Assembly (NCBI GenBank): GCA_044892525.1 | Contig: CM097885.1 | Location: 4,776,001 to 4,840,000 of the forward strand | Reading direction: 5' to 3' | From: Schmidtea polychroa | Taxonomy: Eukaryota | DNA: 64,000 nucleotides | In this document: positions 1-64,000 of the stretch, one piece after another | Numbering within the stretch: the first letter of the stretch is position 1 | How the letters are laid out: each line of letters opens with the position of its first letter | The notes under the pieces: generated by a model | What the model was told of the DNA's origin: nothing | Database searches by the model: none | Seen by the model: the letters and a program-made list of their open reading frames with translations, nothing else | Made by a program: the position numbers and the translations under genes

Positions 1-931
1 TAATTTACTTATTACATTACTTTAATTTACTTATTTAAAAATTATTACTTTAATTTACTTATTTAAAAATTATTACTTTAATTTACTTATTTAAAAATTA
101 TTACTTTAATTTACTTATTTAACTTTAATTTAAATTTTTTTTACCATTGATTATTTAATTTTTTAGAACCTTAATTTAGTTATTTGTGCCCATTCATTAC
201 TTTAATTTAATTTTTTAGGACCATTATTTACTTTAATTGAAAAATTTGGACCATAATTTACTTTAATTTAATTTTTTAGAACCATTATTTACTTAATTTA
301 AAAATTTGAACCTTAATTTACTTAGTTGAGCCCTTAATTAACTTTAATTTTAAATTTTGAACAATTATTTACTTTAATTTAATATTTTAGAAATTAAATT
401 TACTTTAATTTAAAAATTTGGACCATAATTTACTTTAATTGAAAAATCTTAGCCCATAATTTACTTATTTAGACCATAATTTACTTTATTTCAAAAAAAA
501 ATCTGAACCTTGATTTACTTAAATTTTTTAGACCCATCATTTACTTTATTTTTAAATTTTAGACCCATAATTTGCTTTATTTTAAAAATTTACTATGCGT
601 TTTTAATGTAAACCACCTTTTCTATTGAAATTCTCATGACCATCGAGACCCCTTCACTATTGTGTGAAAAATCCATGCTTTTTTATTGAAGACTACCTTT
701 TTCTATTGAAATTCTCAGGACCAAGGAGACCCACCCAAATAATATTTATCCTTGGCTTGTTTATTGAAAAAAAAAAATATGTATTTAAAATCCCAGAAAA
801 CATTGGGCATTATGGCAACAATTATGTAATCAAAAAATGTCTAGGAAAAAGTTATGCAATCAAAATTTTGCAACATTTTTTACCCCCCCCCCCCCCCCCC
901 TATTGTTCCCGTAAGCTACTAACTACCTACT
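1..931 (+). mobile_element. Right arm and terminus of another copy of the pPolB-palindrome family; the element extends left of the window
   Basis: Closely matches ~58907-59897, with the same AT-rich subterminal repeats, GAGACCC motifs and poly-C. Ends GCTACTAACTACCTACT at 931 and abuts a LINE fragment. Confidence 0.85.
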
Positions 932-2460
932 AGAGTAGGTTCATTTTTCACCACTTCAAAACAAATTGTAATGTTGTGAATTTTTTCAAAGAACTGAATG
1001 GCAGTACGTGGTCGATAAAATTGAGTTTTCTTTCCTGAATGACGTTTGACGATGTTGGCTCCGTTAAGCCAATTGAAGCTTTTTTGTATTGATGGTTGGT
1101 TATTTCCAAGCCTAGGTCCAGTGACAAACTTTAATGAGTCGACATTAATCCTTCTAATATATTCACTATTTGATGTAAATAGTCTGAAAAAATGACTTAC
1201 CGTCTGTATGTGGTATTCATCAAGGAGATCAGTACAAGATGCACCACCATTTTCAATGGAGTTATAAAAATAGCTAATTTCAGATTGATCGGGCAAATTC
1301 ATCATCTTTCTCAAGTGACAGCGAAGTTGTGTAGTGCAATTACCGAGGTTTGCTGAAAGAGCTTTAATCTTAATTTCTCTAGTTCGAAAAGGGAACACTA
1401 AACGAGAGTGAAGGAAGACTTTGTATGCTTTCAATTTTTGCCATCCAAATAAATCAGAATCTGCTAGTTTCTTTGTATCACTAACTACTTTATTTAATAT
1501 TTCATAAAGACTTTGGTCAAGTTCTTCTCCGATTGGTAAATTTCTTTTGTTAATAATTTATTTATTTTAATATTGTCAATTGACACTTCACTAACAGTGT
1601 CAATATTTGGCAACTGGATGAAAGCACATTTTTCAGGTTGGTATTCAAACTCAATTTCACAAGCTGTATCGAAAGCAACTTTTATGATATTTTGCTAATC
1701 ATGAGTATTATTAGCGATAAGAGCGACATCATCAGCATATGCGAGAACTTGGATCGAAGAATCGCCAATTTTGAAAGGTTCAACTAACAGCTAGGAGAAC
1801 AGGATTAATTGAAATTGCGAACAAAATCATGGAAAGAGGACATCCTTGTTTGACTCCTTGCTTTATTGAAATATTCGGAGTTACTATCGGACCACAAGTG
1901 TAGAAGGAGCTGGTATCAGTGTATAATAGTTTTAAAGTGTTCGTGAATTTTTCACAAACCCCAATATGTCGCAAAATCTTCCACAAGTAATCATGGGGTA
2001 CACTACCAAAAACATCTTTGATGTCAAGAAACCCAATAGCAATTGGTCTATTTTTAATATATTTTGAGTGTTCCAGACAACCATCGTGTACAGAACCACC
2101 TTTTTGTCTGATATGAAGTAGATTGTTTTGTTTTACCCATGTTGTAAGGTGTCTGGCTAAAATCGTCGCAAATATCTTATAGACCACCGATAACAAAGCA
2201 ATAGGGCGCCAATAAGAAATCAAAGTATATTTATCTCCCTTGTTAGGTTTAGGAATCATCAGAGTCTTAAGAGATTTCCAAACATCCGGCACAGTATTTT
2301 CTGTTATGAGTTTGTTATAAAGAAGAGTCAACAATTTACCCTCTGGATCAAGAATTGCAATATCCATATATTGAATTCCATCAAGTCCAGGAGATGTATT
2401 ATCAGCTATTTTTAATTCAAAAACAACCTCCTTATCTACTATCGGTCGGAGTAGAAGAAT
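932..2460 (-). pseudogene. Non-LTR retrotransposon reverse transcriptase fragment (R2/NeSL/Utopia-like), disrupted
   Basis: SPGLDGI, WRPIALLSVVYKIFA, QKG, GCLEH, FLDIKDVFGSVPH, GVKQGCPLS and YADD motifs across the ORFs 1780-2367 and 919-1434 and adjacent sequence, with stops and frameshifts. Confidence 0.85.
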
Positions 2461-2637
2461 TATTTTAGATTTTAATCCAAATTTTTAGACATTATCATAG
2501 TTGATATAGTTGTAAGTATTTGGTTGTAAGTATCTGGTTGACCTTTTAAATTTTGACTTAAACATATTTGATTTTAATAATTTAGGAATTGTGGGGTTTT
2601 GGCCTTTGGTAATTTAGGGATAAATAGGTAAATTATA

Positions 2638-3152
2638 AGTAGGTAGTTAGTAGCCCGCTGGAACAATTACCACCCCCGGTGGGGGGGGGGGTAAATTGTT
2701 CCAACTTTTTATAACGCAATTGTTCCAACTCACATTTTTTGCTTTCAGGGATTTTTAGTCCAAATTTTTTTTTATCACACTAGAATGAGGGGGTCGACGG
2801 TCCTGGGATTTTCAATACAAAAAGGCGGTCTTCAATAAAAAGGATGGAATTTTCACACTATAGTGAGGGGGTCTCCTTGTCCTGAGAATTTCAATAGAAA
2901 AGGCGGTCTACACTAAAAAAGCCAAGGATTATTCAGACTATAGTGAGGGGGTCTCGATTGATCTAGGGATTTTCAATACAAAAAATTTTTTTCAATACAA
3001 AAATCTGACTATCAATAAAAAGCCAAGGATTATTCACACTATAGTGAAGGGGTCTCGATGGTCCTGGGATTTTCAATACAAAAAAAAATCTTTTGAATAC
3101 AAAAAGGCGATCTTCAATAAAAAGCATGGAATTTTCATACTATATTGAGGGG
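2638..3152 (+). mobile_element. Truncated left terminus of a related palindrome-family element
   Basis: Starts AGTAGGTAGTTAGTAGC, the exact reverse complement of 915-931. Followed by poly-G and tandem 'ctatagtgagggggtctc...gggattttcaata' units like those at 46493-46830. Confidence 0.75.
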
Positions 3153-3628
3153 TGTAATGTACAGCTATTTTTTGTTAATATTTTAGTGTTCACAATTAGG
3201 AATTGTGAATACTAAAATATAAAATGCCACTATCTGGGAAATCCAGATTTTTTAAAAAACTATATAGCGATAATTTACTATAGTAAATTTTCGCTATAGT
3301 AAAATTAAAAATAAAAAAAATCGATATGGAAATTGGGATTAGAAATAAAAAATGAAATGTTTGGATGACAATTCTGTTTAATTTATGAACGTTCACGAAA
3401 TTTTTGAAGGTTTTTATTTTTTATTATAATAAAGTTATAAGAATTAGACATTTTTTAATATTTGTTGTGTAAAATTTATAATCATATTTTATTTGTAGTT
3501 ACAATATCTTCAAACATAACACGCACCCCGATTGTACCGCCACAAGTTTTAACGGTGACTCTTTCGGGCTCATCAAATTTCTCATAACACGCATAAGACA
3601 ACGTTAACTTAACAATTGGTGTCAGAAG
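3153..3628 (+). mobile_element. Probable LTR with primer-binding site; internal coding region not seen
   Basis: TG at 3153 to AACA at 3614, then TGGTGTCAGAAG (3617-3628), a PBS-like sequence complementary to a tRNA-Leu 3' end. No second LTR found. Confidence 0.5.
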
Positions 3629-3899
3629 AAAAAATATATACAACACACACGCATTCGACGTTTTCTTTAAATCATGAAACCTTTTTTTTTTAAGCCGGAG
3701 AAAGAAAACCCGATGAAAACCAGTTGCGCCACAGAAAATTCAAAGAGAAATTTTTTATTCAGACAATTGTTTTTCTCCAAAATGATATTCATAACAGAAA
3801 AGTTGTCTCTATGGAAAATTATCTATTTGAATGGCGGGTTCCAAGTTGAACCGTTTATTCTAACGAAAAGAAAAACTTGTTGTATTAATAAATTTTTAA

Positions 3900-3949
3900 A
3901 GTAGTAGTAGCTGTCGCTGTCGTTGTCGAAGTCGTAGTCGTGGTCGTGA

Positions 3950-3980
<31 letters not shown>

Positions 3981-4567
3981 TGTATTGTATTTTAGCATTG
4001 GTCGTACTCAGTTGTATTAATACTCAATCTTCACAGAGAGTATTATAATAGTGGATTCTCACATAGAGTAGTCAATATCCTTATATAGAGTAGTCGAGGT
4101 GTGTGTCTGTTGTACTACAGAGTAAGCATTAGTACTGGACTCTCACATAATAGTAATCGATGTCTGTGTTGTTGTATGAATAGTACTGAATCCTCACATA
4201 GAGTAGTCAATAGTACTAGAGTCCTAGATGTGTGTGTGTTGTTACAGTTAGCAACCAGTAACCACTAAGTATGACGACACAGTTACCATGGTCAGTATAT
4301 TGAGTCATTAATACGTGGGCAGTTTGCAACAGGTTTGTATATGATGTAACGAGCACACAATTGTTCAGTTAATAGCAATATGTGTATTACGTAATGGTCA
4401 CGCAAGTGGTCAGTTAGCAACAGTGTATGTATTACGTAAAGGTCACGCGTGAGACCAGATAGCAACTACATTTATATTACGTAACCACCATGCGAATGGC
4501 CAACTAGCATCAGTGTGTGTATTAAGTAATCGGTAATACCCCCGTAATACCCCGTAATACCCCCCCA
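3900..4567. repeat. Simple and short tandem repeats: (GTCGTG)n, GTATTACGTAA-containing ~58-bp units, TAATACCCC
   Basis: Directly visible repeats. Confidence 0.6.
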
Positions 4568-5412
4568 CTTTTGTATCTACTAAGGTCGTATGGTCGTATT
4601 TTTTATTGTCAATAATGAAAGACTAAGTTATTAGGATGTTATCCATAAGAAAATTTCATCATAATCTTAAATTTAATTTATTAAATTTTATATGAAGCCT
4701 GCCCGTATATATACGGGATAAACCGCTAAGAAGTTAATGTGAAACTAAAACAAAACTAAAAACAAAAAAATCAACCTTAAAAACATGTTTTTGAAATTCT
4801 CTATATATATTTCACTCTCTTAATTTCACTCAAAACTAAAATTTCGATATGCGTTCTCAATACTATGAAATATTTATTATTAAGTAAAATCACTTTTTTT
4901 TGCGTGACCAAACGCAACCTTAAGTAATGTGATAATGATAATCATATCAATTATCTTTATTGATATTAATATTTTTTAAATTAACCCCCTTTCCGTAATC
5001 GGAGTAATTTTTTCTTTTTATTTTTATAAAGAATTCGAGATATTCAAATACATTTGTATGAAGATTTTTTTATTTACTTTTATTCTTTATAATATGGCCT
5101 ATAAAGCGAAAAAAAATTTTGTTAAAAGATTTCATTTTGGGGAAACTTATTGGTTTGAATCTCGCTTAATAGTCATAGTGAAAGGGGCCGAATTTGGTCC
5201 ATGGTTTGCACGAAGCAGAAATTTATTAAGGGGCCTTCATAATGACGTTAAAAAATTTTAAATCAAAAATATATTAAAAATTTAAAATATTACATAAATC
5301 GTTAGGAGTTTCAGCTGATACTATAAATTATTTTTTCTACTTTTTGTGGTGAAGAAAAATCCAATTTCTGTATGTATATAAGAATAATGAAACGCTATCA
5401 TTTTCCTTGGGA

Positions 5413-5875
5413 CAGTGGCGTACCGTGAGGTTCTTGCGCCTGGGGGCAACTGAGAAATTAGCACCCTCTTATATATATATTTAATTTAATTTTTTTAAAG
5501 AATATTAATGACGAATAACGAAACAGGTTTAACAGATTTTAATAAGCGTATAAATAATATTTATTGACTTAGACAAAATACAGTTTAACATAAAATATTA
5601 ATTCTTCTAGCTTTTGTCGTGGCAAAAATATCTATAATCTCATTAAACCCAATTTTTTCAAACATTTCTCTTTCTATGCTCAGAAGAGCTATATCGTTCA
5701 GCCGTGTTTGAGTCATAGCTGCTCTTAAATACGATAAAATTAATTTTAATTTACTGAAAGATCTTTCGCAACTGGCAATTGATACAGAAATTGTAAGAAG
5801 TATTGGTAGGGCAATTCTCAAATTGGGAAATACATCATCTCCGTAGGAAATTATAAACGAAATAAGTTCCAAGAA
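5413..5875 (-). pseudogene. hAT transposon 3' end with C-terminal dimerisation domain
   Basis: FPNLRIALPILLTISVSIASCERSFSKLKLILSYLRAAMTQTRLNDIALLSIE motif; hAT-type end CAGTGGCGTA at 5413. Confidence 0.85.
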
Positions 5876-5999
5876 ACTAATGAAGTAATAAAAAATTTAT
5901 TAATCTCTTAGATTTTAAGAATAATTTATTACTTAAATTGGCTTCCCTAATTTTGCGCAGCTTGGTATCTGATTTTTGAATTATTATTACTATTATTAT

Positions 6000-6960
6000 T
6001 AGCAAAATTTGCATTTAAATTTGTCTTTCCTAATTATTTCATAAAAATTTCCATTTAAAAATTCATTTCTCAAAAGTTGGTGATTAATCAAACCTTTTGT
6101 TAATAAATTTAAAAAACTTACTTTAATTTATTAATTACACTAATTTATTTTAATTTTAAAATATTACTTTAATTTAAAATATTTAACTTTAATTTATTTA
6201 TTTAAAATTCTAGACCACTGATTACTTAATTTTAAAAATAAGTCCTAAATCTACTTAATTTAGCCTTTGTTTACCAAATATAGCCATTGATTTGCTTTAA
6301 TTAAAACTTTTGAGCCTATAATTTACTTAATTTATCTATTTATCCTTGTATTACTTAATTTAACATTTTACATCATAATTTATTTAACAACCAAATATAA
6401 CCCTTTTTTACATATTTAACCAATAATTTCGTGTGGTCGTTGATAAATACACAAAGATTTGCATCTCAAATTAACATTGAAAAATATTTCATAAAAATTT
6501 CAATCTAAAATTGACATTAAAAAAATTATTTCATAAAAGATTTTATTTCTGAAAACCTAGTGATTATTCAAACCTTTTGATTATAAATTTAAAATTATTA
6601 CTTTAATTTTCTTATTATGTTAATTACTTTAATTTTAAAATACTAGTTTAATTTAAAATGTTTAACTTTAGTTTACTTATTTAAATTCTAGGATCTAGAC
6701 CATTGATTACTTAATTTTAAAATTTAATGTTAATTTACCTATTTATCTTAATTAACTTACCCAAAATTTACTTTAATTCAATTTTAGAACCTTACTTTAC
6801 TTATTTGAGCTCTTAATTTACTTTAATTAACTTATTTAAGCTCATTAAATACTTTAATTCAATTTTTAGACCCTTTATTTACTTTAATGTAAAATTTTAA
6901 ACTATAATTTACCTATTTATGCTTAAATTACCAAAGGCCAAAACCCCACAATTCCTAAAT
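6000..6960 (+). repeat. Diverged copy (two tandem units) of the AT-rich subterminal arm of the pPolB-palindrome family
   Basis: Shares 'ttgttaataaatttaaaaa.cttactttaattta' and 'accattgattacttaatttt' motifs with ~58880-59020. Confidence 0.55.
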
Positions 6961-7543
6961 ACATTAATAATCCATTTAGCGTTACCCAGTAAATTTTTAT
7001 TCAAATCTTTTCCTTAAAAAATTGAAAGAAAATTTTTTGTTATTTTGTTAAAAAGTATTTGAAATTACAATATTGATTTTTGTTGAATTTCTAATTTTGC
7101 TCTGATGATTTTGAATTCCTTTCTAATCTTTTTAAATAAATTCTAATTTCAGACAAAATTTCTTTAAATTAATATTTTTTAATTTTAATATTTTATGAAA
7201 AATATTATTTTTATATTTGGATTTATTATTTATTTAGATTATTCGTTTAAAAATGGTATTTAAATTTCCATCAAAATTTTACTTTTTGTTATCAAATTTT
7301 AATTTAAATAATTTTGTAAGATTTAAAATAAATGAGAAAAACACTGAAAATTAACATTAATAAAATATCGAATTTCGCTCAAATCTAAAATACAATATTT
7401 ATAAATTGTTTGTTTATCTACATAAAAATACAAATTATTAATATTGAAATTGTAAAGGTCAGAGGAAATAATTAATATAATAAGTATGATTTGTGATTTA
7501 TGTTGTAAAATGTTGAAATATAATTTTGTTAATTTTAGATAAA

Positions 7544-8932
7544 ATGTTTACAAGTATATGGGAAATGATGAAGAGAAATAAATTTGAATTTGATAATGAA
7601 ATCAGCGGTGAATTGATATGCAGAATTTGCAAAAGTGTAATGATAAAAGCTTGCCAAGCTCCTTGCGGTTGTCGCTTTTGCTCTGATTGCATTGAGCATT
7701 ATTTGGATGGAAATGATACATTTTGTCCAGGAGCAGCAAGATATTGTCAAGTTCAAATCCTTAAGTTCAATGAAAATGTTTTCCAAGATCAGGCGATTAA
7801 CTTAAGAATATCTGAAATCATTGTAAAATGCCCAATGCAAAATTGTGAATTCAAAACTGAGTTGTGCATAATGGAGACCCATATGAGAATATGCAACAAG
7901 CAGCCAATCAGATGCCCATTCAATAGAATTGGATGCGAAATGAATGAAGTAGAGGAGGAGAACATGAAAGTCCATCTCAATGATAACAATGAATGTCATA
8001 GCAAATTATTGATTGATCAGATCAGTAATTTATACAATGAGATGCAGGCCATGAGAGAGGAGAATGCCAAATTGCGTAACGAAAATATCAATATCAATGT
8101 AAAATTTTATTTGTAATTAATTTTATTGATATTTGTGATTGGAGGTGAATTTGTGCAATATTGAAAGGAAAGAGGCGGAAAGCAGAGGAGAAATGGTGGC
8201 AGTGAAGAATGAGAATCGCTCATTGAGAATGTCGATGGAGACAAATATTGGATCAATCAATCAAGTTTGATTATTGATTTGATTTGTTATTGATTTATTA
8301 TTGATGCAAAGCAGATCAGACAGCAAATTGAGGCTATTGAATCAAAATGTCAACAGCAAATTAATGAGATGAAAGAGAAATGCGAGCAGCAGCTGAAACG
8401 GGAGAATGAAAAGGTGATTTATTGATTTATTGAAATGTTTGAATTTGAGATTCAGTTTCAGCTTGAAATGATGAAATCCACCAATGAAATTCGGCCGATT
8501 AAAAGAAAATTAGCAAATAGAACATATTCAAAAACATGGAAAATTGATAAATTTTCACTTCTAGGCAGAGGAAAACGGATATATAGTAAGGCATTTGATG
8601 CCGGACCATTCAGTTACAAGTTGTGGCTGTGGATTTGGAATCATGGTGAATTAAGGGCTGGTTTCTGGTTGAGGCCTGGAGAAAATGATGAGAATTTGGA
8701 TTGGCCGTTCAAACAATCGGTGACAATCGATGTTATCGATCCAGCAAATAACAATATTTTTAAGAGTCAGTCAAAAAAATATTCACACTGCCCTGATCAT
8801 GCTGGATGGGGGAAACCGTCAATTGACAACAATAAGTTAATTGACATTTATTATGATATTGATAAATCAACCTATAAATTCGCAGCCGAAAATGATAAAT
8901 TGCTGCTCAGGTGCAGAATTAATAAATGTTGA
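7544..8932 (+). CDS. TRAF-family protein (RING, TRAF zinc finger, coiled coil, MATH), 4 exons: 7544-8098, 8145-8264, 8315-8413, 8456/8462-8932
   Basis: CRIC..PCGCRFCSDC RING, CPMQNC/CPFNRIGC zinc fingers, and a MATH domain (WKIDKFS..GENDENLDWPF..GWG). Three short GT-AG introns, all phase 0, give an open reading frame. Confidence 0.9.
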
Positions 8933-9894
8933 CAAATTTAAAAAAACATTTCAATAAAAAATTGATTTATTTTTGCTTTTGATCTGTTATATTATTTGCC
9001 TTGGGTTGGTGGATCAATTTGTCTGGATCAGTTTATTGATGAATTTGTCCAATTATAAACTGATTGCAACATTATTGATGCTGTGGATCACTTGTAACAG
9101 CATTTAATGTTGATTTGATCAAATTGGATCATTCAATGAGCATTGTAGAGATCCATTTTCCATCACTTTTTATTGTTGCTCATGATTTTTAATTAAACTA
9201 TTTTGAAGATTTTACTTTTCATTTTATATTCAAAATATTTATTTTCTATTTGGAAACATTTTTAATTTTTATTTTCTTTTCAATTAGTAATCCGCTCTCG
9301 TCATGAGCTTCGCCATCATATCATTTTCATCTGACCCGGTTTTGAAATTTTAATTCGATGATTTGTTGAACCCATAATTTTGAACTTTCCAATATTAACT
9401 TTTTAATTACATGGAAATTATAATTATTTTTGCATTTCAAATTTCAATTGCCATTTTATATCTCTCAACTAATTTCTCTCAAATATTAATAATATCGGAA
9501 TTTCCGCCAGAAATATATGAGAAAATCACTGTAAATTAGCATTATATTGATATGAAATTGAATTACTACTAATATTGCACTAATATGATACCCCCTTAAC
9601 ACTCAATAATTAGTCAGAAGTTAACATATTTTCATTAATTATTTCCTTTTATTTTATTCATTTTATTTAATTAATTAATTATTATAATTTTATTTCTTTA
9701 TTTTGGTATTTAATTTAGTTAATTTTAGTTTAAATTTAAATTATTAATTCTTATCTGTAATTCTTATTATTCTTGTTACTAATTTACACAAACTGGGACA
9801 AAAATGTTCAAAATATAAAAATATAATAATCAAACTTATACATTTAATTCTAAAAACAAAATCAATAAAAACAAATTTTTTAACAAACATTTAT

Positions 9895-10693
9895 TTGAAT
9901 AACATCAGGTATATCTTCAGCTAATTCTTTGAATTGCAAAAATGATGGATCCGGATCGAATTATTGAACAACAAATGAGGTACAACCCATATAATGTCCA
10001 AATGTATAACTTTTATTTTTCACCGCCAAAACCCTTTTATCATCGGCGTGAGTATGTGCAGTTTTTTCATTTTTTATGGTAAATAGCTGGTGATTTTTGC
10101 TAGTTATTCATTTTTGCGGTACAGAAAATATTTGATTAGTATTATAACAATCCACGTACGACTGATGTTTTATGTCAATACCTTTCAATGTTACTCCTTT
10201 AGGTTTTTTAATCTCGTCATCACCTCAAAAATTAAAAAAGAAAAACACACTCCTTATATTTAAGTACTTTATTCTCGTATTTGAACTTTCCAATGACAGA
10301 ATCAAGGTTCCTACTATATAATGGATGACTAGCATCGTAATTAGATGTGTCTCGTAAATTATCTAGAATCATGGTTGGTAAAAGAACATCAATCTTACAG
10401 TTTTTTTACTTCAAGGAAAAATGAATCTGTATCATCTACAACGAAAATGATTTTACAGTTGAATTTGTTACGATATTTTTATAACTCGTTATACTGCAGC
10501 TGAATCATTCTAAGTTTCGATAGATAAGTACTGTTTGGCCAATCTAGCTGGGTCTATCTAGAGAAATAGCTTCCTTATTTAGCAAGACTGATACTAAATC
10601 AGTGTCAACTCTGTAAGTCCTTTTAAACGTTGGTTTAGATGTATATGTAATTAGCCTAGAACCTGAATTACATAGCCGCAACCTTACCCTCTC
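9895..10693 (-). pseudogene. Degraded C-terminal pPolB fragment related to the palindrome-family polymerase
   Basis: Reverse strand reads RLRLCNSGSRLITYTSKPTFKR and KGVTLKGIDIKHQSY, aligning with RLCTTAGKLVKYSSKPTFKK and KGVTLKGSDIKHQSY of the 47969-51553 ORF; frameshifted. Confidence 0.8.
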
Positions 10694-10804
10694 CCTACCC
10701 ATGGAAAAGAAAATTTTGTTTTAGTAATTTCTTTTGCCACGATTATGTAATTTAAAATTTCTTACATAATTTTCGTATGGGAGTGTTCCATTGGAGTGTT
10801 CCAC

Positions 10805-10868
<64 letters not shown>

Positions 10869-10875
10869 TTAATAA

Positions 10876-10938
<63 letters not shown>

Positions 10939-11659
10939 TAATGATAATAATGATACATTACCGACAAATTTAAAACATTATTTTGTAAATTAAATATAAT
11001 TGGGTTAGGGGTCTTCTTTATCCCTTAATTAAAACGTATTTACAAGCTGGTTGTCGTGGTGGGCGGTTGTAATCCAACTAGTGGAAGGCCTCTTGTTGTT
11101 AGTGAATACATTAATTAATTTGGCTATAATGCCAATGACGCATTGTCATGCTCGCACATTTTTATGTATTTTTAATACGTTTTGAATGTGCTGGTAGTTG
11201 ACTACCCTGGCATACTAGGCGTATTGTTCCGTACGGAGAACTATGATGTCCAGGGTTCTTCTGAGCCCACTTTGTAGAAAGAACAGACGACCCTTGTGGC
11301 CGTGAACAAATATCCACCATGTCTTTCAGGCACAGATATTTGTTCACTGCTCAGTAGGCTGGCAATACTAAATGCATAAACTTCGTCTTGTCCTATCTTG
11401 TCTTGATTTTTTATCGTTTAAATAATTATTATTTAAATAATTAATAATTATAAAAATAGTATGAGGGTTTCAAATTATACATGTGATAATTAAATTTTTA
11501 TTTTAAAATTATTTACTAACCACAAAACGCATATTTTTAGTGCAATATATATATATATATATATGCGTTAAACTCAAAAAACATTTTTATTTACTCAAAA
11601 TTGACATATAATTCCCTAAAGATTTTACCCTTAATTGCTTATGAATTTCTATAGGTTAG

Positions 11660-12377
11660 AGTAGTGTGTATATATACCCAACCAACACAACCCTCCCAAC
11701 AAAAACATACCTCCATTACGCTTAACCCATTAGAAAACAACCCAAAACTTATACTTTTATAGTATTTTAACCCCATATTTTAAACAACAACCACCCTTAA
11801 TCTTTCAAGCCTCAAACTCAAAAGCTTCAAACTAAAAAGAGAATAGAAAAGAAAATGGCATTATGAAAAAGTTAGAGGGCTATTTGGGTTAGGGCTATAT
11901 ACACACTACTTTTGATCGCAATCAAACTTCGGAGTTGATCTTTATCAGATTATTGATTTTAAATTATATAAATTAAAAAATAAATGAAAAATAGTAAAAC
12001 TGCTCTGAGGGGACAGTGGCATTTTTTTTTTCACTGTCCCCTCAACAGTTTTTTTTGATCCGGATCATTTCAACCCCTTTCGTTTATCAAATCTCTTCTA
12101 ATATACAAGCTGGCCAGACTCATACATCAGAATCAATCCGATAATAGCAGCACACCTTATTATTCGCTTCTCGCTCGAATACGATTTCATCGGCGTTTTA
12201 AGCGTGCTGCTCGAAAGTACAAATGAATTCGAAAGTGAATCCGAAAGAGGTCCGAAAACAACTGAGAAATAAATGTGCACATTAAAGAATCGATCCGGGG
12301 TGTTCGAAAGACAGGTGGCGATAATTGCCGGTTCGCCACCATCACCCGTTTCAATAATTTTTTTTTCATATTTATGT
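11660..12377 (+). repeat. Left terminal inverted repeat of the Polinton (~718 bp)
   Basis: Reverse complement of 31637-32352 with few mismatches. Confidence 0.95.
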
Positions 12378-13582
12378 ATCCAGGTGAAAGACATTTATTT
12401 AAACACAACTATACCGGACCAGGAACAAGATTAGATATTAGATTAGATGAAAATAATAATCCCAAACAAGGAGAAGAACCAATAAATAGAATCGACCAAG
12501 CAGCTTTAAAACATGATATTGCTTACAATTCAGAAGATCTTAGAGATAGACATGTTGCAGATGTTAATTTAATACATGATTAAAATAGTATCCAAAATCC
12601 ATCAACCCAAGAAAAGATTCAAAGAGCTCTAGTTAAATTAGCAATGAAAGGTAAGATCGCCATAGGCTTAGGACTTCCTAGAATAGCAAAAGATGTTGCT
12701 AATAAAAAGATTATTGAACAAGCAGATGCTGAAAGATCCCTCGAGAATATATCCAAGACTAGTTTATTAACCCCAACAGAATCACAAATAAAATATGCCA
12801 ACGAATTACACCATGAATTTAGAAAAAATAAAAAATATTTAAAAGTTCAAGTACATGAAAAAGATCAAACATGGTCTGCAGATTTAGTCTTTATGCCAAC
12901 CAAATCATCAGTTCCTGAAAAATATAAAATAATTTTAACTGTAATAGATTTATATACAAGATTTGCCTTTGCAAGGTGTTTAGAAAATAAAACAGGATAT
13001 TCCATTACAGAAGCATTTGAAAATATATTTGAAGAACATCAAAGAATTTCAAAATATTTATGGTGTGATAAAGGAACAGAATTTTATAACAAAGTTTTTA
13101 CAAAGTTTTTAAATGAAAATGATATTAAATTATATTCAACAGAAAACGAAGGAAAAGCAGTTGTGGTTGAAAGATTAAATAGAACATTAAAAAATAAAAT
13201 GTGGAAATATTTTACTGCTATTGGAAAACAAAAATGGAACAATGAGTTATTACAAAAGATTGTAAATGAATATAATAATGATGTACATAGTTCTATAAAA
13301 TCAACCCCTTTAAATGCTTCCATGAATCCTGAAACCATTAAAGTGGTAAATATTGAAAATGATGTTATTGAAAAACCAAAGTTTAAAATTGGTGAACGAG
13401 TAAGAATATTTAAATATAAAAATAAATTTGAAAAAGGATTCACAGCAAAATGGACAAATGAAATTTTTATTATAAATAAAATAAATTATATAACTCCAAT
13501 AACATATTGCATCATTGATTTAAATAATGAAAAAATATTAGGTAGATTTTATAATAATGAGTTACAGAAAACAGATTTTTAA
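12374..13582 (+). pseudogene. Parvovirus-type PLA2 domain in frame with a retroviral-like (rve) integrase; one in-frame stop at 12581-12583
   Basis: HNYTGPGT...IDQAALKHDIAY (PLA2 Ca-loop and HD motif). Integrase DDE: WSADL, WCDKGTEF, VERLNRTLK. The two track ORFs are in the same frame. Confidence 0.88.
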
Positions 13583-13593
13583 GTCGACAAGCC

Positions 13594-14406
13594 CTAAAAC
13601 AAACTTTTCCATATTTCAGCTTCTTCTCTATCCAAATAAATATAATTATATTTTTCTTTCCAATGATTATCAACAAACATATCAAACATATTGTTATCAG
13701 GTTCAACATTTGAAAATAAATCATTATAAATCATATTCTTATCACGGCGATCTAATTTAAAAAATATAAAACAATTAGAATTATTTCTTATTGAATTTTT
13801 ATCTAAAGCATAATATGTTTGAGATATATAAATAACATTACAATTATTATGTCTTCCTCTTGTAAAGTAACTCTTTTGAATCTCTTGATTTTTCATATTA
13901 ACAACATCATCAAATATAACTAGATTCTTTTTATCTTTAGGAAGTAAATCACAATGTAAAACATTTTCAGGTTTATTAGAGAATAAAACTTGAATCGCCT
14001 CTGCCTGCTCCTCATCTTCACAGATGTAATCATTTTTATTACTAATATCTGATTCTAAAATCTTTTCCTTATACCAATCAACCATATCACAAGGATGAAA
14101 AACTTCTTCAGGACATCTATGTTGATTTCTAAAAATATCAATTATTGCTTTTTTAGTTAATTTATTTTCAAATCCACATTTCAAAAGTTGTAATTCTGGT
14201 TGATTTATGGTTGTAGAATAAAAGATTAAATTATTATAATCTAAAAAACCATCATCAAGTAACATTTTCAAAACAAGTACATTCTTTCCACATCCAGAAG
14301 ATCCAACAATTAATAATCTTAAATTATCAGGAAATACTTTATTATTAAATTTAGATTTATGTCTATTTAAAATTGGTTTCCAAATTATTGGACTTCGTAC
14401 ATCCAT
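13594..14406 (-). CDS. Polinton packaging ATPase (A32/FtsK-like)
   Basis: Walker A GSSGCGKN, Walker B LVIFDD, RGRHNNCNVIYISQTY, IRNN motifs. Confidence 0.92.
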   Translation of the reverse strand: MDVRSPIIWKPILNRHKSKFNNKVFPDNLRLLIVGSSGCGKNVLVLKMLLDDGFLDYNNLIFYSTTINQPELQLLKCGFENKLTKKAIIDIFRNQHRCPEEVFHPCDMVDWYKEKILESDISNKNDYICEDEEQAEAIQVLFSNKPENVLHCDLLPKDKKNLVIFDDVVNMKNQEIQKSYFTRGRHNNCNVIYISQTYYALDKNSIRNNSNCFIFFKLDRRDKNMIYNDLFSNVEPDNNMFDMFVDNHWKEKYNYIYLDREEAEIWKSLF

Positions 14407-15037
14407 TTTATTTATTATAAAATGACCTCAAAGAGTTCCTCTACTGAAGAATCTTTGCAAGAATTAATAAATTCAAATAAAAATAAATCAATAGTAATTG
14501 ATGGTAAAAAATATTTTATTGGAAAACATGTAAAAGAACAAGTTAGAGCGAAGCTGAAGAAGGCGGCATTCTTCCATTAGCTGCTTTAATACCTGCAATC
14601 ATTGCTGGTTTATCAGGTGCTGCTGGAATAGCTGGAGGAATTGCAACTACAGTTCAAAAAGCTAAAGAATCTCAAAAGACAGACCTAGAAAAAGAAAAAC
14701 TACAAACTGAAATCGATTCAATGAAGAAGGTAGGGCAAGCTAAGGGAAAAGGCCTCTATCTTAATCCATATGAGGGGACTCTGTCTGAAGGTCAAAAGTC
14801 TCAGGGGACTCTGTCCAAGGGAAAGGGTCTCTATCTTGATCCTTATAAAGGTAGAGGTTTAAATGATTTTTTAAAAAATCAAATTTCTACATCTGAATCT
14901 TTATCTTCAAAAGATAAAGAAGATTTAAAAAAAATATGTAAATCTTTAAAGAATGGATGCAGTAGTGGGATGTGTCACCACTGGCACATGTCACCTCTGG
15001 GGGGGTAAACGAAAAAATTTTTCAAGGTCAAATTTTA

Positions 15038-15460
15038 AACAAAGACATATGACTCATCAAGGTCATTGAAACAAAGACCATGACTCATCTTATGACGCAT
15101 CAAGGTCATTGAAACAAAGACCATGACTCATCCTATGAATCATCAAGGTCATTGAAACAAAGACCGTGACTCATCGAGGTCATTGAAACAAAGACCGTGA
15201 CCCATCGAGGTCATTGGATGACTCGCCAAGGTCATTGGATGACTCACCAAGGTCATTGAAACAAAGACCATGACTCATTCAAGGTCATTAGATAACTCAT
15301 CAAGGTCATTGAAACAAAGACCATGACTCATTCAAGGTCAATGGATGACTCATCAAGATCATATTTTTAAGGTCAAAGTCATATTTTTAAGGCCAAGGTC
15401 ATATTTTTAAGGTCAATGTCATATTTTTAAGGTCAAGGTCATATTTTTAAAGTCAAACGT
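15038..15460 (+). repeat. Tandem array of ~30-40 bp units containing TGACTCA and TCAAGGTCA
   Basis: Unit 'tcaaggtcattgaaacaaagaccatgactca' repeated with variants, followed by 'aaggtcatatttttaaggtc' units. Confidence 0.9.
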
Positions 15461-15713
15461 TCACTAAAGGGTATCATTCGAAAGGTATTTGAGAGATCTA
15501 TCTAATGGTCATACCCTCGAAGGTATATGATGGGTCAATAACCTTCAAAGGGTCAAAAACCTTCTAATTTTTTCAAACTTTATAATATATATATATATAT
15601 ATATATATCAGTCGAAAGGTATTTGAGAGGTAAGTATGATGGTCATACCCTCGAAGGTGAATGGTGGGTCAATAACCTTCAAAGGGTATCCAAAATTAAA
15701 TATTTTTAAAATC

Positions 15714-15802
<89 letters not shown>

Positions 15803-17384
15803 TTCAAAAGTACTTTTGATGGTGAGTTCGAAGGTCCAAGGGTCCAAGGTTCAAAAATTTTAAAACCTTATAATATACATATCAAACAAAAGGTATTTGA
15901 GATGTAAGTATCATGGTCATACTTTCAAAGGTTTATGAATGGTCTTGAAACTTCAAACCTTCAAAGGGTCCAAAACCTTTAAAAATTATACATATAGATA
16001 TATACATGTCAAATAAAAGGTAATACAAAGGTGAGCATGATAATCATACCCTTGAAGGTCATACTCTCGAAAGGGTCCAAGGTTCAAATTTTTTAAAACC
16101 TCATAATATACATATCAAATAAAAGGTAATACAAAGGTGAGTATGATGGTCATACCCTTGAAGGGCATACCCTCGAAAGGGTCCAAGGTTCAAATTTTTT
16201 AAAACCTCATAATATACATATCAAATAAAAGGTAATTCAAAGGTGAGTTCGAAGGTCCATAGGTCGAAGGGTCCAAGGTTCAAATTTTAGAAACATTATA
16301 ATATACATATCAAACAAAAGGTAATTCAAAGATGAATATGATGGTCTAAGTTTGAAGGTCAAAGAGTCCAAGGATCCAAGGTTTAAATTTTTCAAACCTT
16401 ATATTATACATATCAAACAAACGGTAATAAAAAAGTACTCATCGATGACTCATTTATTTTTTGAACAAATGCAATGACGCGCCCATGGAATTTATTATTT
16501 ATTACTATCAATAGTATTATTATTATTTATTATTATTAATTTCAATATTATTTATTATTATCAATAGTATTATTATTATTTTCGAAAATATTTTCAAAAT
16601 TTATTATTAATATTACTATTATTATTATCATCAAGTTTTAATTATCAAGGAAATTTAAACAAAGACCATGACTCAGTCGCTGAGTCATCAAGGTCATTCT
16701 ATTTTTAGTAACATTTTGAATATATTTTTAGTAACATTTTTGATCCGATCATTGATCCGATGACTCGCCAAGGTCGTTCTATTTTTAGTAACAAAGACAT
16801 CTATTTTTGTTCCAGCGGTTTATTTTTGTTTTAATTATAGATTAAGAAATAATTTAATTTTGTTTAAATCGTTGATTATTTAATAATATTTTTATTTTTG
16901 TTTTAATTATCGAATACGTAATAATTTAATTTTGTTTAAATTGTTAATTATATAATAATATTTTTATTTTTGTTTTAATTATTGAATACGTAATAATTTA
17001 ATTTTGTTTAAATTGTTAATTATATAATAATAATTTTATTTTTTGTTTTAATTATCGAATACATAATAATTTCATTTTGTTTAAATCGTTGATTATGTAA
17101 TAATAATATTTTTGTTTTGATTTTCGATTACTCAATAATTTAATTTTGTTTAAATCGTTGATTATATAATATTTTTTGTTTTAATTATTGATTACGTAAT
17201 AATTTAATTTATCATTATTATTGGGAAAGATAATAATGCCGCGCGGAAGATGTTATTTTCAAAATTATTATTTTCGAAGTTTTAATTAATATTATTATAG
17301 AGTCCGAGTTTATCCGACAAAATATTGTGTCCCCCTATGTGTATTTGTCGTAAGGGTACTAGTCACATTCAACATGTCCCAAGG

Positions 17385-17434
<50 letters not shown>

Positions 17435-17910
17435 ACTTTATAATTATTATTTTATTATTTTCAAGGTCATATTATTATTTTTCAAAATATTATTATTTTT
17501 CTAAATAGTTTTATTTTCAAGGTCATATTATTATTTTTCAAAATATTATTATTTTATTATTTTCAATATCATATTATTATTTTTCAAAATATTATTATTC
17601 TCAAGGTCATATTATTACTTTTTCAAATATTATTATTTTCAAGGTCATATTATTATTCTTCAAAATATTATTAATTTCAAGGTCATATTATTATTTTTCA
17701 AATATTATTATTTTCAAGGTCATATTATTATTCTTCAAAATATTATTAATTTCAAGGTCATATTATTATTTTTCAAAATATTATTATTCTCAAGGTCATA
17801 TCATTATTTGTTCCATATGTTTGAAAAACTGTAGTAGATGTCAGAGTTGTGGTGTTATAATCGATGAATCTCATTCAGTGTATTTTGTGAAATTAATGTT
17901 GTAAAACTCC

Positions 17911-18001
<91 letters not shown>

Positions 18002-18007
18002 TATTAC

Positions 18008-18067
<60 letters not shown>

Positions 18068-18407
18068 TATTATTATTATTATTATTTGCGAAGTTCTTAT
18101 TATTTTATTTTCGATGTTTTATTATTATTTACTTCATAATTCATAATTCATAATTTTTAACGTTTTCATCATTTTCAACATTTTCATCATTTTCATAATT
18201 TTCAAGATTTTCATAATTTTCACGATTTTCAATATTTTCAAAATTATTTTCAAATTTCTTATTATTTATTTTCAAAGTATATTATTATTATTATTATAAT
18301 ATATGCTCCTAGTCTATCCGACAAAATATTTTGTCCCCCTATGGGTACTGCTCACACTCAACAGGTTGCAAGGGTACTAGTCATGCTTATTATTATTGTT
18401 ATACAAT

Positions 18408-18707
18408 ATGATGTTACTTAGACATTTGAAGCTTCTACCATGGTTACAATTTCTAGATTTTGAAAACACTAATTTGATTTTTGAATGGATAGCAAAACCC
18501 GATTTGATTGAAAATAATCTAACGGAAAAACTGTACGATGTTAAGAAACGGTATTTAACTTGTTCAATTTGTAAAGAAAATCAAGTTTCGGTTTTGTATT
18601 TGCCGTGTGGTCACGTAATTGTTTGTTCTAAGTGTCACGAGAAGAATGTTCACAATTGTCAAGCCTGTTCAACACTGATTAATGAATATCATAATATATA
18701 CATGTAA
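18408..18707 (+). CDS. Small IAP-type C3HC4 RING-finger protein (left-arm copy, 99 aa from first ATG)
   Basis: CSICKENQVSVLYLPCGHVIVCSKCHEKNVHNCQAC with terminal NIYM. Confidence 0.85.
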   Translation: MMLLRHLKLLPWLQFLDFENTNLIFEWIAKPDLIENNLTEKLYDVKKRYLTCSICKENQVSVLYLPCGHVIVCSKCHEKNVHNCQACSTLINEYHNIYM

Positions 18708-20462
18708 GTTCTCAATACAAATCAATACAAAGTCAAATGAATTATTACCATACATAATGACGGTACTATAATGTAGGAAATTTTCAAACATTGAATAATA
18801 TGAAATCATCTTGGTAATTAAATATATTGGGCGCAACTACCAAATGTTGATGATATGATGGATGGTTTGACATTTATGATATTATTTTTAGATTATTCAG
18901 AATGAAATATACCCATGAGTTCATCAAAATGGGAAAAAGATCTTCTCAAGAACCATGAAGATGCTGGAAAGGCCGAAGAAACCCTAACCAATATTTTAAA
19001 GTTGAAATTATGTGTTACAGTATTATTACTGTTTCGTAAATAAATGTTTAATTTGTTTTTATAAATTTATTGTTTTATTTCAATACTTTTTGATTAAAAC
19101 ATATTCATTTTGTTTTAATATTTGTATTAAATTTTTAAATAGTGTTATTTATATATATGGAAATTTACATACAATTATATTTACAATTATTATAAATCAT
19201 AATGATGCTTTTCTTCTGTTCATTGATTCTCCTCTGATATTACTGCCATAATCATCTTCGACAAAATGTAAAGATAATATTTCTAGTGTCTTTGTTAATC
19301 ATGCCCATTTATTGCAAAGTCTTTGTTAATTATGCACTTGTATTGCAAATTTATTAGTCATACAATTATATTATTTTTTTTTCATGCCCTGACATAATAT
19401 TATTATTTTTAATTTTATTATTATGATTATTTAACAATACCATATAGCAAATTTTTAGGGAATTTAGTGAAAAGTACATGGTTATTTTAAATATAGGAAT
19501 TTCTTAAGTAAAATATTGCCAGATAAATTTACCAATTTAGTTAGAAATCCATGGTTTTTGGCTGTACCATTTAATTAAAATATTCTTGGATTCATAACAA
19601 TTTTTTTTTATATAGTTGATAGTAATACCAATTATCTCAATTATTTAACTAGAAACATAACAGAATTCTTAGGTAATATAGTATTTTTTAGTTAATTTAT
19701 AAATATTATCTGACATTTTGATGTGTTTGACAACAAATTATTCAATAAAAACCATAGCATATTGTAAGTTTTTATATAAAGTCTGAATTTATCCGACAAT
19801 ATATTTTGTCCCCCTATGTGTATTTGTCGTAAGGGTACTGCTTACATTCAACATGTCTCAAGGGTATATTAATTAAAGCACATGTATAGTAGTTAAAAAT
19901 TCTTAGGTAATTTAGTGAGAAATGGATGATCATAGATATCAGAAATTCGTGAATATTTTGAATGTAACTTACCGAATTCTCATTTCGAGCGACTAATTTA
20001 TTGGTTAACTTTGTCATGTTTAGTCATGTAAAATAATATTAAGCAAAAGGTAAGATATGAATATTTAGTATTTCATAGGTAATTTATTCATGTAATGTTC
20101 ATTACAATAGTTAATACAACTTCGTGAGAAATGCATATTCATTAATAACAACATATATTTATTGATAATTTTGGTAGAAAGTCTTTATCATTTGGAGTAA
20201 ATGTCTATCTTTGTTTGAGGCAAAAAGGAGTCATAATAGAAACATGATCATTTAGTTATCATTTAACCAATTAAGGTGCTTATTAGTTAGAAATATAGGG
20301 TTACAATTCTTTTCTTATTTATTGAGATGATCATTGCGCCCAATATAATTAATTACCAAGATGATTTCATATTATTCAATGTTTGAAAATTTCCTACATT
20401 ATAGTACCGTCATTATGTATGGTAATAATTCATTTGACTTTGTATTGATTTGTATTGAGAAC

Positions 20463-20762
20463 TTACATGTATATATTATGATATTCATTAATCAGTGTTG
20501 AACAGGCTTGACAATTGTGAACATTCTTCTCGTGACACTTAGAACAAACAATTACGTGACCACACGGTAAATACAAAACCGAAACTTGATTTTCTTTACA
20601 AATTGAACAAGTTAAATACCGTTTCTTAACATCGTACAGTTTTTCCTTTAGATTATTTTCAATCAAATCGGTTTTTGCTATCCATTCAAAAATCAAATTA
20701 GTGTTTTCAAAATCTAGAAATTGTAACCATGGTAGAACCTTCAAATGTCTAAGTAACATCAT
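20463..20762 (-). CDS. Small IAP-type RING-finger protein (right-arm copy)
   Basis: Inverted copy of 18408-18707; 3 amino-acid differences, all N-terminal to the RING. Confidence 0.85.
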   Translation of the reverse strand: MMLLRHLKVLPWLQFLDFENTNLIFEWIAKTDLIENNLKEKLYDVKKRYLTCSICKENQVSVLYLPCGHVIVCSKCHEKNVHNCQACSTLINEYHNIYM

Positions 20763-21395
20763 ATTGTATAACAATAATAATAAGCATGACTAGTACCCTT
20801 GCAACCTGTTGAGTGTGAGCAGTACCCATAGGGAGACAAAATATTTTGTCGGATAGACTAGGAGCATATATAATAATAATAATAATAATATACTTTGAAA
20901 ATAAATAATAAGAAATTTGAAAATAATTTTGAAAATATTGAAAATCGTGAAAATTATGAAAATCGTGAAAATTATGAAAATGATAAAAATGTTGAAAATG
21001 ATGAAAACGTTAAAAATTATGAATTATGAATTATGAAGTAAATAATAATAAAACATCGAAAATAAAATAATAAGAACTTCGCAAAAAATAATAATAATAA
21101 TAGTAATAATTAAAATAACAATAATAATAATATACTTTGAAAATAATTCTTTGAAAATAATTCTTTGAAAATAATACTTTGAAAAATATTCGATGAAAAG
21201 TTTCTGAAATAATCATGAAAATGTTGAAAATCGTGAAAATATTGAAAAATGTTGAAAATGATGAAAATATTGAAAATGATGAAAACGTTAAAATTTATGA
21301 AAATGTTCCTAAAAATAATCATCAAATATTGAAAATCGTAAATTGATGCAGAAAATAAAATAATAAGAACTTCACAAATAATAATAATAATAATA

Positions 21396-21516
<121 letters not shown>

Positions 21517-21747
21517 GGAGTTTTACAACATTAATTTCACAAAATACACTGAATGAGATTCATCGATTATGACACCACAACTCTGACATCTACTACAGTT
21601 TTTCAAACATATGGAACAAATAATGATATGACCTTGAGAATAATAATATTTTGAAAAATAATAATATGATATTGAAAATAATAAAATAATAATATTTTGA
21701 AAAATAAAAATATGACCTTGAAAATAATAAAATAATAATTATAAAGT

Positions 21748-21794
<47 letters not shown>

Positions 21795-23170
21795 CCTTGG
21801 GACATGTTGAATGTGACTAGTACCCTTACGACAAATACACATAGGGGGACACAATATTTTGACTCTATAATAATATTGATTAAAACTTCGAAAATAATAA
21901 TTTTGAAAATAACATCTTCCGCGCGGCATTAATATCTTTCCCAATAATAATGATAAATTAAATTATTACGTAATCAATAATTAAAACAAAAAATATTATA
22001 TAAGCAACGATTTAAACAAAATGAAATTATTATGTATTCGATAATTAAAACAAAAAATAAAATTATTATTATATAATTAACAATTTAAACAAAATTAAAT
22101 TATTACGTTTTCAATAATTAAAACAAAAATAAAAATATTATTATATAATTAACAATTTAAACAAAATTAAATTATTACGTATTCGATAATTAAAACAAAA
22201 ATAAAAATATTATTAAATAATCAACGATTTAAACAAAATTAAATTATTTCGTAATCGATAATTAAAACAAAAATAAACCGCTGGAACAAAAATAGATGTC
22301 TTTGTTACTAAAAATAGAACGACCTTGGCGAGTCATCGGATCAATGATCGGATCAAAAATGTTACTAAAAATATATTCAATGGCGCGTCATTGCATTTGT
22401 TCAAAAAATAAATGAGTCATCGATGAGTACTTTTTTATTACCGTTTGTTTGATATGTATATTATAAGGTTTGAAAAATTTAAACCTTGGATCCTTGGACT
22501 CTTTGACCTTCAAACTTAGACCATCATATTCATCTTTGAATTACCTTTTGTTTGATATGTATATTATAATGTTTCTAAAATTTGAACCTTGGACCCTTCG
22601 ACCTATGGACCTTCGAACTCACCTTCGAATTACCTTTTATTTGATATGTATATTATGAGGTTTTAAAAAATTTGAACCTTGGACCCTTTCGAGGGTATGC
22701 CCTTCAAGGGTATGACCATCATACTCACCTTTGTATTACCTTTTATTTGATATGTATATTATGAGGTTTTAAAAAATTTGAACCTTGGACCCTTTCGAGG
22801 GTATGACCTTCAAGGGTATGACCATCATACTCACCTTTGTATTACCTTTTATTTGATATGTATATTATGAGGTTTTAAAAAATTTGAACCTTGGACCCTT
22901 TCGAAGGTATGACCTTCAAGAGTATGATTATCATGATCACCTTTGTATTACCTTTTATTTGACATGTATATATCTATATGTATAATTTTTAAAGGTTTTG
23001 GACCCTTTGAAGGTTTGAAGTTTCAAGACCATTCATAAACCTTTGAAAGTATGACCATGATACTTACATCTCAAATACCTTTTGTTTGATATGTATATTA
23101 TAAGGTTTTAAAATTTTTGAACCTTGGACCCTTGGACCTTCGAACTCACCATCAAAAGTACTTTTGAATG

Positions 23171-23201
<31 letters not shown>

Positions 23202-23424
23202 GATTTTAAAAATATTTAATTTTGGATACCCTTTGAAGGTTATTGACCCACCATTCACCTTCGAGGGTATGACCATCATACTTACCTCTCAAATACCTTT
23301 CGACTGATATATATATTATGAGGTTTGAAAAAATTCGAAGGTTTTTGACCCTTTTAAGGTTATTGACCCACCATATACCTTCGAGGGTATGACCATTAGA
23401 TAGATCTCTCAAATACCTTTCGAA

Positions 23425-23486
<62 letters not shown>

Positions 23487-23781
23487 AAGTTTGAAAAAAT
23501 TCGAAGGTTTTTTACCCTTAGAAGGCCGAGGACCCACCATACACCTTCGAGGGTATGACCATTAGATAGACCTCTCAAATACCTTTCGAATGATACCCTT
23601 TAGTAAAGGTTTGACTTTAAAAATATGACCTTGACCTTAAAAATATGACCTTGACCCCAGAGGTGACATGTGCCAGTGGTGACACATCCCACTACTGGAT
23701 GCCTTTGTAAAACTAAAAATGGTAAAGGTTTATACTTGAAGCCCTTCGAGCCCCATTGATACCATTTTTAATACCATAAAA

Positions 23782-24626
23782 ATGGTATATGAAGAAAGAT
23801 TATACTTTTAAAAAAATTACAATCTGAACAAGATAAATATAATAAAAAAGATACAACTCAACATGCTGAATCTATAATATTAAATGAGGTAATAACACAA
23901 CAACAGGGGCCAACAATTAAAGCTATAGAGGGACTTAAAACTATAGAAGCTCCTCTAACCCCTGAACTTAAAGCTATAGAACCTTCTAAAAAGGAATTAT
24001 CAAGATTAATGGGTTTAAGAAAACGTAGAAATACTATTGATTTAGAAGAAGATGAATTTCTTTCAAGATTAACACCTCTTAAGACTCCAATTAATTTTAA
24101 AATTAATACATCACTAGCTCCATCAATTATACCTACTATAGGTTATGATCCTAGAGGTTTTCAAACAATAACAATTAATAATCAAAAATTTTATATATAT
24201 TTAAATTCAAAAAATAATCCAGCGATTATTTCAATAAATACTTTTATGAATAGAGAGCGTGTAGACATTGAACTTTCAGATGGTTTTCATGGATTAATTT
24301 CTGGATATCTTCCAGATGATGTTAAGAAAGAAGAAATTGATAAATATTTAAACTTAATAAAATTAATACATGGTAGTTCTAAAGCAAAACATATTCAAGA
24401 TTTAAAGAATTATTTAAATAAAAATGAAAAGGGTTATGTTGTTACAGAGGGTAAGGGGATGCCTGTGGCTGCAAACCCAATCAATCTTTTTATTGAATTA
24501 AGAAAACTATTAGCAGCTAAAAAAGCAGGACATAATAATTTAGATTCTGATATTTTAAAGATTTCTAAAGATTTGTTAAAACAAGGAATAATTTCAAAAG
24601 ATAAATTTAATAAGTATATAAAATGA
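23782..24626 (+). CDS. Polinton uncharacterised/core protein, probably frameshifted near its 5' end
   Basis: ORF 24009-24626 is open upstream to ~23811; ATG at 23782 is out of frame. C-terminal EGKGM...LLAAKKAGHNN; lies directly before the protease. Confidence 0.6.
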
Positions 24627-25108
24627 CTCCTTCAATATTAGATTTTTTAAAAACATTTGGAATAAATGCAAAAACAAATTTTGATTTAAAAGATTATGCA
24701 GATTATTTAAATTTAAAAATAAAAATATTAATGAATAATGAATTGAAAGGTCCGAAGGTCAAAGGTCAAAGGGTCACTCCAAAGAATATAATAATCAATT
24801 ATCAAAATTCAAATGAAAAAGGATCTCATTGGGTTTGTATATATATGGACGAAGTCCCAATCTACTTTGATTCTTTTGGGATTAAACCCACTAAAGAAGT
24901 TGAAGACTATCTGTCCGGGGTGAGCTCGAAGAGAGACTATACTTTTAATTCTTTACAAGTTCAACCTAATAATACTAACATATGTGGTATTTTAAGCTTA
25001 TATGTTTTGTATAGATTGAATAAATCTCAAGGGACTCTGTCCAAAGGGGACTACTGTTTCACTTCCTTAATCCAAGAAATTTATAATGATTTAAAATCTC
25101 TACTATAA
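24623..25108 (+). CDS. Adenain-like cysteine protease
   Basis: GSHWVC, YFDSFG and Q...ICG catalytic motifs. Confidence 0.92.
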   Translation: MTPSILDFLKTFGINAKTNFDLKDYADYLNLKIKILMNNELKGPKVKGQRVTPKNIIINYQNSNEKGSHWVCIYMDEVPIYFDSFGIKPTKEVEDYLSGVSSKRDYTFNSLQVQPNNTNICGILSLYVLYRLNKSQGTLSKGDYCFTSLIQEIYNDLKSLL

Positions 25109-25111
25109 GAA

Positions 25112-25819
25112 ATGGAAGATAATTTAAAAAAAATGGTAAACATAATGTCAGATAAATATTCAAGAACTTTATCTATAAATTCAAAAGAATCAGACTTTAC
25201 TATAAATTTTGAAGATTCAATAAAATTAGATCAAAATTTAAATTATGAATTAGGTCTATTATGGCTTTGTGCTTATAATACTATTTTTAATATAACTAAA
25301 GATATTAACACATTTAGTTATGTAAGCCCCCCAAAAACGGAGTATAACATAAAAGATTTAAATAATATACTTTCTAAAAAAACAAATGGAGCTATTGAAA
25401 TTAAAATAGATTTACCAACTTCAAAATGTATAATGACTTTAAAGAATATAGGACTTAGGTTTCAAAATAATAGTTTCTTTAGAACAATTTTAGGATTTAC
25501 ACAAAACCATTATACCACACCTGAAGTTACATCAGAAAATATTATAAAAATAATAAATACAAACACAATAAATATTCATTGCGATTGTATAACAGGTTCT
25601 TATAACAATGGTAAACAAAGTAATATTTTATATTCCTTTCCCTCAAACACAGTTCCTATGGGATATAAAATAGTTGAAAGAATGAATCCTCCAAATTATT
25701 TACCTTTATGTAGAAAATATATAATGGATATTAATTTTAAAATTCTTAATCAAGAAGGAGAATTGATTGATTTTAATGGAGAAGAGATTTCAATGTATTT
25801 ACATTTGAAACAGGTTTGA
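25112..25819 (+). CDS. Minor capsid protein (penton-like, single jelly roll)
   Basis: ILGF, INIHCDCITGSYNNG..ILYSF, YLPL and ILNQEGELIDFNGEEISMYLHLK motifs typical of Polinton minor capsid proteins. Confidence 0.85.
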   Translation: MEDNLKKMVNIMSDKYSRTLSINSKESDFTINFEDSIKLDQNLNYELGLLWLCAYNTIFNITKDINTFSYVSPPKTEYNIKDLNNILSKKTNGAIEIKIDLPTSKCIMTLKNIGLRFQNNSFFRTILGFTQNHYTTPEVTSENIIKIINTNTINIHCDCITGSYNNGKQSNILYSFPSNTVPMGYKIVERMNPPNYLPLCRKYIMDINFKILNQEGELIDFNGEEISMYLHLKQV

Positions 25820-25843
25820 AGATTCATTTTAAATTATTAATAA

Positions 25844-27103
25844 ATGAGTTCTTATATTCCTTGTAATAGAGGTGGTGGAACAATAAAAACAGGGTTTAAT
25901 ACAGAAGAAATATTAACTTTAACAGAAAATAAATATATTAATGAAAGAGGTGATTCAATGAAGGGAGATTTAAATTTAAATGGACACAAGATAAAAGATT
26001 TATCTTAACCAATTGATGAAGGTGATGCTGCTAATAAAAATTATACTGATTTAACAACAACAAGAATTGAAAGTTCATTAACAACAAAAATTGATTCAAT
26101 GGAATCAAAGCTTAATAATATCGAACAACGATTTAATGATAAATTTGACAAGTTACAAAGTCTGTTAACTGAACAAGTTGTAAAGTTAAATACTAGTATA
26201 TTAAATTCTAAAGATAAACAAATTATGAATACTAAATTTAATACAATATATAATATAATAAATGAGATGATTACATCATTTAATAAAAGACTTTCAAATT
26301 TAGAGTCTCATACGACACACATTAATACCACACATAGTATTATAAAAAGAGCTGCTGAATTAGAACAGAATAAAACATTATTACCCCATACATATAAACA
26401 TTTTATAGAACCAACTTTAATAACAACAAATAGTAAAGAATGGGGTGTTTTTATGGTTGTAAAGATTATTGATCCTTATTTCTTTTTATTTGATGATGAT
26501 AATGAAAGAATGAAATGGTTTGTGAAATGTGATTATAATAGTAAGTTTGAAAAGGGTGATGTTATAATAAGTGGACCTTCAGCTCCCACAGAACTTGAAA
26601 TTATGAGAGTAAAAGAATTTAAATCAGAAACATTACATTTACAAGATTTATTAAAACATTATAAAAAAATTAAAAATAGATGGAATAAAGGGAATACAGT
26701 TTTAAAAGTTATAGGTTATTCTTTAGGATTTGCATCTGCATTATTAACAGTTATTTTACCTATAACTTTTCCAGTTTTAACACTTGCGCCAGTAATACTT
26801 GGAAGTATTTCTGTAGCTGATGGTTTCTTAACTGAAATAGTTTCATTATCTTATACTTCAAAAAAGAAAAGTTTATATCGTGAAGTTTGTTTATCAATAG
26901 AATTAGGAATCTCTAAATTATTTTTATTTCAATTAAAAGCTTTGGAAGATGGAATCTTAACTGATGATGAAAAAATGAAATCAAATCAAATAATACAAGA
27001 TATTAAAAATAATATTAATAGATTAAAAAGTGCTAATGTTATAACTAATAAATATTCTAAAAAAATTAAAAGGGAGAAATGGTTAAAGAATTCTTATTTA
27101 TAA
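25844..27103 (+). pseudogene. Fibre-like N-terminus, coiled coil and membrane-associated C-terminus; in-frame stop at 26006-26008
   Basis: GDSMKGDLNLNGHKIKDLS*PIDEGDAANKNYTD is in frame with ORF 26099-27103, which has a long hydrophobic stretch and KALEDGILTDDE. Confidence 0.6.
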
Positions 27104-27181
27104 AATGGGTGTATTTTTAAAAAAGTAGATCAGGTTGCTATAGTTGCTTAAATTAATTGTCGACATTTTATTATTAAAAAA

Positions 27182-30100
27182 TTAAATATCGTTGAAAGCC
27201 AACCTTTGAATCATTAATTTATGATCTTTAAATTCTTTATCACTTAGACCTTTTATATATTCAGGATCAGTATTAAAATATTTAAGTTCTAAACATATAG
27301 GATTAAAAACTTGAGAATATAAAGGCTTCTCGATTTCTCTCTCGGGATAAATGATTTCAACATTATAAATATCAAGATCAGTAATTTTTGTATCATATAA
27401 CTTATTCAACTTTTCTAGATTTTTTATTATCGGTATTAAATTATTTCCTATAGGAAGAGTTGTCTTTAAATCACTTAGGATGAATCTCTTATCATCATAA
27501 TTTGATAATGATACTTTTTGAGATTCTATCAAGTGAATATCATGGTTTTCGCTTTTAATCTGATGCACTTCATCAATTTTATCTTTATGATTTGGATTCA
27601 ATGTATCTATATAATCTTGATGAGAAAGATTCTTTGCAACGGATTTCTGTATTCCTTTACATCTGTTATCCTTTACAGGTTTTTCTTCTTGTCCCTCTGG
27701 TCCTTTAGGGAATATAGGATATTTAAATGAAATAATTTCCTCTTTTTCTGGGGTTTTAAATATAATTTCTCGGGTTATAAATTCAGGGTTTTTAAATGTT
27801 TCGTATGAATATTGTTTAGCACGAATAAATATTCCATTTTCTATAAGAGTAAAAGGTTTTTCATCTTTAAATGAAAATAATTCTCCAGTTGAATTTATTA
27901 AATTTGAAAGTATAGGATTTTCAGCTATATCTCTTTGTAAATCATGAGTTCTTATTGTTAAAAACATTGAATCTGTATCCATTGCATGCATTGATATATT
28001 AGAACCATATATAGGTTGTAAGATGTTATAATATGTTTCATACATTTGTAATTTTGAAAGTTCTAAAATGAGTATATGAGTATATTTATCAACATTCTCC
28101 ATTGTTTTCCCAAAGACTGAATTGTTTAAAAGTTTATAATTATTATCTTTAAAAAGGTTACCTTCTCTTTTTGCAATGTTTCGACATCTAATGTTCTCCT
28201 CGATAAAAGCTTTCATGAATGGCCTCTGTTTAAATCTTATGACACTATGAACTTTTTTTAATATCATACCTCGTGAAAGATAAAATTGGAGGAGTCTATA
28301 GTGACAAAGATAAAACCTTCGATCTGTTTGATCACAAAGAAGTTTCATTGTTGGAGGTTTATCTTGTGAGATTTGCCATTCAGAAAGTTCGTTGATATCA
28401 ATCTTTCTTCTTACAGGAGCTAATGGGAAATATCTTGTTCCTGATTTTATATCATCTGGATATAATAAGTCACATTCTACAAAGTAACCTATTGGAGAAT
28501 CTTTAGGTGTTGAAAGTATTTCTTTTATAAGTTCTTTTGATGATTCTATTTTAATGAAATCACCCATTGGTAAATATTGAGTCATAATTCCTGAATATAA
28601 AGCTGTTGCATCTATATAAAGTATAAATATAGGATATTTCATTGTTTCTAATATTTCTTTTAATTCCTCATTGTTAATTTTTATATATGGATCAGAGGTC
28701 TTTGAAAGCATCCTGCTAGTAGTTATTGCATTTCTAGCTTTTATTTCTCTATTCCCCATTACTGAAGAGACTCCTCCTCTAATGTTTGTTTTAATTAGAT
28801 TAAACATATCGAGGTTAGTTAAAAGATCTATAATTTTATCAGCTTCTTCTATATTTGAAGTCCAAATGGTATATAATAAAGTATCCCAAGCTAAAGAGGG
28901 TGCTGTTATATAATTGTAAGGTTTAAGAACAAAAGATTTTGTAAATTCTTCAAAGCAATCTGCTAGAATATAAACATCCAAGGATAAATACATACTTGTA
29001 TATTCTCCTAAAGTTTTACACTTGAATAATTCCCACATTTTATTTGCTCGAGAATATTCTTGATTTGTAATATGATTTTTTTGAAGTTGTGAATAGAAAT
29101 CTTCTTGGCTAGGAAGACTTGTTTCATTATATCTTTCAAACGAGTCAACATAGTCATAAGGATATATTCCTTTTGCTAAACATGTAGGATATTCTTCTAG
29201 AGGAATATTATTTTTTTCCAAGAATTCTCGAGTGATTTTAAAATCTTCTGGTTTCATTGTTTTAGCTATTCCATCTAGAGACATTTGAAGAAAGTTTAAC
29301 GAGTCTATAAATTTTAATTTTCCATATTCAACTGATTTATATTTTTCCTTTGTAAGTCCTATAACTTTGAAAGAGTTTTTAGCATTTGCTGCTAAATGTT
29401 TAATAAATAGATGTATGTCATAACCAAAAAGATTATGAAATATAACAGGTACAAATTTAGGAGTATGATAATTAAGATTACAATTTTTATGAGCTGCTCC
29501 TCGATAATTATTTTCCTTTTTTAAATGATCATGATCGAGGACTTTTATATTCGGAGACTCTTCAAATGGTTGTTTACACATCCAATAGTTGGAAGTGTTT
29601 TCATATTCTTGTTGTTGTTGATTAGAAATATTTTGAGGATAGTTTGTTTTTAATACTTTAAATATTTCATGTTCTAGATCATTTATACTTTTAGTAAAAT
29701 GATTCAAGACTTCTGTTTCTGAAATTCCTCGAAATGTATATTCTCTAGATTCTATGAGTTCAGGATAATTACTTTTAAATAATAATTTATAAGCAGATGG
29801 TAATTGTTTAGTTTTTTTAACACTATTAGGTTTATTCCTTTTTCTTAGAAAGGCTTTCATCCTCTCTGGTTTCATCTTCTCTCCTGAGGAGTTCCAGGAA
29901 TCCATGAGTTTATTTTTTTCTATTATTTTTAAATATTGTTTAACCAAATCTTGTTTACGATTTATAGATTCAAAGTCCCCATAAAGCACTCCTACTGTTT
30001 GTAGTAAATTTGAAAAGTTTTTAAAATACATCTTGGGATTATTAGGCATTTTAATTAAAGCTGGATCATCTTTTTCACAAAATCTTGTATGTTTAATCAT

Positions 30101-31342
30101 AGAGTTTTTAGTTGTTGAATAATGAAGACATCTTTTACATGTTCCTCCTCCACTAGTTGGATTCTCTGGTGATGTAAAAGCTTGAAAGTTTTTTATTAAA
30201 ACATAATGTTGATTATTTTGTTGTTCCAAGATTAAAAGATATATCTCCCTAGTGTTATCCTGGGGTTCATTATCTCTAACTTCATAATCTGAAATATAAA
30301 TTGGAATAATTTCTCTGCTATTAACATGTTTCCCTTTAACACGTTCATAAATATTAATTTTAAGATTATTTAAACTTTCAAATTTTGGAATGTCTTCTTG
30401 TTTCATTGGATGTTTGAATCCTTTGGGAAATATTAATTCATTTTCATATTGTTTGTATTTTGAAACTCTTTGAGGGTTTGATTCTTGAGGATGTAAATGT
30501 GCAAGTATTGACCAGATGAAACATTTGTTATCATTATTCTGTATGTTTATAACATTTTTAGATTTAAAGGGTGTAGGAATATAAGATTTAGGATTAGGTG
30601 GTAATCCGCTCCAATAATCAATCACTAAAGTTTGGAAAGAGTTGAATACTAAGTTTGAATCTCCTAATTCATTTTCAACCTCTTTTTGTTTTGCTTCTAC
30701 TGCTTGAATTATTTCTTTGATGGTTTTATCAAATCCTTTAGTTGAAAATAAATATTTAAAGGGTATTCCAATTTCAACATCTAAAGGTGTTGTCTTTTCT
30801 TCTGCTCCTCGCCAGTATTTTGCTTTGATTATAATTTTATATTTTATAACATTATACCTTGTCGGTTTATAATTTTTTAAAGCTTCAGTGAAAGAATTTT
30901 TAATATTTTTTTTATTTTTATTTATATATTCTCCAGGAGTTATAGGTCCATTGATTTCTAATTGAAATTCATCTACATGATTAAAATCATCCCAGTTATA
31001 TTTTTCTCTTTCAACATGATCAGGTTCTCCTTCTGAATGACATTCCTCATCGTCAGAATTTTGTTTTTTATTTTTACATTCTTTTATATGTTCTAAATAA
31101 TAGAAATTTACCTTTGTTGAAAAGTTACAGTGAGAACATGTAAATATTTCTCTATTTTTCCCGATACAATTTTCAAAATGTTTAATATATCCAGAATGTA
31201 GAAATCTTCCTTTACATTTAGGACAAACTTTTGAATTTGTATCATTAAGATTGTTTTCTTTTAATAAATGAGCTTTCGATTTTAAGTGAGAAATTAATCC
31301 AGTTTTATTTTTAAAAACTTTATTACAAATATTACAATTCAT
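27182..31342 (-). CDS. Protein-primed family B DNA polymerase of the Polinton, probably inactive
   Basis: N-terminal C2H2 fingers, INIQNNDNKCF, Exo YGDFES/FHNLFGYD, EndoVII-like DHDH..RGAAHKNCN, polymerase YIDATALY, KLLNNSVFGK, MDTDS. Confidence 0.95.
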   Translation of the reverse strand: MNCNICNKVFKNKTGLISHLKSKAHLLKENNLNDTNSKVCPKCKGRFLHSGYIKHFENCIGKNREIFTCSHCNFSTKVNFYYLEHIKECKNKKQNSDDEECHSEGEPDHVEREKYNWDDFNHVDEFQLEINGPITPGEYINKNKKNIKNSFTEALKNYKPTRYNVIKYKIIIKAKYWRGAEEKTTPLDVEIGIPFKYLFSTKGFDKTIKEIIQAVEAKQKEVENELGDSNLVFNSFQTLVIDYWSGLPPNPKSYIPTPFKSKNVINIQNNDNKCFIWSILAHLHPQESNPQRVSKYKQYENELIFPKGFKHPMKQEDIPKFESLNNLKINIYERVKGKHVNSREIIPIYISDYEVRDNEPQDNTREIYLLILEQQNNQHYVLIKNFQAFTSPENPTSGGGTCKRCLHYSTTKNSMIKHTRFCEKDDPALIKMPNNPKMYFKNFSNLLQTVGVLYGDFESINRKQDLVKQYLKIIEKNKLMDSWNSSGEKMKPERMKAFLRKRNKPNSVKKTKQLPSAYKLLFKSNYPELIESREYTFRGISETEVLNHFTKSINDLEHEIFKVLKTNYPQNISNQQQQEYENTSNYWMCKQPFEESPNIKVLDHDHLKKENNYRGAAHKNCNLNYHTPKFVPVIFHNLFGYDIHLFIKHLAANAKNSFKVIGLTKEKYKSVEYGKLKFIDSLNFLQMSLDGIAKTMKPEDFKITREFLEKNNIPLEEYPTCLAKGIYPYDYVDSFERYNETSLPSQEDFYSQLQKNHITNQEYSRANKMWELFKCKTLGEYTSMYLSLDVYILADCFEEFTKSFVLKPYNYITAPSLAWDTLLYTIWTSNIEEADKIIDLLTNLDMFNLIKTNIRGGVSSVMGNREIKARNAITTSRMLSKTSDPYIKINNEELKEILETMKYPIFILYIDATALYSGIMTQYLPMGDFIKIESSKELIKEILSTPKDSPIGYFVECDLLYPDDIKSGTRYFPLAPVRRKIDINELSEWQISQDKPPTMKLLCDQTDRRFYLCHYRLLQFYLSRGMILKKVHSVIRFKQRPFMKAFIEENIRCRNIAKREGNLFKDNNYKLLNNSVFGKTMENVDKYTHILILELSKLQMYETYYNILQPIYGSNISMHAMDTDSMFLTIRTHDLQRDIAENPILSNLINSTGELFSFKDEKPFTLIENGIFIRAKQYSYETFKNPEFITREIIFKTPEKEEIISFKYPIFPKGPEGQEEKPVKDNRCKGIQKSVAKNLSHQDYIDTLNPNHKDKIDEVHQIKSENHDIHLIESQKVSLSNYDDKRFILSDLKTTLPIGNNLIPIIKNLEKLNKLYDTKITDLDIYNVEIIYPEREIEKPLYSQVFNPICLELKYFNTDPEYIKGLSDKEFKDHKLMIQRLAFNDI

Positions 31343-31636
31343 TTTTAGAAAAAAATTTTTTATTGGATATCCTGTTTTGATTTTTTATGTTTTTATATTT
31401 ATTTTCATAATGTGACAGTATAAAAAATAACAAAAGTCCAAACCTAGATAGCGCAGTGGGCTAGACCGGCACCGTGGTTCAAATGGATAGCGGTTCAAAT
31501 CCTAACTGTGGTTAGTTTTTTTCAACATAAAATAATATTAAAAATTTGAAAATAATAGTGTGGGTATCTTAGTTGTATATTTTATTTATTTTATTTATTT
31601 TATTTATTTTATTTATTTTATTTATTTTATTTTTAA

Positions 31637-32352
31637 ACATAAATATGAAAAAAAAATTATTGAAACGGGTGATGGTGGCGAACCGGTAATTATCGCCACC
31701 TGTCTTTCGAACACCCCGGATCGATTCTTTAATGTGCACATTTATTTCTCAGTTGTTTTCGGACCTCTTTCGGATTCACTTTCGAATTCATTTGTACTTT
31801 CGAGCAGCACGCTTAAAACGCCGATGAAATCGTATTCGAGCGAGAAGCGAATAATAAGGTGTGCTGCTATTATCGGATTGATTCTGATGTATGAGTCTGG
31901 CCAGCTTGTATATTAGAAGAGATTTGATAAACGAACGAAGTTAAAATGATCCGGATCAAAAAACTGTTGAGGGGACAGTGAAAAAAAAAATGCCACTGTC
32001 CCCTCAGAGCAGTTTTACTATTTTTCATTTATTTTTTAATTTATATAATTTAAAATCAATAATCTGATAAAGATCAACTCCGGAGTTTGATTGCGATCAA
32101 AAGTAGTGTGTATATAGCCCTAACCCAAATAGCCCTCTAACTTTTTCATAATGCCATTTTCTTTTCTATTCTCTTTTTAGTTTGAAGCTTTTGAGTTTGA
32201 GGCTTGAAAGATTAAGGGTGGTTGTTGTTTAAAATATGGGGTTAAAATACTATAAAAGTATAAGTTTTGGGTTGTTTTCTAATGGTTTAAGCGTAATGGA
32301 GGTATGTTTTTGTTGGGAGGGTTGTGTTGGTTGGGTATATATACACAGTACT
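31637..32352 (-). repeat. Right terminal inverted repeat of the Polinton
   Basis: Reverse complement of 11660-12377; followed by TSD GGTTAG. Confidence 0.95.
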
Positions 32353-32432
32353 GGTTAGGTCGTATCATCAATAGATAGAGATTATTATTATTATTGCCAA
32401 AGTTATTTTAGAAGTTTTATTATTATTATTAA

Positions 32433-32511
<79 letters not shown>

Positions 32512-33669
32512 TTCAAAGTTCTATTATTTTAATCAGATATATAGTTGCATGGACATGCTGAATAGGGAATGCATTGAAACAAAAAAGTTTTATTTTAACC
32601 GAATATTCGATTGTCTATGCGATGAAGAAATGAAGTGAACTCGAATAATTGTAGGATTCACTTATATGAAAATTATCATCGAAAAACGTTTATGGGACTC
32701 AGCACATTACTATCAGTGGTCTCAAGAAGTAAGTTTTCTTTTATAATCTATATATTTTAATAATATTCGTTTTGAGTCCAAGTTTCCCCCTTGGATAGAA
32801 GCCAATGGTGGATGGGGTATATTAAATCAACTCGCCCGAAATGCCAAGAAAATGGACAAGCATAAAAGAAAGTTTTAAAACTATATTAAACTTGCAACAG
32901 ATGTTGCTATTTTGTATGTTATTTGTCGATTTTTAAATAAAAATTAATATAGTTATGTTGTTTTATTTTTAAAATAAACATACAAGAAACAATTAACTAA
33001 AATCTATTAATTAATACATTCGCAATCGTCATCTCCACATTTCATAACATTTTCAACGACATGATCTATGCAATCGTTGCAATCGTTATCATTCGTAATA
33101 TTTTCCATATCTTTACGTTCCTCTATAGGTTCATAGATTTCCTCATCAATTTCTTGGGTTTCGTCAGTTTCTTGAGTATCTTCGGTTTCTTCAACTTCCT
33201 GATCATCAAATCCTGAATCTTGACTCTCAACTACCCAGCCTATATTTAATGCATTTGTAACAGATACTGTGTCCTCCATTTTTACCCCAGCTATTTCTGC
33301 TAATTTTTCCAACAAAAGGTTGATTACAAATTCTAAATAATAAATAATTCGGAATAATATAATAATATAATAACATAATTCGTTAGGAGTTTTAGCTGAT
33401 ATTATAAATTATTTTTTCTACTTTTTGTAGTGAAGAAAATTCCATTTTCTGTATGTATATAAGAATAATGAAACGCTATCATTTTCCTTTGGACAATGTA
33501 AGCAATTTATTAATGAAATTACTTAATTGATAATTATTATGAATGAATTGATGTTTCATATTACATATTGATTATTACATAAATGCAATGAATCCGGCAC
33601 TAACGGTAATAGTAACCAATTTGGTAATCAGAGGTTTCAATACGCCTTAAAGGGAAACATTATTATTAC

Positions 33670-33695
<26 letters not shown>

Positions 33696-33700
<5 letters not shown>

Positions 33701-34214
33701 GAATAAATCCAAGAAACTGAATAACAATTTTATTAGCATCTACAGGGCCACGTGGATCAGTTTTGAATATTAACAGTTTGTCCATTTCAATATCATAAGA
33801 TAATGCCATCGTTGAACGAAATTGAATGAAATCAAGACCTAATGGTCGCATCTCAGCCGATTGGGTATAGAGCTGATTAATATCCGCAATAGAACGACAT
33901 ATTATGTCACACGGCATTGCATATCCAATTTTAGATTTAAATCGAGCTGCTTCCACTTGTGCACGACAGACTTGAGATCGACAATCAGGGATCATACCAA
34001 TCATAACACCTCCAGTACTTTCAGTAATATTAAACAATCTTGTGGCTGAACTCTTCTCAATCATTTTATCTGGAACTTTTCTTTGTGTAGCTACTACACC
34101 ACAATTATTGCCTCGAATACCAACGGAATGCAATCCATCCAATGCCATTGCCTTAAATGCATATTCGACTTGGAATAATCTCTTTTCAGTTGTCAAAACA
34201 ATCTTCGCTTCCAT
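33696..34214 (-). pseudogene. PSMA6: Truncated intronless proteasome subunit alpha-6-like copy
   Basis: RLFQVEYAFKA..SVGIRG..VATQRKVPDK..IADINQLYTQSAEMRPLG; lacks the normal N- and C-termini. Confidence 0.8.
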
Positions 34215-34474
34215 ATTTCCGATTTAAAAAATCCACCCTTCCAGAATTCCAAAATTTACAAGTAAAACAAAAAACCACCAAAATTAATAAGTTCTACAAA
34301 ACAATAATTCATATAAAAAATTACAATAACCCAAGAACTTACCTACTTCTCGCGTCTGTGTGTGCACACCAACAATACTCGATCAAATCAGACCGCGCAC
34401 ACAGACGCGATATAAAAAACGCTCAACGAACTGCCAGTCAGAGGCAATCCCCCTCTGACTGATCGAAACAATTA

Positions 34475-34585
<111 letters not shown>

Positions 34586-34623
34586 ATTATTATTATAATT
34601 ATTAATATTAATATTAATATTTA

Positions 34624-34698
<75 letters not shown>

Positions 34699-34752
34699 TA
34701 TTACTATTAATATTATTACTATTATTACTATTATTATTATTATTATTATTAC

Positions 34753-34789
<37 letters not shown>

Positions 34790-34800
34790 ATTAATATTTA

Positions 34801-34864
<64 letters not shown>

Positions 34865-35096
34865 TATTATTATTATTATTATTATTGGATACTTGTTCTT
34901 TATGAAAAGTAGTTATAAAATAATTATATACATAAGAATAAAAACGAACAAATCATAATTTACCAAAGGAAAGTCCCATCATTCGCTAAGGGAATTTCTT
35001 TAATCTCCTCTCCTCCAATGGAATCCTAAGAAATTGTCTCATTATTTCCCGCCAGTTAGTAAAATTCAACACATTTAATTCGATCTCCAAGAAAAT

Positions 35097-36485
35097 ATGA
35101 ACAATAGGCAAAAATTAATTTTCCTCGTGTTTCTAGTGTATAAAACATCAGAATCTTTGTTTCAACCGTCGATTAGATTATACATCTATGAGACTGTAGG
35201 ACACATCTTGGCCAGAAGGAATGAATCGGAGGGGTACTTGAAGGATAATTTGGATTTGATAAATTTACAATATGTCAACCCGTTGGAGATCGAGAATGAG
35301 GTACAGCGCTCGGCGGCGAATTACATTATTGCTTACAGAACTTTGATTAATATACCGGCGGCCATTTTGACGATTTATTGGGGTGGTTGGAGCGATAAAT
35401 TCGGCAGAAAGGTTCCGTTAATATTACCTTGTATCGGAGCAATAGTCAGTTGCTGCATATTTAGTCTAGCCTTAGAGAAGACTGTCAAAGGTACGATAGT
35501 TGCCATTGGAGTGATAATGATGGCAGTACTCATATACGGATTTTTCGGTAAGAGCGCACTATTAACAATGAGTTGCAACAGCTACGTCGTGGACTGCTCA
35601 ACTTCTGCGGAGAGAACGACTCTATTGAGTAGATTGTTAGGAATGAACTTTTTAGGTATATTCTTCGGGTCTTTTCTTGTTGGATTAATATCAAAATACG
35701 CTAGTTTCTCTGCAGTTCTTTTAACAATTAGTCTGAGTTGCGGATTTCTCGTAGTTTTGATAGTATTTGTCATTCCAGAAACCATCAAATTGGAGGAAGA
35801 GAAGGAGCTCATACCGAATGAAGAAACATGTCTATCCAAGCCGGAATCCAAAAATATAAAATTAAAGAATTATTTGTGGTATTTCTTTACTAGAAGCCGA
35901 AAAGGGGAAAATAGGAAATATTTGATTTGGTTATTTTTAGCGATTTTTTGGAATCAGACTGCCAAGGCGGGGGAGCAGGATGTGATCCTATTATATGTAA
36001 AACATTCCCCAATGAATTGGTCTGATGAAATGTATGGGTATTATTTAGCTACTTATTACGGTTGCATGGGGTTGAATTTGATATTTATTCTACCATTGAT
36101 AGAGAGATTTTTCCCTCTGTCAGACACGGTTTTAATTCTCATTGGGATATCCATGAAAGCATTCCGGTTGATCATGATGGGATCGACATTTGTCCAATGG
36201 CAGATATTTCTATCTGCTGTAATAGGAAGCTCGGCTGGCATGATTGTCGCAGTTACGAAATCTTTATTGAGCAAAATTTGTGAGGATGACGAAATTGGAG
36301 TGACGTTCGCCATAACATCGGCAATGGAAGCGTTTTCAAGCTTGATCGGTCCAACAATTTTCAATTTATTATATGAAGCCACCATGGACATGTACATTGG
36401 AACGATATTCTACATCGACGCCTGTTTGCAATTCTGTTTCTTGATTGGTTTCATTAAATTGCATTTTTACTTGGCCAAAGGCTGA
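35097..36485 (+). CDS. MFS transporter, SLC46 (PCFT/HCP1)-like, single exon
   Basis: GGWSDKFGRK MFS motif A, multiple hydrophobic helices, SYVVD..ERT, KSLLSKI..DEIG motifs; intact 462 aa. Confidence 0.88.
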   Translation: MNNRQKLIFLVFLVYKTSESLFQPSIRLYIYETVGHILARRNESEGYLKDNLDLINLQYVNPLEIENEVQRSAANYIIAYRTLINIPAAILTIYWGGWSDKFGRKVPLILPCIGAIVSCCIFSLALEKTVKGTIVAIGVIMMAVLIYGFFGKSALLTMSCNSYVVDCSTSAERTTLLSRLLGMNFLGIFFGSFLVGLISKYASFSAVLLTISLSCGFLVVLIVFVIPETIKLEEEKELIPNEETCLSKPESKNIKLKNYLWYFFTRSRKGENRKYLIWLFLAIFWNQTAKAGEQDVILLYVKHSPMNWSDEMYGYYLATYYGCMGLNLIFILPLIERFFPLSDTVLILIGISMKAFRLIMMGSTFVQWQIFLSAVIGSSAGMIVAVTKSLLSKICEDDEIGVTFAITSAMEAFSSLIGPTIFNLLYEATMDMYIGTIFYIDACLQFCFLIGFIKLHFYLAKG

Positions 36486-36564
36486 AAGGTCTCTCAACAT
36501 TGAATGGACAAGATTCTATTTCACATGTTTCAAATAATAATATAAAGTTCAGAAATCAAAATTG

Positions 36565-36643
<79 letters not shown>

Positions 36644-37049
36644 TTATTATTTTTATTATTATTATTATTCAATTATAAGAAAGTGCCACTCAAACATTCG
36701 TTTTACTATATATTTTGAAAGTTTACCTGTCTTAGCCAGGTAGCATAGAATTATCAGAGAAATTATAGATTTTTGAATAAATTTATTAATTATATTAATT
36801 TTATCATAATTTTAATAAAAAATTTTATTCTATAAAAATTATAAAAATTATATTTAAAATAAAAACTAATTTTTTAGATAGTTCCAATTAAAAAAATAAA
36901 AATTTTAAATTATAAAAATATAATAATTTAATAATTTTTTAATTTAATAACAATCCATATATAAATTTATAATTTATAATAAAAACTATTTAATAAACAT
37001 TTAAAACACAAGTAATCACTACAATTTGCACGTTAATTTTCGGATTCAA

Positions 37050-38150
37050 TGACTTTGTCAATAACGCTCACAAATTACATGTTTCCTATAATTATTTAAA
37101 TTTTTTAATAACATATTTAAATCAGACATACCTGTTTTTCTCTTACAGCACTTATTGTGCTAACTAATATTGGTTAAGGCATTTGGTCTATAATGTTCTC
37201 AAGCTCGAATACATAGATGACGGGAAGTCTGTCCAATGTATATGGCATTATACCCATCACATGCAAATTGATACACGAGATCAGAACACAATCCAACAGG
37301 AGTTTTAGATTTATTAATAAACATATTGCGTACTTTTATGAATTTGACACAATCTTATAATTTAAATTCCCGAACTGCTTACTTATCTTTGTTTTACAAT
37401 CTGTAAAACATTCTGAGTACGGCTATCCCAACACAAATTTAGGCTCATCATCCTTGCAATCACTATTTAATTTATTTAACTTATTATCAAGCTCACCCAC
37501 ACCAACAAAATCACAATAAAACTTTCTAAAACACAGATCCTTGGGATTTTTAATAAATTTGTCAACAGTCTCATTTACGAGAAATAATAAAAATTATTTT
37601 CAAAAACCACTCTTCATTAACAATTCAACCAATTTATCAATACTTTTTGCTGAATTTACAAATGTAGAAGATAAAGATCAAGAATAATAAATCTATGCCT
37701 TCAACATACTTATCTTATACTTGAATTCGCAAAAACTTTCGGACGAAGTATAGAGACCAGTTTCAGTTGGTTTCCTATAAATCTCTATCTCATAATGTTT
37801 CTATTTGCGTTGTATTAACAAATTCATGAAAGCAAGTGATGATTTTTTCTCCATTTCACATGTAAATACAATGTTTTTTATGTAGACATATAATGCAAAA
37901 AAGGCTAAACATGCCTCTGATTTTCAGATTTTGGGAAAATATCATCCACGCACCGTTTATAAACTAAGGGTTTCATAAATTGGAGATATGTAATTTCTTT
38001 TTCTAAGCTTGCCAAAATAATTGAAACCATTTTTAGAGTTAAAGGACAGCTCATAGCAACTCCATTTTTGTTGATAGTATTCCTTATTGAAAAGAAAATC
38101 GACTTTTGAAGTAGGAAATTCAAAAAGTTCATGAAATACCCTCCCATCAC
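37050..38150 (-). pseudogene. Penelope-like retroelement fragment (RT plus GIY-YIG)
   Basis: GVAMSCPL, YKRCVDDIF, YRKPTETGLY and SDLVYQFAC..YIGQTSRHL on the reverse strand; disrupted. Confidence 0.8.
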
Positions 38151-38464
38151 CCTTTTCTCCCCGAAAAATATTGATATGTTTTTTTTCCAAATTTTTAATT
38201 AATTTTAATTGATTTGAATAATTTATAAAATTTTATATATATTTTTTATTTCGTCTTTTCTATAACCAAAACATATCTCCCCTTTAATTAAAATTCGTGC
38301 TGGAATTCTGTTTTACAATTAATTATATATAATGAAAGAAAAACTATCAATTATTGGATTGGATATGTGTGATATAAATTGTGAAGTTGGTCTATTTTTT
38401 CGTTATATTTTTGTCATATTTAAAATTTGAAAAAAAAATTGTAATAATTACAATTTTATTATAG

Positions 38465-38661
38465 TATTATAAGAATTTTTTTTTTCAAATTTTACCACTG
38501 ATTTTTTTCTCATTGTATTTATTAGAAAGCTTAAAACTGAGTCAGTAAATATATCAAAAAGATCAATTATATTTTCTGATTCATAGTCAAGCTTCCTAAT
38601 AAATACAATGTCAATTAAATAAACATCAGTGGTGAAAATTGAATAAAGATCTTATATAATA
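38465..38661. mobile_element. Short MITE-like element
   Basis: Imperfect ~37-bp inverted ends (tattataagaa..ttcaaattttaccactgat); same family as 61050-61649. Confidence 0.5.
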
Positions 38662-38681
38662 AAAATAATAATAATAATAAT

Positions 38682-38820
<139 letters not shown>

Positions 38821-39071
38821 GTAATAATAATAATAATTATGAGGAAGTTTTATGATGAAGAAATTTTTAAATTGAAAATTTTAAAAATTAAAGTTTAGAT
38901 TAATTTTTAAAAAAACAAAATAAGAAGATATTTTAATTAAAAATATCTTCGTAGAAAATTTGTTTAAATAAGAAAGATTAAGGAAGATATAATTTGATTT
39001 TGATATTTATTGAAATAAAATTTATGGAAACAAAAACTGATTTTAATGTTTTACAGGATGAACCTCCTAAT

Positions 39072-40095
39072 ATGGTGGCAGCGGTAAACACGGACGCAAT
39101 CACCGAAAGATTGCTACCAAAGGTATTCTGCCAAGGGGACGATTTGGAAAAGTTCATTAAAAGATGCGAAATTTATTTCGACGCCAAGGGAATCACGCAG
39201 AAGAAAGACCAGGAAAGATTAACATCTTGCATGATTGATGAGGATCTCCTGGAAGTGTACGCCAAAACACTGAAAAAAGCCGAAGTATTCCAGGCTAGGT
39301 TGCGATTGGCATTCGATCGTGAAAGAGATGTTTTAAAGGATCTACAAAACTTGTTGAATTACAAGCGGAAGGGTGAAGGCGGAGGACCTTGTTGATAGGT
39401 TGTTCGAAAATAAAGAATTTACCAAAGAGAAATTAACAGCAAGGATGTTAATAGTATGTGCGGAGAATAAAGAAGTTGAGAAAGAAGTGATACTACGGAA
39501 GATAAAAAGCACAGAAGAAATAAAGGAAACACTAACTCTGATGGACAAAGTAGACAAGCAAAGAGAGCAGATAAACAGTATGAAAAGTTACGCCAGAGTG
39601 GTCTATCAGGAACCACAGGGAAGAGTACAATACAAGAAGAAAGAACAGAGAGAAGAAAGTATCCGAAGAGAAATGCCAGAATGCTGGTTATGCCACAAAA
39701 TAGGACACACGAAAATTGATTGTCCAATAAAAGGTAAAATAGAATGCTGGACATGTCATAGAAGCGGACATATAAGTAGAAACTGTCCAGATAAAAAAGC
39801 TCCAAGATGTTTTGGGTGTGGGAAAGAAGGTCATATAAGAAGATTGTGTCAGGAAATACGTTGTGAAAGATGTAGCAGAAATGGTCATAGATCCGAGGAG
39901 TGTTATACAAAGATTAGGTACGGGAGAGCGACGGAGAGACAAAGATTCACGGGAAACAGATACAGTCGGATAAATGGTATCGAGGAAGAAGAAGAAAGGG
40001 AATCGTGTGTAGAGACAAATGAAGATAATTTTAGGAAGACGTACCCAAACAACAGGGCTCCACCAGTAGAGGAGTTGGTTGGAGCCATATTCTAA
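39072..40095 (+). pseudogene. gag with four CCHC zinc knuckles; frameshift near 39370
   Basis: CWLCHKIGHTKIDC, CWTCHRSGHISRNC, CFGCGKEGHIRRLC, CERCSRNGHRSEEC. Confidence 0.88.
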
Positions 40096-40106
40096 CAGAA
40101 AATTTA

Positions 40107-43100
40107 ATGGGATATCCTCAAGGGGCAGAAAAGTGGGAGAATGTTGGAAGGGTAAGCGAGAAAGTATACAGGTTCCTAAAGAGAGAAATGTTTGAAGAGG
40201 AAGTGGAAAGAATTGGAACCATTGAAACGGAGCAGGTTGTTGAAATTTTGTATAACAGAATGCAAGGAAGGCCTAGTATAACAGTAAGGATGAATGGGGA
40301 AAATTTCGACTGTTTATTAGACACTGGAGCAAGAATCAATGTAATGAGTGTGAACTGTTTCAACAAGCTGTGAGGACAACAATTGACGAAAAGTGACGAT
40401 AAGTTACGATGCGCAAACGAGAGTACGATCGAGACAATAGGAAAAACGAAGGTGCAAGTAACCATTGGAAATGTTTCGAAGGAAGTTATATTCATTGTGG
40501 CGGAGAAAGTGACACCAGACGTGATTGGAGGAATCGAATTACAAGAAACATTTGGATTTAGACTGTTAAAAATTAAAGATATCGAGGCTAGTGAAAAAGA
40601 CAAGAACTATATTTGTAACATTGAAGCAAAATTTGGCAGAAAAATAAAGGATGAAAAACGATTGATACGAGCGTTGGAGCAGTTAAAGATCAATGAAGAT
40701 GGAAAATTAAAGGAAATTATAACAAACAGTGGAAACGTGTTTATGGCAGATAAATGGGATGTGGGTCGCACACATTTGGTAAAACACAAGATAGTTACAA
40801 GAGGTGAGCCGATAAACATAAAACCATATCGCCAACCACTAAATTTGGAATCAAAGATTGAAGAAGCAATACAAAATTTGTACGAAAATGGAATTATACG
40901 GAAATGTAACTCTCCATGGAATACACCGCTAATATGTGTATGGAAAAAAGAGAAAAGGATATTAGACTATGCTTGGACTTTAGACAGCTGAACGCGGTAA
41001 CAGAGAGGCAGGCATTTCCAATGCCAAACATAGACGAGATGTTGGATTTGTTAGGAGGATCCGTCTTTTTCAGCTCAATCGATCTAGGTAATGCATATTA
41101 CCAAGTGGAACTAGAAGAAGAATCACAGGAGAAAACAGCTTTCTCAACAAAGAACGGACAATATTGTTTCAACAGAATGCCGTTTGGAATTGCAGCAGCA
41201 CCAGGTACGTTCCAAGAAATGATGACAAAAGTATTAGGCAAAATAAAGGGAGCAATGGTGTATTTGGACGACATCTTGATTTATTCAAGCAGTAAAGAGA
41301 AACACTATACAATACTCAAAGAAGTGTTAAAGGCGATTGAGGAAGCAGGCCTAAGGATTAATCCAGAAAAATGCTAAATAATAAAGGAAGAAATCAGATT
41401 CTTAGGACACATAATCAGCAAGGAAGGAGTACAGACAGATCCATCTAAAATTCAGGCCATACAGAACTTTGGGAAGCCTAATTGCGTAAAGAAACTCCGA
41501 AGCTTTTTAGGTATTTGCAATTATTATAGAATATTCATCAGTGATTATGCAAAGAAGGGAAGGATGTTAGAACAATTATGTAGCGGACCAAGTAACAAAA
41601 AATTAGAATGGAGTGAAGGAACGAATAGCGTGTTTGAGGGATTGAAATTAGCACTCACGACGGCGCCAATCTTATGTTTTCCGGATCTGAAAAAGGAGTT
41701 CATTTTAGATACCGACGCTAGTTTCGATACCATTGGAGCAGTACTTTCACAAAGAGATAAAGATGGAAAGGAAAGAGTAATTGCGTATGGATCACACTCG
41801 ATGACGAGCCACGAGAAAGGATATTGTATTACAAGAAATGAACTATTGGCGGTATATTATTTTTGCATTCATTTTAAGCACTATCTCTACGGAAGAAGAT
41901 TCACGCTCAGGACAGACCACAAGGCAATCACGTTTATGATGACAACCAAGAAGCCGATTACTTCACAATTCCAAACATGGATCAATTATTTGAGCAGTTT
42001 AGATATAAGAGTAGAATACAGAAAGGGTATTAATCACCAAAATGCAGACATGGTGTCGAGAACTAAATGTGACACGTGTGTTCAATGGCAAATGGCCCAC
42101 GAAGAAGCTAAGAAAGGAAAGATAAAAACAAGATTACTAGACTCGATCAGAGAAGAGGGAAGAAGCAACATCCAACATGGAATTGTAGAAGAAGTACGAA
42201 AGAAAACGATGATACCTGAAAATGAGTTACAAGAAACAATAAAGGAAATACATAGACTATTGTGTCATGCTGGAGTCGAGAAGATAGCCGATTATATGAA
42301 AGATAGATATGTTGGAAAACACCTGTGGAGTAAGATTCAGGAGATTGTTCGAAGTTGTGAGATTTGTCAAAAAACCAAGGCTTTAACAATAACAACGAAA
42401 GAACCAGTAAAAAGACAAGATTCGAAGAAAATGTTCGAAATTATATTCGTAGATATATGTGGACCGTTGGCAGAAACAAAAGGACGTAAGAAGTATATAT
42501 TGGGCATAATAGATCATTATAGTAAGTATCAAGTCTTGACAGCGATAACAAAACAAGACGAAGAAACAATAAAGAAAACGATTTTAGAAAAGTGGATTTT
42601 AAGATTTGGATGCCCAAAGGAGATAAGAGTTGATTGCGGAAAGGCGTTTGAATCAGGAATGATGAGAGAATTCACATAGATGCTAGATATTAAATTATGT
42701 TTTTCGAGTCCATACCATCACCAAACAAACGGTCAGATAGAAAGACAATTCAGGACAATACGGGATTTGATAAATGCTACTTTACAGGATAGAAAGAAGA
42801 CGGATTGGGCAGAGATATTACTAGAAGTCGAATTCACTTTAAATGCAACCAAACAAAAAACGACAGGGAAAAGCCCGGCAGAGATAGTTTTTGGAAAAAA
42901 GATTAGCAGGGAAAAATGGTACGGGTCCAAAGAAATACCGATAAAGGAAGAACTAGAAGAACAAACAAGGAGAAAATTCAATGTAGGAGAAGAAGTATTA
43001 GTAAAAGTAGAAACACGCCACAAAGGCCAGGACAGGTATGAAGGTCCGTACAAAGTGATAGAGAAAGTGCATGACAGACGATACATCTTAAGAAATGAAG

Positions 43101-43162
43101 ATGGAAAAAGGATCGAAAGAAATGTGGAAAAACTTAAAAATTTCTTAAGAAGAGGGATATGA
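40107..43162 (+). pseudogene. pol (protease, RT, RNase H, integrase) with stops and a frameshift
   Basis: LLDTGA, RLCLDFRQLN, YLDD, TDAS, TDHK, HHCC, and integrase D..D..E. Stops at 40371-40373, 41375-41377 and 42677-42679; frameshift near 40950. Confidence 0.92.
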
Positions 43163-43387
43163 GGAAGTTTTATGATGAAGAAATTTTTAAATTAAAAATT
43201 TTAAAAATTAAAGTTTAGATTAATTTTTAAAAAAACAAAATAAGAAGATATTTTAATTAAAAATATCTTCGTAGAAAATTTGTTTAAATAAGAAAGATTA
43301 AGGAAGATATAATTTGATATTGATATTTACTGAAATAAAATTTATTGAAACAAAAACTGATTTTAATGTTTTACAGGATGAACCTCC

Positions 43388-43441
<54 letters not shown>

Positions 43442-44954
43442 TAAAATAATAATAATAAAATAGAAATATAAAATAGAATTTCCCCCCACTCGAAAAAAAT
43501 GTCCGATAGGGATGTCTGCACAGAAATCAATGGGATTTTTAAGCGATAAATTGTTTAAGTAATCCAAAAAAGCGCTCTCCACAAATGAACTCAAATACTT
43601 TCCAGTTCAACTTGACATGGCAGTTTAATTACACTCGTCAAGGCAGCGAGCGTCTTGGTCGACGGAATTCTTGGATTTAATTGAATTTTTTTGTCATTAT
43701 ATTTACTGGTGAAAATCTCTGAGACAATTCCAGAATGCTGCCTGATGGAAATTAATAGAAATTCACTTGCTCAATTGCCCATTTCCGCTCATTGATTCAC
43801 ATGTGAAATCGATAATTCACCAAATAATCGATTTAATGAAAATTTGAAAATTTGTTCTTTTTCTTTGAATTAATTACCGGTAGCCATAGTAACCTATTGA
43901 GGAAATGGTAGATGGTAAGGGGAGATCTTTCAATTAATTTTATAATTTCCCTTTCTCCATGTCTGATGAATATACACTTATCAAGTTCACCTTTTTAAGC
44001 ATCAGATATCACTATTATATTGTTAGTGGTTCCTAGTGCGGTAGCGACTTCTGTTTGATGTCAGTAGTGGTTAAACATTAACATGTAAAGGGTTATTTAT
44101 GAGGGCTATTCCAACAACGATTAGTTACAAATAATTACTATATGATGTTAATATCCTACACTCAGATTTACATCACCAAATTATGACATACGCACTATAG
44201 GATAAGGCCCATAATTAGTCTCTTGTATTCGAAAATGCAAGTGAAACTCAGAATGTCCGTAATGAAATGGGCCTCTTCTTTTAATCCAATTTTCATGGTG
44301 TTTGAAAACCTTTTAATTCTGAAAATGTAATTTAATATAAATAATAATTAATTAATAATTATCGCTATTTAACATAAATAATTAATATTTTTAACAATTT
44401 AATAAATAACAAATTAATTAAAGATTATGTTATTATTATTTGGTTGAAAGATTTTCTTTGGGAGATTTTGTTTAAATATTATTATTGAGAATATTATTAT
44501 TTGAATTAATAAATTTCAGTTGTAAATTGATTTTTTGGATACCATAAATAGAATATGAAGCTAATACTTTGACCTGTTAAATGTATGATCCCAGATTCGC
44601 ACAAGGTCAGCACAGGAACAATCGGATCATAAAAATATAAATCCAATGCCGATGCAATATGATTAACTTTGCTTGCGCATTTGGTACGAGAATGTCTGAA
44701 TTTCAATTAAAAATAATTAATAAATTGAGAAAATTATTTATCAATTGAATTCACTTTAGATTCAATAAAACTGATCTCAATCAATTATATTAATATATTT
44801 TGAAATTATAATATTAAACAGATGTTTTGTTTTTATTGATATTTGTTATCCAGACATTTCCTGTTATATTGTTCTCAATACGCATTGTGACACATTTTTG
44901 TTGGGGGGGGGGATTTCTATATCCTATATTTGCGTGGGCTCGTCCCTTAATTTC

Positions 44955-45000
<46 letters not shown>

Positions 45001-45353
45001 TATTAATAATTAATAAGAAAGGCCGTTAAAACAAATTAAAAATGATTAAAATATTTTAAGTTGCAGATTTCTATTTACACAGTCAGGGCTGGCCATGTGG
45101 GAGACTATTTTTCACCTCTCCAAAAGCATTTTATTTTTGTTCGATGCGCCTTTCCTTTCAGAATCACAATATTTTCCTATTCATTTTCTTGTAAAACAAT
45201 AAAATAAAGTAAAATAAAGTAATAAAATTAACTTAATAATTTTCAAATAATTATTTTTACCTTTTAAGAGCAACAAAATCATATAAAATCTTACATATAA
45301 ATAAATCAAATTATTATTTTCAATTATTATTATTTATTTATTTATTATTATTA

Positions 45354-45442
<89 letters not shown>

Positions 45443-47707
45443 TATTATGTATAATGAAATAATAGTTCAATAAAATGGAATATTGCATTGTCATTTCTAT
45501 GGCATTATAAGCTCTTGCCCCTAATAAGCCATATAATAACACGTAAATAATATGTTGTGCCTATGTAAAATTAAATAAAAATATTTAACACAAAAACTCA
45601 AAAATAAAATAAAAATGCAAAATTAATTAACATTTTGAAAATTGGGACAGTTGTGATTTTGTGGAACAAATAATACTTATTGTGTTGAGCTACTTATTCT
45701 GATCGAGAACACGAGGAGTTTGATTATAAATTCTGTCCAACCAAATAATAGTATTAACTCCAATCAATTTAGATAGAGCCATAGCGTTGACAATGTATAT
45801 TACGGGGTATTGAGGCCTTGTAATATGTAGAATATGCAGTATCTGAATACATTTTTCTGTGAATTACTCACAATTACTTACCTTTACCCCCCCATGTGGA
45901 AGAGGTTGTCAGTTAAGGAGGTACATGAATAAAGAAAAGAGAAGTTCAGAGAAAAATCAAATAAGCCATTATGGGGCAACCCAAACTAAATTCTACGCAA
46001 GCTAATTAAACGTCATAAAAATAAATAATTATAAAAATCTAAAGATAGAAAAATTCCTCCAAAAAAATTTCTCAATAAATTAAATTGAGTGGGGATTTGT
46101 GTAATTTTTGACATATATTTATTTTTGAAACGAGCAATTTATACAATATCCGCTCGGTTTTTCACATATAGCCATATGAGCTGGAATAATTCCGGACCAG
46201 CAACATTTCCTGAACTAGGATTTCGTTTCATCGCCAGACTCAGTTAAATGCAACGCGTTGCCGAGCTATCCAAGATTTATATCTCGCGGGATTTTAATTA
46301 CTTTTAAAGCCGGTTATTATTTGCCGTTGAAATATTTTAATTTTTTTAACAACAGATTTTTCTCAACTGGGATTTCATTCATGATCATTTAGATGGGCTT
46401 TAATTCAGTTGTTCGGGAATGACTCTTCATATAAGTTGTCCAGGAATTGAGGGATGATAATTCTATTACTTTTTATTCACTTTCTCGACGGGAGTAGGGA
46501 GTTAGTGGCCCGCGGCAGCAATAGGGGGGGGGGGGTAAAAAATGTTGCAAACTTTTGATTGCATAACTTTTTCCGTAGACATTTTTTGATTACATAATTG
46601 TTGCCGTAATGCCCAATGTTTTCTGGGATTTTAAATACAAATTTTTTTTTTTTTTTTTTTTTTTTTCAATAAACAAGCCAAGGATAAATATTATTTGGGT
46701 GGGTCTCCTTGGTCCTGAGAATTTCAATAGAAAAAGGTAGTCTTCAATAAAAAAGCATGGATTTTTCACACTATAGTGAGGGGATCTTCTTGGTCATGAG
46801 AATTTCAATAGAAAAGGTGGTTTACATTAAAAAACGCATAGTAAATTTTTAAAATAAAGTAAATTATGGGTCTAAAATTTAAAAATAAAGTAAATGATGG
46901 GTCTAAAAATTTAAGTAAATCAAGGTTCAGATTTATTTTTGAAATAAAGTAAATTATGGTCTAAATAAGTAAATTATGGGCTAAGATTTTTCAATTAAAG
47001 TAAATAATGGTTCTAAAAAATTAAATTACAGTAAATTATGGTCCAAATTTTTAAATTAAAGTAAATTATGGTTCTTAAAAATTAAATTAAAGTAAATTAT
47101 GGTTCTTAAAAATTAAATTAAAGTAAATTATGGTTCTTAAAAATTAAATTAAAGTAAATTATGGTCAAAATTTTTGAATTACAGTCCAAAAATTTAAATT
47201 AAAGTAAATTATGATCCAAATTTTTAAATTAAAGTAAATAATGGTTCTAAAAAATTAAATTAAAGTAAATAATGGTCCAAATATTTTAAATTACAGTAAA
47301 TAATGGTTCTAAAAATTAAATTACAGTAAATAATGGTCAAAAATTTTAAAATTAAAGTAAATTATGGTTCTAAAAATTAAATTAAAGTTAATTAAGGTCC
47401 AAATTTTAAAATTAAATAATCAATGGTAAAAAAAAAATTTAAATTAAAGTTAAATAAGTAAATTAAAGTAATAATTTTTAAATAAGTAAATTAAAGTAAT
47501 GTAATAAGTAAATTAAAGTAAGATTTTTAAATTTATTAACAAAAATAGAAGGTGTTTGAGAATTGAAATTTTTTAATGGAAATTTTAATGAATTATTTTT
47601 TAAGTAATTTTTAATAGAAATTTTTATGAATAATTTTCAATGGTAATTTTTAATGGAAATTTTAATAGAATAATTTTTAAGATAATTTTTAATGAAAATT
47701 TTTATGA

Positions 47708-47781
<74 letters not shown>

Positions 47782-47968
47782 TAATATTAATAATATATCA
47801 ACCAAATACTATACAACACATAAAAAATTAACTAAACACATTAAAATAACTAGACACATAACGAAACATATAAACATTAACTAAACACATAAAAATGAAC
47901 TAGACACATAACAAACATAAAAATTTACCAAATAACAAATGTAAAGATATAAAATTTATTCAATAAAA

Positions 47969-50900
47969 TTAGTCCTCATCGGACAAAATAACGTCATCGA
48001 TATCGATGTCATCTTCTCCAAAATCTTCATTTAATTCTTCCTCATCTTCTCCATCATTTTCTCCAACATTTTCTGAAACATTTTCTGCAACAATTTCTCC
48101 AACATTTTCTCCAATATTTAATTCACTTAATCTTACATGCCCATATGCAAGACTAGTATTTTGCCCCACCCAAACCCTTTTGTCATCTTTGTTAGTTAGT
48201 GCTATTTTTGTGTTTTTAATTGTAAAAATTTGATGATTTTTGCTTGTTATTTTAGTCTGAGGAACCGAAAAAATCTGGTTAGTGTTATAACAATCCAGGT
48301 ATGACTGATGTTTTATGTCACTACCTTTCAATGTTACACCTTTAGCCTTTTTTGTTTCCTCATCACCCAACAAGCTATAACATTTAGGTCTAAGAAAAAC
48401 CCACTCCTTATATTTAAGACCTTTATTCTCGTCTTTGAACTTTCCAATGACTGAATCAAGGTTCTTACTATATAAGGAATGACAACTATTGTAATTGGAA
48501 GTATCCAATAAATTATCTCGAACCATTGCAGGTAAAAGAACCTTAAGTTTGCAGTTAATGACTTCGAGGAAAAAAGAATCTGTATCACCTGCAACGATAT
48601 TAATTTTACAATTAAACTCATTGCGAAATGATTCCAGATCCTTATATTGCAATTCATACATTCTAAGTTTAGATAGATCAAGTACAGATTGACCAATGTA
48701 ACTCGGTCTATCTAAACATATAGAATCGGAATTCAATAGTGCTGCAATTAAATTATCTGCTATTTTAATAGATTTTTTAAAAGTCGGTTTTGACGAATAT
48801 TTAACTAATTTACCGGCAGTTGTACAAAGACGAAGATTCATTCTTCTCTTTAAATTTTCAACTGTTTTGCCGTATAAACTATTATTTAGCAATTTATAAT
48901 AATTTTTATCTAAGCTATTTACGCTTTTTGATCTTAATTCAGTATTTGTATCTATATATTTTTTAAAAATTGGTGATTGCTTAAATCTTACACCCCTATT
49001 TACACGTGTTACTTTAACACCAAGTTCCAAATATAATTTTAATAATCTCCAATGAATAACATAATTAGATTTTGGAAGATGAGTTAATAATAATTTTTCA
49101 ACCTTAGACCCAGCAGGTTTCATTTTTTCAGCAGCTACAGGGAAATCATCCAACTTATCATGAAGCTCAGAAGGAATTACAAGATCAACTTCAAGTGTGT
49201 ATCCATAAGACAAAGATTCAAGATTTAAATTCCTACATTCATCCATTATTTTATCAAATCCATCAAGAACCCAACAAAATTCGCCACAAGGTAATGATTG
49301 ACTTAAAGCCCAGCCATAAAGATTATTAATATCTATATATAGTAACTCGGTGTTCTCGTCGGTTTTTACGTAATGCTTATTCACAAAAGTAAGACCGCCT
49401 CTTATTCCACCCTCATAAAAGCTAAACATTTCGTTTTCAGTTATGAGTTCAATTGGTTCATTTAAAGACATTAATGCAGAAGACCAAGACATGCCTGGAA
49501 TTCCGAAATAATTCAATGGTTCCAATCTATTGTGAGCAATGGATTTCAACCGAAACTGATGAAAGAAATCAGCCAAAAGAAAACAATCAAGTTTTAGGTA
49601 GATCATCATATAATCTAATAAAGTTACGCAATTAGTTTCTACCCAAATCTCCTGAGCTTTTTCATACTCAAGCTCAGTGACACCCTCCCAGATTGGTGGT
49701 AATTCATAAGTAGTTTGGAGAATATCTAAAGAAGTGGCGAAATTATAAGGGAAGATTCCTTTTTCACTTACTATGGTGCCAGAAAAAGCAGAATTAGTAA
49801 AAGGCAAAGAATTCAAAGTTTTGACTGCTTTAGCCAAAGAATCATTGACAAATTGATACGAATCAATGAATCTTAGGCTAATTTTACCTAAATGAGCAAT
49901 CAAAGATATAAATTTTTGCGTAGTTATTGGGATGCACCCTAAATTCCAATTTTTAAATTTATTTAATCCATATTTAAGTATATGGTGCATATCGTATCCC
50001 TTCAAGTTGTGAAATACGATAGGCAAAATTTTATTTATTTTTCTATTTACGTTACATGTGCTACAAGCTGCACCCAAGTATTTCCCCGTAAAATGATCGT
50101 GATCTCTAACAGGATCCACGATAGATTTCAAACAAAGATAACAAACCGTTGAATTAATGAATTGTTGTTGCTCAATTTTCGTTAATTTAATCATTGGTTT
50201 CCTACCCATTTTATAATAAAAAGGAAGAACCTTATTTAATGCTATATCCTCTATAGCACTTAAAAAACTCTCGACGCAATCTAAACCTATGAACTGCTGA
50301 TAAGATTTAGATCCGTCAAAGTTATTTACTAGTAAAAGACCAGCAGATATTGGCATGTGTCGCTGAAAATGATCATTATCAGAAGGTAAAATAGCCTCAA
50401 AATCGGCATAAACTACAAAAGGAGGAGTTACTGTTTTCGACCAGTCAGTAAACTGTAAGAATTTATTTTGAGGGAAAGTATAAAGAGTTGTTCCTAATTG
50501 ATTACGTTTGCATAATATTTCATGTTTTTCTAGAGCGTTTCTATTATTAAACCCATTCAAACACCGATGGCACCATAATGAACGTATGCATGTAGGACAA
50601 GTAGTGTTGATACCACAATTCAATAACCTATTTAAATTGCTTATAGCAACGTAATGGAAATTGTTCCCTTTATTTAATAATAGTAAATTAATTACAGTTC
50701 CATTTAAAACTTTGGAACGATGTATAATGTCTAAATGTGGGTGTTTTAAAACGTAATTATCTATTAATTGTTTGTTATTGTCATAAGAAAAAACGTTAAT
50801 TATTAAACCAGGATTTTTGGCCTCGAATTTTCTAATATCTTTTAATTTCATGGGTAAGTCCAATGGATTATATATTAATTCAGATAAATTATAACTGGAT

Positions 50901-51553
50901 CTCCTATTTCTAGCATAACTACTAACCTCATCATATTTTAAAATAGCTAAAATGCTATATAAAAAACATGAATCATCGGTGTTTTTTATATTAATTAAAC
51001 AATATTTATTTTTTAGATAAGTAGGTAGTTCAATGAAACTCCTACCACTTAATCTACTTAGCCTACTTATCTTTGTTATGGTGAAGTGAATTTCTGTTAT
51101 TTTTTTTTTTATGATCCAGCTACTTCCTAACTCTGTGATATTACTTATTTTCTCGTTTAGTTCCCTAATGCCTTCGTCAAAAAATGATGCAGTTAAAGGC
51201 TTTGCATAATTTGAGATATTATTAACCTTTATTTCCCCGTCTTTTTCAAATTCGATTGTTATTCCGAATTGAATTTTGACGGAGCCTAATTCGTTAATAA
51301 TATCTCGTAATTTTTTTATTAGTTGTTCAGGAAATATTATTTCTTTTATATTTAAGTCGCTTGTATTTAAGCTTAATATTTGATGGGTACCTCTTAGATC
51401 TTTTTGTATTATTGGAACATTTCCACCTATTTGTATTATATTTAATCCATCCCAAGAGTCAAGGGAAATATTATCTAATCCGACCTGGGATTCAACAACC
51501 AATCCATCATGGGATTCGACAACCAATCTATCATTGGATTCCACAAAAGGCAA
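47969..51553 (-). CDS. Protein-primed family B DNA polymerase (left-arm copy); true start probably upstream at 51753
   Basis: LINIKNTDDSCF, YADFEA, DHDHFTGKYLGAACSTCN, FHNLKGYD, YIDINNLYG, KLLNNSLYGK, GDTDS, KAKGV, acidic tail. Confidence 0.95.
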   Translation of the reverse strand: MPFVESNDRLVVESHDGLVVESQVGLDNISLDSWDGLNIIQIGGNVPIIQKDLRGTHQILSLNTSDLNIKEIIFPEQLIKKLRDIINELGSVKIQFGITIEFEKDGEIKVNNISNYAKPLTASFFDEGIRELNEKISNITELGSSWIIKKKITEIHFTITKISRLSRLSGRSFIELPTYLKNKYCLINIKNTDDSCFLYSILAILKYDEVSSYARNRRSSYNLSELIYNPLDLPMKLKDIRKFEAKNPGLIINVFSYDNNKQLIDNYVLKHPHLDIIHRSKVLNGTVINLLLLNKGNNFHYVAISNLNRLLNCGINTTCPTCIRSLWCHRCLNGFNNRNALEKHEILCKRNQLGTTLYTFPQNKFLQFTDWSKTVTPPFVVYADFEAILPSDNDHFQRHMPISAGLLLVNNFDGSKSYQQFIGLDCVESFLSAIEDIALNKVLPFYYKMGRKPMIKLTKIEQQQFINSTVCYLCLKSIVDPVRDHDHFTGKYLGAACSTCNVNRKINKILPIVFHNLKGYDMHHILKYGLNKFKNWNLGCIPITTQKFISLIAHLGKISLRFIDSYQFVNDSLAKAVKTLNSLPFTNSAFSGTIVSEKGIFPYNFATSLDILQTTYELPPIWEGVTELEYEKAQEIWVETNCVTLLDYMMIYLKLDCFLLADFFHQFRLKSIAHNRLEPLNYFGIPGMSWSSALMSLNEPIELITENEMFSFYEGGIRGGLTFVNKHYVKTDENTELLYIDINNLYGWALSQSLPCGEFCWVLDGFDKIMDECRNLNLESLSYGYTLEVDLVIPSELHDKLDDFPVAAEKMKPAGSKVEKLLLTHLPKSNYVIHWRLLKLYLELGVKVTRVNRGVRFKQSPIFKKYIDTNTELRSKSVNSLDKNYYKLLNNSLYGKTVENLKRRMNLRLCTTAGKLVKYSSKPTFKKSIKIADNLIAALLNSDSICLDRPSYIGQSVLDLSKLRMYELQYKDLESFRNEFNCKINIVAGDTDSFFLEVINCKLKVLLPAMVRDNLLDTSNYNSCHSLYSKNLDSVIGKFKDENKGLKYKEWVFLRPKCYSLLGDEETKKAKGVTLKGSDIKHQSYLDCYNTNQIFSVPQTKITSKNHQIFTIKNTKIALTNKDDKRVWVGQNTSLAYGHVRLSELNIGENVGEIVAENVSENVGENDGEDEEELNEDFGEDDIDIDDVILSDED

Positions 51554-52641
51554 TCCGACCTTGGATTCAAAAGAAGAAGTATCTAATTTAATTTTTTAAT
51601 TTTTATTATTTTTTTTTCTATAGTTGAGGGTCTTTTAAAAACACTATCTTTTTTAAAATTAAACCTATCTAAATGATTTTTATGTTTATTATAAAAAACG
51701 CTATATGTTACGGGGTCACTAGTCTTACATACGGGACATATTTTAAAACACATTTTGACGCTAAAGTTGACTTATTTAACATTTTCATAATAATTTAATA
51801 AAAATAATGTGATGAACCCACAAAGTAATATCATTTTTCATCAAATTACAAAACAGTAATAACGTTTTCATAAAATTGTAACAAAGTAATAACATATTTC
51901 AGATAAATTTCAACAAATTTGTAAAATATTTATCAAATTGTAACTAAAATAATAAAAATATTGCAACAAAGTAATAAAATAATAATGGTAATTAAGACAA
52001 ATCAATACATTATTTCGAAGACGGACAACAAATTAAAAAGAATATTGTAACTAAAATAATAAAAATATTGCAACAAAGTAATAAAATAATACAACATTTT
52101 AAACTCTAGATCAATCCATTTTATAGAAAATTAAATTTTATCTATATAATATATGAATAAATATCCAAGGAAATTACGTTAACGTATAATAAATACAAAT
52201 TTATCGTAAAAACATGTGTGTATTACACACAAAACAAGATACATAATTTCTAATCAATCCATTTTATAGAAAATTAAATTTTATCTATATATTATATGAA
52301 TAAAATCCTAAGAAAATTACGTTAACTGTATGAAAAATACAAATTTATCATAAAAACATGTGTGTATTACACACAACATACGAGACATAATTTTTAATCA
52401 AGCTATTTTATAGAAAATTAAATTTTATCTATATAATATATGAATAAAAATCCAAGAAAATTACGTTAACCGCGCGAAAAACTACAAATTTATTGTAAAA
52501 ACATGTGTGCATTACACACAAAGCATCAAACTGAAATTGTAATTGCGCCATGTTGTAGAGAATTAAATTCTGCCTATACATGGTTACACTTAAATCTCGA
52601 TCAGACATGTGAAAAGAGACATAAAAGATAAAAAACAGTAG

Positions 52642-53786
52642 AGTAGTATGATGTGGGCCCGCTCGGCCACATATACCCCCTCCCCCCGTGTGTAAAATAA
52701 TGTTAATAATAATATTTATATATCAGTATATAGATTTTGCACTGGGCTTTAAAATAAGTGTTTGATTAATAAATTCGGATGATGGAAACATTACTTTTGG
52801 GAAGAAAAAAAGTAGGTCACCGCTGGACCAATTAATTTAAAAAAATTACGTAATAGTTCTAAAAATATTAGGCATCATTCTAAAAGTATTTGGCATCGTT
52901 CTAAAAGTATGACGTAATCGTTCTAAAAATATTAGACACCATTCTAAAAATATTTGGCATCGTTCTAAAAATATTAGACATCGATTACGTAATAGTTCTA
53001 AAAATATTAGGCATCGTTCTAAAAATATTAGGCATCGTTCTAAAAATATTTGGCATCATTCTAAAATATTAGACATCATTCTAAAAATGTGATGAGTCAT
53101 TGTCTTTGTTCTAAAAATGTGATGAATCATCGTATGATAAAAATCTATATCTCATTAGAAAGTTCTTGCACAGAGCTTTAAAATAAGCTATCGATCAATA
53201 TAATATGTTGGCAGGAACATTAATTTTTGGGATGAAAAAAAGTGTGAGCCCGCCCGGCCAATTAATAATATTTTGGAAAATAATAATAATTTAACGTTGA
53301 AAAGATGGTGGTCATCAATTGTTAATAACATTAAAACTATTAAAGATATATATGATACCTATAGCTCATTCGAAAGGTCTTGGACTGAGCTTTAAGAATA
53401 GGTATCGTCCAATAAAATCTGTTGGCAGGAACATTAATTTTTGGGATGAAAAAAAGTGTGAGCCCGCCCGGCCAATTAATAATATTTTGGAAAATAATAA
53501 TAATTTAACGTTGAAAAGATGGTGGTCATCAATTGTTAATAACATTAAAACTATTAAAGATATATATGATACCTATAGCTCATTCGAAAGGTCTTGGACT
53601 GAGCTTTAAGATGAGGTATCGGTCAATAAAATCTGTTGGCAGGAACATTAATTTTTGGGATGAAAAAAAGTGTGAGCCCGCCCGGCCAATTAATTAAAAC
53701 AAAAAATTTAAAAAAAAATTTTTTTCCCGGGGGGGGGGAGGGGGGGAGGGGGTATATGTGGCCGGGGGAGCTCCAATCATACTACT
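52642..53786. repeat. Central segment of the palindrome, with AGTAGT...ACTACT ends, ~22-bp tandem repeats and ~213-bp tandem repeats
   Basis: 'gttctaaaaatattaggcatc' units at ~52856-53120; 'gttggcaggaacattaatttttgggatg' at 53208, 53421 and 53635. Confidence 0.8.
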
Positions 53787-54874
53787 CTACTGTTTTTTAT
53801 CTTTTATGTCTCTTTTCACATGTCTGATCGAGATTTAAGTGTAACCATGTATAGGCAGAATTTAATTCTCTACAACATGGCGCAATTACAATTTCAGTTT
53901 GATGCTTTGTGTGTAATGCACACATGTTTTTACAATAAATTTGTAGTTTTTCGCGCGGTTAACGTAATTTTCTTGGATTTTTATTCATATATTATATAGA
54001 TAAAATTTAATTTTCTATAAAATAGCTTGATTAAAAATTATGTCTCGTATGTTGTGTGTAATACACACATGTTTTTATGATAAATTTGTATTTTTCATAC
54101 AGTTAACGTAATTTTCTTAGGATTTTATTCATATAATATATAGATAAAATTTAATTTTCTATAAAATGGATTGATTAGAAATTATGTATCTTGTTTTGTG
54201 TGTAATACACACATGTTTTTACGATAAATTTGTATTTATTATACGTTAACGTAATTTCCTTGGATATTTATTCATATATTATATAGATAAAATTTAATTT
54301 TCTATAAAATGGATTGATCTAGAGTTTAAAATGTTGTATTATTTTATTACTTTGTTGCAATATTTTTATTATTTTAGTTACAATATTCTTTTTAATTTGT
54401 TGTCCGTCTTCGAAATAATGTATTGATTTGTCTTAATTACCATTATTATTTTATTACTTTGTTGCAATATTTTTATTATTTTAGTTACAATTTGATAAAT
54501 ATTTTACAAATTTGTTGAAATTTATCTGAAATATGTTATTACTTTGTTACAGTTTTATGAAAACGTTATTACTGTTTTGTAATTTGATGAAAAATGATAT
54601 TACTTTGTGGGTTCATCACATTATTTTTATTAAATTATTATGAAAATGTTAAATAAGTCAACTTTAGCGTCAAAATGTGTTTTAAAATATGTCCCGTATG
54701 TAAGACTAGTGACCCCGTAACATATAGCGTTTTTTATAATAAACATAAAAATCATTTAGATAGGTTTAATTTTAAAAAAGATAGTGTTTTTAAAAGACCC
54801 TCAACTATAGAAAAAAAAATAATAAAAATTAAAAAATTAAATTAGATACTTCTTCTTTTGAATCCAAGGTCGGA

Positions 54875-57800
54875 TTGCCTTTTGTGGAATCCAATGATGG
54901 ATTGGTTGTCGAATCCCATGATGGATTGGTTGTTGAATCCCAGGTCGGATTAGATAATATTTCCCTTGACTCTTGGGATGGATTAAATATAATACAAATA
55001 GGTGGAAATGTTCCAATAATACAAAAAGATCTAAGAGGTACCCATCAAATATTAAGCTTAAATACAAGCGACTTAAATATAAAAGAAATAATATTTCCTG
55101 AACAACTAATAAAAAAATTACGAGATATTATTAACGAATTAGGCTCCGTCAAAATTCAATTCGGAATAACAATCGAATTTGAAAAAGACGGGGAAATAAA
55201 GGTTAATAATATCTCAAATTATGCAAAGCCTTTAACTGCATCATTTTTTGACGAAGGCATTAGGGAACTAAACGAGAAAATAAGTAATATCACAGAGTTA
55301 GGAAGTAGCTGGATCATAAAAAAAAAAATAACAGAAATTCACTTCACCATAACAAAGATAAGTAGGCTAAGTAGATTAAGTGGTAGGAGTTTCATTGAAC
55401 TACCTACTTATCTAAAAAATAAATATTGTTTAATTAATATAAAAAACACCGATGATTCATGTTTTTTATATAGCATTTTAGCTATTTTAAAATATGATGA
55501 GGTTAGTAGTTATGCTAGAAATAGGAGATCCAGTTATAATTTATCTGAATTAATATATAATCCATTGGACTTACCCATGAAATTAAAAGATATTAGAAAA
55601 TTCGAGGCCAAAAATCCTGGTTTAATAATTAACGTTTTTTCTTATGACAATAACAAACAATTAATAGATAATTACGTTTTAAAACACCCACATTTAGACA
55701 TTATACATCGTTCCAAAGTTTTAAATGGAACTGTAATTAATTTACTATTATTAAATAAAGGGAACAATTTCCATTACGTTGCTATAAGCAATTTAAATAG
55801 GTTATTGAATTGTGGTATCAACACTACTTGTCCTACATGCATACGTTCATTATGGTGCCATCGGTGTTTGAATGGGTTTAATAATAGAAACGCTCTAGAA
55901 AAACATGAAATATTATGCAAACGTAATCAATTAGGAACAACTCTTTATACTTTCCCTCAAAATAAATTCTTACAGTTTACTGACTGGTCGAAAACAGTAA
56001 CTCCTCCTTTTGTAGTTTATGCCGATTTTGAGGCTATTTTACCTTCTGATAATGATCATTTTCAGCGACACATGCCAATATCTGCTGGTCTTTTACTAGT
56101 AAATAACTTTGACGGATCTAAATCTTATCAGCAGTTCATAGGTTTAGATTGCGTCGAGAGTTTTTTAAGTGCTATAGAGGATATAGCATTAAATAAGGTT
56201 CTTCCTTTTTATTATAAAATGGGTAGGAAACCAATGATTAAATTAACGAAAATTGAGCAACAACAATTCATTAATTCAACGGTTTGTTATCTTTGTTTGA
56301 AATCTATCGTGGATCCTGTTAGAGATCACGATCATTTTACGGGGAAATACTTGGGTGCAGCTTGTAGCACATGTAACGTAAATAGAAAAATAAATAAAAT
56401 TTTGCCTATCGTATTTCACAACTTGAAGGGATACGATATGCACCATATACTTAAATATGGATTAAATAAATTTAAAAATTGGAATTTAGGGTGCATCCCA
56501 ATAACTACGCAAAAATTTATATCTTTGATTGCTCATTTAGGTAAAATTAGCCTAAGATTCATTGATTCGTATCAATTTGTCAATGATTCTTTGGCTAAAG
56601 CAGTCAAAACTTTGAATTCTTTGCCTTTTACTAATTCTGCTTTTTCTGGCACCATAGTAAGTGAAAAAGGAATCTTCCCTTATAATTTCGCCACTTCTTT
56701 AGATATTCTCCAAACTACTTATGAATTACCACCAATCTGGGAGGGTGTCACTGAGCTTGAGTATGAAAAAGCTCAGGAGATTTGGGTAGAAACTAATTGT
56801 GTAACTTTATTAGATTATATGATGATCTACCTAAAACTTGATTGTTTTCTTTTGGCTGATTTCTTTCATCAGTTTCGGTTGAAATCCATTGCTCACAATA
56901 GATTGGAACCATTGAATTATTTCGGAATTCCAGGCATGTCTTGGTCTTCTGCATTAATGTCTTTAAATGAACCAATTGAACTCATAACTGAAAACGAAAT
57001 GTTTAGCTTTTATGAGGGTGGAATAAGAGGCGGTCTTACTTTTGTGAATAAGCATTACGTAAAAACCGACGAGAACACCGAGTTACTATATATAGATATT
57101 AATAATCTTTATGGCTGGGCTTTAAGTCAATCATTACCTTGTGGCGAATTTTGTTGGGTTCTTGATGGATTTGATAAAATAATGGATGAATGTAGGAATT
57201 TAAATCTTGAATCTTTGTCTTATGGATACATACTTGAAGTTGATCTTGTAATTCCTTCTGAGCTTCATGATAAGTTGGATGATTTCCCTGTAGCTGCTGA
57301 AAAAATGAAACCTGCTGGGTCTAAGGTTGAAAAATTATTATTAACTCATCTTCCAAAATCTAATTATGTTATTCATTGGAGATTATTAAAATTATATTTG
57401 GAACTTGGTGTTAAAGTAACACGTGTAAATAGGGGTGTAAGATTTAAGCAATCACCAATTTTTAAAAAATATATAGATACAAATACTGAATTAAGATCAA
57501 AAAGCGTAAATAGCTTAGATAAAAATTATTATAAATTGCTAAATAATAGTTTATACGGCAAAACAGTTGAAAATTTAAAGAGAAGAATGAATCTTCGTCT
57601 TTGTACAACTGCCGGTAAATTAGTTAAATATTCGTCAAAACCGACTTTTAAAAAATCTATTAAAATAGCAGATAATTTAATTGCAGCACTATTGAATTCC
57701 GATTCTATATGTTTAGATAGACCGAGTTACATTGGTCAATCTGTACTTGATCTATCTAAACTTAGAATGTATGAATTGCAATATAAGGATCTGGAATCAT

Positions 57801-58459
57801 TTCGCAATGAGTTTAATTGTAAAATTAATATCGTTGCAGGTGATACAGATTCTTTTTTCCTCGAAGTCATTAACTGCAAACTTAAGGTTCTTTTACCTGC
57901 AATGGTTCGAGATAATTTATTGGATACTTCCAATTACAATAGTTGTCATTCCTTATATAGTAAGAACCTTGATTCAGTCATTGGAAAGTTCAAAGACGAG
58001 AATAAAGGTCTTAAATATAAGGAGTGGGTTTTTCTTAGACCTAAATGTTATAGCTTGTTGGGTGATGAGGAAACAAAAAAGGCTAAAGGTGTAACATTGA
58101 AAGGTAGTGACATAAAACATCAGTCATACCTGGATTGTTATAACACTAACCAGATTTTTTCGGTTCCTCAGACTAAAATAACAAGCAAAAATCATCAAAT
58201 TTTTACAATTAAAAACACAAAAATAGCACTAACTAACAAAGATGACAAAAGGGTTTGGGTGGGGCAAAATACTAGTCTTGCATATGGGCATGTAAGATTA
58301 AGTGAATTAAATATTGGAGAAAATGTTGGAGAAATTGTTGCAGAAAATGTTTCAGAAAATGTTGGAGAAAATGATGGAGAAGATGAGGAAGAATTAAATG
58401 AAGATTTTGGAGAAGATGACATCGATATCGATGACGTTATTTTGTCCGATGAGGACTAA
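54875..58459 (+). CDS. Protein-primed family B DNA polymerase (right-arm copy); true start probably upstream at 54675
   Basis: Identical to the left copy except two residues noticed (NDRL/NDGL, GYTL/GYIL); catalytic motifs intact. Confidence 0.95.
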   Translation: MPFVESNDGLVVESHDGLVVESQVGLDNISLDSWDGLNIIQIGGNVPIIQKDLRGTHQILSLNTSDLNIKEIIFPEQLIKKLRDIINELGSVKIQFGITIEFEKDGEIKVNNISNYAKPLTASFFDEGIRELNEKISNITELGSSWIIKKKITEIHFTITKISRLSRLSGRSFIELPTYLKNKYCLINIKNTDDSCFLYSILAILKYDEVSSYARNRRSSYNLSELIYNPLDLPMKLKDIRKFEAKNPGLIINVFSYDNNKQLIDNYVLKHPHLDIIHRSKVLNGTVINLLLLNKGNNFHYVAISNLNRLLNCGINTTCPTCIRSLWCHRCLNGFNNRNALEKHEILCKRNQLGTTLYTFPQNKFLQFTDWSKTVTPPFVVYADFEAILPSDNDHFQRHMPISAGLLLVNNFDGSKSYQQFIGLDCVESFLSAIEDIALNKVLPFYYKMGRKPMIKLTKIEQQQFINSTVCYLCLKSIVDPVRDHDHFTGKYLGAACSTCNVNRKINKILPIVFHNLKGYDMHHILKYGLNKFKNWNLGCIPITTQKFISLIAHLGKISLRFIDSYQFVNDSLAKAVKTLNSLPFTNSAFSGTIVSEKGIFPYNFATSLDILQTTYELPPIWEGVTELEYEKAQEIWVETNCVTLLDYMMIYLKLDCFLLADFFHQFRLKSIAHNRLEPLNYFGIPGMSWSSALMSLNEPIELITENEMFSFYEGGIRGGLTFVNKHYVKTDENTELLYIDINNLYGWALSQSLPCGEFCWVLDGFDKIMDECRNLNLESLSYGYILEVDLVIPSELHDKLDDFPVAAEKMKPAGSKVEKLLLTHLPKSNYVIHWRLLKLYLELGVKVTRVNRGVRFKQSPIFKKYIDTNTELRSKSVNSLDKNYYKLLNNSLYGKTVENLKRRMNLRLCTTAGKLVKYSSKPTFKKSIKIADNLIAALLNSDSICLDRPSYIGQSVLDLSKLRMYELQYKDLESFRNEFNCKINIVAGDTDSFFLEVINCKLKVLLPAMVRDNLLDTSNYNSCHSLYSKNLDSVIGKFKDENKGLKYKEWVFLRPKCYSLLGDEETKKAKGVTLKGSDIKHQSYLDCYNTNQIFSVPQTKITSKNHQIFTIKNTKIALTNKDDKRVWVGQNTSLAYGHVRLSELNIGENVGEIVAENVSENVGENDGEDEEELNEDFGEDDIDIDDVILSDED

Positions 58460-58646
58460 TTTTATTGAATAAATTTTATATCTTTACATTTGTTATTTGG
58501 TAAATTTTTATGTTTGTTATGTGTCTAGTTCATTTTTATGTGTTTAGTTAATGTTTATATGTTTCGTTATGTGTCTAGTTATTTTAATGTGTTTAGTTAA
58601 TTTTTTATGTGTTGTATAGTATTTGGTTGATATATTATTAATATTA

Positions 58647-58714
<68 letters not shown>

Positions 58715-61049
58715 TCATAAAAATTTTCATTAAAAATTATCTTAAAAATTATTCTATTAAAATTTCCATTAAAAATTACCATTGAAAATTATTCATAAAA
58801 ATTTCTATTAAAAATTACTTAAAAAATAATTCATTAAAATTTCCATTAAAAAATTTCAATTCTCAAACACCTTCTATTTTTGTTAATAAATTTAAAAATC
58901 TTACTTTAATTTACTTATTACATTACTTTAATTTACTTATTTAAAAATTATTACTTTAATTTACTTATTTAACTTTAATTTAAATTTTTTTTTTACCATT
59001 GATTATTTAATTTTAAAATTTGGACCTTAATTAACTTTAATTTAATTTTTAGAACCATAATTTACTTTAATTTTAAAATTTTTGACCATTATTTACTGTA
59101 ATTTAAATTTTAGAACCATTATTTACTGTAATTTAAAATATTTGGACCATTATTTACTTTAATTTAATTTTTTAGAACCATTATTTACTTTAATTTAAAA
59201 ATTTGGATCATAATTTACTTTAATTTAAATTTTTGGACTGTAATTCAAAAATTTTGACCATAATTTACTTTAATTTAATTTTTAAGAACCATAATTTACT
59301 TTAATTTAATTTTTAAGAACCATAATTTACTTTAATTTAAAAATTTGGACCATAATTTACTGTAATTTAATTTTTTAGAACCATTATTTACTTTAATTGA
59401 AAAATCTTAGCCCATAATTTACTTATTTAGACCATAATTTACTTTATTTCAAAAATAAATCTGAACCTTGATTTACTTAAATTTTTAGACCCATCATTTA
59501 CTTTATTTTTAAATTTTAGACCCATAATTTACTTTATTTTAAAAATTTACTATGCGTTTTTTAATGTAAACCACCTTTTCTATTGAAATTCTCATGACCA
59601 AGAAGATCCCCTCACTATAGTGTGAAAAATCCATGCTTTTTTATTGAAGACTACCTTTTTCTATTGAAATTCTCAGGACCAAGGAGACCCACCCAAATAA
59701 TATTTATCCTTGGCTTGTTTATTGAAAAAAAAAAAAAAAAAAAAAAAATTTGTATTTAAAATCCCAGAAAACATTGGGCATTACGGCAACAATTATGTAA
59801 TCAAAAAATGTCTACGGAAAAAGTTATGCAATCAAAAGTTTGCAACATTTTTTACCCCCCCCCCCCTATTGCTGCCGCGGGCCACTAACTCCCTACTGAC
59901 GGGGGACTTTTATATTTTATAAAATAGAGTTTCTTAACGGAGAATCTTTAATTTCTTTCGTGACGACGGGAATATATAAAAGTGGTTGTTGGAGGCATAC
60001 GTAAAAATGTTTATGTAGAAAATCCATAATTATTACTGTATAATATTATTTATTTTCTAGCATTACACACACAAACGTTTGGATTGCATATTGTAAATTG
60101 AACTCGTTTGAAATCGACTAATTGAAATTATCATTTACATATAACAGAAGCTGGAAACAGGAATAATTTTTTAAATTAAAAATAAAATCTCTCAAAATAA
60201 ATATGTTGGGATTTTATAAATTGATGAGAGATAAAAATGAAATGCACAAAGATAAAGTTATATTCAAAACAATTAAAAATCAATATTTCTCAGGGAAACA
60301 AAATGAGTAGGTAGCAAAACAAACACAGATATAATAATTTCAAATCGATTGGCGATTCTTGGGCTGTGTTATTTTAAAAGTTAATTAATTGATTGAAATT
60401 TTAATTAGGTCATAAATCATATCAGTTAGAAAAACAAAATTTTCAAGTTTGTCAAGCTTAAGTAAAAATAATTTAATTTGTTTTAATTCTCAGTCTTTAA
60501 AGGCTGATAAAATTTAATTATTTTTTAAGAATTTGGAAGATCACAAGATGAGAAATTGGTTTGATCATATGAAAGGAGCAGAATAGTCAGTATAGTTGTC
60601 AGTATAATTGTCAAAGAAAATTTTTTGCAAGTATAAAGTTAAAGAATAAAAGGTGTGCTAGACAAAGTTAAAGAGGAAAGTATTGTTGGTTGATTATTAT
60701 ATCAGATCAGAATGGTATTAGTTATTTGAGGAGGTTAATACTTGTGGTCATAGTGTTAATAGTGCTGTGTTGTGCATTTTCTTTTAATAAACATAGAGAA
60801 TTCTCGATTTCAGATTACGAGCTATTTTCCTGCCGATGCCAAAAAAATGTTTTTGAGTCAAAACTTTAAACCCTTAGTCCTCTGGCAGTTTCGTTCCCCT
60901 GAATAAATAAATGAGTTACAGTATTATAGCTACAAAATCCAAAGATCTATCATAAAAAAATACTTTCCCGCATTATTTACCACATCAGTTACTCTTAGCA
61001 GTAGATGTAAAATAATTTTAAAAATCAAATATTTTTAAATTACAATTTA

Positions 61050-61649
61050 TTATTATAAGAACTTTTTTCAAATTTCACCACTGATTACTTTTCAATTTAC
61101 ATTGTATATATTAGTTTTCTTATTGAAATTTTTAATGTAAGTTTTGTTTAACCTATGATAAAAATATTTTACACAATTTTAAAAACTTAAGATTATTCAT
61201 TTAAATTTACCCAAACACTCGTGCTACTTTAAACAGAAAATTAAATTTAGAATTTATAAAAGAAATTAATTTTATTTATTAAAAATGAAAAACATTTTAA
61301 TTAATGTAAAAAATTATTATTAAATTTATTAATAAAAATTATTAATAAAATTTATATATTTAAATAAATAAATAATTTTTAATTCCCATATAAAAATATT
61401 TAAAAAATGGTTATAAAATTAAATAATTAAATTATTTTAATTTTAAATTTTATTATTTTTACTTTTATAAAATAAATTTTAAACAATAAATTATAAAAAA
61501 TAATTTTGAATATCATTACTACTATAGATAAAACTCTTTTATTTTCCAATGAAACCAAAATTTTATAATGTTATCATAATTTTTTAATAAATGCAAAGTC
61601 AATTGAAAAGAAATCAGTAGTGAAATTTGAAAAAAAGTTCTTATAATAA
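61050..61649. mobile_element. ~600-bp MITE-like element
   Basis: Inverted ends 'ttattataagaacttttttcaaatttcaccactgatt' and 'aatcagtagtgaaatttgaaaaaaagttcttataataa' around AT-rich non-coding DNA. Confidence 0.6.
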
Positions 61650-61825
61650 AAATTAATATACTTATAAAAACATATTTAATTAAAATCATAAAATTTCCTT
61701 AAAAAATTAAAAAATTAAAATTTGAAAATATGAAAAAAATATATTTTAAATGAAAAAATTTTTAAATATTTGTTTGAATATATTTAATTGTTATTTCATA
61801 TTTAACATTTGACATCCTCTCAACA

Positions 61826-63445
61826 ATGCCTCCGAAATTTCTTACAAAATCCGAAAGGAAAACATTGGAAGAAGAACAAGATCAACAATTGATCAGTTGC
61901 ATCAAATTGTCCCATAATTTTGTCAACAGAACCGAAGATCAAAGCGCACCAATGAAATCATTTGCACTTGAAAATTTGAACATGACGATCCTTGAAAAGG
62001 TTTTGCTCAAAGATTCAACTATCACAATTGAACATGGGAAAAGATATGGTCTTATTGGTAGCAATGGATCCGGTAAATCTATCCTATTCAAAGCCATTCA
62101 AATGGGCTTATTCGACTTTCCAAAGGATTACACAATCGGAATTGTCGAAGAAGAATGTCTTGCTGATGGAACTAAAGTTGTCGAATGCTTTGTTGGTAAA
62201 GATGAAGTTGAAGATTTCATGGTGAGATTTGCTGACGTGAAAAGCAGAGCTGTCAACAAGAAGAACAAAGATGTTGAAGTACCAAAACTCGTGAAAATAT
62301 TAGATGGAATGGGATTTACTGCTGAAAAGATGAATGACCACGTTGGTAATTTATCTGGTGGTTGGAGAATGAAGATTAGTTTGGCAACTGTTCTGATGGC
62401 TGAACCAGATCTTTTACTTTTAGATGAACCAACTAACATGTTGGACGATAGAACTATCAAATGGTTGTCGGGATTTTTGAAAGAATGGAAGACGAATTTA
62501 TTTTTCATTTCTCATGACGGAGGCTTTTTATCTAACGTTGCAACGGATTTGTTATCAATTGAAAATAAAACTGTCGTACATTATGCTTGCAAATACTACG
62601 AATGGTTGAGGAATCAAGAACTCGACAGAGATAAAGTTAGAAATCAAATCCAAGAACAAAAGGCACAGAAAGCTGAATTGATGGAATACATAAAAAAGTT
62701 CGAAAAGACAAAAAAGAAAGAAGTCGCTGCTAAAAGACAACAAATAAAAAAGATGCCCGTCATTGATGAAAGTATTCTAGAACCGAGAGAAATCTGGAGA
62801 TTTCCCGCTTGCTTGAAAATCAAGTGCGCTACAATTGAAACGAATGAAATGGGATTCAGTTTTGGTCCCGCTAAAGAAATATTTAGAAACATCACATTAC
62901 GCGTTCAACCCGATTCTAAAATCTGCATCCTCGGAGACAACGGTTGCGGTAAAACTACTCTATTGAAGATCTTCATGAAAATCCTCAAACCCACCAATGG
63001 AAACATGTTCTTAAATGATCGAACAAATGTCGGCTACTTCAGCCAGCATTACGTCGACCATTTGGAACTGGATAAATCAGCAATTGAAATTATGCAGATC
63101 CGAGTTCCCAACTGCAAACTCGAAACTTATCAAAGTCATTTGTTGAAATTCGGAATCACAAGTGAAGATTGGAACATTCCCGTCAGATGTTTATCATCGG
63201 GACAAAAGTCAAGAGTAGCTTTCTCCACTATTTACATGCAGAAGCCTAACTTTTTGATTTTCGATGAACCGACAAGTCATTTGGATAAAGATGGAACTGA
63301 AGCTTTAGAAGATGCTTTGAGGAAATTCAAAGGAGGAGTTATTGTTGTTACTCACGATGGAAGGATGATGTCAAATGTTTGCAAGGATTTGTGGTACATC
63401 CAGAACAGAACTGTCAGCGTTGTTGAGGACGGCTGTATGATATAA
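61826..63445 (+). CDS. ABCF-family ATPase (ABCF3/GCN20-like), single exon
   Basis: Two ABC cassettes (GSNGSGKS, LSGGW, LLLDEPTN; GDNGCGKT, LSSGQ, LIFDEPTSHLD) and no transmembrane segments. Confidence 0.92.
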   Translation: MPPKFLTKSERKTLEEEQDQQLISCIKLSHNFVNRTEDQSAPMKSFALENLNMTILEKVLLKDSTITIEHGKRYGLIGSNGSGKSILFKAIQMGLFDFPKDYTIGIVEEECLADGTKVVECFVGKDEVEDFMVRFADVKSRAVNKKNKDVEVPKLVKILDGMGFTAEKMNDHVGNLSGGWRMKISLATVLMAEPDLLLLDEPTNMLDDRTIKWLSGFLKEWKTNLFFISHDGGFLSNVATDLLSIENKTVVHYACKYYEWLRNQELDRDKVRNQIQEQKAQKAELMEYIKKFEKTKKKEVAAKRQQIKKMPVIDESILEPREIWRFPACLKIKCATIETNEMGFSFGPAKEIFRNITLRVQPDSKICILGDNGCGKTTLLKIFMKILKPTNGNMFLNDRTNVGYFSQHYVDHLELDKSAIEIMQIRVPNCKLETYQSHLLKFGITSEDWNIPVRCLSSGQKSRVAFSTIYMQKPNFLIFDEPTSHLDKDGTEALEDALRKFKGGVIVVTHDGRMMSNVCKDLWYIQNRTVSVVEDGCMI

Positions 63446-64000
63446 ATAAATGTTTAGATAAATTATTTCATTATTTCGCCTGTTTAACTTGTAAGCAATT
63501 AAATATTATATCTTTTTTATACTGTTGTTGATTTTGATCAAGTATGAAACGAACCTTATATAGTTCAACAAATGATCCGGTAGTTCCTTTGGTGTTACAT
63601 TTGAAAGGTTTATTGTAAGGTTAATAAAGAATTATTATTATTGTTTTATATTTTAATCTATTTATTTTTCGTATTAAACTGGTTAATTGATTAAAACAAA
63701 AAATTAATTTATTAGATCATTTTTTATGAAATTGGATCTAACATTTTTGATCCGAATCCCAAAAACAATTATTAAGCAAAAATAAAAGAATTTACGAATC
63801 AAATTTAAAATGAAACCTTGAAATATTGTTATTATCCTTATTATTATTATTATTGTATTAAGTCAAAATGAATAAAGGTTTTGTTCTTATCAATTTTCAT
63901 TTGCTTGACTCCAAGTTTATAAGCCAACAGAGCCTGTTCTCCAGTTTGGCCATATTTTGAAATCTTAGCTTCAAATTCTTCTAACACTCGCCTTGCGTTC

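Follow-up and report, generated by a model that had tools for sequence, protein, structure and literature searches.

Palindromic, polymerase-only Polinton derivatives with an asymmetric centre in the genome of Schmidtea polychroa

Polintons and other relatives of the element

Polintons are thought to be transposons and viruses alike, and we know of no observation of their replication. In the available passages of PMC10748475, their terminal inverted repeats (TIRs) are given as 100-1,500 bp and their target site duplication (TSD) as 5-8 bp, usually 6 bp. The definition printed in the accessible part of PMC5499653 asks for both a pDNAP and an RVE integrase. We analyzed a stretch of 64,000 nucleotides of contig CM097885.1 of Schmidtea polychroa, here called the window, which contains one copy of an element family that we named P; this insert spans positions 46493-59897 (13,405 bp). 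P resembles Polintons in its AG...CT ends, its terminal inverted repeats, its 6-bp TSD and the domain order of its PolB, in which an N-terminal Cys/His domain is followed by an HNH-type exonuclease insert and the polymerase motifs. It differs from them in lacking genes for an rve integrase, an ATPase, a protease and a capsid, and in having inverted repeats of 6-7 kb that enclose its sole gene, whereas the repeats of Polintons have the 100-1,500 bp given in the passages cited (PMC10748475); the preliminary description of this DNA had come close to that range with a norm of about 1 kb. Because it lacks an integrase, P is not itself a Polinton by the definition as printed in the part consulted (PMC5499653). 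P is a real new architectural variant of the non-autonomous Polinton, whose movement and replication we infer. A description of a palindromic, polymerase-only Polinton-like element was not found in full-text searches of the literature; Repbase and Dfam were outside this search.

Linear pPolB plasmids are extrachromosomal (cytoplasmic or mitochondrial) and carry a pPolB gene, and usually an RNA polymerase gene, between TIRs. The P copies, in contrast, are integrated with TSDs in nuclear chromosome-scale contigs. A mitochondrial or linear-plasmid origin was rejected, because the window contains no tRNA, rRNA or other Rfam matches and is located on a 271-Mb contig. Foldback (FB-type) transposons have long inverted arms of tandem repeats, a non-Polinton transposase and another TSD length. 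The P arms do hold subterminal tandem repeats, but the PolB gene and the Polinton-type ends and TSD led us to reject this class as well. In 1985, Kikuchi et al. reportedly found deletion derivatives of the yeast killer linear plasmid pGKL1 that were hairpins or palindromes. These resemble P in that a protein-primed linear replicon is said to have given rise to palindromic or hairpin forms retaining one end, but they are reportedly cytoplasmic, never integrate and have a true turn-around at their centre.

Daniell and Mullenbach are said to have described, in 1978, adenovirus incomplete-particle genomes as being of the snap-back type. In a snap-back or copy-back genome, one end is copied in reverse complement, which makes the molecule symmetric and gives it the same replication end on both sides (available part of PMC13506859). 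P shares with such defective viral genomes the symmetric form, the identical ends and the dependence on a complete relative, in its case for integration because the integrase is missing. It differs from them in being integrated and heritable, with about 300 chromosomal copies and a polymerase gene under selection, and in being no derivative of the complete Polinton family F described below (polymerases 47.5% identical over residues 31-400).

The rDNA palindrome of Tetrahymena is a fold-back inverted duplication at short inverted repeats. The occurrence of such duplications at short inverted repeats is also reported in the available passages of PMC10622511 and PMC10164571. P likewise has a spaced short inverted repeat exactly at the boundary between giant arm and unique centre, but the duplications treated in those passages are immobile chromosomal rearrangements, whereas the short repeats of P belong to a nested transposon, of which they form the ends. 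Teratorn, a piggyBac-herpesvirus fusion, has long inverted repeats and extra internal TIRs at the repeat/unique boundary according to the text available (PMC6431247), and P also has internal inverted termini that bound a unique region. Teratorn has, however, another transposase, belongs to another virus class, measures 41-182 kb and, in the same partial text, uses its internal TIRs in integration.

Structure of the window copy and its polymerase gene

The window copy is flanked by a perfect 6-bp TSD, GACGGG, located directly outside its left and right ends at 46487-46492 and 59898-59903, respectively. Its termini are AGTAG...CTACT, and the terminal sequences read AGTAGGGAGTTAGTGG... on the left and ...CCACTAACTCCCTACT on the right. 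The 35-nt outer terminus, AGTAGGGAGTTAGTGGCCCGCGGCAGCAATAGGGG, is present at 46493-46527 on the forward strand and at 59863-59897 on the reverse strand; both were identified by end reading and by the genome-wide pattern count given below. Self-alignment and BLAST delimited the left arm (46493-52687) and the right arm (53741-59897), of 6.2 kb each, which are 99-100% complementary in four collinear blocks (173, 495, 708 and 4974 nt) and 99.2% identical across 6,196 nt by BLAST. The end readings and the self-alignment thus confirmed the TSD, the termini and the inverted arms of about 6.2 kb reported previously. The insert had also been described as a palindrome, which is correct for the arms but not for the element as a whole, since a centre of 1053 nt (52688-53740) is unique and asymmetric.

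Outside the polymerase gene, the arms and centre of the window copy consist of tandem repeats. Subterminal non-coding repeats, with units of about 31 bp and others, are located at 46842-47927 (mirror copy 58501-59549), and 2.9 units of a 144-bp repeat are present upstream of the polymerase gene at 52105-52522 (mirror copy 53906-54323). Besides the polymerase frames, the window element has no ORF of at least 100 aa except for a 120-aa frame nested within each of them, and neither its ORF list nor Pfam gave an integrase, ATPase, protease or capsid gene, in agreement with the earlier statement that no other gene is recognisable. P encodes a Polinton-type pPolB only.

The two pPolB frames, at 47969-51553 on the reverse strand and at 54875-58459 on the forward strand (P0001), each have 1194 codons counted from a TTG, and their translations differ at two residues. 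From stop to stop the open frame has 1208 codons, with no ATG near its start. In other P copies the frame is longer, its beginning comprising an ATG and a C2H2-like finger, and this 5' part has been lost on both arms of the window copy; the uninterrupted 1194-codon frames reported before are therefore open but do not represent complete genes. Over its residues 171-1138, the P polymerase can be aligned with the PolB encoded by a complete Polinton located 14 kb away within the window (27% identity, E 1e-78). The domains PF03175 and PF02945 are present on homologues of the P polymerase, which itself retains every exonuclease and polymerase motif residue that does not vary among 17 relatives. When P0001 itself was searched, Pfam (E up to 10) returned no PolB family and only a weak Endonuclease_7 match, and the sequence search of PDB gave 0 matches. 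None of the runs on record as RNA holds P sequence. For run X11, guessed to be RNA, the apparent depth was higher in the gene than in its flanks, a depth that is not interpretable for short Logan contigs of a high-copy repeat.

Copies across the genome, their centres and their arms

We screened the 781-Mb assembly for the 35-nt end pattern, which was found 303 times in forward and 301 times in reverse orientation, versus 0 times for the reversed control pattern. Among the first 100 of these 604 ends listed, 86 could be joined into 43 (+,-) pairs, whose span has a median of 13.9 kb, and none of these 43 pairs corresponds to a monomeric parent with P-type ends. We read 16 elements of P, a single T, a single U, a diverged relative and 3 kb of an F element; ten centre junctions (one of them L047) fall outside the listed P pairs. 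All 16 P elements examined are palindromic, among them all six apparently unpaired polymerase matches that were followed up. Each of the ten P elements with both ends read has a perfect 6-bp TSD, all different. The approximately 300 copies are spread over all four chromosome-scale contigs with differing flanks and, at 300 x 13.9 kb, make up about 0.5% of the genome. These near-identical copies appear to be recent insertions. P sub-lineages differ in structure, and the window-type sub-lineage, which lacks the start codon, has inserted at least five times (W, A2, A3, A4 and N1), so a working gene in cis is not necessary for every copy.

Some long-read libraries produce long inverted repeats as an artefact. 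The probability that P is a fold-back chimera of assembly or sequencing is nevertheless negligible, because the copy census, with its differing flanks and perfect TSDs, and the structural differences between sub-lineages refute it. In addition, Logan contigs from four other public runs (three studies) cover 30 of 30 bins of the stretch searched, although they are short pieces of a high-copy repeat, none of which spans the stretch and whose depth, joints and loose ends are not interpretable. One such contig in run X5, of 1793 nt, leaves the stretch exactly at 59898 and continues for about 600 further letters. The expectation that other copies would be palindromic, each with its own TSD, was borne out, and the Polinton-type ends belong to a genuine mobile family rather than to a single rearrangement.

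The centre of P is not a turn-around point. In the window copy it contains 21-bp and 214-bp tandem repeats that all run in one direction, and across P copies it measures 0.4-1.6 kb, is non-palindromic and has direct repeats in one orientation. It is bounded by two inner termini, a "g-side" at 52642-52687 on the forward strand (AGTAGTATGATGTGGGCCC...ACATATACCCCCTCCCCCC, with CAGTAG just before it) and a "c-side" at 53741-53786 on the reverse strand (with CTACTG just after it). The junction CAGTAG|AGTAGTATGAT...CCCCCC ends both arms in 9 of 11 contiguous P elements and in the diverged relative L047, and in the termini that bound the centre, blocks of 16-37 nt are side-specific and common to several copies. 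Matches to the centre were found in the terminal repeats of T and U, two elements of a second Polinton family (U/F/T). The centre is a small non-coding derivative of that family, a mini-element with short inverted ends of its own. The sequences flanking the centre, CAGTAG and CTACTG, are reverse complements and not a direct 6-bp repeat, for which reason we rejected insertion of the nested element into a pre-existing perfect palindrome. Mirror-image flanks without a TSD point instead to fold-back duplication of a Polinton polymerase end at the nested repeat.

The arms, in turn, appear to be copied from one another. Across reference positions 470-6800, we detected no side-specific differences common to several P elements, and at 17 sites there are two alleles, each present on both arms of at least two elements. 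The 5' deletions of the polymerase gene are also carried by both arms. The 38 both-arm variants comprise 27 synonymous and 10 non-synonymous changes and one stop, i.e., a synonymous share of 71% versus 20% expected (p 2e-11), with 17 of the 27 synonymous variants coming from one diverged tract of element N5 in the first count. Variants on one arm only are also synonymous above the uniform expectation (22 of 51), and mutation bias therefore inflates the selection signal somewhat. That lineage variants are on both arms, and are mostly synonymous, shows that the arms evolve in concert and that the polymerase has been under past selection. The pattern is one of repeated copying between arms, the cause of which is considered below. 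Element N4 has different lineage alleles on its two arms, and P arms are thus not always identical; assembly polishing could overstate part of the arm-to-arm identity.

These data bear on the proposal, made in the preliminary description, that the insert may represent an inverted dimer formed during replication of a linear replicon, one of whose ends is protein-primed and the other a hairpin. Only this dimer would have the two ends needed to integrate; on such a model, each insertion would be a fresh dimer. Lineage variants and large 5' deletions that are always on both arms would fit such a dimer, as would the palindromic form of all copies examined and the lack of a monomer among the 43 end pairs from the first 100 ends listed. 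A hairpin turn-around would, however, give a symmetric centre, whereas that of P is non-palindromic, has one-orientation repeats and inherits side-specific blocks at its termini; the nested mini-element of another family accounts for both the flanks and the content of the centre, and the arms of N4 come from different lineages. We consider the dimer model quite unlikely, and the conserved centre of about 1 kb led us to abandon it.

Origin, propagation and companion Polinton families

The second family includes full-length members with an integrase, an ATPase, a capsid protein and their own polymerase gene, the last of these found in a member of 17.2 kb. T and U have ends AGTAGTAGGATG and 6-bp TSDs. 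For this family, the genome has at least 98 MCP copies, which are 100% identical, and at least 134 copies of the integrase, with 99-100% identity. A fold search confirmed the MCP fold of the 427-aa ORF of U, for which, as for the 360-aa ORF of U, Pfam had given nothing useful; the MCP profile had 0 matches to PDB sequences. MCP and ATPase genes were found in U and F, and a minor capsid protein and a protease are not among the genes found in them. Beyond AGTAG, the outer ends of P show no significant similarity to those of F and U or of the window Polinton (shuffle fractions 0.08-0.35). The possibility that P and U are the halves of one bipartite Polinton is weakened by these different outer ends and by the polymerase of the full-length members of the U family.

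We regard it as probable that P is a set of about 300 polymerase-only Polinton/Maverick derivatives that arose by fold-back, replicate with their own PolB, are integrated in trans and have mutually copied arms. At its origin, a polymerase-bearing Polinton end would have been copied back upon itself. Upstream of the polymerase gene would have lain a small nested non-coding element, whose short inverted ends primed this fold-back or snap-back. The resulting element would have two identical ends, two outward-reading polymerase genes and the nested element as unique centre, and the integrase, ATPase and capsid genes would have been lost. P probably replicates itself, its protein-primed PolB copying a linear form from the two identical ends. 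Since P has neither an integrase nor a capsid gene, integration must be supplied in trans, as the earlier proposal of a borrowed integrase had it. The enzyme responsible would be the rve integrase encoded by complete Polintons of this genome, which would generate the 6-bp duplication at the AGTAG ends, and the likely donor is the abundant family F, from whose end sequence the P centre is made. Maintenance of the arms may involve gene conversion, the repair of a single strand that has snapped back, or fold-back synthesis occurring anew; that they behave as mutually copied suggests that the fold-back replication step stays in play. The 5'-deleted window sub-lineage presumably spread by means of polymerase from other P copies.

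P could instead be a passive non-autonomous transposon, derived from a single chromosomal inverted duplication, in which the polymerase is dead cargo, complete Polintons perform replication and integration, and gene conversion evens the arms. Gene conversion between the arms of spaced palindromes is established, for example in sex-chromosome palindromes, and complete Polintons with polymerase and integrase are abundant. The five or more independent insertions of a sub-lineage without the gene start on either arm also fit passive transposition. A dead gene is, however, at odds with the synonymous excess in both-arm variants, with the retention of all catalytic residues and with the genome search, in which 37 of 39 scored polymerase matches are stop-free. 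Moreover, the outer ends of P are unlike those of the complete families, which fits an end-specific polymerase of its own. Passive transposition is thus an unlikely account.

With fold-back origin and self-replication as the preferred reading, two defining Polinton activities would be separated in P: the self-priming polymerase has been kept under selection, and integrase and capsid have been discarded, so that one can ask directly what each step depends on. The gene-bearing concerted arms of 6-7 kb around a stable asymmetric centre would constitute a chromosomal record of strand-switching in protein-primed replication, a step for which, to our knowledge, defective adenovirus genomes and yeast linear plasmids had been the only examples. 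In addition, 13-kb palindromes present in the hundreds could make the genome unstable and lead to assembly errors.

A more specific reading, which we put forward tentatively and do not favour, is that P is a polymerase-carrying satellite of F, a "virophage of a polintovirus", whose ends are replicated by an end-specific polymerase of its own, while the integrase of F inserts it and F may also package and transmit it by means of its capsid. The giant palindrome would then be no frozen accident: whenever protein-primed replication takes place, fold-back at the inverted ends of the nested mini-element derived from F would renew it, which would explain why the arms evolve in concert and the centre does not. 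If P is such a satellite, the same process would yield complementary defective forms, such as the polymerase-less palindrome U, and a population of partial genomes complementing one another. Element U is a palindromic, polymerase-less derivative with arms of 5.4 kb whose boundary lies inside the integrase gene, and its structure indicates that an end duplication as in P arose independently in the second family.

Architecture of the palindromic insertion and its polymerase gene

The window lies on a 271-Mb contig of the 781-Mb assembly, has a G+C content of about 28%, and gave no matches in tRNA and Rfam searches. At 46493-59897 it contains an insertion of 13,405 bp with AGTAG...CTACT ends, directly flanked on both sides by the target site duplication (TSD) GACGGG. 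The terminus reads AGTAGGGAGTTAGTGG... at one end, and its complement is present at the other. The two arms, 46493-52687 and 53741-59897, are mutually reverse-complementary: a repeat search returned four collinear blocks at 99-100%, and BLAST gave 99.2% identity between the arms over 6,196 nt. Each arm contains a pPolB frame of 1194 codons, located at 47969-51553 on the minus strand in the left arm and at 54875-58459 on the plus strand in the right arm. The 5' ends of both frames point to the centre, and their translations differ at 2 residues. The arm sequence outside the gene is non-coding tandem repeat, with units of about 31 bp between the gene and the outer end and units of 144 bp upstream of the gene, and the middle of the element (52688-53740, 1053 nt) is unique and asymmetric. 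These data confirm the preliminary description of a 13.4-kb insert with giant inverted arms, a pPolB frame in each and a 6-bp TSD, and also its statement that the element contains no integrase or capsid gene.

Pfam assigned no polymerase family to the protein of the right-arm frame (P0001), its single match, to Endonuclease_7 at residues 467-502, being weak, and a PDB sequence search found nothing. Its identification as PolB is based instead on three other lines of evidence. First, P0001 has at least 3,812 database relatives at E ≤0.001, the best being 64% identical, and many of these bear precomputed PF03175 and PF02945 annotations. Second, residues 171-1138 align (E 1e-78, 27% identity) to the PolB, 1386 aa long, that a complete Polinton of the window encodes. 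Third, P0001 keeps every column that does not vary among 17 aligned proteins of this kind (29-58% identity). As we read this alignment, the conserved positions include putative exonuclease residues (D384/E386, N516/Y520/D521 and Y652/D656), an HNH-type insert (H485/H487/C500), polymerase residues (D741/Y746, K887/N891/G895/K896 and D990-S993) and residues of an N-terminal domain (C196/H300). An HNH domain is reported for a class of nematode Polinton PolB in PMC10748475.

In many copies of the family, here named P, the frame extends about 100 codons further, with an ATG at its start and a C2H2-like finger after it. About 0.9 kb is missing from the 5' end of the gene in the window copy and in four other independent insertions (A2, A3, A4 and N1), and about 0.7 kb in a second sub-lineage; each deletion is present on both arms. 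These copies have a long frame without a start codon, yet they have spread, presumably complemented by other P copies.

Copies of the family in the assembly and in other sequencing runs

When the whole assembly was searched with P0001, 39 scored matches were obtained. All matches are 99-100% identical and 37 of them are stop-free. Fourteen minus/plus pairs account for 28 matches; six of the 11 seemingly single ones were followed up, and the partner arm was present in all six. A 35-nt pattern of the P ends occurs 303 times in forward and 301 times in reverse orientation, and its reversed control was not found. The first 100 ends in the list comprise 43 plus/minus pairs (86 ends) and 14 unpaired ends; the pairs span 8.7-16.3 kb, with one of 38 kb and a median of 13.9 kb.

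The preliminary description asked whether other copies are palindromic with their own TSD, and they are: all 16 P elements examined are palindromic, and each of the 10 read at both ends (the remaining six were read at one end only) has a perfect and different 6-bp TSD (GACGGG, CATATG, ATGTCG, TATTAT, ATAAAT, TAATAA, GGCATG, AATATA, GTCATA and TATCAT). Contigs from four other public runs, belonging to three studies, cover every bin of the compared stretch. A fold-back artefact or assembly chimera is excluded by the numerous ends, the different TSDs and this independent coverage.

Some loci are duplicated. C882 duplicates the locus at C1:228.14 Mb, and loci L007 and L008 have a common flank. Like C882 and its counterpart, the pairs C3:106414026 and C3:106977988, and C1:132.35 and 132.91 Mb, have identical flanks or structure and are probably haplotigs or segmental duplications. 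Such duplicates inflate the copy counts slightly, and the copy number of P is therefore approximate.

Contigs of run X2, which carries another organism label, match the P polymerase gene with 0-1 differences per 170-400 nt, and near-identical P copies therefore occur under a second organism label. A 1793-nt contig of run X5 aligns to the right flank (59898-60000), the flank that the compared stretch included. Its match stops precisely where the right TSD copy begins, and about 600 more letters have no match on the P element. This contig may represent an empty-site allele in another sample.

Complete Polintons and possible helpers

The complete Polinton of the window is located at 11660-32352 and has TIRs of about 735 bp and the TSD GGTTAG. 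Its ends, AGTAGTGTG.../...CACAGTACT, differ by one mismatch. It encodes an rve integrase (12644-13582, plus strand), an A32-like ATPase (13594-14406, minus strand), unassigned ORFs at 24009-27103, and the 1386-aa PolB (27182-31342, minus strand), which begins with a C2H2 finger. Nested long inverted repeats of up to 799 nt and 98% identity are present inside this Polinton at 15411-23656, which looks like a non-coding insertion of the fold-back type. Elsewhere in the window, pieces of a Gypsy-type LTR retroelement (zf-CCHC, RT RNase H, integrase zinc-binding and rve) are found at 38994-43162, and an RT fragment at 1780-2367.

A second Polinton family contains full-length (F), palindromic polymerase-less (U) and non-coding (T) members. 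U (L044+L045, G000:C2:116839500-116856300; positions 1246-15634 of the joined stretch) is 14.4 kb long with the TSD TTCGTT. Its 5.4-kb arms encode a TBP-like protein (PF00352, E 2.8e-15), an A32-like ATPase and an rve integrase that is 33% identical to that of the window Polinton. The 3.6-kb centre contains 120-aa and 360-aa ORFs and the gene of a 427-aa protein, which a fold search identified as a double jelly-roll capsid protein, in agreement with an ESM Atlas lead. The arm boundary lies within the last codons of the integrase gene, beside a microsatellite. U, a palindrome without a polymerase, is the mirror case of P, with the other end duplicated. T (L036+L037, G000:C1:108640500-108652200) is 8.8 kb long and non-coding, with 2.5-kb TIRs and the TSD TTGGAA; its 3.8-kb middle contains no ORF of at least 120 aa except a repeat-derived frame.

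At least 98 copies of this family's capsid gene are present, every one of them intact and 100% identical, and the integrase gene has at least 134 copies (99-100% identical), mostly single and 2.4 kb upstream of the capsid gene. The end pattern of the family gave 90+84 matches, whose pairs are separated by 5.8-21 kb. One F member (C1:195288713-195305904, 17.2 kb) has the family ends on both sides, the integrase and the capsid gene, and 3 kb read within it (L048, G000:C1:195298300-195301300) contain the beginning of a polymerase gene that is oriented toward the right end. Therefore, F includes complete, very recently active Polintons. The F polymerase has the same N-terminal finger, and its N-terminal region contains a long run of NNTKPV-like repeats. 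It is 47.5% identical to P0001 over residues 31-400, and the possibility that P is a deletion of F was therefore rejected; by sequence comparison, P comes from a related lineage that has ends and a polymerase of its own. In other assemblies, the longest contigs of relatives of the P polymerase and those of relatives of the U/F capsid agree in six sizes (14,316, 15,324, 16,321, 17,960, 18,985 and 22,064), which suggests that the two gene types reside on one element elsewhere.

Nested centre, proposed fold-back and concerted arms

In nine of the 11 contiguous P elements both arms finish with ...AACAGTAG|AGTAGTATGAT, a GC-rich block of 16-37 nt, and then CACATATACCCCCTCCCCCC. The centre is asymmetric in every case, gtgtgtaaaataatg starting one side and ccgggaaaaaatttt the other. 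The centre repeats and the bounding termini match the terminal repeats of elements ending AGTAGTAGGATGTG...CACATATACCCC (T and U), which marks the centre as a small derivative of this family that carries short inverted ends of its own. It is flanked by CAGTAG and CTACTG, which are reverse complements. An insertion would leave a direct repeat, whereas mirror flanks are what fold-back predicts. We infer that P arose by fold-back at nested inverted ends. The inverted dimer around a loop end proposed in the preliminary description was rejected in view of the asymmetric centre. In the fold-back, once a strand had copied the gene end together with the left flank and the entire mini-element, the newly made right end of the mini-element would pair with its left end, and the strand would copy itself back outward. 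Inverted duplications primed by short inverted repeats are an established mechanism, and snap-back genomes a recognised class of defective viral genome, according to PMC10622511 and PMC10164571, and to PMC13506859, respectively.

S and I, the two exceptions, have other arm boundaries. The centre of S is 259 nt and one arm is 245 nt longer than the other, which fits a second fold-back or a central deletion. Locus L047 (G000:C1:10209300-10212700) is a P-like palindrome, 88% identical in the upstream region, with the same junction and nested centre, showing that the architecture predates the present burst. The start of its polymerase gene is not alignable with P0001, which suggests module exchange between lineages.

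The other part of the earlier proposal, a self-replicating element that borrows an integrase, agrees with our view. A linear form of P would be replicated by its own end-specific polymerase, and a borrowed rve integrase would insert it, probably needing little beyond the shared AGTAG end, since the outer ends of P have no significant likeness to the compared Polinton ends beyond this motif. P thus works as a non-autonomous Polinton. It lacks the integrase and the morphogenesis genes, both of which define Polintons, and its repeats contain its only gene and are several times the range printed in PMC10748475. P looks like an integrated, amplified version of the snap-back genome of a protein-primed virus.

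Adenovirus incomplete-particle genomes, pGKL1 hairpin plasmids and the Tetrahymena rDNA palindrome are further systems for comparison. Full-text searches of the openly accessible literature turned up no account in print of a palindromic Polinton derivative that encodes a polymerase only, and term searches of PMC5499653, PMC6431247, PMC11161782 and PMC10748475 gave no such element. P is a new architecture among Polinton derivatives, and bears on Polinton replication and on the origin and persistence of defective forms.

To compare the arms, these were labelled by the adjoining side of the centre. Arm differences recur in two or more P elements at three places only: the GC-rich block within the inner termini, a homopolymer close to the outer end, and the zone of 144-bp repeats, with its ambiguous alignment and inconsistent orientation. 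Between reference positions 470 and 6800, which include the gene, no recurrent arm-specific differences were found. This region has 17 two-allele sites, each allele being carried by both arms in two or more elements; three of these sites are mixed in one or two elements (E, S, N4). Hence, a mutation or deletion that arises in one arm is either lost or copied to the partner arm, and the centre and the heterologous part of the termini are not homogenised.

With the window copy as the sole reference, gene variants on both arms comprise 27 synonymous, 10 non-synonymous and one stop. Thus, 71% are synonymous, compared to 20% for random single changes (p 2e-11), although 17 of these 27 synonymous changes, as listed when the count was first run, lie in one diverged tract of N5. 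Variants on one arm only comprise 22 synonymous and 29 non-synonymous; this class also exceeds 20% synonymous, so mutation bias contributes to the excess. With this bias, the N5 tract and the mixed ancestry of the N4 arms as caveats, the variant patterns indicate that the arms evolve in concert and that the gene is under selection. Three processes could each account for the concerted change of the arms, namely chromosomal gene conversion, repair of a displaced strand that has snapped back, and fold-back synthesis taking place anew.

Follow-up and report, generated by a model that had tools for sequence, protein, structure and literature searches.

The most plausible reading of the 1145-bp centre (52642-53786) of a 13.4-kb palindromic element is a Polinton-type mini-element that was captured and became the fixed spacer of a palindromic, polymerase-only Polinton. 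The centre is probably the switch point of arm copying. From its sequence and from analogous systems, a probability of about one half is given to a nested mini-element in which pairing of the ends led to a template switch or copy-back that duplicated an arm and inverted the target site. The element lies in the window, the whole 64-kb stretch of DNA that was analysed.

The palindromic host and a second palindrome

The host is a real 13.4-kb insertion (46493-59897), with the direct 6-bp target duplication GACGGG on both sides (46487-46492 and 59898-59903, + strand). Its two ends are identical AGTAGGGAG termini, with AGTAG at 46493 and 59897. The left arm (46493-52641) comprises this outer terminus, a G12 run, 30/31-bp subterminal tandem repeats, pPolB and, upstream of pPolB, 144-bp tandem repeats; the right arm (53787-59897) is its mirror. 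Each arm carries one intact pPolB ORF of 1194 aa that points outward (47969-51553 on the - strand and 54875-58459 on the + strand), and the two copies differ at 2 residues. When aligned over 6195 columns, the 6.1-kb arms are 99.2% identical. The differences amount to 5 substitutions, 2 of which alter pPolB residues, and 3 indels in simple or tandem repeats.

A Pfam search with the 1194-aa ORF itself gave no match, while its top homologue, 64% identical, carries PF03175. The only ORFs of at least 80 aa in 46493-59897 are one 96-aa frame in repeats, the two pPolB ORFs and two 120-aa frames inside pPolB; none for an integrase, ATPase, protease or capsid protein was found in this interval. The element thus has two hallmarks of Polintons/Mavericks, a protein-primed family B polymerase and AG/AGT-type inverted ends with a 6-bp duplication, and lacks the integrase and morphogenesis genes that mark an autonomous member. 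Judged by its sequence, it is a non-autonomous, polymerase-only Polinton derivative. A short Cys-rich frame starting with ATG lies upstream of the pPolB ORF (54675-54875 and the mirror position), which suggests a candidate spliced 5' exon of pPolB. A role of the centre as pPolB promoter was considered and is not needed, as the Cys-rich upstream exon and the start are likely to lie inside each arm.

The window also contains a Polinton at 11660-32352 with 718-bp terminal repeats and the duplication GGTTAG. Its ORFs include a PLA2-like frame, an rve integrase, an A32 ATPase and a 1386-aa pPolB-like frame; no major capsid gene was identified in it. Nested in this Polinton is an 8.7-kb palindromic element (14961-23696) with the duplication GGATGC. 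Each of its arms carries a RING-finger ORF, and its two ends differ from each other after ~42 bp of matching sequence. Neither an inner repeat nor an AGTAG/CTACT pair is present in the 1.5-kb centre of this second palindrome, and its arms end abruptly.

Ends and interior of the centre

As predicted, the centre of the host starts with AGTAGTATGAT at 52642 and ends in ATCATACTACT at 53786. The imperfect inverted ends, originally put at about 45 bp, were found to be 46 bp long and identical at 40/46 positions. The flanks of the centre are inverted, also as claimed, with CAGTAG on the left (52636-52641, + strand) and CTACTG on the right (53787-53792) and no direct target duplication. The flank CAGTAG is a candidate for the surviving half of the mini-element's target site. 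That the centre sits on the mirror axis is arithmetically correct (52642 + 53786 = 47969 + 58459 = 106428, the sum shared by the two pPolB stop codons). This position supplies no separate evidence, since an inverted repeat that extends the arms with no indel in between will always be centred there.

The left inner end (52642-52687, + strand) is of Polinton type, with an (AGT)2 start, a hairpin from nt 5 (ATGTG/CACAT), a CCGC..GG motif at +18 and a C run. Its counterpart on the right (53741-53786, - strand) has a weak hairpin. The inner repeat consists of 11 perfect bp, which form part of the perfect arm match, followed by 6 mismatches within 52653-52663 and 24 perfect bp. This density of 6 mismatches per 46 bp compares with 5 substitutions per ~6100 bp in the arms (p = 3e-12 at the arm rate). 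With 24 perfect bp following the mismatches, the inner repeat therefore predates the last arm copying. The inner ends are read as Polinton-type termini and not as eroded arm. A local flip/flop of the mismatch cluster was rejected, as its left and right versions are not reverse complements by eye.

A filter for end-like sites (AGTAG[TG], GC of at least 50%, C5/G5 run) returned 7 sites in the 64-kb window and not one in any of 100 Markov simulations. Apart from those of the centre, all 5 sites lie at element ends, 3 of them with a target duplication; those at 931 and 2638 are called ends solely by their likeness to the outer end.

Flank and inner end together read AGTAG AGTAG (52637-52646), and the chance of finding AGTAG at 52637-52641 is ~0.001. 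Because of this flanking AGTAG, the boundary of the centre could be placed 5 bp further out. The boundary at 52642 is favoured, since counted from there the CCGC motif is at +18, as it is in the outer ends. The doubled AGTAG is unexplained; target preference, slide-back duplication and joining microhomology are candidate causes.

Over 30 nt, the left inner end has 24 matches to the right inner end and 19 to the 14961-23696 terminus, whereas identity between inner ends and host outer ends is only 16/30 (left inner end) and 14/30. A common layout and fold are seen in the left inner end and the end at 14961: the stem starts at nt 5 and includes ATGTG/CACAT, and G9 is bulged. In the hairpin alignment of these two sequences, 10/10 positions pair in both, 7 identically, and the remaining 3 are changed on both sides (1 Watson-Crick, 2 G-T). 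The hairpin is strong at the left inner end (z -2.5) and weak both at 14961 (z -0.9) and at the right inner end (z +0.7), where it appears to have been lost or to have decayed. A pattern made post hoc from the left inner and 14961 ends matches only 14961, 23696 and 52642 in the window. The 9 matches of a hairpin-end pattern in viral contigs, none at a contig end, were taken as chance. The motif CCGC-N0-3-GG-N0-4-CAAT, which was defined after the sites had been seen, has 7 matches in the window against a simulated mean of 0.14. Three are placed at +18 of termini (the left inner end and the outer ends) and four in units of the centre.

In the minimum-energy folds of both strands, the inner ends pair with each other, with 44 and 43 of their first 60 nt bound to the mirror end and duplex energies of -49 and -46 kcal/mol. 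In the right end, a G-quadruplex-type run starts at 53729 on the + strand (one of 4 regex matches in the window) and could stall a polymerase. Rfam gave no match over 51500-55000.

Between the ends, the centre is built from repeats, all read on the + strand. A diverged first copy (about 70%) of a ~214-bp unit ends in CCGCTGGACCAAT (52690-52836), an array of a 21-bp repeat follows at 52838-53092, and 2.6 copies of the 214-bp unit (95%) occupy 53145-53694. Each of these copies is closed by the 19-mer GTGAGCCCGCCCGGCCAAT, which is identical to the left inner end at 16/19 positions. The 96-aa ORF across the 214-bp repeats had no match in a Pfam search and is regarded as a by-product of the repeat, not as a gene. 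Such a gene-less interior made of an end-like unit would be the build of a non-autonomous mini-element. Inward-facing inverted repeats with (AGT)2 are present as well, while the direct 6-bp target duplication of such an element is replaced by the inverted pair CAGTAG/CTACTG; the centre therefore resembles a non-autonomous Polinton mini-element but is not classed as one. Other letters were found before 52696 in 26 contigs of run X10 and 9 of X11, where they resemble the preceding tandem unit. This suggests that the number of units in the centre differs among copies.

Copies, variation and relatives

Part of the centre is contained in 13 public runs from 5 studies, all of them contigs, and the contigs of 4 runs were aligned to 51000-53840. 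Runs with small word shares (X3-X9) were left out of account for habitat or host; one of them, X3, covers 29/30 bins. In 4/4 runs, the arm and the centre each have very many, variable copies. The three centre bins have 0.36-3.4 times the summed pPolB-bin depth in these runs, contig depth not being equal to copy number. Centre and arm abundance are only of the same order; one centre per two arms predicts 0.5. At the left junction the relative depth of the bins is 1.08 (X10), 0.52, 0.18 and 0.06, low in 3/4 runs, and at the right junction it is 0.30, 0.12, 0.03 and 0, low in 4/4. This low depth may result from dropout at the G/C runs and is not taken as absence. An arm–centre junction bridged by 31 letters on each side was not seen among the 32 listed of 86,728 contig pieces, nor was a loose contig end at 52642 or 53786 among the 24 listed of 1680.

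At all 26 of the variable arm sites listed, both arms have the same base. At 51848 they agree although ~97% of the X10 depth has another base. Shared bases at 26/26 sites, some of them against the majority, argue that the arms were copied from each other within the lineage. The arm difference nearest to the centre (51876/54552) is 766 bp away. Flip/flop of the centre is invisible to short reads, since turning the centre round leaves the local sequence unchanged when the arms beside it are nearly identical.

Among the 32 listed pieces, 4 diverged ones (85-89%) extend past 52641; their match includes AGTAG and breaks off at 52646, with 1, 1, 10 and 37 letters left unaligned. Four other relatives of the arm run on in unlike sequence beyond 52596, 52625 (two pieces) and 52633. 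The diverged pieces are close to the 85% likeness floor, and their stops at 52596-52646 are possibly alignment truncation. The stop at 52646 can mean that an old inner terminus is conserved there and continues differently, or that AGTAG was already present and this centre was joined at it.

The 21-mer of the inner end had 0 matches in viral, metagenome and prokaryote-genome contigs, and no free-standing centre was found in these. The pPolB sequence alone found no relative in the viral collection. With an alignment of 42 pPolB sequences, the best 80 of 463 metagenome loci and 13 viral loci were obtained, the nearest relatives being 40-54% identical and on short contigs. End-like motifs were scanned for in 93 loci and inverted repeats in 15 (longest 64 bp), and neither a palindrome nor a centre was seen, a negative that says nothing at this shortness of the contigs and this distance. 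One contig of the viral collection (L089) has inward-facing AGTAGTGGAG... ends at 192 and 11301 around pPolB, both well inside the contig and with only a brief match.

Origin of the palindrome

Two explanations of the inner ends had been offered in the original prediction. Internal replication origins found little support, given the identity of only 16/30 to the outer ends and the apparent loss of the right hairpin. The second explanation, a mini-element whose ends triggered template switching, fared better. It is consistent with inward-facing ends that are older than the arm duplication, with the predicted panhandle of -46 to -49 kcal/mol, with the inverted flanks and with an analogue among invertrons. 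Against it stands the lack of a free-standing copy in the collections searched. The low depth of the junction bins, the lack of a bridging piece among the 32 listed of 86,728 and a hairpin that is strong at the left inner end only also count against it. Moreover, inner ends are not required for a palindrome here, since the second palindrome (14961-23696), a copy-back product without such ends, lacks them; those of the mini-element are thus at most one route.

The favoured course of events begins with a gene-less mini-element in which two 46-bp ends enclose a tandemly repeated, end-derived unit. This mini-element would have joined a parent Polinton ~1.1 kb upstream of the pPolB ORF, either by integrase insertion or by a switch at a shared AGTAG. 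During protein-primed strand-displacement replication, the two ends would pair as a panhandle, or the nascent strand would jump from end to end. Synthesis running back along the pPolB arm would then yield an arm, the centre and the mirrored arm. In the process, the remainder of the parent, with integrase and capsid module, would be discarded, leaving inverted flanks in place of a direct repeat. The product would have its own polymerase and the same origin at both outer ends, and integrase presumably supplied in trans would have integrated it with the 6-bp duplication that is observed. The centre would now be the spacer of a high-copy subfamily and would mark the inner limit of arm-to-arm copying. 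This order of events is conjectural, as a single copy does not reveal it. A head-to-head dimer of two whole elements was rejected, as the inner ends would then face outward.

In a different order, the palindrome would have formed first by copy-back and the mini-element would have landed later in its spacer, where a switch at the ends reset the boundary and removed the old spacer. This late arrival is a tentative alternative that we regard as rather unlikely. The second palindrome without inner ends speaks for it, as do the 85-89% arm relatives in which the sequence next to the arm is unlike the left end of this centre. Nevertheless, the same switch is needed in addition to an earlier event, and the stops of these relatives near the 85% floor perhaps reflect truncation. 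An artefact is very improbable, be it an assembly or library fold-back or AGTAGT ends arising by chance at an eroded arm boundary. Arms that are 99.2% identical and the lack of a junction-spanning piece among the 32 listed of 86,728 might be expected of an artefact. Fold-back is made unlikely by the GACGGG duplication, which matches on both sides of the element; the 5 substitutions and 3 indels between the arms, two inner ends that differ and 0 end-like sites in 100 simulations also count against an artefact or chance.

It is also doubtful that the inner ends are selected as working termini. An outer end and the far inner end would then delimit a 7.3-kb monomer (46493-53786 or 52642-59897) from which a 3' fold-back rebuilds the palindrome in each cycle, or the centre would be released as a mobile satellite. 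Working termini would account for continuous homogenisation of the arms and for the perfect terminal 11 bp. The common stop at 52646, directly after AGTAG, in all 4 of the listed diverged pieces that extend past 52641 fits such termini, and so does the post hoc CCGC..GG motif at +18 of the left inner and outer ends with its four recurrences in the centre. These points are opposed by the identity of only 16/30 and 14/30 between inner and outer ends, by the apparent decay of the right inner hairpin and by the absence of a monomer from the 64-kb window. In addition, protein-primed initiation normally requires a free end. Similarly doubtful, and the boldest reading, is a Polinton family that carries a second, inward-facing pair of working termini and would cycle between a 7.3-kb one-arm monomer and the 13.4-kb palindrome, with fold-back at the inner end priming re-synthesis of the arm and flipping the centre in every round.

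To our knowledge, Polinton replication is known almost solely from sequence. The element shares (AGT)2-type ends, the 6-bp duplication, a protein-primed PolB and a 13-kb size with Polintons/Mavericks (PMC8097293; bioRxiv 10.1101/2023.08.22.554363). As given in the available text of these sources, (AGT)2 is the commonest end motif of vertebrate Mavericks (PMC8097293), and intact vertebrate Mavericks have terminal repeats of 46-1447 bp, the shortest being as long as the 46-bp inner repeat described here. Unlike these elements, the host has 6.1-kb arms, pPolB twice and a second, inward-facing pair of ends at its centre, and is without integrase, ATPase, protease and capsid ORFs. In the literature covered, which did not extend to Repbase reports, supplements and most subscription papers, no palindromic Polinton with duplicated pPolB and inner termini was found.

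Rearranged adenovirus vectors reportedly have a copy of the left arm at either end, with the cassette between them. They differ from the present element in being engineered and non-integrating. Internal inverted repeats in such vectors are known to cause replication-induced rearrangement of a protein-primed linear genome (PMC2518115, citing Steinwaerder et al. 1999); the available text of PMC3185507 names the rearranged vectors only. An analogous arm duplication with an inverted target site is seen in the integrated invertron plasmids pAL2-1 and kalilo of fungal mtDNA (PMC1864894). These differ, according to the text available from the same source, in being mitochondrial accidents without an integrase. 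In the host element, unlike in pAL2-1 and kalilo, the inverted flanks are the arm of another Polinton and the product is a high-copy nuclear mobile element. In C. elegans eri-6/7, Polinton terminal repeats rearrange neighbouring DNA with inversion of a host gene, and pPolB with a terminal repeat but without integrase is found at 10 loci (bioRxiv 10.1101/2024.01.15.575659). The eri-6/7 case differs in that the available text proposes ectopic recombination for the inversion and not arm duplication within an element.

With its arm-centre-arm structure, a 46-bp switch point, sites that distinguish the arms and many copies, the element makes the panhandle or template-switch model testable with existing long reads. 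If the model is right, there should be parents that escaped rearrangement and have CAGTAG as a direct duplication, mini-elements that stand free, and centres in both orientations. It would also connect nuclear Polintons with a type of rearrangement that has hitherto been reported from fungal invertrons and adenovirus vectors.

Fragments of sister families were observed at 1-931, 2638-7000 and 9994-10569. They comprise a right end 82% like the outer end of the host, a left end of related sequence and part of a pPolB at 76%. At the sister element end at 931, an inverted copy of the last 7 bp lies 2 nt further on in the adjoining LINE-like DNA (924-941, by eye).
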